Notes: a model not told the origin generated them from the letters alone. DNA of 64,000 bases from Acidobacteriota bacterium (GCA_963666055.2 CAXWPH010000015.1:512001-576000); one strand, 5' to 3'; positions 1-64,000 are shown, counted from the stretch's first letter. A program made the numbers and translations.

Positions 1-2791
1 GCGTGATCTCCTGTAGGGTCTCCTCGTACTTGAGGATCTCGTGCGGGTCCTTGTCGTGTCGATAGGAGTTCACCAGCTGCCCGAGCCAGAATCCGTTCTC
101 TTTGAGCGACAGCTCATACTGGCGACGGAAGCCCTCGAGCACGCTACGGAGCTCCTGTTCTTCGGGCGGGGTAGTGCGCAGGCGCTCGATCTGCTCGAAC
201 AAGACGCCGGTGAGCTCCGTGGCGCGCTCCGGGTCCGATCCGAAGGTGATCGAGATCGAGTACCTCTCGGTTGGACGGCTGTCCGCCGAAGCCTCGACGC
301 GTACCCCGTAGGTGGCGCCGAGCTCCTCGCGCATCACCTCGCGCAGGCGCGTCTGTAGCACCTCAGCCATGGCGCCGAGTGCGTTCTCCTCCGGGCTCTC
401 GTATTCGAGCTCGCCGGAGAACACGACCGAGGTCAGGCTCTTGGGCTCGAGCCCGCGATGCACTTCCTTGCGAATCACGCCCTCGGGTGGGACCACACCT
501 TCGTCTCGCCAGGTCTCGTCACGGTCGATATCCGGCAGGCTCGCCAGGTACGTGGCCACCAGCGGACGCAGCACCTCGATGTCGATGTTGCCGACAAACA
601 CGAACGTGAAGTCGCTGGCGTCGGCAAACCGGTCCATATAGAAGTCGAAGGACTTGCCAAGGTCCATCTCGTTCAGCAATTCGACCGAGATCGGCCGGCG
701 GCGCGGATGATCCCGACTGAGCGTACGTTGCAACGTCTCCCGAAAGGCGACCTCGGGGCTGACGTCGCGGTTGGCCAGCGAGGCACGCATCTGCTGCCGG
801 ATCAGATCGAAGATGCCGTCGTCGGCGCGCGGCTCCGTAAAGGTCAAATAGGCGAGTTGTAGCAGCGACTCGATGTCGCGCGGCGACGCCGAGCCTCCCA
901 CGCCCTCTTCGAGCGGGCCCACGAACGGCCGCACGTTGGCCACCTTGTCAGACATCATATTGGTAATTTGGCGCGCGCTCAGCCCGCCGAAGCCGCTGGC
1001 GGCTACAACCTGGACGGCGCTGGTGGCGGCCACCCAATCGTCATCGTCGGCGAGCGACGTTCCCCCGGGGCTGAAACCACGGAACAGGATCTGATCCTGC
1101 CGGAAGTCGGTGGGCTTGAGCACCACACGAGCACCGTTGGAAAGCTCCCAGACGGTCAGGTTGAGCTCCGGAATCGTCGACTCCTCGACGATCTCGCCCG
1201 GGTCGGGAATGTCGGCGAGCAACGGGCGGTCGGTGGTGGTATCGACGTAGCGTCGGATGCGACCGCGGTCGGCTCGATCGATCGCAGCAAGTAAATCCTC
1301 TTCTGTGGGCAGCTCGAGACCTTCCTTCTCAGGTGTCGTCACCAGCACCACGCGGTTGTTCTCGCGCATCCAGCGCTCGCCGACGGCGTTCACGTCCTCG
1401 AGTGTGATGCCGGGCATGAAGCGCTGGTACAACGCCCACTCGTAGTCGATTCCGGGCGTCGACTCGCCTTCCAGGAAGGCGCGCGTGAACTCCTCGGCAA
1501 ACTGCGTCGACTCCTGATCCTCGCGCTCGGTGTAGATGCGCTCGAACATGCGTAGCAGCTGCGTCTTGTCGCGATCCAACTCCGATTGCGCGAATCCATA
1601 GCGAGCGACGCGCTCGACCTCCCGGAACGCCGCCCCCAGCCCTTCGGCCACACCGCCATCGGGCGTGGCAGCGCTTATGACGAAAGCTTCGGCGGTGGGG
1701 ATGAAGATGTCCTGGCTGGCGCGTGCGCCCAGGTACGGGGGGTTGGGTTGCTGCGCCTGCTCGGTGAGCCGGCGATTGAACATGCGGCTGAACAGCCCTT
1801 CCACCATGCTGCGACGATAGGAGCCGTGGTAAGCCTGGCGCCGGAGCGGTTGCAGCTGGAAGAACTCGACGATCGAGTTCGTCGCCTCCTTGTCGGTGAC
1901 GATAGAAAACTTCGTCCCCTCGTGGTCGGGCAGCGTCGTGTAGGCGCGCTCGCGACCGGCCTCGACACGGGGAATGCCGCTGAAGTGCTGCTCGATCTTT
2001 GCCTTGACGGTCGCGGTATCGATGTCGCCGACGACGATCACTCCCATGAGGTCGGGGCGGTACCAATCGCGGTAGAAGCGCCGCGCGGTGTCGTACGGGA
2101 AGCTCTCGAGCACCTCGACCTTGCCAATCGGCAGGCGCTCGGTGTAGCGCGAGCCAGCAAACAGCACCGGCAGCTGGCGATCGCGGACTCGCGAGCCGGC
2201 CCCTAACCCCAGGCGCCATTCCTCGATTACGACACCCCGTTCCTTGTCGATCTCCTCCTCGTCGAAGGCCAGGCTGTGAGACCAGTCCTCGAGGATCTGG
2301 AACGCGGTATCGATGATGTCCTGACGATCGGTGGGGATCCGCAAGAAATAGATCGTCTCGTCGAACGAGGTCGAAGCGTTCACGTGGGCACCGAAACGCA
2401 TGCCGAACGACTCGAGGGCCTTCACCAGCTCCATCTTCGGGAAGTTCTTTGTGCCGTTGAAGGCCATGTGCTCGACGAAATGGGCCAAGCCGAGTTGGTC
2501 GTCGTCCTCTTGCATTGAGCCCGCGCGCACCACCAGTCGCAATTCGGCGCGCTTCTCGGGGTAGCTGTTTTCGCGGATCCAGTAGCGCAGTCCGTTCTCG
2601 AGCTCGCCGACGGTGATCAGCGGATCGAGAGGCATCGGCGCCTCGAGCGGCGCGGTGGCGCCGTCTTCAGGGTCGGCGATCACCGGCGGCGGCGTAAGCG
2701 GGATCGGGCCCTGCGCCAGCGCCGGAAGCGGAATCGACACGACCAGGAGGGCCGCGGCGGATAACCAGAGATTCGAGCGAGTCGATTTCAC
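1..2791 (-). CDS. M16 family zinc protease (PqqL-like insulinase), 3' end runs off the window
   Basis: Read manually on the minus strand: GTG at 2791 gives MKSTRSNLWLSAAALLVVSIPLPALAQ (signal peptide), then GELENGLRYWIREN...GLAHFVEHMAFNGTKNF (inverted HxxEH zinc motif) and NASTSFDETIY. Absent from the ORF track because no stop lies inside the window. Confidence 0.9.
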   Translation of the reverse strand, partial: MKSTRSNLWLSAAALLVVSIPLPALAQGPIPLTPPPVIADPEDGATAPLEAPMPLDPLITVGELENGLRYWIRENSYPEKRAELRLVVRAGSMQEDDDQLGLAHFVEHMAFNGTKNFPKMELVKALESFGMRFGAHVNASTSFDETIYFLRIPTDRQDIIDTAFQILEDWSHSLAFDEEEIDKERGVVIEEWRLGLGAGSRVRDRQLPVLFAGSRYTERLPIGKVEVLESFPYDTARRFYRDWYRPDLMGVIVVGDIDTATVKAKIEQHFSGIPRVEAGRERAYTTLPDHEGTKFSIVTDKEATNSIVEFFQLQPLRRQAYHGSYRRSMVEGLFSRMFNRRLTEQAQQPNPPYLGARASQDIFIPTAEAFVISAATPDGGVAEGLGAAFREVERVARYGFAQSELDRDKTQLLRMFERIYTEREDQESTQFAEEFTRAFLEGESTPGIDYEWALYQRFMPGITLEDVNAVGERWMRENNRVVLVTTPEKEGLELPTEEDLLAAIDRADRGRIRRYVDTTTDRPLLADIPDPGEIVEESTIPELNLTVWELSNGARVVLKPTDFRQDQILFRGFSPGGTSLADDDDWVAATSAVQVVAASGFGGLSARQITNMMSDKVANVRPFVGPLEEGVGGSASPRDIESLLQLAYLTFTEPRADDGIFDLIRQQMRASLANRDVSPEVAFRETLQRTLSRDHPRRRPISVELLNEMDLGKSFDFYMDRFADASDFTFVFVGNIDIEVLRPLVATYLASLPDIDRDETWRDEGVVPPEGVIRKEVHRGLEPKSLTSVVFSGELEYESPEENALGAMAEVLQTRLREVMREELGATYGVRVEASADSRPTERYSISITFGSDPERATELTGVLFEQIERLRTTPPEEQELRSVLEGFRRQYELSLKENGFWLGQLVNSYRHDKDPHEILKYEETLQEIT

Positions 2792-2912
2792 GAGCGAGCT
2801 TCCTTGTCGTTTCGGGAGCACATGCAGATGTTCGTGGGGCGTACCTATATATGATCGACTACCGGACACGGGCGGTCTAGTGATTAGCAGGGTGTTGGCT
2901 CCGCAGCGATCG

Positions 2913-5342
2913 TCAGGCCGGCCTCTGACGCCGCATGCCCGCAAACGACAGCCAGGCGATCGCGTAGATCATCAACCCGGTGATGAGCGCCACGCGGAAC
3001 CCGTAGTTCACCGAAATCACCACGCTGCCGAGGCCGCCGATCACCGTGAACAGCCCGTTCATCCCCCATCCCCAGGCGACAGCAGCTCGCGAGAGGTCCT
3101 GAACGGCCAGCACGCCGAGCGGGAACGGCATCCCCATGAAGAATGCGAGTGGAAACACCAGAATGACCGCCGCCAGCAGGCGAGCGCCGAGCGGCAGCGC
3201 CAGCAACGCGCCGGTAACAGGGTCGTGGACGAGCAGGAACATCGATCCTGCGAACAGCACTCCGGCATACGGCCACCACCAATTCGCCGACGTCGGCGCG
3301 ATCCCCAACCGATCCGACGCCAGGCTGCCGAGCCCGGCTCCGAACAGCACCGTGAACAACACTACCGAGTAGGTATAGAGCGGGTAGCCGACGAAGTGCA
3401 TCAGCAACTGGATCAACACCAATTCCACCAGGATGAAGCCGGCGCCGAGGCTGGCGAAATAGACCAGCGAAGCACCCCAGCCGGGCCACCGTCGCCGCGC
3501 CACCGGCGACAGCGCCAGCGGCGTGACGACGAACACGCCGGCAAACACCAACGACACAAACCCGGTGACCCACAGGTGGATGATGTCGAGGGGCACGCCG
3601 CCGCCTTGCTCACGGGCAACGTTGAGGAACCAGGCCACGGCAACGGGTACGAAACGCTCGGGGTCCGGCTCCAGCTCCTCCCATCCGCGGCGCAGAAACT
3701 TGAAATAAGGCCTGTTGTCGGTGGTCGGCGTTACCCGATATGGCACCCGCTCGATGATCTCGTCGGGCAGCTCGCCGCTGAAAAACTCCGCCGACAGGAA
3801 GCCGGTGCGCGGCCGCAGCGGGTTCTCTTCGAGCTTGAAGACCTTTACCTCCACGCCCTCGCGCATGCCGAGGAACCGACGCGCCTCCACCAGGTCGTGG
3901 CGCGTGAAGGGGCTCATCTTGATGAGCACCATCGGCAACGTATCGTCGTCCTGCATGGTGCGCGACGTCACCAGCACGTGGCTCCTGAAGTCGTCGCGTC
4001 CCATCCACTTCCACGCCAGCGCAGCGGTGGAGATAATGCGCGGATAGGTATGGTGGTTGATCTGCAAGACGCCGTCTTCGGATAGGTGCTCGAAGTAGTC
4101 GGCGAACGCGTCGGCGGTGAGCAAATAGGTCGGGTCGAGCGCGCCGGCCCCGGCGGCAACCGAAGACGACGAATGGTTGCTGAAGATCTGGATGATGTCG
4201 TAGACACGGCGGCGCGAACGGATGAAGCCGCGCCCCTCGCCGCGCACGCTGTTGACGCGCGGATCATTGAAGATTCCACCGTTGAAGCCGGCATAGTCCT
4301 TCTTGCCCAGCTCGACCACCGCACCAACCATCTCGATGGCATCGACGTGCCCCGCCCCGTACGCCAGTGCGCCCTTGACCTCTTGCCCGGCGGCGCTGCC
4401 GATCACCAGAACCTGCTGATCGGTATCGCGCTTCATGTAGTGCGCCAGCAGCACCGACCGGGTCCAGAAGTGGGTCTTGAAGAAACCCTCGGCGTTCGCC
4501 TGAACGCCGCGATCGAGGCGTCGCCGGAAGAGCTCCCAGTTGCCGTCGAACGGGTACAGGAAGCTACTCTGGCTGCCGCCGTCGTAGATGATGTTCTTCA
4601 CGCCGCGGAAGTGAATCACCTCGACCTTCGACACCGGGTCCCAGCGTACGTACTCGTTGTTGCCCAGGGCGCGCGCGTCGGCCAGCCCACGGTCGACCTT
4701 GTGCTCCTGGAACGACAGGTAGTCAGGCGACAGTAGCGGAATAGCCAGCGTCACCACCGCATACACAGCGGCGACGACGAGCGCTCGACCCGTCCCAGCA
4801 AACACCGCGGCGGCCAGCGCCAGAACTCCGGAAACCAACAGGAGCAGCCCGGCCGGCCCGAGGATCGGAATCAGCGGGATGATCGCCACGCAGCCGACAG
4901 CAGCACCCGCCAGATCCCAGAAATACAGTCGCTGAATCGCTTCGGCCCAAGCAGAGAAGGCACGCGCGAGCACCAGGCCGCAGAACACGAACGGAATAGT
5001 GATGACGGCGTACATCGCCAGGAACCAGATACCCTGTCCCAGCGGATCCGAGGCGATGGCCTCGAAGCGAAACGGGATGATGTTGAGCAACGGGCGGATC
5101 AGCAGCAACGAGGCGGCCATCAGCGCCGTCAGGCGAGCCAGCTGAGCGGATGGATCAGCGCCCGACGGCAGTGGTCGCAGCGTCGTGTAGATCCCCGCCA
5201 GACCGAACGCAAACACCGCGCCGGTAATGATCATGTACGCCAGGTTCGGGTACAGGATCACATCGAAGATGCGCGTCAGCAGCAACTCGAGCGCGAGTGT
5301 CGAGCCAGCGACCAGACAGATGGCAAGCGGAATTCTGCGCAC
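2913..5342 (-). CDS. Polytopic membrane protein with a central spermidine-synthase-like SAM-dependent domain
   Basis: 809 aa ORF; N- and C-terminal TM bundles; LYFWDLAGAAVG; VLVIGSAAGQEV...VDAIEM SAM-binding motif; PTTDNRPYF. Confidence 0.8.
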   Translation of the reverse strand: MRRIPLAICLVAGSTLALELLLTRIFDVILYPNLAYMIITGAVFAFGLAGIYTTLRPLPSGADPSAQLARLTALMAASLLLIRPLLNIIPFRFEAIASDPLGQGIWFLAMYAVITIPFVFCGLVLARAFSAWAEAIQRLYFWDLAGAAVGCVAIIPLIPILGPAGLLLLVSGVLALAAAVFAGTGRALVVAAVYAVVTLAIPLLSPDYLSFQEHKVDRGLADARALGNNEYVRWDPVSKVEVIHFRGVKNIIYDGGSQSSFLYPFDGNWELFRRRLDRGVQANAEGFFKTHFWTRSVLLAHYMKRDTDQQVLVIGSAAGQEVKGALAYGAGHVDAIEMVGAVVELGKKDYAGFNGGIFNDPRVNSVRGEGRGFIRSRRRVYDIIQIFSNHSSSSVAAGAGALDPTYLLTADAFADYFEHLSEDGVLQINHHTYPRIISTAALAWKWMGRDDFRSHVLVTSRTMQDDDTLPMVLIKMSPFTRHDLVEARRFLGMREGVEVKVFKLEENPLRPRTGFLSAEFFSGELPDEIIERVPYRVTPTTDNRPYFKFLRRGWEELEPDPERFVPVAVAWFLNVAREQGGGVPLDIIHLWVTGFVSLVFAGVFVVTPLALSPVARRRWPGWGASLVYFASLGAGFILVELVLIQLLMHFVGYPLYTYSVVLFTVLFGAGLGSLASDRLGIAPTSANWWWPYAGVLFAGSMFLLVHDPVTGALLALPLGARLLAAVILVFPLAFFMGMPFPLGVLAVQDLSRAAVAWGWGMNGLFTVIGGLGSVVISVNYGFRVALITGLMIYAIAWLSFAGMRRQRPA

Positions 5343-5437
5343 GTATCCCGAGGACTAGCAGGCTGTGGTGGGAGGGTGCTCGGAATTATCGCACCGGCAC
5401 TTTCGAGGTGCTAGCGACGGCACCGTGCCACTCCGAC

Positions 5438-7627
5438 TCAACGGCGCACCGGCGCATGGCGTTCGATCGACTCCAAGATCACCGCGAACCGTGGGTCGTC
5501 ACGAATCGGGGTCAGATCACCATCGTGCTCAATCCAGGCCCGATGCCCATACCCCAAGTCGACCGCTTGCTGCAAATGCGCCAGTGCGGCATCGAGCTGG
5601 CCGGCCTGCGCCAGCAGGCAGGCAACTGTGTAGTAGGTCGTAGCGTCTCCCACCCCCAGCTCCAACGCCCGGTCGGCCCACTCGAGCGCCGCCTGACGCT
5701 CGCCGAGCTGGAACAGACAACGAGCCCCGATCGAGTACGCCCGGCTGTCGCCCGGCTGCAGCGCCAGGTGCCGTTCTACGCGTCGCACGGCGCGGCGCGC
5801 GCTAGCGACCTCTCGGGTCGGGTCCTGAAGATCGCGATACACCTGGCTGAGCAGCGCAGGAGCTTGATAGTCTTCCGAGCGCACGATGCTGGCCACCTCG
5901 AATTCACGCGCTGCGAGCTCCATCTGACCTTGAGCGAAGGCGCTCCGGCCGCGCGAATATCGCGCCTCAAAGGAATCCGGGGCGAGCTCGATCGCCGCAG
6001 CGAACGCTCGATCGGCCTCCTCGTGCCGGTTCGACAGAGAAAGCGCCAGGCCGAGCGCGGCGTGTCCCTCGGCCAGCTTCGGCCCGGTCTGCACGGCGTG
6101 CTCCGCCGCCGAGATCGCCTCGTCCAGAGCGCTGGGGCCACCGCCCGCGTGCATGTAGAGATACGAAGCGGCATCGGCAAGCCCGCTGTGGGCCAGAGCA
6201 TAATCCGGGTCGTGGGTAACGGCATGGGAGAACATGTCGCGCGCCAGCGCGATCTCGCGCGTGGTGTCGCGGTACAGCAGGCTACGTCCCCGCAGGTAGT
6301 AATCGTAGGCTTCGAAATCCGTCGGCTGGCTGGGCCGCGGAGGCGCTCCCAAGACCCCCTGCAGTGCCTCGATAACGCTGGTCGTGATCTCGTCCTCCAA
6401 GGCGAAGACATCCTCGACGTCGCCTTCGAACCGCTGCGACCAGAGATCTGTGTCATCAGCCACGTCGATCAGACGCGTGGCAATTCGTAGCCGGTCCTTC
6501 GCCCGGCGCACCGAGCCCTCGAGCACGGTCTCCACGCCTAGACGGCGGCCGATATCGGCAACGTCTCGATTGTCGCCGCGATAGCGGAACGTGGAGGTGC
6601 GCGACGCCACGCGCAAGTCGGCCACTTCGGACAGACCGTCGAGAATCCCCTCGGCGATACCCTCGGAGAAATGTCTCTGGTCGCCGCCAGGGCTCATATC
6701 GACGAAAGGCAGCACGGCCACCGACCGGCCGGAGCGCTCGCCGCGCCGCAAGCTCGCCAGCGTAGCGGCAATCTCGGCGACTTGTTGGGGCCGAGCGGTC
6801 GGGTCTTTGTCGAGACAGCGCGCTACGAGGTCGGAAAGCACTCCCGGCACCAGCGGTTTGCGCGCCGAAACCGTCTGCGGCCGCTGCGCCGTGATCGAGG
6901 CCGCAAGCTGGCGCAGTGTCGCACCCTGAAACGGCCTCGAGCCGGTGAGCATCTCGTAAAACACCACGCCGAGGGAGAATATGTCGGAGCGATGGTCAAC
7001 CGTCTCGCCACGTACCTGCTCCGGCGACATATAGGCGGGGGTGCCGGCGACCGCTCCGTCGTTAGTGGTGAGCTCGGCGAGCGCCGTCGTATCGACGGTC
7101 GACTCGACGCTCCGGTCGTCCCACACAAGCGGCGTCGCGCCGTGATGCACAGCCAACCCGAGGTCCAGCAGCTTCACGCGTCCGGCGCGGCTGACCATCA
7201 CGTGTGCCGACTTCAGGTCACGATGCACGAGCCCGGCCGCGTGCGCCGCAGCAAGGCCGTCGGCAAGCGGGATGGCGATCTGCAGGAACTCCTGCACGGG
7301 CATGCCACGATCGGAGATCAAGTGATCGAGGCTGTCGCCCTCGACCAACTCCATGGCGAGGAAGTGCACCTCGCCCACCTGCTCGACCGCGTAGATGGTG
7401 ACGATGTTGGGGTGGTTGATCGCCGCCAGCGCGCGGGCCTCGCGCCCGACCCGATCAACGTCCTCAGCCGAGCCGGCGATGCGCTCCGCCAGGAACTTCA
7501 GCGCCACCGACCGCTCCAACCGCGTGTCGAGCGCGCGGTAGACTTCGCCCATGCGGCCTTCGCCGAGCTTGCGCTCTATGCGATAGGCGCCGATATGCTC
7601 CCCGATCTCCGGCATGTGCTCCCCCAA
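5438..7627 (-). CDS. Ser/Thr protein kinase with TolB-like adenylate-cyclase-associated domain and TPR repeats
   Basis: LGEGRMGEVY, VALK, HRDLK, GTPAYMSPEQ, DIFSLG; then SVAVLPF...LEGSVRR and a TPR-rich C-terminus. Confidence 0.9.
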   Translation of the reverse strand: MGEHMPEIGEHIGAYRIERKLGEGRMGEVYRALDTRLERSVALKFLAERIAGSAEDVDRVGREARALAAINHPNIVTIYAVEQVGEVHFLAMELVEGDSLDHLISDRGMPVQEFLQIAIPLADGLAAAHAAGLVHRDLKSAHVMVSRAGRVKLLDLGLAVHHGATPLVWDDRSVESTVDTTALAELTTNDGAVAGTPAYMSPEQVRGETVDHRSDIFSLGVVFYEMLTGSRPFQGATLRQLAASITAQRPQTVSARKPLVPGVLSDLVARCLDKDPTARPQQVAEIAATLASLRRGERSGRSVAVLPFVDMSPGGDQRHFSEGIAEGILDGLSEVADLRVASRTSTFRYRGDNRDVADIGRRLGVETVLEGSVRRAKDRLRIATRLIDVADDTDLWSQRFEGDVEDVFALEDEITTSVIEALQGVLGAPPRPSQPTDFEAYDYYLRGRSLLYRDTTREIALARDMFSHAVTHDPDYALAHSGLADAASYLYMHAGGGPSALDEAISAAEHAVQTGPKLAEGHAALGLALSLSNRHEEADRAFAAAIELAPDSFEARYSRGRSAFAQGQMELAAREFEVASIVRSEDYQAPALLSQVYRDLQDPTREVASARRAVRRVERHLALQPGDSRAYSIGARCLFQLGERQAALEWADRALELGVGDATTYYTVACLLAQAGQLDAALAHLQQAVDLGYGHRAWIEHDGDLTPIRDDPRFAVILESIERHAPVRR

Positions 7628-7804
7628 GCACGATGGTCACGACTTCGGAACATCGTTCCATCACATAGATGATATGCAAACGCGAGCACCACGCTTACGC
7701 GGCCCTCGCGTGGGCAGCGAGCATTGAAGCTACATCGGAGGCACCGTCGCGAGACCAGCTTGATGATGCTACCGAGCGGCAGATATCTGAAATAATCCCA
7801 CCCC

Positions 7805-9013
7805 ATGATTGAGCAGCTCTCCGCCGTCCATCCGCTGCTGCCGCCCGTTGTCGGCAGCATGGCCTTGCTGCTCGTGGCCATTCTTGCCGACCTCGTCGCC
7901 AAGCGCCTGTTGCTGGTGCTGGTACGCGCTGTCGTCAGGCGCACGCGGCTCACATGGGACGACGCGTTACTCGACCACAACGTGTTCGGGCGCTTGGCGC
8001 AGATCGTGCCCGCGATCGTCATCTACTCCGGCATTGGTCTCGTGCCGGATATCGTCGAGCCCGCCGAAAGGGTCATCCGCAACGTCGCGAGTGCCTACAT
8101 GGTCGTCATGATCATGCTGACGCTGACCGCGACGATGTTGGCGGCCAACCAGATCTACGCGACCTTCCCGCTGGCGCGCCACCGACCGATCAAGGGCTTC
8201 GTCCAGCTCGCGCAGATCGCTGTATACATACTCGGCGCGATCGTGGTGATCGGAATGCTGATCGACCGCTCGCCGGTGATCCTGCTGAGCGGCCTCGGCG
8301 CTATGACGGCGGTGCTGTTGCTTATCTTCAAAGACACGCTGCTGTCGGTGGTAGCCAGCATTCAGCTCACCGGCCAAAACATGGTCCGCGTCGGCGACTG
8401 GATCGAGGTGCCGCAGTTCGGCGCCGATGGCGACGTGGTCGACGTCGCGCTCTACACCGTAACGGTGCAGAACTGGGACAAGACGATCACGACGATCCCG
8501 ACCCACCGGATGATCTCCGATTCGTTCAAGAACTGGCGTAGCATGACTGATTCCGGCGGGCGGCGGATCAAGCGGTCGATCAACGTCGATGTCAACTCGA
8601 TCCGCGTTCTGACGGATCCTGAAGTGGAGCGCTTCAAGGGCTTTGCGTTGCTGAAGAACTACATCGAGGCCAAGGAGGCCGACCTGAAGGCCTACAACGA
8701 AACCCTCGATGAGCCGGGTGAAGCAGGCGTCAACCTACGGCGGCTAACGAATATCGGCACCTTCCGCGCTTACATCCGTAATTACCTGGAACATCATCCG
8801 AAGATTCATCACAGCATGATCGTGCGCCAATTGCAGCCTGGCGCCGAAGGTGTGCCGATCGAGGTCTACGCGTTCACCAACGACACGAACTGGGTGGCCT
8901 ATGAAGGCATCCAGGCCGACATCTTCGATCACATTTACACGATCGCGCCCGAGTTCGGCCTGCGCCTCTATCAGAAACCCGCCGGCGCGGATCTGGCTGG
9001 GCTGCGGGCCTAG
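7805..9013 (+). CDS. Mechanosensitive ion channel, MscS family (YbdG/MscM-like)
   Basis: 402 aa; LSGLGAMTAVLLLIFKDTLL, VRVGDWIE, VQNWDKTITTIP, SFKNWR..SGGRRIKRS, RRLTNIGTFRAY, YEGIQADIFDH. Confidence 0.92.
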   Translation: MIEQLSAVHPLLPPVVGSMALLLVAILADLVAKRLLLVLVRAVVRRTRLTWDDALLDHNVFGRLAQIVPAIVIYSGIGLVPDIVEPAERVIRNVASAYMVVMIMLTLTATMLAANQIYATFPLARHRPIKGFVQLAQIAVYILGAIVVIGMLIDRSPVILLSGLGAMTAVLLLIFKDTLLSVVASIQLTGQNMVRVGDWIEVPQFGADGDVVDVALYTVTVQNWDKTITTIPTHRMISDSFKNWRSMTDSGGRRIKRSINVDVNSIRVLTDPEVERFKGFALLKNYIEAKEADLKAYNETLDEPGEAGVNLRRLTNIGTFRAYIRNYLEHHPKIHHSMIVRQLQPGAEGVPIEVYAFTNDTNWVAYEGIQADIFDHIYTIAPEFGLRLYQKPAGADLAGLRA

Positions 9014-9263
9014 CCTTATGAGGTCCTAACGCCGAAGACGCCCAGCAACCAGGCCTGGTGCCTTCACTCCTCCGATGCCATCTGCTCAAGCAAGGGATCG
9101 TCAGGGTGCGCTATGCTCGTGCCCTGGCAGAGGGCCGTTTCGGAGCACTGAGACATTGTTTTCTTGGTGCTCGGATGGACACCGTTAAGGTCACCAAGGT
9201 GTTTTTCGAGCGACCCTGAGGCGGCCTCGAAATCAACGCAAGCCCTTGATTTCAAGGACGGTA

Positions 9264-9347
9264 GCCGAGGTGGCGGAATTGGCAGACGCGCCGGACTCAA
9301 AATCCGGTGGGCTTACGCTCGTGAGGGTTCGAGTCCCTCCCTCGGTA
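9264..9347 (+). tRNA. tRNA-Leu(CAA)
   Basis: Acceptor stem GCCGAGG/CCTCGGT; D-arm GCGGAATTGGCAGACGC; anticodon arm CCGGA-CT-CAA-AA-TCCGG; long variable arm; T-arm GAGGG-TTCGAGT-CCCTC. Followed by CTA rather than CCA. Confidence 0.95.
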
Positions 9348-9381
9348 CTACTGAAAATAAAGGACTTAAACGACTCAAGGT

Positions 9382-10515
9382 TCAGCCCTTCGTGCCATCC
9401 GACGACGCCTTGGCACGGTTCTTGGCACGGTTTGGGTCGAAAGCGGCCACCTTCTCACGCACAGCAAGCGCCATCGCCGCGTGCTTCTCAGTGAGGTGCG
9501 TATAGCGGTCCGTCATCACACGGGTCTTGTGACGTAGCAGTGCTTGCACCAGCGCTCTTGGTGCTCCCCTGCCGATCAGGTCTGTCGCACCACCGTGCCG
9601 GAAGTCGTGCAGCCTGAGCTTGGCCGAGACGCCAGCATCATCCTTGATGCGCTTCCACGCCGCGTACATCGTCGACTCGTGCATCGGTTGTTCGCCGGTA
9701 TGGTTCGGAAACAACCACTCTGAGTCATGCGACTCCAGATGCTCCCGAAGCCTCTTTCGCAGCTGGAGACTCGCAGGCACAACCTGGTCATCACCCCCCT
9801 TCGTCGTAGGCAGGTAGATGAGTCCGCGCCGGACGCCCTCGCCGTCTTTCCAGTTCCAGTCGATGTGCTCGCGTCGAATCGTCCGAGCCTCCGACTTGGA
9901 CCGCAGCATCGCCTCCCAAAGCAGAAGCAAGAACGGCCCCATGTTCGGGTTCTTATCCGCCTCGCCGTGCTCGATCAGCGTTTCGGCTTCCTCCTGGTTG
10001 ACCGCGTACCACGCATCCGTGTTCTCGGGATAACGGGCCACGCCGGCACAAGGGTTTGCCTCGATGTGCCCTCGCGCATGTCTGAAAAGCCCGGAGAACG
10101 TCGCCAGTTGTCGATTGGACGTCGGGCCGGAGGTCTCCCTGAAAACCTCGCGCTTGAACCGCTGCACGTCTAGGAACTTCACGCGGTCGATGCGCCAGTC
10201 ACCGAATGCGGGCAGAATCCGTTTCCTCAGATTTCGGCGATGTGCGTTCAGCGTGCGCGGTGCCATCGTGCCGACGTCAACCAGGCGACTGCACTCGATG
10301 AGATAGTCGCGGGCGATGTCAGACACAGTGGGCACACGGTTCGGACCATAGTAATCACTGAAGGTGTCGCTCGCGATGGCGCGGCGCATCGCCGCCTCGT
10401 CCTCCTGTGCCTTCCACTTCGCGTCGCGCCAAGTTCCGTACGTGATGTGGCCCTGATGCTGGACGCGACTGCGATAGCGCATACCGCTCTTCGCCCGCCG
10501 CTTCAGGATGCCCAT
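9382..10515 (-). CDS. Tyrosine recombinase / phage-type integrase
   Basis: 377 aa; catalytic R (AMLRSKSE), K (TTKGG), HxxR (LHDFRH), H and Y (LLRHKTRVMTDRY); converges on the tRNA 3' end. Confidence 0.93.
   Translation of the reverse strand: MGILKRRAKSGMRYRSRVQHQGHITYGTWRDAKWKAQEDEAAMRRAIASDTFSDYYGPNRVPTVSDIARDYLIECSRLVDVGTMAPRTLNAHRRNLRKRILPAFGDWRIDRVKFLDVQRFKREVFRETSGPTSNRQLATFSGLFRHARGHIEANPCAGVARYPENTDAWYAVNQEEAETLIEHGEADKNPNMGPFLLLLWEAMLRSKSEARTIRREHIDWNWKDGEGVRRGLIYLPTTKGGDDQVVPASLQLRKRLREHLESHDSEWLFPNHTGEQPMHESTMYAAWKRIKDDAGVSAKLRLHDFRHGGATDLIGRGAPRALVQALLRHKTRVMTDRYTHLTEKHAAMALAVREKVAAFDPNRAKNRAKASSDGTKG
9409..9432 (+). repeat. Tandem 12-bp direct repeat CTTGGCACGGTT x2, putative integrase arm-type sites
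   Basis: cttggcacggtt-cttggcacggtt about 60 bp from the tRNA 3' end; inverted core cgtgcca at 9391-9397. Confidence 0.55.
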
Positions 10516-10736
10516 CGCCCCTCCCCTTTCCTCGGTCGGCGATCCCCACTCTCGAACCAGTCGCTAACCTCCGACAAGCGGTAACGTACGGTGCCGTTTC
10601 GCTTGTAGCACGGAATCCTACCGCGGCTCGCCCACACTTGGATCGTGCGAGGCGAGAGGCTCAGGAATTCCGCGACAGCCTCCGGGCCAACGAAGGGTTC
10701 CGGCGGGGAACTCGGAAGCCGGACGATTTCGCTCAT
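10503..10736 (-). CDS. Excisionase-like helix-turn-helix protein (MerR/Xis-type)
   Basis: 77 aa; VAEFLSLSPRTIQVWASRGRIPCYKRNGTVRYRLSEV; overlaps the integrase start. Confidence 0.85.
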   Translation of the reverse strand: MSEIVRLPSSPPEPFVGPEAVAEFLSLSPRTIQVWASRGRIPCYKRNGTVRYRLSEVSDWFESGDRRPRKGEGRWAS

Positions 10737-10859
10737 CGCATCGTGTCGGGGTGCAGGCTACCTGGAACATTCTCGGCCTGTGGGATGGTTGACCAACGTT
10801 GGTTGAGTTCGCTCATCCCCTAGAGACCATGGGCTGACCGGAGTCTCGAAGCCGAGCTG

Positions 10860-11447
10860 GTGTTGGATACAGAGGCTGAGGTGTGGCCAGAGTCGATCTC
10901 AGCGGACGGTGCGATGCTGCTGCTTGACAGCGGGGTCCCCCCGAATCGCGACGTGGGGATACTGGCTCTCGATACACAGGAGCCGAAAATCCTCGTCGCT
11001 ACCGCCGCCGATGAGGGTGACCCCAGTTTCTCGCCGGACGGTCGCTTCTTCGCCTTTCATTCGAACGAGACCGGGCGAAACGAGGTGTACGTGTGGGAGG
11101 TATCAAGCGGTCGGACATTTCCGGTCTCTACGAGTACCCGTGGTGGTTGGTTCCCTCGCTGGTCGCGGGATGGAAGGGAGATTTACTACCGCTCCCGGAA
11201 CAGCCCCGGCATCCTCGTTGCGGAAGTGGATTTGGAGTCGTTTTCCGCATCCGACCCTGTCGAACTCTCGGACATCGTCATGCGTGCCGAGACCAACTTC
11301 GATGTCACCGCCGATGGACAGAAGTTCCTGGTGACGGTGCCCGCTGGTAGTGATGAGACTGGGGGCACGGCATTCGGAACACGACTCAACGTGGTCCTCA
11401 ACTGGTTCGAGGAATTGAACCGGCTCGTGCCAACGGGCGGCTCCTGA
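10860..11447 (+). pseudogene. 3' fragment of a kinase-associated PD40/TolB-like beta-propeller gene
   Basis: PSFSPDGRFFAFHSNETGRNEVYV, PRWSRDGREIYY, FDVTADGQKFL; ends VVLNWFEELNRLVPTGGS*. No kinase domain upstream. Confidence 0.8.
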
Positions 11448-11640
11448 TGGTCGGCAAGACGCTCGGTCACTACGAGATCCTGTCCCCGCTCGGCGCAGGC
11501 GGGATGGGGCAGGTGTACCGAGCACGCGACACGACGCTGGATCGTGATGTCGCCATCAAGGTGCTGCCGGAAGACTTCGCCAGCGATGCTAACCGGCTGG
11601 CCCGCTTCGAGCGTGAAGCGAAGGTACTTGCTTCGCTGAC
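11447..11640 (+). pseudogene. 5' fragment of a Ser/Thr kinase gene (subdomains I-III only)
   Basis: MVGKTLGHYEILSPLGAGGMGQVYRARDTTLDRDVAIKVLP...RFEREAKVLASL, then unrelated sequence; TGATG-coupled to the preceding fragment. Confidence 0.88.
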
Positions 11641-11706
11641 CGGTGCGCCAGCCCGCGGATCTCCCATTGGACGCTCACCCGCCTTCGTTTGACCGATGGG
11701 ACTCTC

Positions 11707-12090
11707 TCAGAGATCGACTTTCTCCGACCATCGGGTGACATCGTCGTCGGTCAGCCCGAGATAATCGAGTGTCACCGACGGGTGCCGATGCCCGAGCTCG
11801 CGCTGCACAACGGCCAGCGGCGCGCCCTCGCGGTAAGCGTGGTATTCCCAACGTCTTCCTCAATGTGTGGGTAGACCATGTCCCGTCCGTCAGCCCCACA
11901 GCGGCGCAAGCGTCGCGGACGATGCGGTGAACTTGCTGGCGCGTCAGCGACTTTAGCTGCCCCTCCGCATCGTGCTCCCTCGACGGAAACAAGGGGGCTT
12001 CGAGGTCACGGCCAGCCGGATGCCCGCCGCGTCGCGGTCGCTCGCCGAGGTACAGGATCAGCGCCTCGCGACAGCCGCGCGGTGGCGAGC
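11707..12090 (-). pseudogene. C-terminal half of a second tyrosine recombinase (XerC/D-like), 5'-truncated
   Basis: PLFPSRE...LTRQQVHRIVRDAC...STHTLRKTLG; after a 1-nt shift near 11845, YHAYREGAPLAVVQRELGHRHPSVTLDYLG...VDL*. Confidence 0.8.
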
Positions 12091-12193
12091 ATGCGCGGAT
12101 CAGGGGGGAGTCCTGGATCGATGCCGGCACCCCTGGTACTGTCGCTGGCGAGCAGGGGGTGGGTCGATCTCGTCAAGACCGGGAGAGAGCGTC

Positions 12194-13348
12194 ATGTCCC
12201 GAACTGCCGCCTCGCGCCTGCTGTCGATCTTGCTGTTGTCGGGCCTGGTTCTGGTCGGCTCGGCTTCAGTCCACGGACCTTCCGTAGTCACGCCCAAGAA
12301 GGTCACGAGAATCGGCTACGTCGTCCACAGCGTCACCAAGACCGTGCAAGTCGTGGAGATTACCTGGAAGGGCAGGGCGGCCTCTCGCGCCGCGGCCAAC
12401 ATCAGCGCCAAGACGCTCGGTACCGTGACGGGCTTCAAGAACCCTGTGAGCGTCAGCGCCGCCCCGGATCTGGCGCTCGTCGTGGACGCCAAGCGCAAGC
12501 AGGTGGTTCGCATCGATCTTGCCGAGGTCAGGAAGGGCGGAGCACTGAACGTCCGGCGGCTGAGGGGCGAGACGCTCAAGACGGGCAAGGGCACCCGCTC
12601 CGTCGTCGTGAGCGGCGATGGGACGACCGGCCTGGTGCTGAAAGGAAAGCGCGACCTCCTGATGATCGACGTGCCGACGATGACGATCATTGGCAAGTTC
12701 AAGGTCGGCAAGGGCGCCGAGGTGGTCCGGGTTGATCAGCAAGGCACGGTGGCGATGACCGTCAACAAGAACAGCAGAAGCCTATCGCTGTTGGATATCG
12801 CCGCGGCGCGCGCATCGGTACGGAGCGGCTCGGCTGACGGCGTCGTGAACGTCCCTTTGCCGTGCGACCCAGGCGATGCCGGGGACGTTACGAGTTATGG
12901 TCCCTTCATCCACGCCGTCGGAAACTGCGTCTCCCAGACGGGCCGCTTGAACGAACAACTGTGGGACGGGTTCGGTATCGGGGTAGATCTCAAAATGCAT
13001 GATTTCCACGTCGACAATCTCCTCGGCCGAGTCAAGTCGGTCGCCACGTTGCGTGGTGAAAACTTTCCAGACGGCTTCATCGTCACGTCGTGCGGCGAGA
13101 GCTCGGAGTCGTGCGAGACAGACTTCGTCGACGTTTTCGGCTTCAACCAGGGGTTCATTGAGAATGGGTGTGTCACCGACGACCCTCAAGTTGTCGTCAG
13201 GTCCGACTCCCTCAGCATTTACGGGCTGCAGTGTTCCCAGGGCCCGACCGCCACCGCAGGCTGCGACGGTCCTGCTCTCGACATGATGATCTTCGCCGAC
13301 GGATTCGAGAGCGGCGACACGAGCGTCTGGTCGAGTAGCGATCCGTAG
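12194..13348 (+). CDS. Secreted YncE/beta-propeller-like protein with C-terminal IFADGFESGD motif
   Basis: ATG at 12194 after GGGAGAGAG; hydrophobic signal peptide; propeller-like repeats; Cys-rich distal part; ends MIFADGFESGDTSVWSSSDP. Confidence 0.7.
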   Translation: MSRTAASRLLSILLLSGLVLVGSASVHGPSVVTPKKVTRIGYVVHSVTKTVQVVEITWKGRAASRAAANISAKTLGTVTGFKNPVSVSAAPDLALVVDAKRKQVVRIDLAEVRKGGALNVRRLRGETLKTGKGTRSVVVSGDGTTGLVLKGKRDLLMIDVPTMTIIGKFKVGKGAEVVRVDQQGTVAMTVNKNSRSLSLLDIAAARASVRSGSADGVVNVPLPCDPGDAGDVTSYGPFIHAVGNCVSQTGRLNEQLWDGFGIGVDLKMHDFHVDNLLGRVKSVATLRGENFPDGFIVTSCGESSESCETDFVDVFGFNQGFIENGCVTDDPQVVVRSDSLSIYGLQCSQGPTATAGCDGPALDMMIFADGFESGDTSVWSSSDP

Positions 13349-13516
13349 CGTCGACGGTCGACGCTAGCGCCGGCAGGACTTCGGTCGGGTCCGTGGACTT
13401 CAGCAACGGCCGCACCGTGGTGGGCGCTGTAGCGGCGGCATTCCGGCGCTCTCCCATGGACCCTCATCCGTCCCAGCGATAGGCTTCTCGCGCTCACCCA
13501 CCCCTCTGGCAGCGCT

Positions 13517-13576
13517 ATGGAACCCGGCACCAAACTAGGCCCCTACGAGATCACCGAGCAGCTCGGTGCAGGCGGC
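13517..13576 (+). pseudogene. Very short 5' remnant of a Ser/Thr kinase gene
   Basis: Translates MEPGTKLGPYEITEQLGAGG, matching the kinase starts at 11447 and 16043. Confidence 0.75.
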
Positions 13577-13599
13577 AGGGCAAATGTTCGTCTCGTCCG

Positions 13600-16032
13600 G
13601 TGCTACTCGCGATCCTCCTAACGGCGGGTTGCACGGGGCTTGACCCCGGCCCGGCGCCGCTGACCGCAGAAGTTCCCCTACACCTTGAGGAACATCTCGA
13701 CGTGGCCACCATCGTGGGCTCCGAGGTCCCCGCAGACGCTCCGACCGCCATGGAATGGCGCTTCGACGAGCCCCAGGAGGACTGGAAGCCTCTAGTCCCG
13801 TGGAACCCGACGATAGATCCGGTCGAGGTCACGCAGCTCGACGACGCGCTGCGAGTCACACTGACGGACGGCACGAGGAATCCTCGCGGCAGGCCTAGGG
13901 GCGGCCTGGTTTTCGAGGTGCCCGATTGGAACTACGAGGATCTGGCGAACCTCGTGGTGCGTGCTCGCACCTCCGATGACGTCAAGAACTTCCGGATCTT
14001 CTTCAATAGACGCGAGGGGACCGGTACGGGTACAAGCGGCCCCAATCCATTTGAGCACGGAGGCGATGGGGCCCCTGTTGTAAGTGACGGTACGGTGCAG
14101 ACCTACCGGGCGCGGCTGGATTTTTTCGGGGGGAATCCGCCACCTGAGGAATCGATTCGGCAGATTGCCCTGTGGTTCAATCCCAGCGATCTGGCCAGCA
14201 TCGACATCCTTTCCATCACGCTAACCACGAAGGTGGCTAACTACGCCGACGCGGGCACGGCCTCGCGCACGGAAATCCGCAACCGGATCTATCGGCAGGC
14301 TCTGTATACGCACACGCCGGGGCGCGTGGAGTATCGGGTGAAGATCCCGGAAGGTGGTCGGCTCGACTTCGCCATAGGTGTCCTGCGGGAGGACGTGCCC
14401 GTGACCTTCCGGGTTACGGCGATCCTTGATGGTACTGAGGGTGGTGAACCGACCGCGCTGTTCGAGGAGCACTATGCGGACAAGGAGGCCTGGGGCCAGC
14501 GTTCGGTGGATCTGGCCGACTTTGCGGGCCAGACGGTGACGCTCGGCTTGGAGGCCGATTCCGAAGCCGAAGGGAGGGTCGCTTTGTGGGGAGCGCCGAC
14601 CGTGACGGGCGGCGGCCAGTCGGTTCTTCCCAACGTCGTCTTCTACGTCTTCGACGGCGGTGCGGCGGACTACATGAGCGTTTACGGCTACAACCGTCGC
14701 ACGACCCCGACCCTGGAGCGGCTGGCCCAGGAGGGCGTCGTGTTCGAGCGAGCCTACAGCAATTCCTCCTTTACCCTGCCCTCGACGGCCTCGTTCATGA
14801 CTTCCCTACATACGAGTGTGACGGGGGGCTTGCCTGGCCCATACATCAACCCTGTGCCTGCCGAAGCCGTGACCATGGCCGAGCACCTGCACCGGGCCGG
14901 CTACCAGACCGCGGTGTTCACGGGGAACCCCAATGCCGGGACTTTGAGCGATCTCCAGCGCGGCGTCGATCTGTTCCGGGAGGACTGGGAGGACTTCTCC
15001 TACTTCGGTGGGAATAATCACAAGGAGTCCTCGAAGTACCTCCACGAGGGATTCTGGAGCTGGCGGGAGGACTATCCCAGGCAGCCGTTCTGGGCGCACT
15101 TCCAGACTACTGACACGCACGAGGACTTTCCGGCTCCGCCACCCTTTGGCGGGCTCTTTGTCACAGCGGATGAGTGGGAGAGCGTGAACGAGTCGTTTGA
15201 GCGCCTGATGGAGTCTGGCGGGCCTGGTCCCTATTCTCCCGCCTGGGATTCTACGGGGATCAGCCGGACGGCGGTCTACTCGGTGGCTAAGGGCCTGTAC
15301 GACGAAGCGATGGCTCACAACGACTATCGGCTCGGGCAACTCATCGACCGGCTGAAGGCTGAAGGGGAGTGGGAGAATACGCTGTTGATCATCGGGGGCG
15401 ATCACAGCATCCGGGCGGCCCTCAACGACCTGGGCCTCATCCTCAACGACTCGCTGCCTCCCCGATGGAGCCAGCCGATGTTCCGGCCCACGATCTCCAG
15501 GGTGCCCCTCATGTTCGTCTGGCCGGGTCACATCGAGGGGGGACAGCGAATAGCCCCTCCGGTATCGATGATCGACGTGCTCCCCACCCTGCTCGACCTT
15601 GTGGGGCTCCCCCCTGCCGAGATCGCACAGGGGCAGTCGCTGGCTCCTCTGATGTTGGGTCGAGAGGGATGGGAGCCACGACCGGTGATTCTCGACGAGT
15701 TCGATCTCGATTTCACGACGGGGGAGCTATCGGGCTGGATCGAGGTGGTGGACGGCCGCTGGGGTGCTTCGCTGGAGATCAACCCTTATTCAAGCCAGCC
15801 GCCCGAAGAACCCCGTCCCGTCCCGCTGCTGCTCTACGACCTCTGGAACGATCCGATGGCGCTGTGGAGCGTGCACGAGGAACGGCCCGACCTCGTCCAG
15901 AAGTACACCGCCTTCTTGGAAGAGCAGTTCGAGGCCCACCTGGCCCTGTCGCAGTACTTCACGCCATCGGGCGAGGTCGAGCTGACCCCGGAGCAGCTAC
16001 GTTCACTTCGGGCGCTTGGCTACATCCAGTGA
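13600..16032 (+). CDS. Sulfatase-like hydrolase (alkaline phosphatase superfamily), probable lipoprotein
   Basis: LTAGC lipobox; PNVVFYVFD...YGYNRRTTPTLERLAQEGVVF, TLPSTAS, GDH, RVPLMF, IDVLPTLLDL; ends LRALGYIQ. Start position uncertain. Confidence 0.85.
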   Translation: MLLAILLTAGCTGLDPGPAPLTAEVPLHLEEHLDVATIVGSEVPADAPTAMEWRFDEPQEDWKPLVPWNPTIDPVEVTQLDDALRVTLTDGTRNPRGRPRGGLVFEVPDWNYEDLANLVVRARTSDDVKNFRIFFNRREGTGTGTSGPNPFEHGGDGAPVVSDGTVQTYRARLDFFGGNPPPEESIRQIALWFNPSDLASIDILSITLTTKVANYADAGTASRTEIRNRIYRQALYTHTPGRVEYRVKIPEGGRLDFAIGVLREDVPVTFRVTAILDGTEGGEPTALFEEHYADKEAWGQRSVDLADFAGQTVTLGLEADSEAEGRVALWGAPTVTGGGQSVLPNVVFYVFDGGAADYMSVYGYNRRTTPTLERLAQEGVVFERAYSNSSFTLPSTASFMTSLHTSVTGGLPGPYINPVPAEAVTMAEHLHRAGYQTAVFTGNPNAGTLSDLQRGVDLFREDWEDFSYFGGNNHKESSKYLHEGFWSWREDYPRQPFWAHFQTTDTHEDFPAPPPFGGLFVTADEWESVNESFERLMESGGPGPYSPAWDSTGISRTAVYSVAKGLYDEAMAHNDYRLGQLIDRLKAEGEWENTLLIIGGDHSIRAALNDLGLILNDSLPPRWSQPMFRPTISRVPLMFVWPGHIEGGQRIAPPVSMIDVLPTLLDLVGLPPAEIAQGQSLAPLMLGREGWEPRPVILDEFDLDFTTGELSGWIEVVDGRWGASLEINPYSSQPPEEPRPVPLLLYDLWNDPMALWSVHEERPDLVQKYTAFLEEQFEAHLALSQYFTPSGEVELTPEQLRSLRALGYIQ

Positions 16033-16042
16033 GTTCAAGAGG

Positions 16043-17299
16043 ATGATCGGCAACAAACTCGGCCCCTACGAGATCACCGCCCCGCTTGGTGAAGGCGGGA
16101 TGGGACAGGTGTACCGAGCCCACGACACGACGCTGGATCGTGATGTCGCCATCAAGGTGCTGCCGGAGGACTTCTCCGACGATGCCAACCGGCTGGCTCG
16201 ATTCGAGCGTGAAGCCAAGCTGCTTGCCTCGCTGAACCACCCCAACATCGCCACCATCTTTGGCTTTGAGGAATCTGACGGTGTGCGTTTCATCGCCATG
16301 GAACTGGTGGAGGGTCAGAGTCTCGCCGAGCGCATTGAAGCCTCCGGTCGCATTGAGGTTGATGAAGCGCTAGAGATCGCTCGTCGGATCGCGTTGGCGT
16401 TGGAGGCCGCTCACGAAGCCGGCGTCATCCATCGCGACTTGAAGCCGGCCAACGTGCAGGTCGCCCCCGATGGCACGGTCAAGGTGCTCGATTTCGGGCT
16501 GGCTAAAGCCTACGAGGCGGAAGGCAGCGATCCATCGTCCGACCTGAGCCACTCGCCCACGATGATGGCCGCCACGGGCACCGGCGTGATCATGGGTACG
16601 GCTCCCTACATGAGCCCCGAGCAGGCGCGAGGCAAGCCGGTCGACAAGCGAAGCGACATCTGGTCGTTCGGCTGTGTGCTGTACGAGATGCTGGCCGGCA
16701 AGCGAGCCTTCGACGGCGAGACCGTCAGCGACACGATGGCGGCGATTATCAGGGCGGAGCCGGACTGGGGCGCTGTGCCAGAAGCCACCCCGGCCATCGT
16801 TCGACACGTGATGCGCCGCTGCTTGGAGAAAGACCCGCAGCGCCGTTTACGCGATGTCGGCGATGCTCGGATCGAGCTCGAAGACACTCAAGCTCAGCCG
16901 CCGGGAGACCTGGTTCCTCAGGCCGCGACGAAGGGACGGCAAATCCCTGCGGTCGTACCCTGGGCTTTGGCCATCCTACTGGCAGTAGCGACTCTAGTCC
17001 TGCTCGTGTGGCAACAGCGTCTGACGGAGCCAAACGTACCCGTTCGCCGCTTTGCGATCGAGCTCCCCTGGCACGCGGTACCCAATTGGATCGATTTCAT
17101 CACCGCACTCTCGCCGCAAGGAACCCATATCGCCTACAACGGTCGCGTCCACAACCAGGTCGACGTTTACGTCCGAGCGCTGGATAGCCTCGAAGCCCAA
17201 CCGCTGGCCGACGCGCGCGGACCGGCGCGCTCAAGTATCAGCTCGTCCTCGTTCACGCTCGGGAGCAGCGTCAGAACCTGCCCCGACCTGCTGCGATAG
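16043..17299 (+). pseudogene. Ser/Thr kinase with intact catalytic domain and TM helix, truncated in the beta-propeller region
   Basis: HRDLKPAN, DFG, GTAPYMSPEQ, DIWSFG; TM segment; first propeller blade (LSPQGTHIAY); similarity ends near 17220 where it meets the ankyrin gene. Confidence 0.85.
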
Positions 17300-17919
17300 A
17301 TGCCCATCAACAGCTTGAGCCGCGCCGGTGATCTCGGCGAGTCGAGAGGTCCTGGCGCTTTCGCGCCCGCCTTGATCAGGACGTCGGCCAACTCGTTCTG
17401 CTGTGCGCGCCTCGCCGCGTCCAGTGCCAGATTCAAATATGACGGGTCGACCCCACCCCGGCCGACGATCGTCTTCACCGCGTCGGTATGGCGAGCGCGA
17501 ATCAGCGCCACCAGGGACTCCCCCTCCGTTCCCGCGCCCTTTGCCACGAGCAGCTTCACGACTTCAGCCGCGGCTTGCTTTGCCTTCGGGTCGCTGCCGG
17601 GCCGGCTGGCGAGCCACAACGGCGTCCTGCCGAACTCCAGATCTTTCGCGTTCGGGTTGGCGCCTCGCTCGAGGAGCAGCCTCACCATCTCGACGTTGTA
17701 CCGATCGGCCGCCGTGCAGAGCGCTGTTAGGCCGTGGTCGTTCTCGGCATTGACGTCCACGCCACTGGCCAGTAGCGCCGCGACGGTTTCGATGTCTCCC
17801 TTCCCCGCCGCGGCGTGGAGCTCCGCTTGGCCGACGCGCGACTGCGTGTCGGGGCGAGCGATGAGCAGCGCAACGAGTACCGTCTCGATCAACCAGCGCC
17901 GGCGAGACACGTTCCTCAT
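17167..17919 (-). CDS. Ankyrin-repeat protein, probably 3'-truncated
   Basis: LHAAAGKGDIETVAALLASGVDVNA, GLTALCTAA, GRTPLWLA; its C-terminus reads into the antisense strand of the kinase. Confidence 0.8.
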   Translation of the reverse strand: MRNVSRRRWLIETVLVALLIARPDTQSRVGQAELHAAAGKGDIETVAALLASGVDVNAENDHGLTALCTAADRYNVEMVRLLLERGANPNAKDLEFGRTPLWLASRPGSDPKAKQAAAEVVKLLVAKGAGTEGESLVALIRARHTDAVKTIVGRGGVDPSYLNLALDAARRAQQNELADVLIKAGAKAPGPLDSPRSPARLKLLMGIYRSRSGQVLTLLPSVNEDELILERAGPRASASGWASRLSSART

Positions 17920-17930
17920 ATCGAGTCTTG

Positions 17931-18438
17931 TTATGGCTGCCTGTCGTACACTCTGACTTGCTCTTCCGTTCGGCCCTGGCGATCCGTAATCTTCGCGCGA
18001 TAGGTGAAGTTCTTGCCGTCGGCCGACACGCTCAAGGACCCGTTGAAATAGATCTGCCCGTCCCGTTTGCCCGTGAGCTCGATGATCTCACCGGCTTGCT
18101 TCAGCGAAATCGAGCCGATGGTTTCCCCTCCCGTCGCTCTCGAGAACTCCGGCGAGAACTCGCCATCCAATAAGGCGGCCCAGTGACTGAAGGTGTGGTT
18201 TTCCCTGTGCGGTCACCCTCTGGATCGTGCTGAGGATCATTCCCTGGTTCGAGTAATCGAACGTCCGTATCTCGCTCTTCGGCGACCGACCGGGATCGTA
18301 TCTGGACTTCTCGACGTTCAGGATCCAGGTACCGATGAGCGGATTCGGGGCCTGCGCTGAAAACTCGAGACCACCAACCGCAGCGGCCAGGAAAGCGATC
18401 AGCAAGATGAAGCTGTAGCTGCGAGAACGGCAATGCAT
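17931..18438 (-). CDS. Secreted lipocalin-like hypothetical protein, split by a single-base frameshift near 18200
   Basis: GGAGG RBS; signal peptide; NPLIGTWILNVEKSRY; continues in a second frame to ...SVSADGKNFTY...VRVYDRQP. Removing one A from GGAAAAC restores the frame. Confidence 0.7.
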
Positions 18439-18559
18439 AGAGTCCTCCCCGTATGTTCTCGGGACCCCGACGCGCGTCGGGCGATAACTATACACCTGCT
18501 CCGCATCGCCGGATTTCTTCGTCGCATTGTCCTTTCAGCTCCCAATCCCCGTCTGGGCG

Positions 18560-18669
18560 CGGACGGCCGACTACTGGCCCTCGTTCGCCAACCGCGAGGT
18601 GATCTACAGGTAAACGTCACTCTCAACTGGGGAGAGGAGCTGAAGCGGCTCGTGCCCACGGACCCGTAG
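18560..18669 (+). repeat. Kinase-tail repeat copy B
   Basis: DGRLLALVRQPRGDLQVNVTLNWGEELKRLVPTDP*; core ctcaactgg...gagctgaagcggctcgtgcccacggacccgtag at 18622-18669. Confidence 0.85.
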
Positions 18670-19450
18670 CGTCCCGGCTGGTACTCGGTCGCTCCACGAT
18701 GTCGGGCTCGAGGCGGAGATCTCAGGTTTTCGGGCCGGGCGGGAACTCAGCATTTCTCAACATGCGCGCCCCCTGCTAGGTGTGCGCTTTGAACGGTTGC
18801 CGGGTACGCCACAGAAGCGCCGCTAGTAGCCTCTGCACTCACCGTGTACGGTCACCAGGGCACAATAGCCCATCCGCTCAGCCGCCTTTCTGCGGCGTCT
18901 CAGGGCTTCGGTGTATCGCCCGAAAATGTCTACATTTGTCAACAGGCGGTGCCGATCGGGATGTCATCATTTGTCATCATTCCGGAGCCGGTAGGCTGTT
19001 CGCTGCCGAGCGCCCCGAATACCAAACAGTTGCCAACAGGCGTCCACGGCGTGGGTAGATCTCGGCGCGTAATCGCGTATTGCCACTCGCTACTGAAAGC
19101 CCCTTTTTGTAGGTGTCAAATTTGACGAATTAGATGAGCCTCGCGCGCGCGTAGGCTTGTGAACAATCGTGAACATCGCCTTACGGTTTCGCCTCCTTTC
19201 TTAGGCGACGCTGCCTTCGCCAACCCCGAGGTCTATTCGTTCCTCGAATGACAGGCGATAGCCATCGTTTGCGCGGCGAATCCCTTGAGAGGGCTGTGAA
19301 TCTGTGCTCAAATCCTGGCGTCGTGGCGTTGTCCAACGCGAGGAGCGTGGCTGGGCAAGGCTATCTGGGAAATCTCGGGTCAAGTCGTTCAGCGCGCATG
19401 ACGGCGGCGCTGTGGAAAGCATGAATGTAGCCCATCAAACGGGAGGAGAG

Positions 19451-20788
19451 ATGGACAAACACGCGATCAATCGACGGGCCTTTCTTGCAACCTCGGCAGC
19501 GACCACAGCAGGCATGCTCACCTCTGGCACGGTGATCGCGGGTCCGAGCGGTGGGTTCACCCCCCACAAGGTGGCGCCCGGGGCCGCCATCGGTGCCCAT
19601 CCGCCACCACCGTTCTCGAAGGCAGAGTACCAGGAGCGGTTGCGCCGAGTTCGACAGCGGATGGCGCAGGACAACATCGACATGCTGTTCGTCACCATGC
19701 CCGAGGACATGTGTTATCTGCACGGTCTGGAGCTCAATTGGTTCCAACAGAACGGGCCCAAAGCCTGGGGCATGAACTCGATCACGGCGGTCCACGTCGA
19801 CCACGACACGCTCATCCACTTCGACAACCATGATGACCTGATGGCGGCGACCTCCGTGGCCAAGGACATTCGACGGGCCCGGCGCGGAGGCGAGAAGCCA
19901 TACGAAGGTCACGCCATGGAGCTGGAGGCTGCCGGCTGGCTCAACGGCACCGTCGGCCTGCAGTACTACAGCTATCGCCCCAACCCGGCGCGCATGAAGC
20001 AGGTCGAGGCGGTGTTCAGCGATCGTGGTTGCGAGCTCATCGATGCCTCGGACGTCATGGCCGAGGTCAAGCTGCACAAGTCGCCAGCGGAAATCGAGGT
20101 GATGGTTGAGGCGGGCCGCATCTGCGACATCGGCCTGCAGGCGATCGCTGAGAACCTACGGCCGGGTGTGACGGAGCTCGAGGTCTACGGTGAGATGGTG
20201 CGCGCGATGACGCGGGCCGGCGGTGGGGTCTCGGGTCTGTTCAGCTCGATCAAGGTAGGGAGCGGTTCCTTCATCCACGGCATCGCGTCAACCCGGGTGA
20301 TCCAGCAGGGCGATCACGTCATTTGCGACATCTGCGGCGTCAAGAACCGCTACCACAGCAACACGTCGCGTGGATTCTTCGTCGGCGAGCCCCCGAAGGA
20401 GCTCGCAGATCTTTACGAGATGAACGGCCGGGCGATGCACGTTGTGCGCGATACCGCCAGGGCCGGCCTGCCGCTGAACGAACTCACCCGGACGTTGCGG
20501 GAGTTCTACAAGGAGACCGGTGCCTGGCAGCTGCAAGAACAGGGCAAGATCGGTGGCTGGACGGGCGGGTATGAGCTCGGGATCAGCTTCCCGCCGGACT
20601 GGGTTGGCTGGTGGGTGTTCAACGTCACCGACGAGGATAATTCGGACTGGATTCTCCAAGAGCGCCAGGTGAGCAACTATGAGAGCTTCGCAACTCGGAG
20701 CACGGCGCTGATCGACACCTTCATCTTCGAGAAGAACCGGTGCCACCGGCTCTCGATGATGGCGCCGGAGCTCATCGTCGTCGCCTGA
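19451..20788 (+). CDS. M24 family (creatinase/ectoine-hydrolase-like) peptidase with Tat signal
   Basis: GGAGGAG RBS; INRRAFL Tat motif; PFSKAEYQERLRRVR, KSPAEIEVM, GYELGISFPPDW. Confidence 0.85.
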   Translation: MDKHAINRRAFLATSAATTAGMLTSGTVIAGPSGGFTPHKVAPGAAIGAHPPPPFSKAEYQERLRRVRQRMAQDNIDMLFVTMPEDMCYLHGLELNWFQQNGPKAWGMNSITAVHVDHDTLIHFDNHDDLMAATSVAKDIRRARRGGEKPYEGHAMELEAAGWLNGTVGLQYYSYRPNPARMKQVEAVFSDRGCELIDASDVMAEVKLHKSPAEIEVMVEAGRICDIGLQAIAENLRPGVTELEVYGEMVRAMTRAGGGVSGLFSSIKVGSGSFIHGIASTRVIQQGDHVICDICGVKNRYHSNTSRGFFVGEPPKELADLYEMNGRAMHVVRDTARAGLPLNELTRTLREFYKETGAWQLQEQGKIGGWTGGYELGISFPPDWVGWWVFNVTDEDNSDWILQERQVSNYESFATRSTALIDTFIFEKNRCHRLSMMAPELIVVA

Positions 20789-21267
20789 CGCGAGACCACC
20801 GGCGAAAAGGGCGAGGGAGGTCTTACAAGCGGCCGTAGGCTCGTCCCGGCTCATGTCAATTTGAAAACGGGGACAAGCGAATGCCGCAACGAATCTCTCG
20901 TCGACTCTCTACCTGCCTCGTAGCCGCTCTGCTCGCGGGCGTGCCGCCGCTGCAGGCGCAGATCCCGGAGCCCGATCAGGCGGGCGTCGGAATGGACCAT
21001 CTGCACCTAGGTGTGCCCTGCAGTGTGCTCCATGGGGTCTGCGCCTTCCATGGGGTCGCCATTCGCCGCGGCGACCCTCGCGCGCGAGTGAGGTAGGGTC
21101 CTACTTCGGTCTCCTCGTTGGTGTCTGGCGGCGTCAGCAACCTGAGGTTTATGAGGTTCTGATGGCCCCCGGCAATGTCAGGTTTTGGTGCCGCACCGGC
21201 TCTTCGGGGTGAAGGTTGGATGCCTCAGCCTTTCGGAGCCGGAAACTGTCCCCACCCACCGTCGGTT

Positions 21268-21315
21268 CTCAACTGGTTCGACGAGCTGAAGCGGCTCGTC
21301 CCGACGGACCCGTAG
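21268..21315 (+). repeat. Kinase-tail repeat copy C
   Basis: ctcaactggttcgacgagctgaagcggctcgtcccgacggacccgtag. Confidence 0.9.
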
Positions 21316-21450
21316 CGCGCTCAGCCGCCCCTCGCGAGCCACCTAGCGACCTTCGATTCCGCTCGTCCGCAATGCCAGGACAGGCGCCAGTCATATGTCT
21401 GCTTAGGAGCCCCGAGAAGGCCCCGCTACGGGCCGCCGGCAGCCTCTACG

Positions 21451-22563
21451 TCACGCCCCCCAGACCTGTTCGTAGACGCGCAGCCAATTGCCGCCGAGGA
21501 ACTTCTGGATATGCCACTCTGGCCAGCCGCGACGCTCGAGTGCTCGGATCACGTTGGGGAGCTCGCTGATGTTCTCGAAGCCCTTGACGAAGCGCCGCGG
21601 CCCCTCGTCCATGGCGTCCGCTCCAAAGAGCACGCGGTCCCTGATCGGTGACCGTCCCCAGGTGAAGTCGGGGCCGAGCCCGACGTGGTCAACGCCGACC
21701 AGATCGCGAATGTACTCGGCGTGCTCGAGCATCTCATCAACCGTTACCCACGGGCTCTCCGCCAGGTGGGCCATCTCCTTGCCGCGCACGACGTAGTCGT
21801 TGATCGCCACCACACCGATCACGCCCCCCGTCCCAGCGATCGCCTCGATGACCTCGTCGCCGAGGTTGCGGGTGCTGTTTGCGATGCCGCGCACGTTGCC
21901 GTGGCTGCAAATGATGGGGACGCCGGAGGACATCTGGATGGCATCGAGGCTCGTCCGATCGCCGGTGTGGCCGCCGACGTCGAGGACGATCCGCAGCTTA
22001 TGGATCTCCTCGATCAGCTGCCGTCCCGCACGGCTCAACCCGATGTGCCCATCGATGGCGCCGGCACCGAAGGCGTTGGCGATTTGGTAGGCGATGCCGC
22101 AGATGCGCAGCCCCAGCTCGTAGTAACTGCGCAGGTTGGTGCGCGGTGGGTCGCTCCACCAGTCGTTCTCGTCGCTGCGCCCACCGCTCAGCACATTCGC
22201 CGACTGCCACCCAAACAACAGGCCCAGCTTCCCCTGCCGATGCACCTCACGGATCTCGCCGACCGAGCGCACCACCTGAATCCTGTCGCCGTGCTCGTCG
22301 ATGAAGTTGTAGACGTCGGAGAAGCTCTGCCGGGCGCCCCCCACGCTCTTGTGCCAGCAGGTAACCCCACCGGCCTCGAGCATCCCGAGGTATTCCTCCG
22401 TCAGGTTCGAGGGATCGAGGCCGTTGACGACGAGGGTCGATTGAGCCGGCGGCCGCCGCTGGGCGTCGACGCCGGCCTCGGCAGCCCAGGCGGGCGCGCC
22501 GCGACTCAATCCCGTCGTTGCGCCGACCACCGCGGCACCTGTCAAGAAGCCTCGTCGATTCAT
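21451..22563 (-). CDS. Membrane dipeptidase (M19, amidohydrolase fold) with Tat signal
   Basis: MNRRGFL; GLSRAGRQLIEE, LDVGGH, CSHGN..RNLGDE, GVDHVGLGPDF, KFLGGNWLRV. Confidence 0.9.
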   Translation of the reverse strand: MNRRGFLTGAAVVGATTGLSRGAPAWAAEAGVDAQRRPPAQSTLVVNGLDPSNLTEEYLGMLEAGGVTCWHKSVGGARQSFSDVYNFIDEHGDRIQVVRSVGEIREVHRQGKLGLLFGWQSANVLSGGRSDENDWWSDPPRTNLRSYYELGLRICGIAYQIANAFGAGAIDGHIGLSRAGRQLIEEIHKLRIVLDVGGHTGDRTSLDAIQMSSGVPIICSHGNVRGIANSTRNLGDEVIEAIAGTGGVIGVVAINDYVVRGKEMAHLAESPWVTVDEMLEHAEYIRDLVGVDHVGLGPDFTWGRSPIRDRVLFGADAMDEGPRRFVKGFENISELPNVIRALERRGWPEWHIQKFLGGNWLRVYEQVWGA

Positions 22564-22969
22564 AGCGCATGCTCTCCTTCAGTGTTATCCGGCCCCGCCC
22601 TTGCCTATGATGCAGGCTGGGATACAGTCTGCAGCTTGCTCCGGTCTCCGGCGGCCCGTCTCGGACCAGAGTCCCTGGAGTGTCAAGCCGGGATTTGCCA
22701 GATGAGTGGTGTCCGGCCACGCGACCGGCTTCGGCCAATGGCAACAGGCTGATATCCAAGCATAGACCCGCGGTTTGCTCCAGGGATTCAATGCGCAAGT
22801 GATGGCTTCCGCCCATCATGACAATCCCTTGTTGTCCTTGCAGTTACGGGACCTGTGACTACCTGTTTGCATAGAACGCTGGCGTGACTGCTTACGCATC
22901 GGTACCGTTCGGGGAACCTTGTCCGTCATCCCGGCACCCACAGCGGCGGCGAGCAGAGCCGCCGAATCC

Positions 22970-23091
22970 TGGGCGACGGTCAGCAGTTCGTGATGTTCCC
23001 CGACACCGGCCAGAGAAGCCAGACTGACACGGTGTCGCTGATCCTCAACTGGTTCGACGAGCTGAAGCGGCTCGTGCCGACGGACCAGTAG
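22970..23091 (+). repeat. Kinase-tail repeat copy D
   Basis: DGQQFVMFPDTGQRSQTDTVSLILNWFDELKRLVPTDQ*; core 23044-23091 is 46/48 identical to copy C. Confidence 0.9.
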
Positions 23092-23569
23092 TGTCGTCAG
23101 CCGACTCTCCGCGAGTTCCTGCACGCTGCTGCCCCGCTACCTCTCCCGGTGCTCCACTCCAGCCACCTCAGTAGCCTCCAGAAGCAACGCTAGCTGCTGC
23201 TCTGGGATCGCCTTCCGTGTCATGGCGAGATTCACCATCGTCGGCGAGCGTGCGGATGTTGCACTGCCGCAGGGCTGAGGACGTCTCCAGCCAGATGCCG
23301 TCGAGGTGGGCTATCTGGGTGCTGGGGGTGAGCTTTCATGCGCCGGAGGGTAGCTCAGGAAGGCGGTTCGATCTGTAAGACAAGCGCTGGCGAGTGAGCG
23401 ACGACGCGATGGTGTGGCTGCCGGATCGCAAGGTGACGGTGTAATGGCCCGCGCGCGACGGAGCATCCGAGCATGGCGGAGGTCCACTGCTGGGTGACGG
23501 GACAACATGAGCCCCGATGGCCCCACCCCACCGACACGGGCGCCCGATATCAGAGCGCCATTGTCCGCA

Positions 23570-23845
23570 TCACGAGCCCGCGGAATGCTCCCCAGGATCC
23601 ACCTCGACACCTGCCCCACGTGCCGCCGAGTGATCGCCCCAGTTGGCCTGCGAAGCAAACGTATCCGTGTCCAGCGACATACTGGCGTTGCGCTCGAGAT
23701 ATGAGCGCACATCGCTTTCGCGATAGCGCAATTGCCCGCGAACGCGGACAAACGGCAACCGGCCCTCCTTGCGCTCGCGACGGATCGTCCGCGGCGAGAC
23801 CTGGAGCAGCTCTGCGAGCGTCTCGGTGGTGTACAGCTGCTGCAC
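23570..23845 (-). CDS. Excisionase-like HTH DNA-binding protein
   Basis: QQLYTTETLAELLQVSPRTIRRERKEGRLPFVRVRGQLRYRESDV; similar to 10503-10736. Confidence 0.75.
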   Translation of the reverse strand: MQQLYTTETLAELLQVSPRTIRRERKEGRLPFVRVRGQLRYRESDVRSYLERNASMSLDTDTFASQANWGDHSAARGAGVEVDPGEHSAGS

Positions 23846-24299
23846 GGTTGCGTACTCCCATGTTGGCGGAGTTCGGTAGGTGCCGAGACGAATTCGACAC
23901 CCGAGGAGTGTGCAACCGCCGTGCCAAACTCGGGCGCGTGCCCCGCGAGGCGACTGGACGCAGTACGCTTCGCCACCATAACTCACTACAACAAAAGGGG
24001 TTATCGAATACTTCCCGACCCGCTACAAGCCTCTGTCCGGCCAGCTTGGGCCACCCAGGTGCTGGTAGCGTCTCCCCCGTCCGCCCGTGCATTACGCTGA
24101 TCGAAACTGGCCTTTGCACCGTAACCCACTGATATCAAAAGCTTTATCGTCTCACCTACAAAACGTGTAGAAACTCCTACACGCTACGGGGGGATCGTCG
24201 ATGCCAGGTGGGGACGCCACCAGACAGGCGGGTACTCTCGCGAACAAGCATGGCCCACAACGGCCCCCGTCGCGGGGAATCTGAGCGAGATGCTCGCAG

Positions 24300-24408
24300 C
24301 TACCGTCTGCCACCGCACCGACTCGATCGCGAACGGCAATATATTGCTACGGTTATATGTTGCCATTACCACCGACACGCGCGGTGACCGCGGATTAGCC
24401 TGAGCCAT
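24300..24408 (-). pseudogene. 5' fragment of a family 2 glycosyltransferase
   Basis: MAQANPRSPRVSVVMATYNRSNILPFAIESVRWQT, then similarity is lost. Confidence 0.75.
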
Positions 24409-24430
24409 GAGGATCGAGGCGAGTTGGAGC

Positions 24431-24462
24431 AGCTGAAGCGGCTCGTGCCGACGGACCCGTAG
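24431..24462 (+). repeat. Kinase-tail repeat copy E
   Basis: agctgaagcggctcgtgccgacggacccgtag followed by cgtcctcagccg. Confidence 0.85.
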
Positions 24463-24609
24463 CGTCCTCAGCCGGTTGCTGGAGTATCGCTGACATCGTT
24501 CATCGCCAGCTCGGTCCGTGGTCTCTGTAAACAGGCGCTATCGGTCGGTTAGCGAGTCGCTTTCGCCACGTAAGGCGCACGGATAGCCGCCTGCGTGCTT
24601 CGGGGACGG

Positions 24610-24657
24610 ATCTTCGGGTTCGAGGAATCTGACGATGTGCGCTTCATCGCCATGGAG
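24610..24657 (+). pseudogene. Internal 48-bp kinase remnant (IFGFEESDDVRFIAME)
   Basis: 42/48 nt identical to 16256-16303. Confidence 0.8.
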
Positions 24658-24784
24658 TCAGCATCTTTACCTCCAGGGCTGGCGATGGCTCAATGTTTGC
24701 GAGCGTTTCCGTTCGACTACGGAACCACGAGCTTGCCAAGCACACCCCCGTTGAAATCGCCCCGGCGGGCAACGAGGAACAAGT

Positions 24785-25546
24785 ATGTGCCAGCCTTCCA
24801 CCGTCGATGTCATCTACGTCAACCCCGGTATCTTTGCGTTTATGTATTTGTTCGGTCTGCCCGCGATCGTGCACTTTGGCATGCTCGTTGGGCCATGGGG
24901 TGACGGGCTCAACGCGCCGCCCTCCAGCGAAGACATTGGCAGTGTGGCGGCAGGAGTGCTCGCTGATCCCTCTCCTCACATTGGCAAGCGTTACCGTCCG
25001 ACGGGACCGAAGCTCATATCGCCGCACGACGTGGCCGACGTTCTCACCGACGTAGTCGGTCGCAAGGTCAAGTACCAGGACGTGTCCACCAAGATGTTTC
25101 TCAAGGCAGCGAAGGCGCAGGGTGTCTCAGACTTCGAGATCGGCCATATTGGTGCCTACTTCGAGGAGCTTCGTGGTGGCACGTATGCGGTCGGCGCGCC
25201 GACCGATCACGTTCAAGAGGTCTTGGGCAGGCCACCGGAGTCTTTCGAGACGGCTGCTCGACGATACATCGCCCAGCCTGATCTGATCGCACCTGGTCTG
25301 CGCGTAGGCACGAAGCTCGAGGCTCTTGCCTTCATGGTTAAGATGATGCTGACTCGCGCGCCGGATCCGGAGCGCTGGGCGCGGGAGCGCGGTCATCCGA
25401 TATTGCGGGAAGCGCTGCTTGCCCACGACAGTCGTAACTGGCGCGAAGCGGCAGAGCAGAAGGACCTTCTCCTGCTGCCCACTTCCCATGTTCGAGTACA
25501 GCAAGTTTCATACCCGGAAGAACTGATAAAGACAGCTCAATGGTAA
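24785..25546 (+). pseudogene. NmrA-like NAD(P)-binding protein, 5'-truncated
   Basis: NPGIFA...GDGLNAPPSSEDIGSVAAGVLADPSPHIGKRYRPTGP; no N-terminal GxxGxxG motif. Confidence 0.7.
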
Positions 25547-25563
25547 GCAAGGAGACCCCTTCA

Positions 25564-25680
25564 ATGTCCGACCTCGATACCTTGTACGACCGAAATGAGG
25601 AATTCCCCCGCACGTTTGACCAGGGCGATCTCCCCATTTGGCTGAAGGAGATTTCGGACAGCCCCATGCGCTGCCGGTAG
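25564..25680 (+). pseudogene. Short 5' remnant resembling a beta-carbonic anhydrase N-terminus
   Basis: AAGGAG RBS; MSDLDTLYDRNEEFPRTFDQGDLPI, then a stop. Confidence 0.4.
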
Positions 25681-25734
25681 GCGCTTGCTGGGCGCCATCT
25701 TGGGGGACTTGTTAGCGAGTGGTCGAGGTAGCGG

Positions 25735-25840
25735 TCCCTGCTTCGGTCCACGTCGCGAGGATCTCATTGGCCCAACTTTGCCCTCCAACGCCAGCATGCG
25801 GCACAAGCCGCTTCAGCTCGTCGAACCAGTTGAAGATCAG
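25735..25840 (-). repeat. Kinase-tail repeat copy F (inverted) followed by a decayed kinase start
   Basis: Minus strand reads ttcaactggttcgacgagctgaagcggcttgtgccg, then ATGctggcgttggagggcaaagttgggccaatgagatcctcgcg (a decayed GKLGPYEILA). Confidence 0.8.
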
Positions 25841-26119
25841 CGCACCTGACCCATGCGCCTGCACCTGGATGCCCTGCGCGCAACTCCGCGGGGCGGCTAA
25901 CCCACGTCGCGACCTGCAGGCGCTTCCTCGCCGTCCGGCCCACCCTCCTCTAGCGCCGCTCGGTGGAGGGAACCTAAGTGATACCGTGCCGCCGCCCAGG
26001 TCATCTCCCAGCACGTCAGGACGCGCTTGCCGAGCTCCGGCCACGCGCGACCCGTAGTGCTCTCCGGCTCGAAACTAACTGTCGAGCCCGCGGGCCTGAA
26101 AACTGTAACGTAACGAGCA

Positions 26120-28741
26120 ATGCTGTCGCCGGTCTCTCCAGTTTCGTGGAACGGCCTCGCCGTGCGCACGTGCGCGCGTCCACTACTCGTGTGTACGACG
26201 CTCGTGCTGGCGATCGCCCTACCCTCAGCGGCGGAGCCTACCCCCACGGGCAGCGCCCCTACTGACTCCGCGAGCCAGAGCCAGGGCACGCGGGAGCAGG
26301 AACGACGAACCGACCGGCCACCGCGCTCGCGCCGCGTCATCCCGGTGCGCATGGTGAGCGACCGGCCCGGTACGGGCATCGCCGTCAACGTTCAAGCGCC
26401 GAGCGAACTTGCACCGCTGCAGCAGAGGCTGCCGACGCCCCCAGCGCCGGCGCGGCGTGTCATCCCCGTGCGCATGGTGACACCATCGAGACGTGGTTCC
26501 TCGGGCCGTGTGCAGATCGTCGTCGTGCCGCTCGCGCCGCCGGAGCTGTCTGGAACCGCCAACCCGCCGCCGAGAACGCCTGGTGCCGCCGCTACGACCG
26601 AGGTGCCGGCAGCGCCGCGCACCATACGAGCCCCCGGCGTCGCACCCAGCATGGTGGTCGGGCGCGCGCCGGAAGTACCGGTGCTCGACGGGCTGGTGAA
26701 CGAGGCCAGCTGGGATGGCGCCGACGTCGCCAGCGACTTTCTTCAGCGTGAGCCCAACGAGGGACAGCCCGCAACCGAGCGCACCGAGGTGCGCATTCTC
26801 TACGACGACAAGAACGTCTACGTCGGCGTCATCGCCTACGACAGCAACCCGGGCGCCATCCTCGCGACCGAGTTGCGACGCGACGAGCTCGGTGGACGCA
26901 GGGGGGGGTCCGACGACACCTTCACCATCCTGTTCGACACCTTCCACGACGGCCGCAGCGCCTTTCAGTTCACGGTCAACGCACTGGGCACCCGGCACGA
27001 TGCGCTGATCAGGAACGAGAGCGAGCTCAATACCGACTGGGACGAGGCGTGGCGCGCGGCTGCGCAAATCACCGCGCGCGGCTGGGAGGCCGAGCTCGTG
27101 ATCCCGCTATCGATCCTGAGGTTCTCCTCCGGCGTTGCCGACTGGGGAGTCGACTTCGAACGGCAGATCCGGCGCAAGAACGAACAGGCGATATGGAGCA
27201 ATTACCGACGCGATTACGAGTTCATCGCCGTCTCGCAGGCCGGTGACCTGCGCGGCTTTGAGAACCTTTCGGTCACGCAGCGCTTCCGCCTCAAGCCGTA
27301 TTTCCTGGGCGGCGCGACGTCGGTGTTCCAGGACCCCGGACGGCAATCCGACGTCACCAACCAACTCGGCATCGACGTGTTCAAGGTGCAACTGACCTCG
27401 AACCTCACGGCCGATCTCACCTACAAGACCGATTTCGCCCAGGTCGAGCTCGATCAGCAGCGCGTGAACCTGACGCGCTTCTCGCTGTTCTTTCCGGAAA
27501 AGCGCGACTTCTTCCTCGAGGCCGCCAACAACTTCAGCTTCGGCCAGCAGCGCAGCGGCTTCGACACTTCCGACCCGCCTATTCTAAATCTCTTCCACTC
27601 GCGCAACATCGGGCTGTCGGATGACGGCGTGCCGATTCCGATCGACTTTGGCGGTCGGGTGACCGGCAAGGTCGGTGCCGGCAACCTCGGCCTGTTGCAC
27701 GTGCAGACCAGCGACGCAACGATCGGCGGCGGACACAACTACAGCGCGTTTCGCTGGCGACAGGACGTACTGGCCCGTTCCAGCGTCGGAGCCTTGGTGA
27801 CCAACGTCCAGAGGCCCGACGGCGCCATCAACACGGTCGTCGCAGCCGACGCCAACTTCACGTTCTTCGATAACCTCAACATCTCGGCGTTCGGCGCCCG
27901 TGCTACCGACGACGAGCTCGACGAAGGTAAGCTCGCCGGCCAGTTCCGGGTGGGGTGGGAGAGCGACCTGTGGGAGGCCAGCTTCGACGTGATGCGCATC
28001 GACCCCGACTTCCGAAGCGATCTGGGCTTCGTCCTGCGGGAGGACATCATTCGTCGAGCCTACCGGGGCTCGTGGAAGCCTCGACCGAGCGTTCCATGGC
28101 TCCGGCAGGTGAACTTCAACGTCGCCGACACGACCTTCCACGACACATCCGGCACGTTGGTCAGCGGGCAGCGGTGGGTGGCGTCGGTCATCAACCTCGA
28201 GTCTGGGGACAGTTTCGGCACCTTCTTCGTCGATAACTTCGATCGACTGGACCTCCCCTTCCAGATCCATCCAGACGTGACCATCCCGCCCGGGGATTAC
28301 GACTTCCGCTACTTGTTCTTCTTCCTGTCCACGTATGGCGGCCGCGCATTTAGCGCCAGCGTCAGCGGGCGCATCGGTGAGATCTACGACGGCGATGTCG
28401 TCACCATCGAGCCGCGTGTATCGTTCAGGTTCAACGAGCGGTTCCGCATCTCGCCGAGCTTCAGCTACAACCGGGTCGAGCTGCCCGGGGGGAGCTTCAC
28501 GACCAACGTGCTCAATGCCGACGCCAACTACAGCTTTTCTGACCGGTGGCTCACCGACGCTATGGTTCAGTACAACAGTCAGTCGGACTCGCTGTCGATC
28601 TTCGCGCGGCTGCGCTACATCTATCGCGTCGGCGACGACATCTATCTTGTCTATCGCCAAGCGGGTGAATATGACGGCTTCCGGTTCGGCCGCCACGACC
28701 GCTCACTGACTCTGAAGGTCACCCGATCGCTCAACTGGTAG
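26120..28741 (+). CDS. DUF5916-type outer-membrane beta-barrel protein with CBM9-like domain
   Basis: PVLDGLVNEASW, DFLQREPNEG, TEVRILYD, TDFAQVELD..VNLTRFSLFFPEKRDFFLE; terminal W. Confidence 0.88.
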   Translation: MLSPVSPVSWNGLAVRTCARPLLVCTTLVLAIALPSAAEPTPTGSAPTDSASQSQGTREQERRTDRPPRSRRVIPVRMVSDRPGTGIAVNVQAPSELAPLQQRLPTPPAPARRVIPVRMVTPSRRGSSGRVQIVVVPLAPPELSGTANPPPRTPGAAATTEVPAAPRTIRAPGVAPSMVVGRAPEVPVLDGLVNEASWDGADVASDFLQREPNEGQPATERTEVRILYDDKNVYVGVIAYDSNPGAILATELRRDELGGRRGGSDDTFTILFDTFHDGRSAFQFTVNALGTRHDALIRNESELNTDWDEAWRAAAQITARGWEAELVIPLSILRFSSGVADWGVDFERQIRRKNEQAIWSNYRRDYEFIAVSQAGDLRGFENLSVTQRFRLKPYFLGGATSVFQDPGRQSDVTNQLGIDVFKVQLTSNLTADLTYKTDFAQVELDQQRVNLTRFSLFFPEKRDFFLEAANNFSFGQQRSGFDTSDPPILNLFHSRNIGLSDDGVPIPIDFGGRVTGKVGAGNLGLLHVQTSDATIGGGHNYSAFRWRQDVLARSSVGALVTNVQRPDGAINTVVAADANFTFFDNLNISAFGARATDDELDEGKLAGQFRVGWESDLWEASFDVMRIDPDFRSDLGFVLREDIIRRAYRGSWKPRPSVPWLRQVNFNVADTTFHDTSGTLVSGQRWVASVINLESGDSFGTFFVDNFDRLDLPFQIHPDVTIPPGDYDFRYLFFFLSTYGGRAFSASVSGRIGEIYDGDVVTIEPRVSFRFNERFRISPSFSYNRVELPGGSFTTNVLNADANYSFSDRWLTDAMVQYNSQSDSLSIFARLRYIYRVGDDIYLVYRQAGEYDGFRFGRHDRSLTLKVTRSLNW

Positions 28742-28920
28742 TCGGCGATGGCCCCAGTAACGAGCTGAATGGTTCCGCTTTTGGTTCCACATTTCCCCAG
28801 GTAATCGCTGCCGCTAGCAAGAATCACCAACGATCACGGGTCACGGCGGTCACTTCTCGGGCGGTACGTGGTTGGCTCGAGCGGGTCGGTGTCAAACAAC
28901 TTGAACAGGAGCTTGGAATC

Positions 28921-29325
28921 ATGTCCAAACCGAAAGCGAAGCCCGCCAAGATCCACTACGACGCGATTCCGTGGGGGGTCGTAGAGGGTTCGTCTGAGAA
29001 CTTGCGCATTCGGCGGCTGATCACGCGCGGGCGCCAGGGATCGGAACTCATGCTCGGAGTGGCCAGCCTGGACCCCGGCGTAGAAACCGGCTGGTGGTCC
29101 TCCATGCCGGAAGACGAGGCGCGGCCGGGCGAATACTGGATGGGACCCGTCGAGGAAACCTACTATTGCACTCGTGGCCAGCTGACGCTTTTCTGCGATG
29201 AGGGCGAGATCGAGTTTGGCCCCGACGACGCCGTCTACCTTGCCCCCGGTGGGCACTACAAGCTCAAGAACACAGGAGACGAGGCCGCCTTTTTCATTTA
29301 CAACCTGTATCCCCCATCAGAGTAA
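28921..29325 (+). CDS. Cupin domain protein
   Basis: 134 aa; EETYYCTRGQL, GPDDAVYLAPGGHYKLKN. Confidence 0.8.
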   Translation: MSKPKAKPAKIHYDAIPWGVVEGSSENLRIRRLITRGRQGSELMLGVASLDPGVETGWWSSMPEDEARPGEYWMGPVEETYYCTRGQLTLFCDEGEIEFGPDDAVYLAPGGHYKLKNTGDEAAFFIYNLYPPSE

Positions 29326-29502
29326 GCGGCATAGCTCGTTGGGTTATGCCTCTGCGAAGGCGCTCTCCTTGCCGCGTTGTCTCGCCCGCCTATAGAGGCT
29401 CTCCAGCGCCGCGGGAGCTTCGCTGATCTGTTCAACCTGTTCCTTCATCTGCACAGATGGGCTGTTCCGTCTGAGCTCTCAAGTCAGGCTAGGGGGTGGC
29501 TC

Positions 29503-30315
29503 TCAGTAGGCCCGATCGGCGAGGAGCTTCCGCATTACGTCTCTGCGCAGGCCCATTCTGGTCGCGAAGCGACCGCCCGGATGAGGCAGAAGCCAAACGT
29601 GCATCATCTGCGGCCCGCGGTACGAAGGCGTACCGATAGCGCACGTTCCATCGGCGAGGGCTGGAACGTGTGTGGCCCTGCCATTGTTGAAGCACCGCAC
29701 CCTTGACCAGGTATGGAAGTGCCAGAGTGTTAGCGGGCCACCTATCTGCGGTCCTTCATCCTCCGGGCTGTTCATGATGAACATGAAGGCGACCAGTTTC
29801 TTGCCCAGCGCTTCGCCGGAATACATCAAAAACTCGGGGCGCTGCGGATCAAGGACATGCTCATCGTTGACGAAGTTGATGTTTAGGTAGTGCGAGCGAT
29901 CCCCGGGCATGGGCTCGTAGCCGTCCGTTATGGCCTGCTGAAAGTCCAGCCAGCGGTGTGCTTTGGCACTGGCAACAGTCTTTGCCAGCAGCTCATCGGC
30001 AGCCCTTTGCTGCTCGGCGGTTGGCTCTGAGTTCGGGAACCGGTTGAGCTCGTATATCAGCATGCCTGTAGCCGGCGGCTTCATGTCCACTTCGGATTCC
30101 GGAGCGCAGCCAAGCTTCTTTCCATCGCTCTGCCACGTGCAGATCTCGCGTTCGATGCTGAGGCCGGTCGACGGGGTGTCGGCTTGGTCGGCGGCACTTG
30201 CCGAGGCGGCGACCAAAGCGACAAGGGCGGCAGCGCTCGCCAACCGCAAGACAGCGCTTGTTCGCCTTCGGGGCCTTTGCGTTGTTGGAGCTAACTTGAC
30301 TGCGTCTTGAACCAT
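29503..30315 (-). CDS. Secreted hypothetical protein with conserved His/Trp motifs
   Basis: Signal peptide; HYLN, LDPQRPEFLMY, LWHFH, MMHVW. Confidence 0.65.
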   Translation of the reverse strand: MVQDAVKLAPTTQRPRRRTSAVLRLASAAALVALVAASASAADQADTPSTGLSIEREICTWQSDGKKLGCAPESEVDMKPPATGMLIYELNRFPNSEPTAEQQRAADELLAKTVASAKAHRWLDFQQAITDGYEPMPGDRSHYLNINFVNDEHVLDPQRPEFLMYSGEALGKKLVAFMFIMNSPEDEGPQIGGPLTLWHFHTWSRVRCFNNGRATHVPALADGTCAIGTPSYRGPQMMHVWLLPHPGGRFATRMGLRRDVMRKLLADRAY

Positions 30316-30746
30316 GTCTTCGGTCCACCGTTCAGGTCTGATGCCTATTACTAGTCGTATTTCATGGCTCTTGCCGAGCTCATTTGTTTCCTAACCGCGA
30401 TTTCCGAGATTAACCTTGGTACCAACTCTTATCTCAGTAACTCGGTGCTGACAAAGATGAGACGAGAAGGTCAGCCACCCTTGGGGTCGGTTCTGAACCC
30501 CAGGCAAGAACGGCTCGCCTGCGCGAGCGAAGGCAGGCTGGCATGGCCCAGAGTAGCAGAGAGGTGGACCCGAAATTCGGACAGCTTGCCAAGGTGGGAT
30601 CCCGAGGCGCTTCGGGAGGAAGCGACGATGGCGAAGGTGGCATGATCTCACGCTGGGTCGTGATGTCATGATCAAGATATCTTCGCGATCAAGCTGAGCC
30701 CGCGCCGAATTCGTTTCCCCCATTCCGAAGAGAGAGTGAGGCCTGG

Positions 30747-31448
30747 ATGGCAGAGAACGTTGCGATAGTCACAGCCGCCGGTCGCGGCATGGGTGCTGCG
30801 ATCGCGCGGCGACTGAGCACATCGGGGTACGAGCTTGCCCTGATGTCACCCTCCGGGGCCTCAGTCGATCTCGCCGAGGAACTGGGCGGGTTCGGCATGG
30901 CCGGTTCGGTCACCGAGGTCGACGACCTCACCGCGCTGGTCGAAGGGACGCTGCAGAGGTACGGGCGTATCGACGCGGTGGTCAACCACACAGGCCACCC
31001 TCCCAAGGGGCCGCTGTTGGAGATACCCGACGAAGACTGGCACGCCGGCCTCGACCTCGTGCTGCTCAACGTGGTTCGTATGGCCCGCCTGGTGACTCCG
31101 ACCATGGTTGCTCAGGGGGGCGGTTCGATCGTGAACATCTCGACGTTTGCTGCCTTCGAGCCGTCGAACGTGTTTCCGGTGTCTGCCGCGTTACGGGCCG
31201 CCTTGGCCGGATTCACCAAACTCTATGCGGATGAGTACGCCGCCGCGGGGCTGCGTATGAACAACGTGCTTCCCGGCTACATCGACAGCCTCCCGGAGAC
31301 CGAGGAGCGCCGCGCCGCCATCCCGCTTGGCCGCTACGGCACGGTGGACGAGATCGCGGCGACGGTCGCGTTCTTGCTGTCTGCAGACGCCAGCTACATC
31401 ACGGGACAGAACCTACGGGCCGACGGAGGACTGACCCGCTCCGTGTAG
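30747..31448 (+). CDS. SDR family oxidoreductase
   Basis: TAAGRGMG, GGSIVNIST, NNVLPG, YITGQNLRADGG. Confidence 0.92.
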   Translation: MAENVAIVTAAGRGMGAAIARRLSTSGYELALMSPSGASVDLAEELGGFGMAGSVTEVDDLTALVEGTLQRYGRIDAVVNHTGHPPKGPLLEIPDEDWHAGLDLVLLNVVRMARLVTPTMVAQGGGSIVNISTFAAFEPSNVFPVSAALRAALAGFTKLYADEYAAAGLRMNNVLPGYIDSLPETEERRAAIPLGRYGTVDEIAATVAFLLSADASYITGQNLRADGGLTRSV

Positions 31449-31707
31449 TGCAGCCACGTTCGGGACCCGCGTGATCGGATTGTTCCGCCAGCGTCTGGAT
31501 TCCCAGGACGTTGCAATACTCCTGAGAATCGTGTGGTACCGCAGTCGCGAGGGGATGGATGGAGTCAGGCGAGCTCACCCGCGATCCCGAGTCCAGGCAG
31601 CGCTTCATGGAGCGAGGTATTTCGCCGCGTCGAAGCCGAATCCCCTACTGCACCCGGTAATCAGAATGTCCTGCGGGACGCACCGACTAGACATAGCTGA
31701 ATTCTAG

Positions 31708-31766
31708 TTTAGTCTAGGCTAACTTTTAATTAAGCCTAGCCTAACTTTTGTTTAGTCTGACTAGCT
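31708..31766. promoter_or_regulatory. Tandem DtxR/IdeR/MntR-like operator boxes
   Basis: tttagtctaggctaact, ttaagcctagcctaact and tttagtctgactagct at ~22-bp spacing in an AT-rich patch; near-palindrome TTAG-N6-CTAA. Confidence 0.6.
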
Positions 31767-31872
31767 CACAAGAATCGATCCGACGGGGTGGAATCTGCAC
31801 AATGAAAACCAATGCCAGGAAACTGGAAAGTACCAAGTGTCTGGAACACTCGAACTTTACGGAGGGAATCTC

Positions 31873-33007
31873 ATGAGCCTCCTCCGCGTCGGCCTTCTTC
31901 TGGCACCCCTCATGTTGGCTGGCACGGCGTACGCCCAGGGTGGATCCAGCCAGAGCACGTCAAACAGGGCCCATCTCCGGCTACATGGAGATGCACTACA
32001 ACAGGCCGATCGGCGACCCGTTCGCCGCACCCGTTCTGGATTTCCACCGCTTCGTACTATTGGTGTCCCACCGCTTCAGCGACCGCATTCACTTCTTCGG
32101 CGAGCTCGAGCTCGAGCACAGCGTCGTTGAAGGGTTGGAAGAGAAGGGCGAGCTCGAGTTGGAGCAGGCGTACGTCGACTTCCTGGTGACGCCCGAGCTG
32201 AATTTTCGCGCCGGAATGATGCTCGCACCCATGGGCATCATCAACGAGCGTCACGAGCCGCCGACGTTCTACGGCGTCGAGCGGCCCTTCGTCGACACGT
32301 TCATCATTCCGACCACCTGGTTCGACGTCGGCGCCGGCATCCACGGCACAATCGGCGGCAAGCTCCGCTACCGTGCGTACGTCATGGCGCCCCTCGATTC
32401 GGTGGAGTTCACCGGCGAAGAGGGGTTCCGTGGGGCGGCACAGAACGGCAGCAACGCACAGGTCCGTCAGATGGCGGTAACCGGGCGCCTCGAGTACGTG
32501 GGCTTCCGTGGTCTTACACTCGGCGCAAGCTTCTGGCGGGGCGACAGCAGCGTCACCCTGATACGCCTCGAAACGCCCACTGCGATGATCGTGGCCGACG
32601 CTCGCTATCGGCGCGGGCGCTTCGAAGGGCGCGCCCAGTACGCCCACGGATTCGTCGAGGGAGCCGCCGAATTGAACGCCGCTGTGGCTCGCCTGACGGG
32701 GGTCGATCCGAATGTTGGGAGTCAGATCCGTGGGTTCTACCTCGAGGGGGCGTACAGCGTGTTGCCTCGCGACGCTCCGCACGAGCTCGGGCTGTTCGTA
32801 CGCTACGAAGACTTCGACACTCAATTTCGTATGGATGAGGGCGACGTGACGCTACCCGGGTTCGACCGCGATGCATGGGTCATCGGCGCCAACTACTGGC
32901 TGGATCCCGATGTGGTCTTGAAGGTCGACTACTCTCACGTGCGCTCGCAAAGCGACATCATTGCCGGACCGCGTTCGCTCAACTTGGGAATCGGATGGTG
33001 GTTCTGA
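31873..33007 (+). CDS. Outer-membrane porin (OprO/P-like, iron-uptake-locus type) with a single-base frameshift near 31962
   Basis: Signal peptide MSLLRVGLLLAPLMLAGTAYAQ from ATG 31873 (GGAGG RBS); body ISGYMEMHYN, DFHRFVL, ELELEH, LEQAYVD, INERHEP in the next frame; terminal WWF. Confidence 0.8.
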
Positions 33008-33447
33008 TGAAGAGGCCCGCAGCGACAGGCTGGTGCTTGATTCTTTGTGGCGCCTTGGCGGGCGCCACGCTCCCGCCGGTGCCGATCCAGGACACGGTCG
33101 ATCGACCTGAGGCCGACCGTGTCGTCGAGATCGTCGCCGAGCGGTTCCTGTTCACGCCTTCCGCGATCACCATCGAGGCCAGCACGACAGTGGAGCTCCG
33201 ACTCACCAGCGAGGACACCGATCACGGCTTCCGCATCGTCGGCCCTGACGGCATCGACGTTGATATCGACATCACCATTCCCAAGCGTAATCGCGGCGCG
33301 GCAAGCGTCTTCTTCGCACCCACAGAGCCGGGCAAGTACCGGTTCGAGTGCTCACGCATTTGCGGCGCTGGTCACCTCTATATGAGCGGCGTCATCCGGG
33401 TGACGGCGGCTTCCTCCGCGCCGGCGACGGAAGGAGGCTCCCGGTGA
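33007..33447 (+). CDS. Periplasmic cupredoxin with CuA-type motif
   Basis: TSEDTDHGF...YRFECSRICGAGHLYMSG; translationally coupled to both neighbours. Confidence 0.85.
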   Translation: MKRPAATGWCLILCGALAGATLPPVPIQDTVDRPEADRVVEIVAERFLFTPSAITIEASTTVELRLTSEDTDHGFRIVGPDGIDVDIDITIPKRNRGAASVFFAPTEPGKYRFECSRICGAGHLYMSGVIRVTAASSAPATEGGSR

Positions 33448-34643
33448 AGAAAGCACTCGTTGTGGGGGCGACGGCGATCGTCTTGCTGGCGGCGATCTCC
33501 TGGCCGGCCAGCGGCCAGTCAGCGCCCGTGCCCGTGGGCCAACCCATTGCCGGCATCACGCCGCACGAGTTCGAGCGCTTCCGCCTCGGGCTCGAGGACT
33601 TTCTCGAAGTGGAGAACTCGGAAGAGGGCCTTGGGCCCGCTTACAACGGCACGAGCTGCGGCGTATGTCACAGTATTCCGGCGGTCGGTGGCAGCGGACT
33701 CACCACCGAGCTGCGCGCCGGCGTGCGCGACTCAGCCGGCGACTTCCGGCCACCCCTGCTCCCGGACGGCACTCCGGGTGACACGCTCTTCCAGGTCTTT
33801 TCGATACCGGACCACGCCTGCCAGCCGGTTTTCCCGGCAGAGGTCAACGTCGTGGCTCGGCGCATTCCGATTCCCCTGTTCGGAGCCGGCCTGGTGGAAG
33901 CGATCCCCGACTCCGAGATCGCCGCGCGGGCCGATCCGGACGATCTCGACTCCGACGGCGTCAGCGGACGAGCGGCGCTGGTGCCCGACCTTGTGACCGA
34001 TGAGGTACGGGTCGGGAGGTTCGGGTGGAAGGCGCAGATCGCCACCCTACGGGACTTCGCCGGCGATGCGTACCGCAACGAGATGGGCATCACCAACGAG
34101 ATCTTCCCCCTGGAGCTTGCCTTCGGCATTGCGCCTGAGAAGATGGCTCTCTGCGATCCGATACCCGATCCCGAGGACTTCCCCGATCCGGTCACCGGTT
34201 TGAGCGGCGTCGACAACTTCACCGCGTTCATGCGGTTCCTCGCGCCGCCATCACGCGCAGCGACCACTCGGGCACAGCGGGGGGGCGAGGACGTATTCCG
34301 CTCGATCGGTTGCTCCGGTTGCCACGTGCCGATGCTGATGACCGGCCCGTCGAACAATCCGCTGTTCGACCGGCAGCCAGTACCGCTGTTCTCGGATCTC
34401 CTGCTGCACGATATCGGAACCGGCGACGGCATCGGCCAAGGCGACGCGGGACCGAACGAGATTCGCACCCCGGCGCTTTGGGGGTTGCGCTTCCGCCGCA
34501 TCCTGCTGCACGACGGCTCCGCCGGCTCGATCGGGGCGGCGATTCATCGGCATACGGTAGAAGCTGCCGCCGCCCGCAAGGCATATCGGCGACTGGACAA
34601 AGGTCGTCGACAGGCGTTGCTGGAGTTCCTGCGCTCGTTATAG
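33444..34643 (+). CDS. Di-heme oxidoreductase family protein (DHOR / thiol oxidoreductase-like)
   Basis: GLGPAYNGTSCGVCH, PLFGAGLVEAIPD, GRFGWKA, NEMGIT, GCSGCH, SDLLLHD, RTPALWG, LLHDG. Confidence 0.9.
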   Translation: MKKALVVGATAIVLLAAISWPASGQSAPVPVGQPIAGITPHEFERFRLGLEDFLEVENSEEGLGPAYNGTSCGVCHSIPAVGGSGLTTELRAGVRDSAGDFRPPLLPDGTPGDTLFQVFSIPDHACQPVFPAEVNVVARRIPIPLFGAGLVEAIPDSEIAARADPDDLDSDGVSGRAALVPDLVTDEVRVGRFGWKAQIATLRDFAGDAYRNEMGITNEIFPLELAFGIAPEKMALCDPIPDPEDFPDPVTGLSGVDNFTAFMRFLAPPSRAATTRAQRGGEDVFRSIGCSGCHVPMLMTGPSNNPLFDRQPVPLFSDLLLHDIGTGDGIGQGDAGPNEIRTPALWGLRFRRILLHDGSAGSIGAAIHRHTVEAAAARKAYRRLDKGRRQALLEFLRSL

Positions 34644-34852
34644 TCGCCATCTCCGCGACGAGTCGACGCTTGTGCGCCGGTGTTAACCTGGCTCCGAGAG
34701 GTCTCGGGACACCTGCCCTTACGAGAAGTGTCGTCGTGGAGCGGGCTCCGGAGGGGATCTGACGCTTGCGTTGCTGTCGTCCAAGCGACCTTCCTGCCGT
34801 AGAGTCAGTATCGTTGCTGTCGAGTAATCCCCACAAGAGGTCAAGACCAGCC

Positions 34853-35863
34853 ATGAGTCCCGTTTCGAAAAGTATCGTCACGCTCGGCATAACCATCCTG
34901 GCGGCGTCTGCTGCTGGAGCTGCGGTAGCCGGCCCGCTGGCACAGCAGGACGTCCAGCAGTTGCAGCAAGAACTGAAGCGCGCCCAGGAGCTCATCAACG
35001 CGGGTGAGCCGAAAGACGCGCTCGATGTGCTCGAAGACTTGCTCGAGGTGAACGACCGGTTGTGGGTGGCGTACTACTGGAAGGGCATGGCACACGGTCA
35101 AATGGGTGACGAGGATGATGCCCTGGTGGCGTTTCTGGCCGCCGACGAGCGCCAGCCCGGGGTGCCCGAGGTCTACCTCATGGCGGGGATCGCCGCCTTC
35201 GGCGTGGGCGACTACGAGACCTGCTGGGAGATGACGATCCTGGCGCACCAGGCCGGCCAGGACATGAGCAAGGAGATCGTGCAGCTCAAGGAAGTAATCG
35301 ACCCGCCGGACGATCTCGAGGAGCGGCTGAACGCACCGCGGGTCATGGTCGGTCCGATGGACACGAGCGTCACCGAACACAACAGTGCGATGGAGGCGGT
35401 TCTCATGCAGATTCAAGGAGAGCTGATCGTCGTGCAACAGCAAGTCGAGAAAGCGCTGCGGGACTCGCCCAACTTCGGCCTCGTACGGTTGAGGGAGCTC
35501 GCCGACTATGTCGTGGTGGTGAACGTCGAAGATTACGGCGGTGCGGCCAGCATCTCGCTGGACGGCCGTCCGGGTGATGTCCAGGGCGGGGCGGCGGCAT
35601 TCGTGGGGGGGGTAACCACGGACCTGAACCTCGGGGGGGCGTCGATCGTGGCTACGGACGGTCGGGATGACGCTCAGGGGCGGCCACGGGGAAGAAACGA
35701 GCTCACGGGCGTGATCGACCTGGTCGACCGGAGGTCAAACAACGTGGCCTTTTCCTTGCCCTTTACGTTGCCCAATCTCACCTCGATCGGTGACCTGTCT
35801 CGAGACGTGCGTCGTCGCGTCGAGTTGCTCGAGAGCTGGGCTCGCAAGAACCACAAGCGCTAG
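34853..35863 (+). CDS. Secreted TPR-repeat protein
   Basis: Signal peptide; TPR-like helices (AYYWKGMAH, VYLMAGIAA). Confidence 0.7.
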   Translation: MSPVSKSIVTLGITILAASAAGAAVAGPLAQQDVQQLQQELKRAQELINAGEPKDALDVLEDLLEVNDRLWVAYYWKGMAHGQMGDEDDALVAFLAADERQPGVPEVYLMAGIAAFGVGDYETCWEMTILAHQAGQDMSKEIVQLKEVIDPPDDLEERLNAPRVMVGPMDTSVTEHNSAMEAVLMQIQGELIVVQQQVEKALRDSPNFGLVRLRELADYVVVVNVEDYGGAASISLDGRPGDVQGGAAAFVGGVTTDLNLGGASIVATDGRDDAQGRPRGRNELTGVIDLVDRRSNNVAFSLPFTLPNLTSIGDLSRDVRRRVELLESWARKNHKR

Positions 35864-35917
35864 CAGGACCCGATAGTCCAACCGCCCTGCAGAGCTTCAA
35901 AAGAGGCTGCGACCTTC

Positions 35918-35934
35918 GCCGACGGACCCGTAGC
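35918..35934 (+). repeat. Short kinase-tail remnant
   Basis: gccgacggacccgtagc, an exact 17-bp match to the end of copy E. Confidence 0.55.
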
Positions 35935-35973
35935 CTCGTCCACCGGAGCTGCACCGGGCAGCGCTCGCTCCGC

Positions 35974-36453
35974 CTACCCGCCTCCCTGCCCTTGGTAGTG
36001 TTGGATCAGGGTAATGGTGTCCTTCGCCACAAGACGGCCTATCGCACCGCTGGATTGCACGAGCATGACGATGGTTCCATCTGGCCGCAGGATAAACCCT
36101 GAGGGGTGGAGATACCGCGGTTCCTCGTTTATGTAGCCACCAATGGTTGTCATCGTCTCTGGCGCGTCGAGCCCATAAACAACGGGGTAGGTGAGCTGGT
36201 GTCGATCCACCATTGCTTGGGCGTCCTCTTCCGAGTCAACGGAGAGCGCCACGATCTCGGTTCTGATCTCTTTGAACCGTTCGATACTCTTCTGAAAATC
36301 AGCCAACTGCTGATTGCAGAATCCTCACCACTCTCCGCGGTAAAAGAGCACTACGCTCCAGCTCCCAGCGAGGTCGGCGGGGATTGTCATCGGCCCACCC
36401 TTGACTCTTCGGCCGCCGACCGATGCGAGCAACTGATTGTTCTCGGGGCGCAT
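35974..36453 (-). CDS. Peroxiredoxin-like (AhpC/TSA) selenoprotein with UxxC motif
   Basis: ATG 36453 after GGAGGAG; ...WSVVLFYRGEW-TGA(36327-36325)-GFCNQQLADFQ... continues in frame to 35974; SECIS-like hairpin directly after the TGA. Confidence 0.85.
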
Positions 36454-36636
36454 GTTTCTCCTCCATCCTGGAAGCGTAGGGCGCTAGTCGGGTTTCGAGG
36501 GAGCGTACGGACTAGATAGTGGTCACGTCAACACTTGGTTATCAGGACTTGATGTAACTGGACTTGATGAGATTCGTCAATTACCGTAGCCGTAGATGAC
36601 CAGTGAGCGGCGGGTTGGCGAACAGAAAGGGGGCGC

Positions 36637-37086
36637 ATGATGTCGGGCGAGACGCAATTGAACGAAACAGAGAGCATTGCCTGCTGGATCAACAGGGTGG
36701 CTCGCGAACTCTCGAGTGCGAATGCCCGAGCGGTGGCGTCACACGACCTGACTTCGATGGAGGCCAACCTGTTGATTCGGATGGACCTCGGCATGAAATC
36801 GCCCTCCGAGATTGCTACCTGTCTGGGAGTTGACGCCTCCAACTTGTCGCGCCTTATTCGCTCTCTGGAAGCAGCCGGCCTCGCGACACGCGAAGTGGAC
36901 GACAAGAACCGCTCCCGAGCGATTCTCCAACTCACCAGGAAAGGAAAGAAGAAGGCGGCCGCGGTCCACCCTGACAAGCGTCGAATGGAGGAGAGCATCG
37001 CATCCCGACTGACTGAGGCAGAGATCAGAAACCTGCTGCGGATCTTGCGGAAGCTCTGCGAGGGCGCCGTCACGTTGAGGAGGTGA
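36637..37086 (+). CDS. MarR family transcriptional regulator
   Basis: PSEIATCLGVDASNLSRLIRSLEAAGL..REVDDKNRSRAILQLTRKG. Confidence 0.9.
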   Translation: MMSGETQLNETESIACWINRVARELSSANARAVASHDLTSMEANLLIRMDLGMKSPSEIATCLGVDASNLSRLIRSLEAAGLATREVDDKNRSRAILQLTRKGKKKAAAVHPDKRRMEESIASRLTEAEIRNLLRILRKLCEGAVTLRR

Positions 37087-37265
37087 CGCCCGGCTCCGGG
37101 CGAGCTGCGGTCTGGAGCCCGCCGATCGGATGGTGCCGGACCGGTCGCCAGAGGTTTCCCCGACCAGCGGAATACCGTCTACGCAGGCCGACGCACATCG
37201 GGCCCGAGGCGAAACAAGTACCCCGGGCCCGGAGTGATCTTGTGGTCAGATAAACGGGCGCGAGA

Positions 37266-38927
<1,662 letters not shown>

Positions 38928-38939
38928 TCAGTGCCTGCG

Positions 38940-39245
38940 TTAGCCGACTATGCCGAGAATCTCGTCCTCACGGACGATCAGGTGGTCGACCCCATCGAGC
39001 TTGATCTCCGTCCCCCCATACTTGCCAACCAGCACCGTGTCGCCGGCCGAAACCGACATCTCGGCATTCGAGCCATCGTCCAGCCGCTTGCCCGGACCAA
39101 CCGCCACCACCTCCGCCTCCAGCGGCTTCTCCTTGGCCGTGTCGGGGATGATGATGCCGCCGCTAACCTCTTCGGCGGCGTCTAAACGACGCAGCAAAAC
39201 CCGGTCGTACAGAGGGCGCACGCCGACACTCTTCTTCTTCGCCAT
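38940..39245 (-). CDS. groES: Co-chaperonin GroES
   Basis: [29 protein letters not shown]. Confidence 0.99.
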
Positions 39246-39350
39246 TGACTATGAGCTCCTTGTGAAGTGGGTGTTCGCAGACGCTGCTGCTTGTCCATTC
39301 GTCTGCTGGCTGCGCGTCCGCGCGGAATTAGCGCTTTGACCTGGACTCCG

Positions 39351-39377
39351 CTAGCACTCTACTAAGGTGAGTGCCAA
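39351..39377 (-). promoter_or_regulatory. CIRCE element (HrcA operator)
   Basis: Minus strand TTGGCACTC-N9-GAGTGCTAG versus consensus TTAGCACTC-N9-GAGTGCTAA, upstream of groES. Confidence 0.9.
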
Positions 39378-39640
39378 TCCTACACATGATGCCCACTGGC
39401 GGCAAGCTATGCTGGGTGAGACGGGAAGCCTCACGCGCTGCGACAATGAGGTGCTCTAGCAGGCCGAGCGGCGGCGTTGGGCGGTCAGCGGGTAGCAGAC
39501 CGGATCGCTACCTCTTGCGGGCAATCGGGCGAGAGAGAGCCCGGCCAACCCCCGCGACAATCATCTGGGATAAGCTTTTTCTTCATGACTACGCTTGCTT
39601 TCTACACTACGTCCGCGGACTCGACATTAGGGTGGAGCTA

Positions 39641-40153
39641 ATGACTGTGTTTTGGGATCGTATTATTCGCGCTGCCAAGCTAGACGTTCAGTTATATGAA
39701 GAGGTTGAGGCTGACACGGGCGCAATGGCTCAGGCCATGGGGGTTGTTGTTCTGTCCAGTTTGGCAGCTGGAGTGGGAGGCGCAGGAGGAGGGCTCGGCG
39801 GGATTTTATTCGGGACGATCGCGGCTCTCGTCGGGTGGTATATCTGGGCCTATCTCACCTACTTTATTGGCACGAAATTCCTTCCAGAGCCACAGACCAA
39901 AGCAGATCTGGGCGAACTATTGCGTACTATCGGGTTCTCGAGCTCCCCCGGCCTGCTTCGAGTCTTAGGTATCATTCCAGGGCTGGCCGGGCTGGTTTTT
40001 CTAGTTACCTCGATTTGGATGCTAGTGTCGATGGTAATCGCCGTCAGGCAAGCGCTGGATTATGAGAGCACATGGCGAGCTGTAGGGGTTTGCGTGATCG
40101 GCTATATCGTTCAATTGTCGATCCTTTTATTGTTGCTCCCTGTTCTGCTCTGA
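39641..40153 (+). CDS. YIP1-family membrane protein
   Basis: RAAKLDVQLYEEVEAD, LLRTIGFSSSPG, AVRQALDY; 4-5 TM segments. Confidence 0.8.
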   Translation: MTVFWDRIIRAAKLDVQLYEEVEADTGAMAQAMGVVVLSSLAAGVGGAGGGLGGILFGTIAALVGWYIWAYLTYFIGTKFLPEPQTKADLGELLRTIGFSSSPGLLRVLGIIPGLAGLVFLVTSIWMLVSMVIAVRQALDYESTWRAVGVCVIGYIVQLSILLLLLPVLL

Positions 40154-40260
40154 GGTCACAGCTCCTACCCCGATCGGGGCATAGTGCTGGAGTTCAACCA
40201 CTCGATCAGCGTTAACTCAGCAGTACCCCCAACCGTGCAGCGAGCCCGTCGAGGACCACC

Positions 40261-40689
40261 ATGAACTTCAAGCGCAACGAAGACGGCTTCTCGCTGATCG
40301 AGTTGCTCATCGTTGTGGCGATCATCGGCATCATCGCGACGATCGCGGTTCCGCAGCTGCTCGACGCCATCGACCGCGCCCGCCAGCGCCGCACGATGGC
40401 CGACATGCGCAACATCGCCACGGCCAACGGCACCTACCGTGTAGACCAGGGTGCGTATGCTTCGGCGCTGAGCGATCTGCAGCCCACCTACATGCAAGTT
40501 GTGCCGACGAACGATGCTTGGGGTAACGCTCTCCAGTACAGCACCTCCAGCGGCTCGTACAACCTCGAGTCGTACGGCTCCGACGGCGCCAACGGTCCGG
40601 CTGCGCCGACCCCGTGGATCAACGATCCCTACGACGTCGACTTGGAGTTGACCAACGGCCAGTTCACCCAGGCCCCCACCGCTCAGTAG
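40261..40689 (+). CDS. Prepilin / type II secretion pseudopilin (GspG-like)
   Basis: GFSLIELLIVVAIIGIIATIAVP N-methylation motif; DAWGN, SYGSDG. Confidence 0.88.
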   Translation: MNFKRNEDGFSLIELLIVVAIIGIIATIAVPQLLDAIDRARQRRTMADMRNIATANGTYRVDQGAYASALSDLQPTYMQVVPTNDAWGNALQYSTSSGSYNLESYGSDGANGPAAPTPWINDPYDVDLELTNGQFTQAPTAQ

Positions 40690-40910
40690 TCGACCGGCAG
40701 CCCCCCAGCCGGACTGTCGCAATTCGAGCCGCGTACTCAGCGTAATGTTCGAAATCGGGAGCGTTGGCTTCAGTCTGCTGCGGTATATGTGCAAACAACA
40801 GATGTTGAATCAGAAGTGAACGGCTATATCACCTACGACAGGGCCATAATCAAGATGGATGATGAACGCGTGAGGGATCACATCGCAGTTTGTACGAATT
40901 GATTCAATGA

Positions 40911-42281
40911 CTATCGGATCACGTGCCACTCGGTCTCGCGGCCGCCCGGGAACTCCATGCCATCGGGGGTGAAGGTCATGCCCGTTTCCGAGAAGAACAC
41001 GACTCGCTGGCCATCCCACTCAGGCACTTCGTATTGGATGTCCAACTCCAGGGCGAACAGCGTGTTGTAGCGTAGAGGGCGGCCGCCATCGCCTCCGCCG
41101 CGCCCCGAGCTCAGACCAGACCCGGCCGAGTGCACCTCGTCGGAAAAAAACCGGCCGAGAATCCCGTAGCGCATGAAGTAGTAAGCCAGCGAGTGGGCGT
41201 AGAGTTTCGCCTGGATGCCTTCCTCCCGGGCTCTCTCGACCGCCGCGATGCCGATCTCATTGCCGCCGCGGCCCCGGTGCATCTCCTCGCCGATCAAGTC
41301 CTGGAAGCGGACGATGTGCCGCAGAGCTTCCTGGATTCCCTCGGGAGGCTCGTCTTCGCCCTCTCTGAGCACGTAGGCAGACTGCTGCGTGTCGGTGTAC
41401 AGACCCAGGTACATAATGCCCGTGTCACAGAAGATGAGGTCTCCTCGTCGGATGACGAGATTGAGCCCCACCCTGGGTGACGCGTCGTCCACAAAGCGTT
41501 CGTCGAAGACCCTGAAGTACTCGTCGTCGTCGCTGTACTTGGCACGCTCGGCCTTGCTCCTCTGTACTGTGATCGTGGGATGGTCGACGGTTCCCAGCCC
41601 CAAGTCTGCATAGCGCTGCCGGATCCACCAGTTCACGTCATCGGTCGTCGTGACGTCGGGGACGATCACCTTGTTGGAGAAGGCCTCGGCGATGATCTCG
41701 TGGGCCAGCCGGAGAACGTGCTTGAAGACGCTCTGTTCCCTGGGGGTGCGAGTTCCCAGCCAATGATTGGCGAGTGTTGCCGCCGAGACGACGCGGGAAG
41801 CAAGATCCTCGCCGAGCTGCTGCGTCAACTCCGCGAGCTCTGGCTCCGAGGCGGCACGGCGACCCCGGCGGCTGCGACCGCCGCCAATGGCGATTTGAGC
41901 TGGATTTCTGGCTCTGACGATTGCCACGAGATCGTCGCTTTCTGCGCTCAAGCTCTCGATACCCGCCCCTTCGCCTCTGTCGAAGAAGATCATGTAGGAA
42001 GGGGTCTCCAGCACGGCGCCGTCCGCTTCCGATTCCAGCAGCGAGACGTAGAGGGGACCGTCGCCCTCGTTGACGATCCACATGTCGATCCCGTTCTCTC
42101 GCATCACCTGCGGCAGGATCGTTCGCTGCTTCTCCTTGAGCAGGGCGTTCATCAGAATCGCCTGCTGACGCCTCGACAAGACACTCTCGGCGTCATCGAC
42201 CAGGACGATCCCGGCGCCCTGGGCAAACACCGGACCGCTCACGGCCATCACGAGGAGCGCTGCTATGAGTCGCAAGTGCAT
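40911..42281 (-). CDS. Secreted M24 family aminopeptidase-like protein
   Basis: DTGIMYLGLYTDTQQ, YAH, ALELD and FSET supply D/D/H/E/E ligands; paralog of 62476-63891. Confidence 0.82.
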   Translation of the reverse strand: MHLRLIAALLVMAVSGPVFAQGAGIVLVDDAESVLSRRQQAILMNALLKEKQRTILPQVMRENGIDMWIVNEGDGPLYVSLLESEADGAVLETPSYMIFFDRGEGAGIESLSAESDDLVAIVRARNPAQIAIGGGRSRRGRRAASEPELAELTQQLGEDLASRVVSAATLANHWLGTRTPREQSVFKHVLRLAHEIIAEAFSNKVIVPDVTTTDDVNWWIRQRYADLGLGTVDHPTITVQRSKAERAKYSDDDEYFRVFDERFVDDASPRVGLNLVIRRGDLIFCDTGIMYLGLYTDTQQSAYVLREGEDEPPEGIQEALRHIVRFQDLIGEEMHRGRGGNEIGIAAVERAREEGIQAKLYAHSLAYYFMRYGILGRFFSDEVHSAGSGLSSGRGGGDGGRPLRYNTLFALELDIQYEVPEWDGQRVVFFSETGMTFTPDGMEFPGGRETEWHVIR

Positions 42282-42287
42282 GATCCG

Positions 42288-43223
42288 CTAAGGCTGGCCG
42301 GCGGCGCCCTTGCCCTGGTTAATGACGCTCATCGCAGTGGCTATTATCGAAGCCGCATCGGCGACGCTCGCCGGCAGAATCATGGTGTTGTTGGTCTTGG
42401 CCAGCTCTCCGAACTTCTCGATGTAATCCTGCGCGACCTTCAGCTGTACCGCCTCCGGACCGCCGGGGGCACCAATCGCCTCGGCGACACGAGTGATCCC
42501 GTCGGCAGTCGCGGCGGCAACAGCGAGGATCGCCTGGGCTTCGCCCTCTGCCTCGTTGATCTGCTTTTGTTTGGCGGCTTCCGAAGCCTTGATGACCTGC
42601 TGCTTGGCGCCTTCCGCCTCGTTGACTGCCGCATCACGCTCGCCTTCCGAGGTCAGGATCACGGCGCGCTTTTCCCGCTCGGCGCGCATTTGCTTTTCCA
42701 TTGCGGCGAGAACGTCCTGCGGCGGAGTGATGTTCTTGATCTCGTAGCGCAGCACCTTGATGCCCCAGGGCTCGGAGGCCTTGTCCACTTCCTCGACAAC
42801 CCGGATGTTTATCGTGGTGCGCTCTTCGAAGGTCCGGTCCAGATCGATCTTGCCGATTTCGCTGCGCAAGGTGGTCTGGGCGAGCTGGCTGATCGCGAAC
42901 ATGTAGTTGGCCACACCGTAGGAGGCGCGTTTCGGATCCATGACCTTGAGGTAGAGCACTCCGTCAACGCCAACTTGCACGTTGTCGCGCGTGATGCAGA
43001 TCTGTTCCGGAATGTCGACGGCCGTCTCCTTGAGACCGTGCTGGTAGCGAATCACATCGAGGAACGGCAGGAGGATATGGAATCCCGGTTCGAGCGTCTT
43101 GTGGAACTTGCCCAGCCGCTCGACGATGAAGGCGTTCTGTTGTGGAACGACCTTCGCCGTCTTGGTAATAACGATGACAACGAAAGCTGCAAAAACGGTG
43201 AAAACGAAGACTGTCATGCTCAT
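42288..43223 (-). CDS. SPFH/band 7 (paraslipin/QmcA-like) protein
   Basis: IVERLGKF, ITRDNV, LAQTTLRSEIG, WGIKVLRYEIK, MEKQMRAERE. Confidence 0.93.
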   Translation of the reverse strand: MSMTVFVFTVFAAFVVIVITKTAKVVPQQNAFIVERLGKFHKTLEPGFHILLPFLDVIRYQHGLKETAVDIPEQICITRDNVQVGVDGVLYLKVMDPKRASYGVANYMFAISQLAQTTLRSEIGKIDLDRTFEERTTINIRVVEEVDKASEPWGIKVLRYEIKNITPPQDVLAAMEKQMRAEREKRAVILTSEGERDAAVNEAEGAKQQVIKASEAAKQKQINEAEGEAQAILAVAAATADGITRVAEAIGAPGGPEAVQLKVAQDYIEKFGELAKTNNTMILPASVADAASIIATAMSVINQGKGAAGQP

Positions 43224-43660
43224 GCCTGGCTCCTCCGTATATAGAGTTTCAACCCATCGACCCGCTCAACTACACCCCTGTCACCTCGGGCAAGAGCCTC
43301 TGCGCCTACGTTCTGCGCACCCCAGGAAGTGCCGCGAAGCTCAGCTCTGCCGTCGGCGCCGGGAGCGATGTCCTCGGCAACGACTACCGACTTGCCCACC
43401 AGCGAGTCGACATGCCCAGCATCGTCTTCAGTTCTTTCCAACCTTCGTAGAATCGGCCCGCGAAGCATGAGCAGGGACGCCACCGAGAGCACCGAGAACA
43501 CCGCCCACTGAAACCACACGGGGCCGCCGATACCGAGCGAGACCAGTACCCCCACGACGACAGCAGCGGCACCAAAGAAGAGCAGGATGATACCGCCCGG
43601 AACCATGACCTCGAGGGCCAGCAGCCCCAGCCCGACGAGTATCCAAATCCACCAATCCAT
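43220..43660 (-). CDS. NfeD family protein
   Basis: N-terminal TM segments, GRAELRGTSW, VERVDGLKLYI; coupled to the SPFH gene. Confidence 0.9.
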   Translation of the reverse strand: MDWWIWILVGLGLLALEVMVPGGIILLFFGAAAVVVGVLVSLGIGGPVWFQWAVFSVLSVASLLMLRGPILRRLERTEDDAGHVDSLVGKSVVVAEDIAPGADGRAELRGTSWGAQNVGAEALARGDRGVVERVDGLKLYIRRSQA

Positions 43661-43761
43661 GTCAGATCTCCTTTCGGCCGGCGAGCGTGAGAGTCTATAT
43701 GCATTTACTCGGAGGCACTCGGCCCGCGAACTTCAATCTGGCGCCGAGAGAAGCACAGAGG

Positions 43762-43789
43762 TGGTTTCGACGAGCTGAAGCGGCGTGTC
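43762..43789 (+). repeat. Decayed kinase-tail remnant
   Basis: tggtttcgacgagctgaagcggcgtgtc. Confidence 0.65.
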
Positions 43790-43953
43790 GCCGAGCTGAC
43801 CCTGCCGAGCCCACTCCGGAGCTTCCCACCCGGCACCGGCCACAAGACAACCTGTCAGCAACACGGTCGATTGGACTCCCCGGCCACGCCAGAGCGCGGT
43901 TCGCAGGCGGGCACTCCGTGCTCGGCTAACGGGTTGCAGCCCGGTTCGCAAGG

Positions 43954-45171
43954 TCACTCATCGGGAGAGGACGCAACGCCCGCACCGCGCAATTTCACTC
44001 GTGTCTTGCTGCCGTTAGGGTCATTGGACACGATGACGACCTTGGCCCGCTGCAGCCCTGTCGCAGTGGGCTCGAAACGGACGCGGAAATCGCAGGACTG
44101 CTGAGGAGCCAAGACGGCGCTCGAGCAGGTGTCCTTGCGGGTCGGTAGGGCGAACTGCGATCGGCCGCCGCCAGTGAGCTTGATCGCGAAGATGTCGACA
44201 TCCTGGGGCGCTCGGTTGGTGACGGTGACCCTCTGCAACGAGCCCGCGCCAGTTTCGACATCCCCGAAGTCGAGCTTCGGCTCGACGGTCAGACCACCGG
44301 CAGTCTCGTCCTCGACCCACAGCGGATCGGCACTATCCGGGGCGCGCATCTCCCCGAGAAAGCCGTGGTTCTGGGCTGGCGACAGGTCTGCAAGAGCCTG
44401 TCCCGCACCCTCGTCGAATGCCCAATAGCCGACGAGGCCGGTCGAGAGAGGGTCCACCCCGAGGCTGTGGAACTCTGCGATCTCAGCGTCGGTGAGAGCT
44501 ACGTTCCACATGGCAGGCTCGTCGATCTGCCCGGGGAAGAACCAGGTGGGCGGTTCCACGCCTCCGGGAGGCGGGCCGATTGTCCCGAACGTGCAGCCGA
44601 TCGACAGGTCCTGGAAATTGTTCGACGAAGGCACGCCGGTTCCCTCACAACTCGCCCGCCTTTGTCCGTCTATGTAGAGAGCCAGGTCCGCCGATGATTC
44701 ACGCGCCACAGCCACGTGGTGCCAGGCGTCGTCGGCGACGAAAAGATCGCCAGTAACCGTACACGTGCCCGACGGAAAGCAGTCGTTCAGTGGATAGCAG
44801 TAGTTGTTCTCGCGCGTGTCCTCGAGCATGACTTCCAGAGTCCCGTCGCCGGTAACGTAGAGTTGCCAGCTCAGGTTGAACGAATTGTCGTCCTCCCCGC
44901 GAGCGATGACGGCTGCTCTGCCGCTGGGCTGTGTGAGCTTGATCCAGGCGCCGGCGGTGAAGACCTCGGTTGGGAACGAGGCGTCGTAGGGAACAATCGC
45001 GCGGTCATCGATCCCATCGAACTGCAGCGCTTTGGCGCGGTCCCGCGCGACCTTCCCGGTCACCAGAGCCGGGGCGTTCCCATGCGCCAACAGCACGATG
45101 GCGAGCAACATCGCCCAGTACGGCGAACGGTGCAGTGCGTGTCGTTGCCGGTGCAGTCGTCTACCCCACAT
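43954..45171 (-). CDS. LamG/concanavalin-A domain protein with C-terminal Ig-like (ASH / choice-of-anchor D) domain
   Basis: ALQFDGIDD, WHHVAV, LYIDG, FPGQIDE, GLVGYWAFDEG; then LDFGDV...CDFRVRFEPT...SNDP. Confidence 0.85.
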   Translation of the reverse strand: MWGRRLHRQRHALHRSPYWAMLLAIVLLAHGNAPALVTGKVARDRAKALQFDGIDDRAIVPYDASFPTEVFTAGAWIKLTQPSGRAAVIARGEDDNSFNLSWQLYVTGDGTLEVMLEDTRENNYCYPLNDCFPSGTCTVTGDLFVADDAWHHVAVARESSADLALYIDGQRRASCEGTGVPSSNNFQDLSIGCTFGTIGPPPGGVEPPTWFFPGQIDEPAMWNVALTDAEIAEFHSLGVDPLSTGLVGYWAFDEGAGQALADLSPAQNHGFLGEMRAPDSADPLWVEDETAGGLTVEPKLDFGDVETGAGSLQRVTVTNRAPQDVDIFAIKLTGGGRSQFALPTRKDTCSSAVLAPQQSCDFRVRFEPTATGLQRAKVVIVSNDPNGSKTRVKLRGAGVASSPDE

Positions 45172-45174
45172 CGT

Positions 45175-46190
45175 CTACTCCACCACGAACTGACCCATCA
45201 TCCCGACGTCTTCGTGCTCGAGGATGTGGCAATGGAACATGTACGGGTTCAAGGGATCCGCGTAGTCGTGAAATCGCTTGATGATGCGCACGGTCTCGAA
45301 GGGGCGGACCAGCACCACGTCCTTCCAGCCGAGCTCACTTGCCGCCGGCAGCGCGCCGTCCCGCGACAGGACCTGGAACGAGTCGCCGTGTACGTGGAAC
45401 GGGTGGGCCTGTGTGTTGGGGTTGGTGATCTCCCAGATCTCGGTATCGCCAACGCGGATGCGTGCGTCGATGATCGCCATGTTCATCCGCTTGCCGTTGA
45501 TTCCGAAGGGGTTGGCGTTGAGCTCGAAAGGCCGTGGCCTCGCGGCGTTGACGGCTTCTGACTGCGGAATCCGATCGACGGGCGCCAGGCGCTCGGGAAC
45601 GTCGGTAACGGCGTCTCGCTTGGTGCGCTTGACTTTGATCGTGAGCAGATCGAAATCGGCGCTGTCCCAGGTATCCTGGAGCGGACGCGGCACCAACCGC
45701 GTGCCGTTCTCCGAATTGAAGCTGCGAAGCTTGATCTTCCGGCCTTTGTCGGCACCCAGGTCGACCAGGATCTCGGCCCGTTCCGCGGGTGCCAGGATCA
45801 GCCGCGACAAGGGCACCGGAGCGGCGAGGAATCCGCCGTCCGAGCCCACCTGATAGAAGATCCGCTCGTCACTGAAGCCGAGGTTGTAGATGCGCGCATT
45901 CGAGGCGTTCAGGAGGCGCAGACGAATCACCTGGGCGCCAACCTTCAGCAGTGGGGCCTCGACGCCGTTCACCAGAAAATGGCCGCCCTTGCGGAGCGCG
46001 GGATCGGTAGCGGGGTTCCAGTCGTCGGGGAAATGCATGAGGCGGCCGTCTTCGTGGAACCGTCGATCCTGGAGAATCAGCGGGATGTCATCGCCTCCGT
46101 AGGAGCGTGGCAACGCCAGCGTGTCCGAGGTGTCGTCCTCGACGATGAGCATGCCGGCGAGCCCCTGATAGACCTGGTAGCCAGTCCCCG
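45175..46190 (-). pseudogene. Multicopper oxidase (CueO/bilirubin-oxidase-like), 5'-truncated
   Basis: QVYQGLAG, DIPLILQDR, RLRLLNASNAR, HPFHVHG and HCHILEHED present; N-terminal HWHG and WYHxH motifs absent. Confidence 0.82.
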
Positions 46191-46242
46191 TCGGATCCAT
46201 GAGCACCGACTGGCCCAGTCTTTCGGCCGCTTTCACCTCCAG

Positions 46243-47466
46243 CTACCGACCGGTCAGCAGCCGAATGGTTGCCGGACGCCCCTCGGCCGGCAGGAACATG
46301 CCAGCAAGAGCCACCACCGCCCCCAGTCCTCCAAGGGCCACCAGCACCCAGAAAAAGCCGCCAGTGAACCCGTGCAGCGACGCGACCATGGGCACGGCGA
46401 GCGATGCGAGGCCGAAGGCAAGGACGAACTTGACGCCGTAAACGGTGCCACGCCAGTCGGGCGGCGAATACCGCGCCAGAAGGACGTTTTCGACCGGAAT
46501 GCCCCCAGTTTGTAGAAAGACGGCGGCGGCCAAGACTGCTACCAGACCGTAGCCGCTCAGACCGGCCGCGACCAACAGCAATGGGGTGACGATCACGTAG
46601 ATTCCCACGTAGACGGGACGCGCCGTGTGGCGGTCTGCCAGATACCCGCCGAGCACATGGGCAGCGGCGGCGATGAGGTAGACGAGCGACACCAGGCCGC
46701 CGGCCCCGAGAGCGCTAAATTCGCCAGGCTGCAGCAACCGCTCGGCGAACAACTTGGGCATGACCACCGACAGCGCCTGGAACACCATGCCGCCGCACAG
46801 GATCGCGACGGCCAGCACCAAGAACACGCGTGATCGACCCTCGCTGGGCGCGCCCCGATCCAGCTCCTGCGCGTCGCGCTCTCGCGCCACAATGGTGCCG
46901 TCACGGATGTAACGCCAGAGCAACAGGCCGGTGATCGTGGAAACGCCTCCCGGAACTATGAACGCGGCGCGCCAGCTGATCAGGTCGGTGAGCAAACCGG
47001 CGATCAAGCTGGCCGAGGCAATTCCCACGCTGCCGAAGATCCCGTTGATGCCCAGCACCCGGCCGGGGCTCGCAGCGTTGCGGACCAGCCAAGCGATCCC
47101 GACCGGGTGATAGATGGACGCAAACAGCCCCATCAAGGCAAGGCCGAACCCGATGCTAACGGCGCTGCTCATCAAGCCGGTGAGAATCGAGGCAACACCG
47201 AGACCGACGAAGAACAGCACCATCATGCGCAGGGCGTCCCAGCGGTCGCCCAGCCAGCCGGCAGGCAGCGCGCCGAAGCCGAAGAGGACGTTCCCGGCCG
47301 TCAGCAGCGCTATCAGCTCCGCGTAGCTCATGCTCAACTCCGCCTCCAGGCCGAGCAGCGCGGTCGGATACAGCAGCATGAACAGGTGTGAAAAGCTGTG
47401 GCCGACGTTGGAGAAGCGCATCGACAGCTGTTCTGACGAGATCATGGCTGAGCCAGTCTGTATCAA
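46243..47466 (-). CDS. MFS transporter
   Basis: GWLGDRW motif A, ASIYHPVG, about 12 TM segments. Confidence 0.9.
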   Translation of the reverse strand: MIQTGSAMISSEQLSMRFSNVGHSFSHLFMLLYPTALLGLEAELSMSYAELIALLTAGNVLFGFGALPAGWLGDRWDALRMMVLFFVGLGVASILTGLMSSAVSIGFGLALMGLFASIYHPVGIAWLVRNAASPGRVLGINGIFGSVGIASASLIAGLLTDLISWRAAFIVPGGVSTITGLLLWRYIRDGTIVARERDAQELDRGAPSEGRSRVFLVLAVAILCGGMVFQALSVVMPKLFAERLLQPGEFSALGAGGLVSLVYLIAAAAHVLGGYLADRHTARPVYVGIYVIVTPLLLVAAGLSGYGLVAVLAAAVFLQTGGIPVENVLLARYSPPDWRGTVYGVKFVLAFGLASLAVPMVASLHGFTGGFFWVLVALGGLGAVVALAGMFLPAEGRPATIRLLTGR

Positions 47467-47512
47467 GTCAGCACCCGCGTCGAAGCCATGCTATCGCTGG
47501 GCATGTTGTCCC

Positions 47513-48289
47513 TCAGGGAACAATGATGCCGAAGTACACGAAGACAAGTCCGAGCGTGTCGTTGATCCCGTGCGCAAGGATCAGGGGCCAGAGGTTCCGT
47601 CTTGCCAAGAGGAATGCACCACCATAGACAGCACCGCCGATGCCAATAGATATGGCCTGCACTGGTCCCTGGTAAGCGTGGATGAGCCCAAAGCCAATCG
47701 CCTGAACGAGGACTGCCGCCACCCACGCCGCACGGGAAGCGCCTAGAGCCTCAGCGATCACCGTCAACAGGAAACCACGAAAGAAGAACTCTTCTCCGAA
47801 GGCTGCCAGCAGCCAAACGAGGGGCAGTATTGCCAGTAACAGGCCAAGGTTTCCCGGTAGATCTCGGAATCGATCAAGTTGCTGAGCTTCCCCGAAGGCA
47901 GCCACCAGAGCAGGCCTTGCCATTCCAATGGCAAGCGAATCGATGACCATCGTGCCGATCACCCACTTGAGCAATGAGCGCGATGGCCGAAAAACCCGCA
48001 GCCCAATGTGCACAAGGGGAATTTTCGTAGCCCACATCCAGATCATCAGGGCCAAGACCAGCAGAAAGCTCAACCAAGCGGTCTCTACCACCGGCATCAA
48101 CGACCAGCTTCGTGGGATCCACCCGGCGTACCGCACCAGGGCGAGCCCGAAATAGCCAGCAACAAACGACCCGGCACCGATACTTGGGAAGAGCTGCTGC
48201 TGCTTGTCCGTTCTGTGTGCCCTCTCGGTCAACTTGACTGCCTCTTGCACGGCACCATCTCCTTGTTGTCGTGGAGATCGTTGTCGCAA
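47513..48289 (-). CDS. CPBP (CAAX protease/Abi) family intramembrane metalloprotease
   Basis: FGEEFFFRGF, FGLIH, LAHGIND. Confidence 0.88.
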   Translation of the reverse strand: MRQRSPRQQGDGAVQEAVKLTERAHRTDKQQQLFPSIGAGSFVAGYFGLALVRYAGWIPRSWSLMPVVETAWLSFLLVLALMIWMWATKIPLVHIGLRVFRPSRSLLKWVIGTMVIDSLAIGMARPALVAAFGEAQQLDRFRDLPGNLGLLLAILPLVWLLAAFGEEFFFRGFLLTVIAEALGASRAAWVAAVLVQAIGFGLIHAYQGPVQAISIGIGGAVYGGAFLLARRNLWPLILAHGINDTLGLVFVYFGIIVP

Positions 48290-48469
48290 AATTTACTACA
48301 TACGTAGTAATTCAGACTGCATAAGAAAGCCGGAACGGCACCGGATCGTGCCCTACGCATTGGGCTCGCACCGCATCGCCGACGTTGAGCTGCGCGGTCA
48401 TGCCGAGCGTGTGTGGGTGTGGAAGTGGGCTGTGGGCGCGTCATACGACGGCCGAACCCGACTGGGACG

Positions 48470-48700
48470 GAGTGTGGCAGGCAGCGTTGAGGACCGGGAC
48501 CTCGGTGGCGCGGGTGGCCGGATCGCCCCGCCGCGGCTCGTACTGGACGAAGTCCCCGGTTACCGAGGCGCCCTCCCACTCATCGACGCCGACGATGCCG
48601 TCGATGATCGGAGGGTAGCCCTCGACGTTCGACGCCGCCACACTCGCGGCCTTCGGCAAGGGAACCGCCGCAATCATGGCGATCAGACCGGAGGCCCGGA
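48470..48700 (-). pseudogene. 5' fragment of a second CBM9/DUF5916-type gene
   Basis: PIIDGIVGVDEWEGASVTGDFVQYEPRRGDPATRATEV parallels the N-terminal domain of 26120-28741. Confidence 0.65.
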
Positions 48701-48788
48701 GGCGGTGTGGACCAGAGCACGCACAGCCGAAAGTCGCCGCCTGGAACGCTCCGACACCTCTGAAACGCAGGCTCCGTCGATGGTCTGG

Positions 48789-49066
48789 CTAGCAGGCCGT
48801 GGTGAAAGTGTGGTGAGTCTGGCGCAGGGTCTTGCGAAGTGGAGGCAAGGAGAGAGGAGGAGGCGATGGTTACCCCATCGTTGACGAGGAACGACGCAGC
48901 TTACGCGCGCAACCCCCTGTCGCCCGAAGGGTTACGGCGAGTTGGGGCCATTTGCGGTGTTGGCCTTCCTCGACGATGGCTAGGGCATCGCCTGTGTCAG
49001 GCCGCCTTGCATCTGGCCCCAACTCGCCGTAACCAGACCCACCACACTTTCACCACGGCCTGCTAG
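48789..49066. mobile_element. MITE copy 1 (278 bp including both CTAG), 34-bp terminal inverted repeats
   Basis: ctagcaggccgtggtgaaagtgtggtgagtctgg ... ccagacccaccacactttcaccacggcctgctag (1 mismatch); internal 21-bp perfect IR at 48930-48950 / 49014-49034; no transposase. Confidence 0.85.
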
Positions 49067-49428
49067 GGTGTGATCTCTACCAGGTGCATTCTTGTGAGCT
49101 CTGCTGCTCGGTGATCTGTCATTTCGATCAGTGCTTGAGTATGTATGAGTGGCCTTATTGAGCCACCTCTATAGGCACTAGAAATGACTTCTGCGTTCAA
49201 ATCGCGGAACTCTGTCCAAGCCTGCTGAGCAACCTCGAGTAGTTCTCTTCTGTCATTGTCCAAGGCTCCCGCTAGCTGCTCATACGCCTTGTTGAGGATG
49301 AAATCTGATGCGGACAAATGCTGACTTGCGGCTGTATTTAGATCGGTTTGCGTGAGGTCTTGCGAATGTATGATGCTTGGTGTGGCAAGACACAGGAGAC
49401 AAAGGGCGATATTCGTTCTTGCTGCCAT
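49063..49428 (-). CDS. Lysozyme inhibitor LprI (DUF1311) family protein
   Basis: TQTDLN, LNKAYEQL, AQQAWTEFRD, GGSIRP. Confidence 0.8.
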   Translation of the reverse strand: MAARTNIALCLLCLATPSIIHSQDLTQTDLNTAASQHLSASDFILNKAYEQLAGALDNDRRELLEVAQQAWTEFRDLNAEVISSAYRGGSIRPLIHTQALIEMTDHRAAELTRMHLVEITP

Positions 49429-49665
49429 GACGGCTTTCTCCTCAAGCCATAGCGGTTTCCGCGCCCCAGTTGCCGGCCAACAGCATGCCATCCACGATCA
49501 TGGAGTAGGCGAACGGTCGGGCCACCTTCGGGCCCTTCGCTGACGCGGGCGGCGTCTGCCGGTCTGCAACGCCAGCGAGTACGTGTTCGGGCGATACTGT
49601 AGTTGAATTGCGAAGCTCGCTCGCAAACTTCCTGAGCTGAAACTCGTTCTGGGCAACCGCGGCGC

Positions 49666-51003
49666 TTACCGGCCCGCGCTTTTGAGTTGATACCAGAGAC
49701 TGAGCCCGTTATCACGGACCCCAGCAAACACCCGCTCGGAGTCGTTCCAGATCCGTCGGCTCGTCACATCAACGCCGGCACGGTCAGCGAACACGAGGGC
49801 AAACGCAACCGCGTACTGGGGCGGCATGCGCGAATCCTCGATGTCGCCGGCGATCGTCCGGTAGTCAAGATCCGAATCGGCGATCCAGACGGCCGCCTGC
49901 TCGACGGCATACGTCACGGACGGGTACAGCGTCGGCGAGTTGGCGACAGTGTAGGTGCCGACCTGGATCTGATACATCAGATCCTCGAGGCGTGGCTCCG
50001 TGCTCGGCGGAAGAATCTCGAGTGAGTCGCTCTTGTTCGAGATCCTGCGATCGCGCTGGCGACCGACGGTCCGCACCGTCCAGTCGCGCCAGTCGGCATC
50101 CGGGAGCACGACCCATCCATCGCGGCGAGCCACCATGTCCCTGGCACCGTCGTCGGATCGAAAATAGGCTCCGACCGGCGATGTCACGACAATCGACTGA
50201 CCACCGGTTCGCCTGATGCGAATCGTCACCGCTTCATTGCCGGCGCCAAACGCCTGAACCTCAACGAGACCGGCGTCGATGGCGTCGAACAGATCGAAGT
50301 CATCGAGTGACCCTCCTGTCGTGTCGTCGCTCGAGCGAAAGAAGAAGAGGTGCTGGCTTGGAAGAAAGTCGTGCAGCTCCGCCAACTCGAAGCCGGCAGC
50401 CTTCCACTCCAGCAGCACCTGGCGCACCGACATCCGGTGGTCGGCCTTGATCTGGTCTCCGGTGCCGTCCTCGACACGGTACTCGAGCAGTGCGACGCGC
50501 CCACCGGGCGAAAGCGCTCGACGGATGCTCGCCAGCATCGGCTCTGGATCGGACATCTCGTGATAGACGTCGGCGATGATCACCCAGTCAACTTCGCCGG
50601 CGGGAAGCTTCGGGTCGACGGGGGTGCCGAGAATGGCCTCAATGCCGGTGACGTTCTCATCGGCAGCCAGGCCCTTCATGATCTCGAGCATCTCTGGCTG
50701 GATGTCCTCGCAGTACACCGTTCCGCCCGGCCGTACCAACGGTGCCATCTGACGCGCGTAGTACCCTGAGCCGCACCCCACATCAGCCACCACGTCACCG
50801 GGGCTCAGGGCCATCGCCTCCAAGACGCGTTGCGGCTGTTCCTCGACCACCCGGTCCTCACGCTCGAGCCACTCCGCGCCGAGATAAGTCATGAATTCCG
50901 CCGGCACCCGATGACGTTCCTGGCGGTCGGTCTGCGCTTCGGCCGAATGGAAACCGGTGGCGATGCCCAGGAGAACGGCTAGCAGCATGGGACGGTTCTT
51001 CAA
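49666..51003 (-). CDS. Secreted class I SAM-dependent methyltransferase with C-terminal extension
   Basis: GAEWLERE, VADVGCGSGYY, DIQPEML, DVYHE, LPSQH. Confidence 0.85.
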   Translation of the reverse strand: MKNRPMLLAVLLGIATGFHSAEAQTDRQERHRVPAEFMTYLGAEWLEREDRVVEEQPQRVLEAMALSPGDVVADVGCGSGYYARQMAPLVRPGGTVYCEDIQPEMLEIMKGLAADENVTGIEAILGTPVDPKLPAGEVDWVIIADVYHEMSDPEPMLASIRRALSPGGRVALLEYRVEDGTGDQIKADHRMSVRQVLLEWKAAGFELAELHDFLPSQHLFFFRSSDDTTGGSLDDFDLFDAIDAGLVEVQAFGAGNEAVTIRIRRTGGQSIVVTSPVGAYFRSDDGARDMVARRDGWVVLPDADWRDWTVRTVGRQRDRRISNKSDSLEILPPSTEPRLEDLMYQIQVGTYTVANSPTLYPSVTYAVEQAAVWIADSDLDYRTIAGDIEDSRMPPQYAVAFALVFADRAGVDVTSRRIWNDSERVFAGVRDNGLSLWYQLKSAGR

Positions 51004-51091
51004 GAGAGATCCCTCAGAGAGGAGCCTTCCTTCAGCCTACCATCGGGCACTATCAAGTCCCTCTATACTCCGCGTACGGCTACGCACGCGG

Positions 51092-52342
51092 TCAGGCATT
51101 CACGAAGAGCTTTCGCGGCAGGGTCGAGAAGCTCTCCGGTGCCCCGTCCTCGGTCACCCGGATCGTCTCGCTGAGCTCGAAGCCCCAGTTGTCCATCCAC
51201 ATCCCGAGGATCATGTGGAAGGTCATGTCGGGCTCCAGCACGGTGGTGTCGCCGGGGCGCAGGCTGGCGGTGTGCTCACCCCAGTCCGGCGGATAGCCGA
51301 TGCCGATCGAGTAGCCGATGCGCGACTCCTTCTCCAAGTCGGCCTTGGTGATCACCGCGCGCCAGGCGGCCTCCACCTGCTCGCACGTGGTACCCGGACG
51401 GGCCTTCTCGAGCGCCGCCTCCATGCCCTCCACGACCACGTCGGCAACCCGGGTGAGGCGGGGCGGCGGCGAGCCTAGGAATACGGTGCGAGCCAGCCCG
51501 GCGTGGTAGCGATGCCGGCAACCGGCGAGCTCGATATTGGTTGCCTCCCCCACCCTGAAGCGATTGTCCGTCCAGCTCAGGTGGGGGGCCGACGCCTTCT
51601 CGCCGGTCGGCATGAACAGCACGTGGCTGGGGAGATCGCCACCGGATTCCGGTGTGCCCGCAATCTCGGTGGCGTAGAAAATCGCTGCCGCGTCGCATTC
51701 GCGCACTCCCGGCTCGATGCGATCGATGACGGCTCGCATGGCGCGGTCCGCAATCGCGCCCGCCGCGCGCAGGTGCTCGATCTCACGCGGCGACTTGACC
51801 AATCGGACCCAGTTCACCAGCAGGTTGGCGTCGACGAAGGTGGCGTTGGGGAGACCCAGCCGAAGCTGCTCGTAGGCGCGGGCGGTAAAGAAGTAGCTGT
51901 CCATCTCCACACCGAGGCGGCGGTCGCCCCAGCCCTTGTCCGCCAGCACGCCGGCAATGAAGTCCATCTCGTGCCGCGCAGCCGATTGCACGTACTCCTC
52001 CGGATAGCCGACCAGGCTGTCGGAGCTCAGGAAGGCGGAGTGCCGAGCGCAGGCGACGTCCATCTGCCGGCCGATCCAGAGTGGCTCCGCCGCGTCCAGC
52101 GCCAGCGCTGTCAGCTGATGCACGTAGAACGACCAACCGTTGTAACCGATTAGGTAGTTCATGTTGGACGGATCGGTGACGAGCAACACCTCGATGCCCG
52201 CCGCCTCCATACGGCGCTTGGTCTCTTCGATGCGGCTCAGGTACTCGTGCGTCTCGAAGGGCATCTTCGAACTTCCGTCTGCTGGCTCGTCGATTGTCGT
52301 GACGGCGGCCGGAGGGAGCCCCCGGAAGTAGCGGGCAGACAT
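51092..52342 (-). CDS. M24 family hydrolase, ectoine hydrolase DoeA-like
   Basis: DPSNMNYLIGYNGWSFYVHQ, LVNWVRLVKS, SAPHLSW, RIGYSIGIGYPPDWGEHTASLR. The true start may be 52264 (MPFETHEY). Confidence 0.85.
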   Translation of the reverse strand: MSARYFRGLPPAAVTTIDEPADGSSKMPFETHEYLSRIEETKRRMEAAGIEVLLVTDPSNMNYLIGYNGWSFYVHQLTALALDAAEPLWIGRQMDVACARHSAFLSSDSLVGYPEEYVQSAARHEMDFIAGVLADKGWGDRRLGVEMDSYFFTARAYEQLRLGLPNATFVDANLLVNWVRLVKSPREIEHLRAAGAIADRAMRAVIDRIEPGVRECDAAAIFYATEIAGTPESGGDLPSHVLFMPTGEKASAPHLSWTDNRFRVGEATNIELAGCRHRYHAGLARTVFLGSPPPRLTRVADVVVEGMEAALEKARPGTTCEQVEAAWRAVITKADLEKESRIGYSIGIGYPPDWGEHTASLRPGDTTVLEPDMTFHMILGMWMDNWGFELSETIRVTEDGAPESFSTLPRKLFVNA

Positions 52343-54241
52343 CTACCGAACGATCGGTAGCACCACGTAGGAGGCGTAGTCGCCCGCGTGGTGGATGGTG
52401 TTGTGCGCCACCACCCACTCTGTCTCGTCGAAGTTGTTTCCCCCGGTGTTCAGGTTGCGATCAAAGCGCGGAAAGCTGGAGCTCGACACCTCCACGCGAA
52501 TCCTGTGCCTGGGCCCGAAGTAGTTGCTGGTGGCGTGCATATCGACCCGCAGGGCGTATACGTCGCCTGGGCTCATCCACACTGAGCGATCGAAGCCCTC
52601 CCGATAGCGCGCTCGCAGGATGCCTTCCTGCACATTGTAGGCGGTGCCGTCCGGATACACGTCGACCAGCTTGACGAGGAAGTCGGTGTCCCTGGCCGAG
52701 GACGATACGTACAGCATCGCCTCGATCGGCCCGGTCACCTCAACGCCCGCCTCGAGCGGCGGCGTCGTGTACACGAGCACGTCCTGCCGCGTCTCGACCT
52801 CCCGCTGATCGAACGACCCTCCCTCGGCATCGGGCGTACCCGAACAACAGAAGTTCCCTCCCCGCGACGGCACCGGCGTGGCCGGGTCGTAGGTGTACCG
52901 GTCGGGCGGTTCGTCGCCGGGAGACGCGACCGATAGCACGCCGCTGCCGAAGCGACTGTTGGCCCGTCCGTCGCTATGCAGGTAGTACCTAGCAAACCGG
53001 GTATCGGGTACGGGCCACTGCGGCGCGGAGCGCCACTCGTTCCTACCCATCAGGTAGTACTGCACCTTGGGCATCGTGGTGATGCCGTTGTCCACGCCTG
53101 CGAGCCAGTGATCGAACCAATCGACGTAGATCCTCCAGAAATCTTTACGGGCATCGCCGAGGTCGCGCTCCCCGACGATGGTGCGCTGCGTGGTTCTCTC
53201 CGAGCCGCAGTGCGTCGTCGGCGAGATGATCACGAACTGGTTGTCACGCGCGCGGGTGCTCTCGGAATTGCGCTGCAGCAGGTTGAACTCGTAGAGGGTC
53301 TCGGCAACGCCGTAGTCGTACCAGGAGTTGATGAACAGCGCGGGAACGTCGAAGCGATCCTCGTCGGTCAGGTAGTGGAACTGGTCCCACCAAGGGTCGG
53401 TGAGCGGTGTCGACACGACACGCTCCCAATCGGTCGGAGGCGTGCGGCCCTTGTCCATCATGTCCACGATGGGCAAGGTCGGCCAGATCTCCGCGTGATC
53501 GATGTCGGGTAGCTTCGGGGCTGGATCGAAGTACTGCGCATCGCCAGACGCGAGCCACTCGCCGCGGTCCATTTGCGGCGGCGGCGCGTAGTAGATCTTG
53601 TTGCCGCTGCCGCGGAACCAGCCGAAGCCGAGGGCCAGCTCGATGGCGCCCCCGTTGATGAGCCCGAAGTAGCGATATCGCCCGCCCGCGGAACCCACGG
53701 CACCGCCTGTGGCCTGCGGGATCATGGCCGCATGATGGGGGTTCCTGAGCGTCGCCTGGAACATCTGATAGTCGCCCGGCGAGGAGCAGCCATAGGTCCC
53801 CACCCGGCCGTTGGACCAGGGCTGCGCCGCCAGCCAGTCCACCGTGTCGTAGCCGTCCTCAGCGTCGCCGCCGTAGACCAGGAACCGTCCCTCCGATTCG
53901 TACCGCCCACGCTTGTCCTGCACGGCGACCACGTGCCCCCGGCCGGCGAACAGATTCGCCACCGACCGAGGCCGGCTGCGGTAGGCGTTCTTGTCGTACG
54001 GGGTACGGATCAGAACGGTCGGCAGCCGGTCTCCGGCGCCCTCGGGGAAATACAAGTCGGTGGACAGGCGCACCCCGTCGCGCATCGGGACCATGGCGCT
54101 TCGTTGCAGACGCACCTGGTGCGTCGCGCTCGGCATGTCGTACTGCGCCGGACCGGCGCTCAGCGGCTGGGCCGCGGGCTCGACAGAGCCGGCCGATACC
54201 GCGGCCGCGACGAACAGGAGGCCGAAAAGGACACGCCGCAT
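52343..54241 (-). CDS. CocE/NonD family hydrolase
   Basis: VPMRDGVRLSTD, RTPY, GRYESEG, GCSSPG, SSSFPRFDRN. Confidence 0.92.
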   Translation of the reverse strand: MRRVLFGLLFVAAAVSAGSVEPAAQPLSAGPAQYDMPSATHQVRLQRSAMVPMRDGVRLSTDLYFPEGAGDRLPTVLIRTPYDKNAYRSRPRSVANLFAGRGHVVAVQDKRGRYESEGRFLVYGGDAEDGYDTVDWLAAQPWSNGRVGTYGCSSPGDYQMFQATLRNPHHAAMIPQATGGAVGSAGGRYRYFGLINGGAIELALGFGWFRGSGNKIYYAPPPQMDRGEWLASGDAQYFDPAPKLPDIDHAEIWPTLPIVDMMDKGRTPPTDWERVVSTPLTDPWWDQFHYLTDEDRFDVPALFINSWYDYGVAETLYEFNLLQRNSESTRARDNQFVIISPTTHCGSERTTQRTIVGERDLGDARKDFWRIYVDWFDHWLAGVDNGITTMPKVQYYLMGRNEWRSAPQWPVPDTRFARYYLHSDGRANSRFGSGVLSVASPGDEPPDRYTYDPATPVPSRGGNFCCSGTPDAEGGSFDQREVETRQDVLVYTTPPLEAGVEVTGPIEAMLYVSSSARDTDFLVKLVDVYPDGTAYNVQEGILRARYREGFDRSVWMSPGDVYALRVDMHATSNYFGPRHRIRVEVSSSSFPRFDRNLNTGGNNFDETEWVVAHNTIHHAGDYASYVVLPIVR

Positions 54242-54393
54242 GAATCACCTCCTCGTTGGCTGCCAAGATCCGCACGCCACAGCGGTCAGATCTGACCACA
54301 GGCTCACTACGGGCTCAACTGGAGACCCCCTTGACCCGATGGCCGAGACAGCCCTAGTCTCGCCCCTCGATGCACCACCAGCAGGTCTACTCA

Positions 54394-55296
54394 ATGCAAC
54401 GCAGCCTCGTTCCCGCCCTCGCACTGATTTGTTGGGCTGTCGCGTCCAACGCACCGGCAAGTGTTGCGGCCGAACCGGAAACGATCCCCCTCTGGGAAGG
54501 CCGTGCTCCGGGAGCGCTTGGCGACGAAGACGCGGACACGCCGACTCTGACTATCTACCGCGCGTACGGCGGCGCGGGCGCTGCAACCGCCGCCATCGTG
54601 GCCCCTGGCGGGGGCTACCAGGACCTGGCGATGAATCACGAGGGTCGGCAGGCCGCCAACTGGCTCAATTCGCTCGGCATCACCGCGTTCGTTTTGAAGT
54701 ACCGGCTGGGGCCGCGCTACCGGCACCCAATTGAGCTTGGCGATGCGCAGCGCGCCATGCGGCTCGTCCGCTCGCGAGCGGATGAGTTTGGTATTTCGCC
54801 CGAACGCATCGGCATGATGGGCTTCTCCGCGGGCGGCCATCTCGCCACCACCGCCGGCACGCGCTTCGACAACGGCGATCCCGATGCCAGCGACCCGATC
54901 GAACGCTCCAGCAGCCGACCCGACTTTCTGATCCTCGCCTATCCGGTGATCACTCTTGTCGCCGAACATGCGCACCAAGGCTCGGCCGCAGCGCTACTCG
55001 GCAAGGATGCCGCCACAAGCTTGCGCCGCGACCTCTCTAGTCACCTGCAAGTCACGCCCGAGACGCCGCCCACCTTCCTGTTTGCAACGAGCGGCGACAC
55101 TAGCGTGCCGGCGGAGAACAGCATCGACTTCTACCTGGCGCTGCGCCGAGCTGGCGTAGCGGCGGAGATTCATGTTTTCGAGTCGGGCCCCCATGGCGTC
55201 GGCCTGGCGCTGGGCGATCCTGTGCTGGCTCAGTGGCCCGTGCTGGCGGCAAATTGGCTTCGCGCCCACGGCCTTATCGAGCCTGGCCTTCGCTAG
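54394..55296 (+). CDS. Secreted alpha/beta hydrolase (acetyl-esterase-like)
   Basis: PGGGY, GFSAGGH, D..VP, HGVG. Confidence 0.9.
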   Translation: MQRSLVPALALICWAVASNAPASVAAEPETIPLWEGRAPGALGDEDADTPTLTIYRAYGGAGAATAAIVAPGGGYQDLAMNHEGRQAANWLNSLGITAFVLKYRLGPRYRHPIELGDAQRAMRLVRSRADEFGISPERIGMMGFSAGGHLATTAGTRFDNGDPDASDPIERSSSRPDFLILAYPVITLVAEHAHQGSAAALLGKDAATSLRRDLSSHLQVTPETPPTFLFATSGDTSVPAENSIDFYLALRRAGVAAEIHVFESGPHGVGLALGDPVLAQWPVLAANWLRAHGLIEPGLR

Positions 55297-55327
55297 GACA
55301 AATCCCGAGCGACGGAGGACCATCGAA

Positions 55328-57256
55328 GTGCTTCGAGTCACTCCCCTACGGCCTTTTCGACCGTCCCGGACCGTCCGTGCTCGTGTCACATCGATCGGCC
55401 TGCCGCTACTGATCGCTCTGTGGGCGAGTGTTCTCTCGGGTCAGCAGGGCTTGCCGCGCAACCAGGCCCTCTATGTGACGATGCGCGACGGAGTCAAGAT
55501 TGCGATCGATGTCTGGTTACCTGCAAACCTGGAGCCTGACCAGGAGATCCCGACGGTTCTTCGTGCAACGCGCTACTGGCGCGCCACCGATACCCGCAGC
55601 GGCAGGCCCGAGGACGATCGCAACTTTGGCGAGGCGGAGCGCTTCAACAGCAATGGGTACGCACTGGTCCTGGTCGACGCGCGCGGCAGTGGAGCTTCCT
55701 TCGGTACCCGGCCCTATGAGCTCAGCCAAGAAGAGGTGCAGGACTACGGTGAGGTCGTCGATTGGGTCGTCGGGCAGCCCTGGTCCAACGGTCGGGTTGG
55801 AGCGTGGGGGGTCTCCTACTCGGGCAACACGGCGGAGATGCTGGCCGTAACCGGTCACCCAGCGGTCAAGGCGATCGCACCGCTGTTCAACGACTTCGAC
55901 AACTTCGGTCACTTGGTGTTTCCGAACAGCTTGCTCACCGTCGGCTTCCTGCAAGCCTGGGGCAAGGCGGTTCATGACATGGACATGAACGATATCTGCG
56001 CGCTGCGGGATGTGACCGGAGACGCCTGTGCCGGGCTCGAGCAGCAAACGAGTGGCGTGAAGCCGGTCGACAGCGATCATGACCGGCAACAGCTAGCTGC
56101 CGCGATCCGCCAGCATGCCGGCAACACCCAGCCATACCTCGCAGCGCTGGACTACGACTTCCGCGACGACCCCTTCGGCTCCGCCGGCGTGCGAGACGTG
56201 GGCTTCAAGCGCAGCCCTGCCGGTTACCTACCTCAGATCGAGGCGTCGGGAGTGGCGATGTTGATTCGGGTCGGCTGGCTGGATGCCGCAACCGTCAACG
56301 GCGCTCTCGGCCGCTACACTACGATCGACAATCCACAGCTGGTGAAGATCGGGCCCTGGGACCACGGGGCTAGCAACGACACCGATCCGTTCAAGCCTGT
56401 AGCAACAGCGGTCTCGCCTTCTCGCCAGGCACAAGACGAGGAATTGATCGAGTTCTTCGATCAGTTCCTCAAGTCAGACAGCCCGGTGAAGCCAGCGAGC
56501 CGTATCGACTACTACACGATGGGCTCCGGTCAATGGAAGAGCACTCAGGTGTGGCCGCCCGAGGGGTTCTCACCTCAGCGTTGGTACTTTGGTGCCGGCT
56601 CGGCATTGACCAGGGACGCGCCGCAGGCAACCGGCGCCGACAGCTACACAGTGGACTTCGAGGCCACTACCGGACGGCACAATCGCTGGTTCACCAATGG
56701 TGGGGCCGGAGACGTGATCTACCCCGATCGTGCCCAAGCGGATCAACGACTCCTGACGTACGACAGCAGCCCAATGAGCAGCGACGTCGAGATCACCGGG
56801 CACCCATTGGTGACGCTCTACGCAGCTTCTACACACAGCGACGGCGCATTCATCGCCTATCTTGAAGACGTCGCTCCGGACGGGAAGGTGACCTATATCA
56901 CCGAAGGCGGGCTGCGCGCCGTGGTTCGACGCGTGACGGAGGAACCTCCCCTCTACACGAAGTTCGGACCTCACCGCACGGAGAGGCGTGCCGACGCCTG
57001 GCACCTGATACCGGGAGAAGTCGCCGAGCTGACGTTCGACCTTTGGGCTACGTCCGTCCTCATCAAGAAGGGACACAGAATTCGCGTGGCGATCGCGGGA
57101 GCAGACCAGGATACGTTCTTACGCTACCCCAAAGAGGGCGGTACCCCGACGATCACCGTGTACCGGGACCGCTTGCACGCGTCCCCATATCGAGCTACCC
57201 GTCAGGGCACGCTAATCGCTGCCCACTGCGAAACCCGGGCCACTTCCTCTGCGTAA
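55328..57256 (+). CDS. CocE/NonD family hydrolase
   Basis: TMRDGVKIAID, DARGSGAS, GVSYSG, GPWDH. The real end is probably 57215 (HASHIELPVRAR*) if the extra C at 57183-57186 is an error. Confidence 0.88.
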   Translation: MLRVTPLRPFRPSRTVRARVTSIGLPLLIALWASVLSGQQGLPRNQALYVTMRDGVKIAIDVWLPANLEPDQEIPTVLRATRYWRATDTRSGRPEDDRNFGEAERFNSNGYALVLVDARGSGASFGTRPYELSQEEVQDYGEVVDWVVGQPWSNGRVGAWGVSYSGNTAEMLAVTGHPAVKAIAPLFNDFDNFGHLVFPNSLLTVGFLQAWGKAVHDMDMNDICALRDVTGDACAGLEQQTSGVKPVDSDHDRQQLAAAIRQHAGNTQPYLAALDYDFRDDPFGSAGVRDVGFKRSPAGYLPQIEASGVAMLIRVGWLDAATVNGALGRYTTIDNPQLVKIGPWDHGASNDTDPFKPVATAVSPSRQAQDEELIEFFDQFLKSDSPVKPASRIDYYTMGSGQWKSTQVWPPEGFSPQRWYFGAGSALTRDAPQATGADSYTVDFEATTGRHNRWFTNGGAGDVIYPDRAQADQRLLTYDSSPMSSDVEITGHPLVTLYAASTHSDGAFIAYLEDVAPDGKVTYITEGGLRAVVRRVTEEPPLYTKFGPHRTERRADAWHLIPGEVAELTFDLWATSVLIKKGHRIRVAIAGADQDTFLRYPKEGGTPTITVYRDRLHASPYRATRQGTLIAAHCETRATSSA

Positions 57257-57319
57257 TGCAAGCAAGGAGAGCCCGGACGCCCGACCGTCGCCCGCTCCTC
57301 CCCGTTTCCGAGGCCGGTC

Positions 57320-59782
57320 ATGATCACCCAGAAGCTCCGCACCACGATACGCAAGCTCGCCCTGTCGCCCTTCTTCTCGATCGTCGCGATCTTGACGTTG
57401 GCTTTGGGGATCGGCGCCAACACCGCCGTGTTCAGCGTCGTCAACGGGGTGCTGCTCTCGCCGCTCCCCTTCCACGAGCCGGAACGGCTGGTGGGCGTGT
57501 GGCACACGGCGCCGGGCCTGGGCTTGGAGTTCGTCAACCAGTCGCCGGCCCTCTACTTCACCTACCGGGAGCACAGCGAGCTGTTCGAGGACACCGGCAT
57601 GTGGAGCAACGACTCCTCCTCGATCACCGGGATGGACGAGCCGGAACAGGTGTCGAGCATCTACGTGACCGACGGCACCTTGCCGATTCTGCGCACCACA
57701 CCGCTGATCGGGCGGATGTTCAGCTCGGAAGATGATGCACCGGAGGCACCATCTACTGTCGTGATCAGTCATCGCTACTGGCAGGAGCGCTTCGGAGGGA
57801 ACCCGAGCATTTTGGGTACGAGCCTTCAGGTCGACGGCACGCAGACGGAAATCATCGGCGTGACACGGCCCGACTTACATTTTCTGGACTCCGACCCAGC
57901 GATCTACCTGCCGTTCCAGTTCGATCGCGGCGAGGTGTTCTTCGGCAACTTCAGCTACCAGGGCATCGCGAGGCTCAAGCCTGGCGTCACGCTCGAGCAG
58001 GTCGACGATGAGATGGCCCGGATGATCCAGATCACCATAGAGACCTTCCCGCTGCCCGGTGGGTTCTCGGCGGAGATGATCCAGCAGATCGGATTCGGCC
58101 CCGCCGTGCGACCACTCAAGCAGGACGTCGTAGGCAACGTCGGCTCCGTGCTCTGGGTGCTCCTCGGTACCGTCGGTATGGTCTTGCTGATCGCCTGCGC
58201 TAACGTCGCCAATCTCTTTCTGGTTCGGGCCGAGGGGCGTCAGCAGGAGTTGGCGATCCGCACTGCCCTGGGGGCGAGCCGCGGCCGCCTTGCCCGTGAG
58301 CTGCTGGGAGAGAGCTTGATGCTCGGCCTGCTCGGTGGCGCGGCCGGCCTGGCGCTCGCGGCCGCGGGTATTCGTTTCCTCGTTGCCCTGCAGCTTCAGG
58401 GGCTACCGCGACTCGACGAGATCGGCATCAACCCCGCGGTGCTGGGGTTCACGCTGTTGCTGTCGGTGCTGGCCGGTCTTTTCTTCGGTACTTTCCCGAT
58501 TGCCAAGATGGGCACGGCTCGATTGGTCGACGCGCTCAAAGAGGGCGGCCGTGGCGGCAGTGCCGGGCGCCAACGCCACCGTGTGCGCAGCGCGCTGGTT
58601 GTGGCGCAAGTGGCTCTGGCGCTGGTGCTGCTCGTCGGTTCGGGTTTGATGATCCGCAGCTTTCGCGCCTTGCGCGACGTCGATCCGGGTTTCCGCGATC
58701 CGCAGGAAGTGCTGACGCTGCGGGTGACGATCCCCACGGCTGAGGTGCCGGACAATGCGGAGGCGGCGCAACTGCACGAGACGCTGCTGCGTAGCATCCA
58801 GGCGATCCCGGGTGTGCGTGCTGCCGGCATGACGAGCTCAATCACCATGGATGGATGGGACAGCAACGACCCCATCATCCGCGAGGACAGCCCGCCGATA
58901 AACAATCAGATGCCGCCGCTCAGACGTTTCAAGTGGATCGCCCCCGGCTACTTCGAGACCATGGGCAATACGATCGTGTCGGGCCGCGACTTCACCTGGG
59001 CCGACCTGCACGACCGTGCCCCGGTGGCGATCCTCACCGAGGACACGGCTCGCGAGTTCTGGACCGAGCCGTCGGCAGCGATCGGCCAGCGCATCAAGAA
59101 CGCGCCGGAGAGCCCGTGGCGCGAGGTCGTCGGAGTGGTCGGAAACATACATGACGATGGGGTCGACCAACCGACCACCAAGACCGTCTTCTGGCCGATG
59201 GTATCGGAGGGTTTTTGGGAGGAAGGTTTGTTCGTCCGCCGCTCGATGGCTTTCGTCGTGCGCTCGGAGCGCATCGGCACCTCAGGTCTGCTCGATGAGA
59301 TCCGCAGCACTATCTGGGACGCCAATGCCAGCCTGCCGCTGGCTCAGGTGCGTACGCTCCAGGAGATCCTCGACCGCTCGATGGCCCGCACCTCGTTCAC
59401 GCTGACGATGCTCGGGATCGCCGCCGTTGCCGCGGTGCTGCTCGGAGCCATCGGGATCTATGGCGTGACCTCCTACATCGTCTCGCAGCGAACCCGCGAG
59501 ATCGGCGTGCGCATGGCGATGGGAGCCCTCCAGGCAGACATCAGCCAGCTGGTGCTTCGCCAGGCGGCCGTTCTGGCCCTGGTCGGCGTCGGACTCGGCC
59601 TGATTACTGCCTTCGGACTCACCCGCCTGATGGCATCGCTACTATATGGCGTCAGCCCGGTCGACCCGATGACGTTCTCGGCAGTGGCCGTCGGGGTGAC
59701 GACCGTGGCGCTGTTGGCGAGCTACCTGCCAGCGCGGCGCGCGGCGCGCGTTGAGCCTGTGGAAGCGCTGCGCTGGGACTAG
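57320..59782 (+). CDS. ADOP-type duplicated ABC transporter permease (MacB/FtsX)
   Basis: TLALGIGANTAVFS, LLIACANVANL, QRTREIGVRMAMGA, PARRAARVEP. Confidence 0.93.
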   Translation: MITQKLRTTIRKLALSPFFSIVAILTLALGIGANTAVFSVVNGVLLSPLPFHEPERLVGVWHTAPGLGLEFVNQSPALYFTYREHSELFEDTGMWSNDSSSITGMDEPEQVSSIYVTDGTLPILRTTPLIGRMFSSEDDAPEAPSTVVISHRYWQERFGGNPSILGTSLQVDGTQTEIIGVTRPDLHFLDSDPAIYLPFQFDRGEVFFGNFSYQGIARLKPGVTLEQVDDEMARMIQITIETFPLPGGFSAEMIQQIGFGPAVRPLKQDVVGNVGSVLWVLLGTVGMVLLIACANVANLFLVRAEGRQQELAIRTALGASRGRLARELLGESLMLGLLGGAAGLALAAAGIRFLVALQLQGLPRLDEIGINPAVLGFTLLLSVLAGLFFGTFPIAKMGTARLVDALKEGGRGGSAGRQRHRVRSALVVAQVALALVLLVGSGLMIRSFRALRDVDPGFRDPQEVLTLRVTIPTAEVPDNAEAAQLHETLLRSIQAIPGVRAAGMTSSITMDGWDSNDPIIREDSPPINNQMPPLRRFKWIAPGYFETMGNTIVSGRDFTWADLHDRAPVAILTEDTAREFWTEPSAAIGQRIKNAPESPWREVVGVVGNIHDDGVDQPTTKTVFWPMVSEGFWEEGLFVRRSMAFVVRSERIGTSGLLDEIRSTIWDANASLPLAQVRTLQEILDRSMARTSFTLTMLGIAAVAAVLLGAIGIYGVTSYIVSQRTREIGVRMAMGALQADISQLVLRQAAVLALVGVGLGLITAFGLTRLMASLLYGVSPVDPMTFSAVAVGVTTVALLASYLPARRAARVEPVEALRWD

Positions 59783-59888
59783 TGGCCTAGGGGCCTGAGT
59801 CAGGACGCTACCAGGCCGCTCCCGCTTTCCGATTACAATCGTGCCGCGGCTCCTGCAGGCGGGCGCCGTTCCAGAAAAGGACGTCGCT

Positions 59889-61286
59889 ATGAGCTCGACG
59901 CGAAGAGGCTTTCTCACGGGTGCGGCGACAGTGGGAGGCGGAGCCGCTCTGGGCCGGCGCGTCGTGGCCTTCCTGACCGGACGGTCGATGACCGCGTACG
60001 CCGCCCTGGGAGGGATGAGCACCGCCCAATCTGCCATTACCCACGGTCCGTTCGTGGGGCACCTGACATCCACGAGCGCGACGTTGTGGGCCAAGTGCTC
60101 AACACCGGGTTTGTATTACCTCACCGCTCATGGAATCGGTGGGCGTGAGGCGCTGGTGGCTACGGCAGAGGCGACCCCCGACAACGATATGTGCGTCGTC
60201 TGGCAGGTAACGGAACTTCAGGCAGACACCAGATACACCTACGAGGCTGCTTATCAGGATCAGCCAATCCTCAGCGACGTGGACACTTTCTTCGTGACGC
60301 CCGCCGCCGAGAGCGCACCAACGCTCACCCGATTGGCTTTCGGATCGTGTGCGTATGAGGACCGTGAATCGTCTGCGGTGTGGCGTCGAATGTCCGCGGT
60401 GGACCCGCATGCCATCGTGCTGTTGGGAGATACCCCCTATATCAATTCGACGGCGCTGGAGGTTCAGCGAACCCGATATGCCGAGTTCGCGGCGGTCCTC
60501 GACTTTGCCGACCTGCTGCGCAACAGGTCGCTCTATGCCACCTGGGACGACCACGACTTCGGCGCCAACGACACCGATGGACAACTCGACGGCAAGGCGA
60601 ACGCGCGTCGCGCTTTTATCGAGTATCACGCCAATCCGTCGTACGGGGACGGAGACCACGGCATCTACACGAAGTTCCGGCGCGGTGGCGTCGAAGTGTT
60701 TCTTCTCGACACTCGGTATTTCGCGGGCACGGAATCCTCGCCGGTTGCCGCGGACCAACCAACGCTGCTTGGCCGACAACAGTGGGAGTGGCTGCGCCAG
60801 GAACTCCGGGCGTCGACCGCGCCCTTCAAGCTATTGGCTTCGGGGATGATCTGGAATGGAGCCGTGCGACCTGGCAAGCCCGATCACTGGGAAAGCTATC
60901 CGCATGAGCGAGCGGCGCTGTTTCGCTTCATCGGACAGGAGGAGATTCCCGGGGTGGTGCTGGTAGGCGGCGATATTCATCGAACCCGTGTCCTACGACA
61001 CGAGACGACCGAGACAGCCGGATATCCGCTCCTGGAGCTGATCACATCGCCCATCCACGCAAGCGTTATCGACGCCGCGAACGCGCCCCACCCCGCGTTG
61101 GTTCACGACTCGGGTGAGCCCCATTCGTTTCTCCTCATCACCGTGGATACGACCGTGACGCCGGCCATCCTCGTCGCCCAGTTTCAGAACGCGGCGGGAC
61201 GTGAGCTGCATTCGCTCACCCTGAGTACCGAGAACCTATCGGCGGCACGAGAGACGGTCGAGGGGACCATCCGCAGATCCGAATAA
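59889..61286 (+). CDS. phoD: Alkaline phosphatase D family protein with Tat signal
   Basis: STRRGFL, FGSC, LGDTPY, WDDHD, LDTR, GDIH. Confidence 0.88.
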   Translation: MSSTRRGFLTGAATVGGGAALGRRVVAFLTGRSMTAYAALGGMSTAQSAITHGPFVGHLTSTSATLWAKCSTPGLYYLTAHGIGGREALVATAEATPDNDMCVVWQVTELQADTRYTYEAAYQDQPILSDVDTFFVTPAAESAPTLTRLAFGSCAYEDRESSAVWRRMSAVDPHAIVLLGDTPYINSTALEVQRTRYAEFAAVLDFADLLRNRSLYATWDDHDFGANDTDGQLDGKANARRAFIEYHANPSYGDGDHGIYTKFRRGGVEVFLLDTRYFAGTESSPVAADQPTLLGRQQWEWLRQELRASTAPFKLLASGMIWNGAVRPGKPDHWESYPHERAALFRFIGQEEIPGVVLVGGDIHRTRVLRHETTETAGYPLLELITSPIHASVIDAANAPHPALVHDSGEPHSFLLITVDTTVTPAILVAQFQNAAGRELHSLTLSTENLSAARETVEGTIRRSE

Positions 61287-61302
61287 GGGAACGGAGTGCC
61301 AC

Positions 61303-62268
61303 ATGCACCGAACGTCACTGACTCGAGCCACCATGCTCGGCGGCTGCCTACTGCTCTTGCTCGTCGTTGGTCTGCACGTACAGCCCGTGGCGGCGCAGAG
61401 CATGAGCTCCAAGATCGCTTTCGTGTCGAACCGGGATGGCAACGCTGAGATCTATGTCATGGACGCGGACGGCTCCAACGTGACGCGACTGACCAACAAC
61501 CCGGGCTTCGACGGCGCCCCGACGTGGTCACCCGACGGTACGCGGATCGCGTTCGCATCGTCGCGCCACGAAAACAGCGACATCTACATCATGAACGCGG
61601 ACGGCTCCGACGTGACGCGGCTGACAAACGACCCGGCCAATGACGGCGGGCCCTCGTGGTCGCCCGACGGCTCGATGATCGCCTTCGATTCCAACCGCAG
61701 CGGCAGCTCGCAAGTGTGGCGCACGAACGTCGACGAGGGAAGCTGGGGATACAACCCGACGCAGCTGACCGAGGACCATCCTCTGGGACGAGTGAACAAC
61801 TTCCTGGCATGGTCGCCGGACGGCCTTTGGATCGCCTTCGAAGCGGATCGGGACCGGGACGACCCAGAGATCTACCTCGCAAACGCCGTCGACGGCACCA
61901 ACCAACAGCGGTTGACGTTCACCCGTGCCCTCGACGAAGTGCCCAACTGGACCCCCGATAGCAAGCAGATTGTCTACTCGACGGATCGCGACGGCGAGCC
62001 GCAGAACGGCAACTACGAGATCTACATCATGAACGTCGACGGCTCCAACAAGCGCCGGCTGACCGACGTCCCAGGGGCCGACTCGTACCCCTCGGTGTCG
62101 GCCGACGGCACACGGATTGCTTTCGATTCCTCTCGGGCTGGTGGCCGCGACATCTATGTCATGAACATCGATGGAACGAACCAGGCTCGGCTAACGACCT
62201 CGGGTCGCGCAGGCACCGATAATCAGGCGGGAGTGTCCAACAGCAACCCCACCTGGTCGCCGTATTAG
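61303..62268 (+). CDS. Secreted TolB-like PD40-repeat protein
   Basis: Repeated IAFxSxRDG..EIYVM.ADGS and PTWSPDG units. Confidence 0.9.
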   Translation: MHRTSLTRATMLGGCLLLLLVVGLHVQPVAAQSMSSKIAFVSNRDGNAEIYVMDADGSNVTRLTNNPGFDGAPTWSPDGTRIAFASSRHENSDIYIMNADGSDVTRLTNDPANDGGPSWSPDGSMIAFDSNRSGSSQVWRTNVDEGSWGYNPTQLTEDHPLGRVNNFLAWSPDGLWIAFEADRDRDDPEIYLANAVDGTNQQRLTFTRALDEVPNWTPDSKQIVYSTDRDGEPQNGNYEIYIMNVDGSNKRRLTDVPGADSYPSVSADGTRIAFDSSRAGGRDIYVMNIDGTNQARLTTSGRAGTDNQAGVSNSNPTWSPY

Positions 62269-62305
62269 TGTCCTGACTCAGAACACTAGCGTCCGTGGCG
62301 GCCTG

Positions 62306-62479
62306 CTAGCAGGCCGTGGTGGAAGTGTGGCGGGCCTGGCGACAGGGTCTTGCGAGGAGGAGGCAAGGAGAGAGGAGGAGGCGATGGCTGCCCCATCGTT
62401 GACGACGAGCGACGCAGCATACGCGCGCAACCCCCTATCGCCCGGAGGGTTACGGCACACTTCCACCACGGCCTGCTAG
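62306..62479. mobile_element. MITE copy 2 (174 bp, internally deleted)
   Basis: ctagcaggccgtggtggaagtgtg ... cacacttccaccacggcctgctag; body aligns to copy 1 but lacks the internal hairpin segment. Confidence 0.85.
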
Positions 62480-63891
62480 CGGATCAAATACCACTCGGTC
62501 TGCCGTCCAGCCGGGTAGACCAACCCGTCGCGGGTGAATGCGGTCACCGTTTCCGAGTGGAGGCGCACGACCAGACCCTCCCACTCCGGGACGGGGTACT
62601 CGATGTCGATCTCCAGCGCGTAGACCGTATCGTACTCCAGCGGGTGGTCGGCGCTAGTGAGGCGATAGTGGAACGGTGGGCCACGCAGGTCGTAGCGTGG
62701 ACCCCTGTCGCGATCATCGCCCGGATCGTCCGGCGGCTCGTCGGTGATGGCAGTGCCCGCGAAGTAGTGGTCGCGAGTGAAGAAGCCGCCGTTGAGCTGG
62801 TAACGCATGAACCAGTAGCTGATCGGGTGCGCGTAGATTCGTGGCCGGATACCTTCTTGCCTGGCGCGCGCCGAGGCCGCCGTATCGATATCGCGGCCCG
62901 TGCGCCGGTGCTGCATCTCTTCGCCGATGATGTCTTGCAGCCGGTTGAGGTGACGCATCGCCTCTTTCAGGCCTGCGGGCGCGTCGGTCTCGCCCGGCAG
63001 GAGCACGTAGGCGGCCTGCTGGGTGTCGGTGTTGATGCCGAGGTAGCGGATGCCGGTGTCGTTGAACAGCAGATCGCCTCGCCGGATGACGATGTCCATC
63101 CCGTTGCGCGGGCTGGTGTCGATGCGGAAGTACTCGTCGGGATCGCCGTACCTGGCACGCTCGGCGCGGCTGCGCTGCACGGTGACCGTCGGGTGGTCGT
63201 CGGTGTCGATGCCGAGGTCGATGTAGCGCTGCCGGATCCACCAGTTCAGATCGTTGGTCGTGGTGACGTCAGGCACGATGACCCGGTTCGAGTAGCCCTC
63301 GCCGATCACGTCGTGGGCAACTCCGATGACATGGCGGAAGATACTGATCTCCTCTGGCGTACGGGCCTCCAGCCACCAGATCGCCAGATCGGAGTCGGAG
63401 GTCAGGCGATCGGCATACGGGGCGCCGATGCGTCGCGCCAGCTCGGCCCGATGATCGGCGCCGAAGCCGTCGTTGATGACGATCCTGTGGGGATTCCGCG
63501 CCTGGACGATGCCGGCCAGATCGTCGAAGCGGGCGCCGGTGCGCTCGACACCGGCCTCCGCGCCGCGATCGTGAAGGACGATGAACGGCGTCCATTCGGC
63601 GACGTGACCATCATCGTCACTGGGCAGCAACGACAGGTAGATCGGCCCCTCGTCGTTGCGCACGATCCACATGTCCGCCCCCGCCCGCCGCATGACCGTG
63701 GGCAGCACCGTCGCGACCTTTCCCTTCAACAGGCGGTCCATGAGCTCAGCCTGTGCGCGCGTCCCGTAGACGGCCTCGACGTCGCGGACCGAGCTGATCC
63801 CGTGAGCCCGCTCCTGGCCGGCGCCCGGACTGCCGCCGGCCGCAGCGGCCATGACTAACAACAAGGTTGCAAGCAACAAGGACTTCCGCAC
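62476..63891 (-). CDS. Secreted M24 family aminopeptidase-like protein
   Basis: NDTGIRYLGINTDTQQ, YAHP, ALEID, HSET; paralog of 40911-42281. Confidence 0.82.
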   Translation of the reverse strand: MRKSLLLATLLLVMAAAAGGSPGAGQERAHGISSVRDVEAVYGTRAQAELMDRLLKGKVATVLPTVMRRAGADMWIVRNDEGPIYLSLLPSDDDGHVAEWTPFIVLHDRGAEAGVERTGARFDDLAGIVQARNPHRIVINDGFGADHRAELARRIGAPYADRLTSDSDLAIWWLEARTPEEISIFRHVIGVAHDVIGEGYSNRVIVPDVTTTNDLNWWIRQRYIDLGIDTDDHPTVTVQRSRAERARYGDPDEYFRIDTSPRNGMDIVIRRGDLLFNDTGIRYLGINTDTQQAAYVLLPGETDAPAGLKEAMRHLNRLQDIIGEEMQHRRTGRDIDTAASARARQEGIRPRIYAHPISYWFMRYQLNGGFFTRDHYFAGTAITDEPPDDPGDDRDRGPRYDLRGPPFHYRLTSADHPLEYDTVYALEIDIEYPVPEWEGLVVRLHSETVTAFTRDGLVYPAGRQTEWYLIR

Positions 63892-63916
63892 GGCAGCACT
63901 CCTGTTCAGATGCGTG

Positions 63917-64000
63917 CTAGCAGACCGTGGTGAAAGTGTGGTGGGTCTGGTTACGGCGAGTTGGGGCCAGATGCAAGGCGGCCTGACACAGGCGATGCCC
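63917..64000. mobile_element. MITE copy 3, inverted, runs off the window
   Basis: ctagcagaccgtggtgaaagtgtggtgggtctggttacggcgagttggggccagatgcaagg... is the reverse complement of the right end of copy 1. Confidence 0.85.

Follow-up and report, generated by a model that had tools for sequence, protein, structure and literature searches.

Our analysis supports the 3' end (tail) of a Ser/Thr-kinase–β-propeller gene family as a preferred junction in the islands of this Acidobacteriota genome. The sequence patterns modestly favor the view that orphan tails, together with orphan promoter-starts (heads) of the same family, serve as anchors for homologous recombination through which unrelated single-gene modules move among islands and related genomes. 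Short orphan copies of both ends persist in a shared orientation, and they mark places where the flanking sequence changes. Of the recombination and shuffling role that the original prediction gave the tail, the preferred junction stood, and site-specific attachment by a neighboring tyrosine recombinase did not.

In the window (the whole stretch of 64,000 nucleotides that was analyzed), self-BLAST and sequence inspection identified six tail copies, five direct (A–E) and one inverted (F). The predicted recurrence was borne out at 11397, 18622, 21268, 23044, and 24423 in direct orientation and at 25799-25846 in inverted orientation. Orphan tails B (18622..18669, + strand, self-BLAST), C (21268..21450, +; core 21268-21315, stop at 21315), D (22945..23103, +; core 23044-23091, stop at 23091, with ~150 nt of kinase sequence and post-stop bases), and E (24423..24474, +; short, core 24423-24462, stop at 24462, self-BLAST) terminated at one TAG; C, D, and E had ~12 bp in common past it, and the spacings between copies were 2.65, 1.78, and ~1.37 kb, all as described earlier. 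After tail C came the post-stop block of 25 bp and then ~110 bp of non-coding sequence common to 20 of 133 tails. Inverted tail F (25799..25846, −, self-BLAST) was without the final codons. Copy A (10824..11447, +; core 11397-11447), which had been taken for the same tail, differed: it is the 3' remnant of a first-type kinase ending in PTGGS*, retained ~620 nt on its 5' side, and was coupled through TGATG to a second-type kinase start that is cut short (MVGK..., 11447..11639, +, from sequence comparison), which is the native junction of a two-gene kinase tandem. Among the further remnants claimed, that at 35918..35934 (+) was an exact 17-mer by sequence match, and that at 43766..43793 (+, self-BLAST) was a tail-like match of 28 bp at 93%, uncertain as a remnant. 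The 10-bp match at 26049 was rejected, being at chance level, as 10-mers showed no excess outside known tails.

Kinase start remnants, absent from the original prediction, were also observed in the window: the second-type start at 11447, an orphan promoter (−35/−10-like) with its start (13449..13580, +; ATG at 13517, cut after ~20 codons), and a second-type kinase remnant that keeps the 5' 40% of the gene and breaks off in the first propeller blade (16043..17224, +). An internal kinase-domain fragment (24609..24658, +, residues ~72-88, self-BLAST) was found as well.

Mis-assembly of the array across repeats was ruled out at two copies, where 100%-identical short-read contigs from three runs of two studies spanned 16846-19690 around B and 25382-26503 around F; the runs may include the source sample. 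Adjacency at the other three orphan tails rests on the assembly; short-read contigs ended within the repeat core at C and D, and no bridging contig for E was among the matches listed.

The left anchor of the island is tRNA-Leu(CAA) (9264..9348, +), which was syntenic in relatives G001, G003, and G004 with different cargo after it and was the only match of Rfam over 9000-29000. A tyrosine integrase (9382..10515, −, PF00589) lies beside the tRNA 3' end; its closest paralogs adjoin tRNAs too, and it is likely tRNA-targeting. It was rejected as an integron integrase (TIGR02249 33.6 bits, cut-off 265). No tRNA-Leu fragment closing the element was found downstream inside the window; several were present at the syntenic loci of G002-G004, where tRNA-Leu(CAA) 3' fragments build arrays of their own. 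A weak tyrosine-recombinase remnant lies at 11675..12130 (−, PF00589 E=0.009, under cut-off).

The cargo was diverse. Between A and B were a 458-aa ORF with weak propeller matches (11972..13348, +), a sulfatase (13600..16032, +) whose head-sulfatase-head block also occurred in G002 at another locus (87%), an ankyrin-repeat gene (17167..17919, −), and a small ORF with no family over cut-off (18101..18433, −). For the three intervals between B and E, the predicted cargo was found as an M24 peptidase/hydrolase (19421..20788, +), an M19 dipeptidase predicted to be Tat-exported (21451..22563, −), and an excisionase-like HTH ORF (HTH_17, 23570..23986, −), in the orientations +, −, −; the predicted GT2 fragment was not confirmed. 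The candidate at 23116..23345 (−) derives from a small repeated ORF family, members of which come after 6 of 133 tails, and the 55-aa piece tested had no Pfam match. The segment 23626-24265 was 95% identical to G002. Downstream lay an NmrA-like fragment (24785..25546, +, matches under cut-offs) and a DUF5916 gene (26120..28769, +), of which 26474-28769 was duplicated at 99.96% at C15:791076-793372; that duplicate runs into a full tail, of which 28762-28769 likely preserve the first bases as a remnant.

Genome-wide, 61 of the 91 tails and 47 of the 95 heads were orphans or short. The remaining 30 tails sat inside long or intact kinases; the claim that no copy belongs to an intact kinase is accurate within the window only. 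Tails and heads amounted to ~190 ends, the tails being grouped in about 33 clusters, and neighboring ends were co-oriented at 91:14. DNA profiles of matched sensitivity gave 89 tails, 101-105 heads, 56-62 kinase cores, and 39-53 last blades, and protein profiles gave 85 tails, 100-104 heads, and 33-40 adjacent internal motifs (33 for the motif 30 residues upstream), although conserved ends are easier to detect than diverged middles. Tails were 2–2.6 times as common as the adjoining propeller motifs, and starts were equally over-represented. The commonest exact 18-mers after two non-kinase repeats came from the tail (41 copies) and the promoter-head (37). No comparable excess of ends was found for sulfatase, DUF5916, M24, S15, or MacB, the other multicopy island genes tested. 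Of the orphan tails, 39 of 61 retained <150 nt. Upstream of 55 orphan tails, the median open frame was 156 nt, indicating no in-frame fusion to cargo.

The family has native two-gene tandems and conserved nucleotide blocks at both ends with a variable middle. Across 12 intact genes, four-fold site agreement reached 0.78 for the tail, compared with 0.52 for the kinase core and 0.39-0.43 for the propeller. Tail variants were lineage-specific and homogenized within a lineage, and windowed identity in eight genes showed intact paralogs to be mosaic, with 80-94% and 45-58% identity alternating in one pair. These data bear on passive debris, a possible but rather unlikely explanation in which kinase paralogs are frequent passengers in mosaic islands that decay by deletion; starts would be kept for a donated promoter and tails for a useful 3' element or through easier detection. 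Cargo was co-oriented with orphan promoters (22:9, p=0.03), as this explanation would have it, and the tail is predicted to encode a terminal strand and helix, so protein selection would account for its amino-acid conservation. Synonymous homogenization, the lineage-specific variants, the co-orientation of ends, and the lack of a comparable end excess in the other genes tested are nevertheless left unexplained, as is the finding that decay was no greater in orphans (96%; third positions 94%) than in intact copies (94% and 88%).

A search for tails in relatives, of the kind proposed with the original prediction, showed orphan tails in five of them, including G002 (20/35), G004 (15/22), G012 (10/28), and G007 (4-5/19); G012 and G007 are of other genera, and their orphan tails have a different terminal sequence. 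In relatives, only 1 of 24 informative kinase ends was still joined to the same flank, whereas among other gene ends of the islands 19 of 56 were (pooled p=0.004); the informative ends comprised 17 of the 51 tails and 7 of the 29 heads. Block ends fell near tails 23 times vs 5.6 in shifted controls (four times) and near heads 29 times vs 7.8 expected. In support of debris, all island gene boundaries would break and breakpoints would simply coincide with kinase ends: ordinary island gene ends were broken in 37 of 56 cases, tails compared with gene stops alone gave p=0.13, and only 52 of the 437 breakpoints fell at kinase ends, leaving 385 (~88%) elsewhere in relatives' DNA (1.1 Mb) that was taken mostly around tails, with data points that are not independent. 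The same figures weigh against anchors, as does the fact that modules B-C, C-D, and D-E were not present as units among the listed matches of G001-G004; moreover, for homologous recombination to be efficient, 45-70 bp is a short length. On the other hand, modules with kinase ends on both sides occurred in new contexts, which debris does not explain: tail-to-tail modules of 1.3 kb (96.8%) and 1.0 kb (95.5%) and a tail-to-head module of 2.0 kb (93%), the tail-to-tail modules lying in other genomes with different flanks at non-syntenic sites. No loop-outs or circular joints were found in the contigs of four runs at 97% likeness.

Flanks break at kinase ends, and within the motif the parental switches were scattered; in 11 hand-picked pairs they lay between about −62 and a point past +26. 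This matters for the first model of the array, in which the tail or stop-codon bases are the attachment site of a dedicated tyrosine recombinase with integron-like accretion, and which we now regard as improbable. Integrons have single-gene modules, direct repeats between them, and a tyrosine recombinase nearby; the array likewise has single-gene modules parted by direct repeats near a tyrosine recombinase, and both an integrase and an excisionase are present. Most pairs that share upstream sequence diverged a few bases past TAG, positions +3 to +5 were the most variable (entropy 1.25-1.5 vs 0-0.6 in the flanking conserved blocks; 42 copies), resembling the coupling sequences of Tn916-type elements, the tail core contains an inverted repeat of 6 bp around a 7-bp spacer, and at C5:65686-65720 a tRNA-Arg 5' end meets the post-stop block across 8 matching bp. 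Against this, heads behave alike while having no sequence in common with the tail, and the switches are scattered, although gene conversion could blur a fixed crossover point. The inner palindrome showed no compensatory change, one arm pair being broken in 39 of 112 copies, so that no compensated attC-like hairpin was found; non-coding positions +11, +23, and +24 were nearly as variable as +3 to +5; the orphans of G012 and G007 are without this ending; and short core remnants were not in excess. Pieces of tRNA within <=400 bp were few (5/72 tails vs 12/324 controls), as were arm-like repeats (9/72 vs 29/324). The integrase is tRNA-adjacent and is not IntI, no fixed crossover was found, and cargo upstream of tails lay in both orientations (31 same, 24 opposite) rather than co-oriented with the array.

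A more ambitious form, with the kinase-family ends domesticated across the order into a cassette system of plugs and sockets, appears equally doubtful: selection would homogenize ~190 short sockets per genome, a dedicated recombinase would cut just past the tail stop codon with +3 to +5 as the coupling sequence, and single genes would be captured and traded across species as in integrons, at a protein-coding site.

One-ended or RNA-templated copying (retroposition, rolling-circle, or a REP-type transposase) would leave the 3' end fixed close to the stop or to +25, with random truncation on the 5' side. The fixed outer end with variable 5' truncation agrees with it, 33 of 120 tails matched the post-stop block to its last position, and GTAG is followed by a weak hairpin, as in the GTAG-plus-hairpin layout of REP sequences. 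We consider it highly improbable, as neither reverse transcriptase (PF00078) nor Y1 transposase (PF01797) was found in the 95.7%-complete genome, heads begin at the −35 box, outside any mRNA, and the post-stop block was nearly always tail-linked (23 of 31 hits).

Under homologous-recombination anchoring, foreign DNA would first be captured by homology-facilitated illegitimate recombination, with a homologous anchor on one side and an illegitimate junction on the other, yielding a variable-length remnant with a fixed outer end; comEC is present in the genome. RecA-type crossover at any point of the ~70-bp tail block or of the promoter-head block could afterwards copy or swap cargo between two ends (tail-tail, head-tail, or tail-head), or loop it out and re-insert it, and a single crossover at a tail would duplicate it, giving strings such as B-E. 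Such exchanges would homogenize the ends while deletions wear down the useless middle, from which the short length of the orphans may follow. In parallel, tRNA-targeting integrases would seed islands.

No publication describing such kinase-end exchange was found in the literature. Rhs C-terminal tip displacement leaves co-oriented fragment strings with variable-length core pieces, for which excision and re-insertion by homologous recombination were proposed (PMC2935791). Co-oriented strings of variable-length conserved fragments also occur here, whereas in Rhs the core precedes, on the 5' side, an exchangeable tip with which it is in frame; anchoring here would be at the extreme 3' end and at the promoter-start, with unrelated cargo, no in-frame fusion, and about 33 clusters. 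Tandem paralog clusters such as S. aureus lpl (PMC2568036), esaG, and Streptococcus tipC recombine at conserved blocks; in tipC, homology blocks at the 5' and 3' ends enclose a variable middle (PMC9484751). Conserved blocks, variable regions between them, mosaic paralogs, recombination at conserved blocks, and units crossing gene boundaries appear to be shared, but those accounts describe family members reshuffled at one locus, whereas here the majority of blocks are orphans with foreign genes between them, genome-wide and across species. In the minimal mobile elements of Neisseria, entire genes are traded as cassettes through homologous recombination in the conserved sequence on either side, and no dedicated recombinase is involved (PMC3082526). 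The pattern here may fit such exchange, but those elements, as portrayed there, have two intact conserved flank genes at one syntenic site; the present flanks are truncated, modules lie at non-syntenic sites, and broken paralog ends are repeated ~190 times, so the exchange would be ectopic and additive. Vibrio T6SS effector-immunity arrays arise by one homologous anchor and one illegitimate junction, repeated into orphan arrays (PMC5361080), with immunity genes, clear selection, and fixed loci in that account, compared with mixed cargo and two different anchors here. Tycheposons and other tRNA-anchored additive islands carry a tRNA, integrase, excisionase, and partial tRNA repeats (bioRxiv 10.1101/2020.12.28.424599). 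This island also lies at a tRNA with integrase and excisionase, and tRNA-Leu fragment arrays occur at the locus in relatives, but the repeats are kinase ends, few of them near tRNA pieces. We read the conserved kinase ends, with moderate confidence, as anchors resembling those of Rhs tip strings, lpl/tipC clusters, and minimal mobile elements, but with unrelated cargo over ~33 loci.

The effect is partial, covering ~1/8 of breakpoints. If the anchor reading is true, an expanded signaling-gene family that has no integrase of its own would also provide landing sites for unrelated genes in a network across the genome, and recombination at paralog blocks, as in Rhs, lpl, and tipC, would extend from the shuffling of a family's own parts to foreign cargo. 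It would predict short, very conserved gene ends maintained for their DNA sequence, and it would help to account for how the islands of uncultured Acidobacteriota come to be mosaics, built from single-gene modules that species exchange at <=99% identity.

Self-comparison and sequence inspection confirmed all six copies of the kinase tail in the window, at 11397-11447 (A), 18622-18669 (B), 21268-21315 (C), 23044-23091 (D), 24423-24462 (E), and, inverted, 25799-25846 (F). As described originally, copies B to E share one TAG stop, and approximately 12 bases beyond it are common to C, D, and E. Copy A represents a distinct tail type (PTGGS*), with TGATG linking it to the kinase start that follows. 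The self-comparison also revealed repeated kinase starts at 11447, 13517, and 16043, which were absent from the original prediction. Among the unrelated genes (cargo) assigned to the array, an M24 peptidase, a Tat-M19 dipeptidase, and an excisionase-like HTH protein were recovered, but the GT2 fragment was not confirmed. Copies B and F were bridged by short-read contigs identical to the window (three runs from two studies), and at C and D the short-read contigs stop within the repeat. A 99.96% duplicate of the module carrying DUF5916 is bounded on one side by a 2-bp microhomology junction and on the other by a tail.

The genome under study (5.73 Mb, 15 contigs) encodes many proteins of this family, each of approximately 900 residues, in which a Ser/Thr kinase is combined with a membrane helix and a double β-propeller (both predicted), the latter closed by the tail with a strand and a short helix. 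A fold search with the propeller model returned generic double-propeller matches (TM of approximately 0.3), and kinase relatives were found mainly in Acidobacteriota records. Identity along 12 intact genes was approximately 75% at the start, 30-45% in the propeller, and 78% over the last 15 columns. In native two-gene tandems, the first gene has a conserved -35/-10-like promoter and the coupled second gene ends in PTDP*. The sigma70-like promoter conserved before first-type kinases is retained in orphans, that is, fragments without an intact kinase (13449-13516 in the window; approximately 60 loci genome-wide), and cargo downstream of an orphan promoter is co-oriented with it by 22:9. At six loci (window 15960-16050; contigs C2, C5, C10, and C15), the second-type kinase start is coupled to the 3' end of a sulfatase, which thus occupies the place of the first kinase.

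DNA profiles with a leave-one-out sensitivity near 1 detected 89 tails, 101-105 heads (promoter-plus-start ends), and 56-62 kinase-core windows. Protein profiles detected 85 tails, compared with 33 for a motif 30 residues upstream and 37-40 for the last blade, as well as 100-104 heads and 52-66 kinase cores, the latter including other kinase types. Orphan tails had been open to dismissal as no commoner than other kinase fragments; as tails exceed the gene middle in these counts, this does not hold for the middle, but starts are as frequent as tails. After removal of six weak unrelated matches and four in an inverted duplicate on contig C8, 91 of 101 tail matches were retained; kinase sequence reaches 1350 nt or more upstream in 30, and the other 61 are orphans (39 of them below 150 nt). 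Of 106 heads, 95 were kept (32 long, 47 at ≤400 nt). The tails form 33 clusters, and neighbouring kinase ends are co-oriented by 91:14. No comparable end excess was found in five other multicopy island genes.

Sequence comparison indicates that the tail is homogenised as DNA. At four-fold degenerate sites, agreement was highest in the tail (0.78), followed by the first codons (0.67) and the kinase core (0.52), and lowest in the propeller (0.39-0.43); intact paralogs are mosaics. Orphans matched the consensus at 96% (n=47) and intact copies at 94% (n=16), a comparison in which detection favours good matches. Of 15 genomes in the order, 10 matched; one tail codon variant occurs in the genus and another in three relatives (G007, G012, and G014). 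A best-match sample (G012, 0/7; G007, 1/8) suggested that orphans were genus-specific, and this was overturned by a fuller sample, in which orphans made up 20/35 tails in G002, 15/22 in G004, 3/6 in G003, 10/28 in G012, and 4-5/19 in G007.

In DNA of relatives, 1.1 Mb taken for the most part from the surroundings of tails, 437 distinct block ends were counted. Near tails, 23 were observed compared with 5.6 in a shifted null (maximum of 13 in 200), and near heads 29 compared with 7.8 (maximum of 15). Among informative points, the flanks were still joined at 1/17 tails and 0/7 heads, compared with 7/27 stops, 12/29 starts, and 95/115 random island points; pooled kinase ends differed from other gene ends at p=0.004 and tails from stops alone at p=0.13, the points not being independent. 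An initial continuity comparison (1/35 vs 78/243) was discarded in favour of this island-gene control because its control set held core genes, which overstated the effect. Modules with kinase ends on both sides reappear elsewhere (1.3 kb tail-to-tail, 96.8% identity; 1.0 kb, 95.5%), and the head-sulfatase-head block of the window was found in other surroundings at 87-88%. The B-E modules of the window were not found as units among the listed matches of relatives G001-G004.

The original prediction treated breakpoints at a single position in the motif as a check on its model and suggested that nearby tyrosine recombinases might serve the site. Pairs with a common upstream flank mostly part just after the TAG, as expected from a 45-bp core common to all copies. 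Located by private differences between copies, the switches in three of 11 selected pairs fell at approximately -62, between -45 and -33, and beyond +26 relative to the stop, and the single position was not borne out. Nor was service by the integrase, which scored below the IntI cut-off, abuts tRNA-Leu(CAA), where the window island begins, and has near paralogs that also abut tRNAs. A dedicated attachment site at the tail is therefore improbable in our estimate: the spread of switch points, the lack of excess of short core remnants (10-mers around the stop) outside tails, an inner 6-bp inverted repeat broken without compensation in 39/112 copies, which also led us to reject the palindrome as a recombinase core, and the little linkage of tails to tRNA pieces or arm-like repeats weigh more than two observations in favour of such a site, namely that positions +3 to +5 vary most, with a conserved block on either side, and that the start of one tRNA-Arg meets the post-stop block in an 8-bp match. 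Circular or loop-out joints were likewise absent at 97% likeness from the contigs of four runs, and at 90% likeness they were paralog-to-paralog among the 15 of 84 listed. Copying from one end or from an RNA template is still less probable, since neither the Y1 transposase of REP/RAYT copying nor a reverse transcriptase was found in the genome under study; comEC is present. Rfam gave no structured RNA match, and folding of the native sequence alone, without shuffles, gave weak hairpins only. The idea of the tail as a C-terminal tag on cargo was rejected, with no in-frame fusion found, and cargo beside tails followed no orientation rule.

The tRNA-Leu locus is syntenic in G002, G003, and G004, but the strings of 1-5 kb modules found there differ; tRNA-Leu 3' fragments lie between the modules in all three genomes, as do kinase tails and promoter-heads in G002 and G003. 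The tRNA-Leu(CAA) fragment arrays downstream of the intact tRNA (approximately 10 in G003:C33:493000-535200, five in G002:C8:552000-611300, and two in G004:C2:89800-93000) are classical additive islands. A 4.9-kb module running from tRNA fragment to tail is 99.4% identical between the genome under study and G002. Only in a minority of cases does the kinase fit as the last gene of an element that targets a tRNA, since 16-mers of tRNAs lay within 400 bp of 5/72 tails and of 12/324 controls. Arm-like repeats were not enriched near tails, and three families downstream of tails resemble integrase arm regions. Arm-like direct repeats of the window, next to the excisionase and past the DUF5916 module (18960-18985, 24150-24190, and 28770-28797), suggest remnants of further integrative elements. 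On contig C5 (65608-65890), the kinase post-stop block adjoins a tRNA-Arg copy that is inverted and altered (tRNA-Pyl according to ARAGORN) and that forms a perfect palindrome at the 5' end; beyond the block come an arm-like repeat and then a fragment of tRNA-Met.

Several other repeats were observed. No repeat in the genome is commoner than a separate palindromic MITE family (175 exact copies of an 18-mer; window 48788-49066, 62301-62480, and 63912-64000), to which some of the block ends are due; in two kinase tails (C15:1120362 and C14:410866) a copy comes after the stop. A conserved non-coding segment of approximately 110-180 bp, without an Rfam match, follows 20/133 tails in four genomes (window 21341-21450). 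A family of approximately 75-residue ORFs (about 10 copies; no Pfam match for the piece tested) converges on six tails, its 3' part lying at 23116-23345 (-) in the window. A second copy of the groEL region (37188-39408), 99.7% identical, lies on C12 (window 36637-39245 corresponding to the C12:318470-320692 region). A 13-kb inverted duplicate (C8:29538-66961) and an 8-kb duplicate (C6:1-8030 vs C13:58156-66188), both at >99.9% identity, are either recent duplications or assembly redundancy.

The kinase-end feature is real and belongs to none of the known systems compared. The closest are Rhs tip strings (PMC2935791), lpl clusters (PMC2568036), tipC clusters (PMC9484751), T6SS arrays (PMC5361080), and minimal mobile elements (PMC3082526), with tRNA-anchored additive islands as the setting (bioRxiv 10.1101/2020.12.28.424599); in membership tests, the kinase ends proved to be neither Rhs tips nor minimal mobile elements, and not integrons either. 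The open literature, with subscription journals and supplements outside the search, yielded no description of a system for this kinase family, only analogues, such as domains moving between non-orthologous genes via conserved flanks (PMC3467074). That the ends are passive debris is rather unlikely. Most likely, the conserved kinase ends serve as anchors for homologous recombination, a reading we hold with modest confidence. Capture with one anchor and an illegitimate second junction would leave remnants whose outer end is fixed and whose inner end varies. Subsequent crossovers between ends would shift, add, or remove cargo and would also hold the ends alike.
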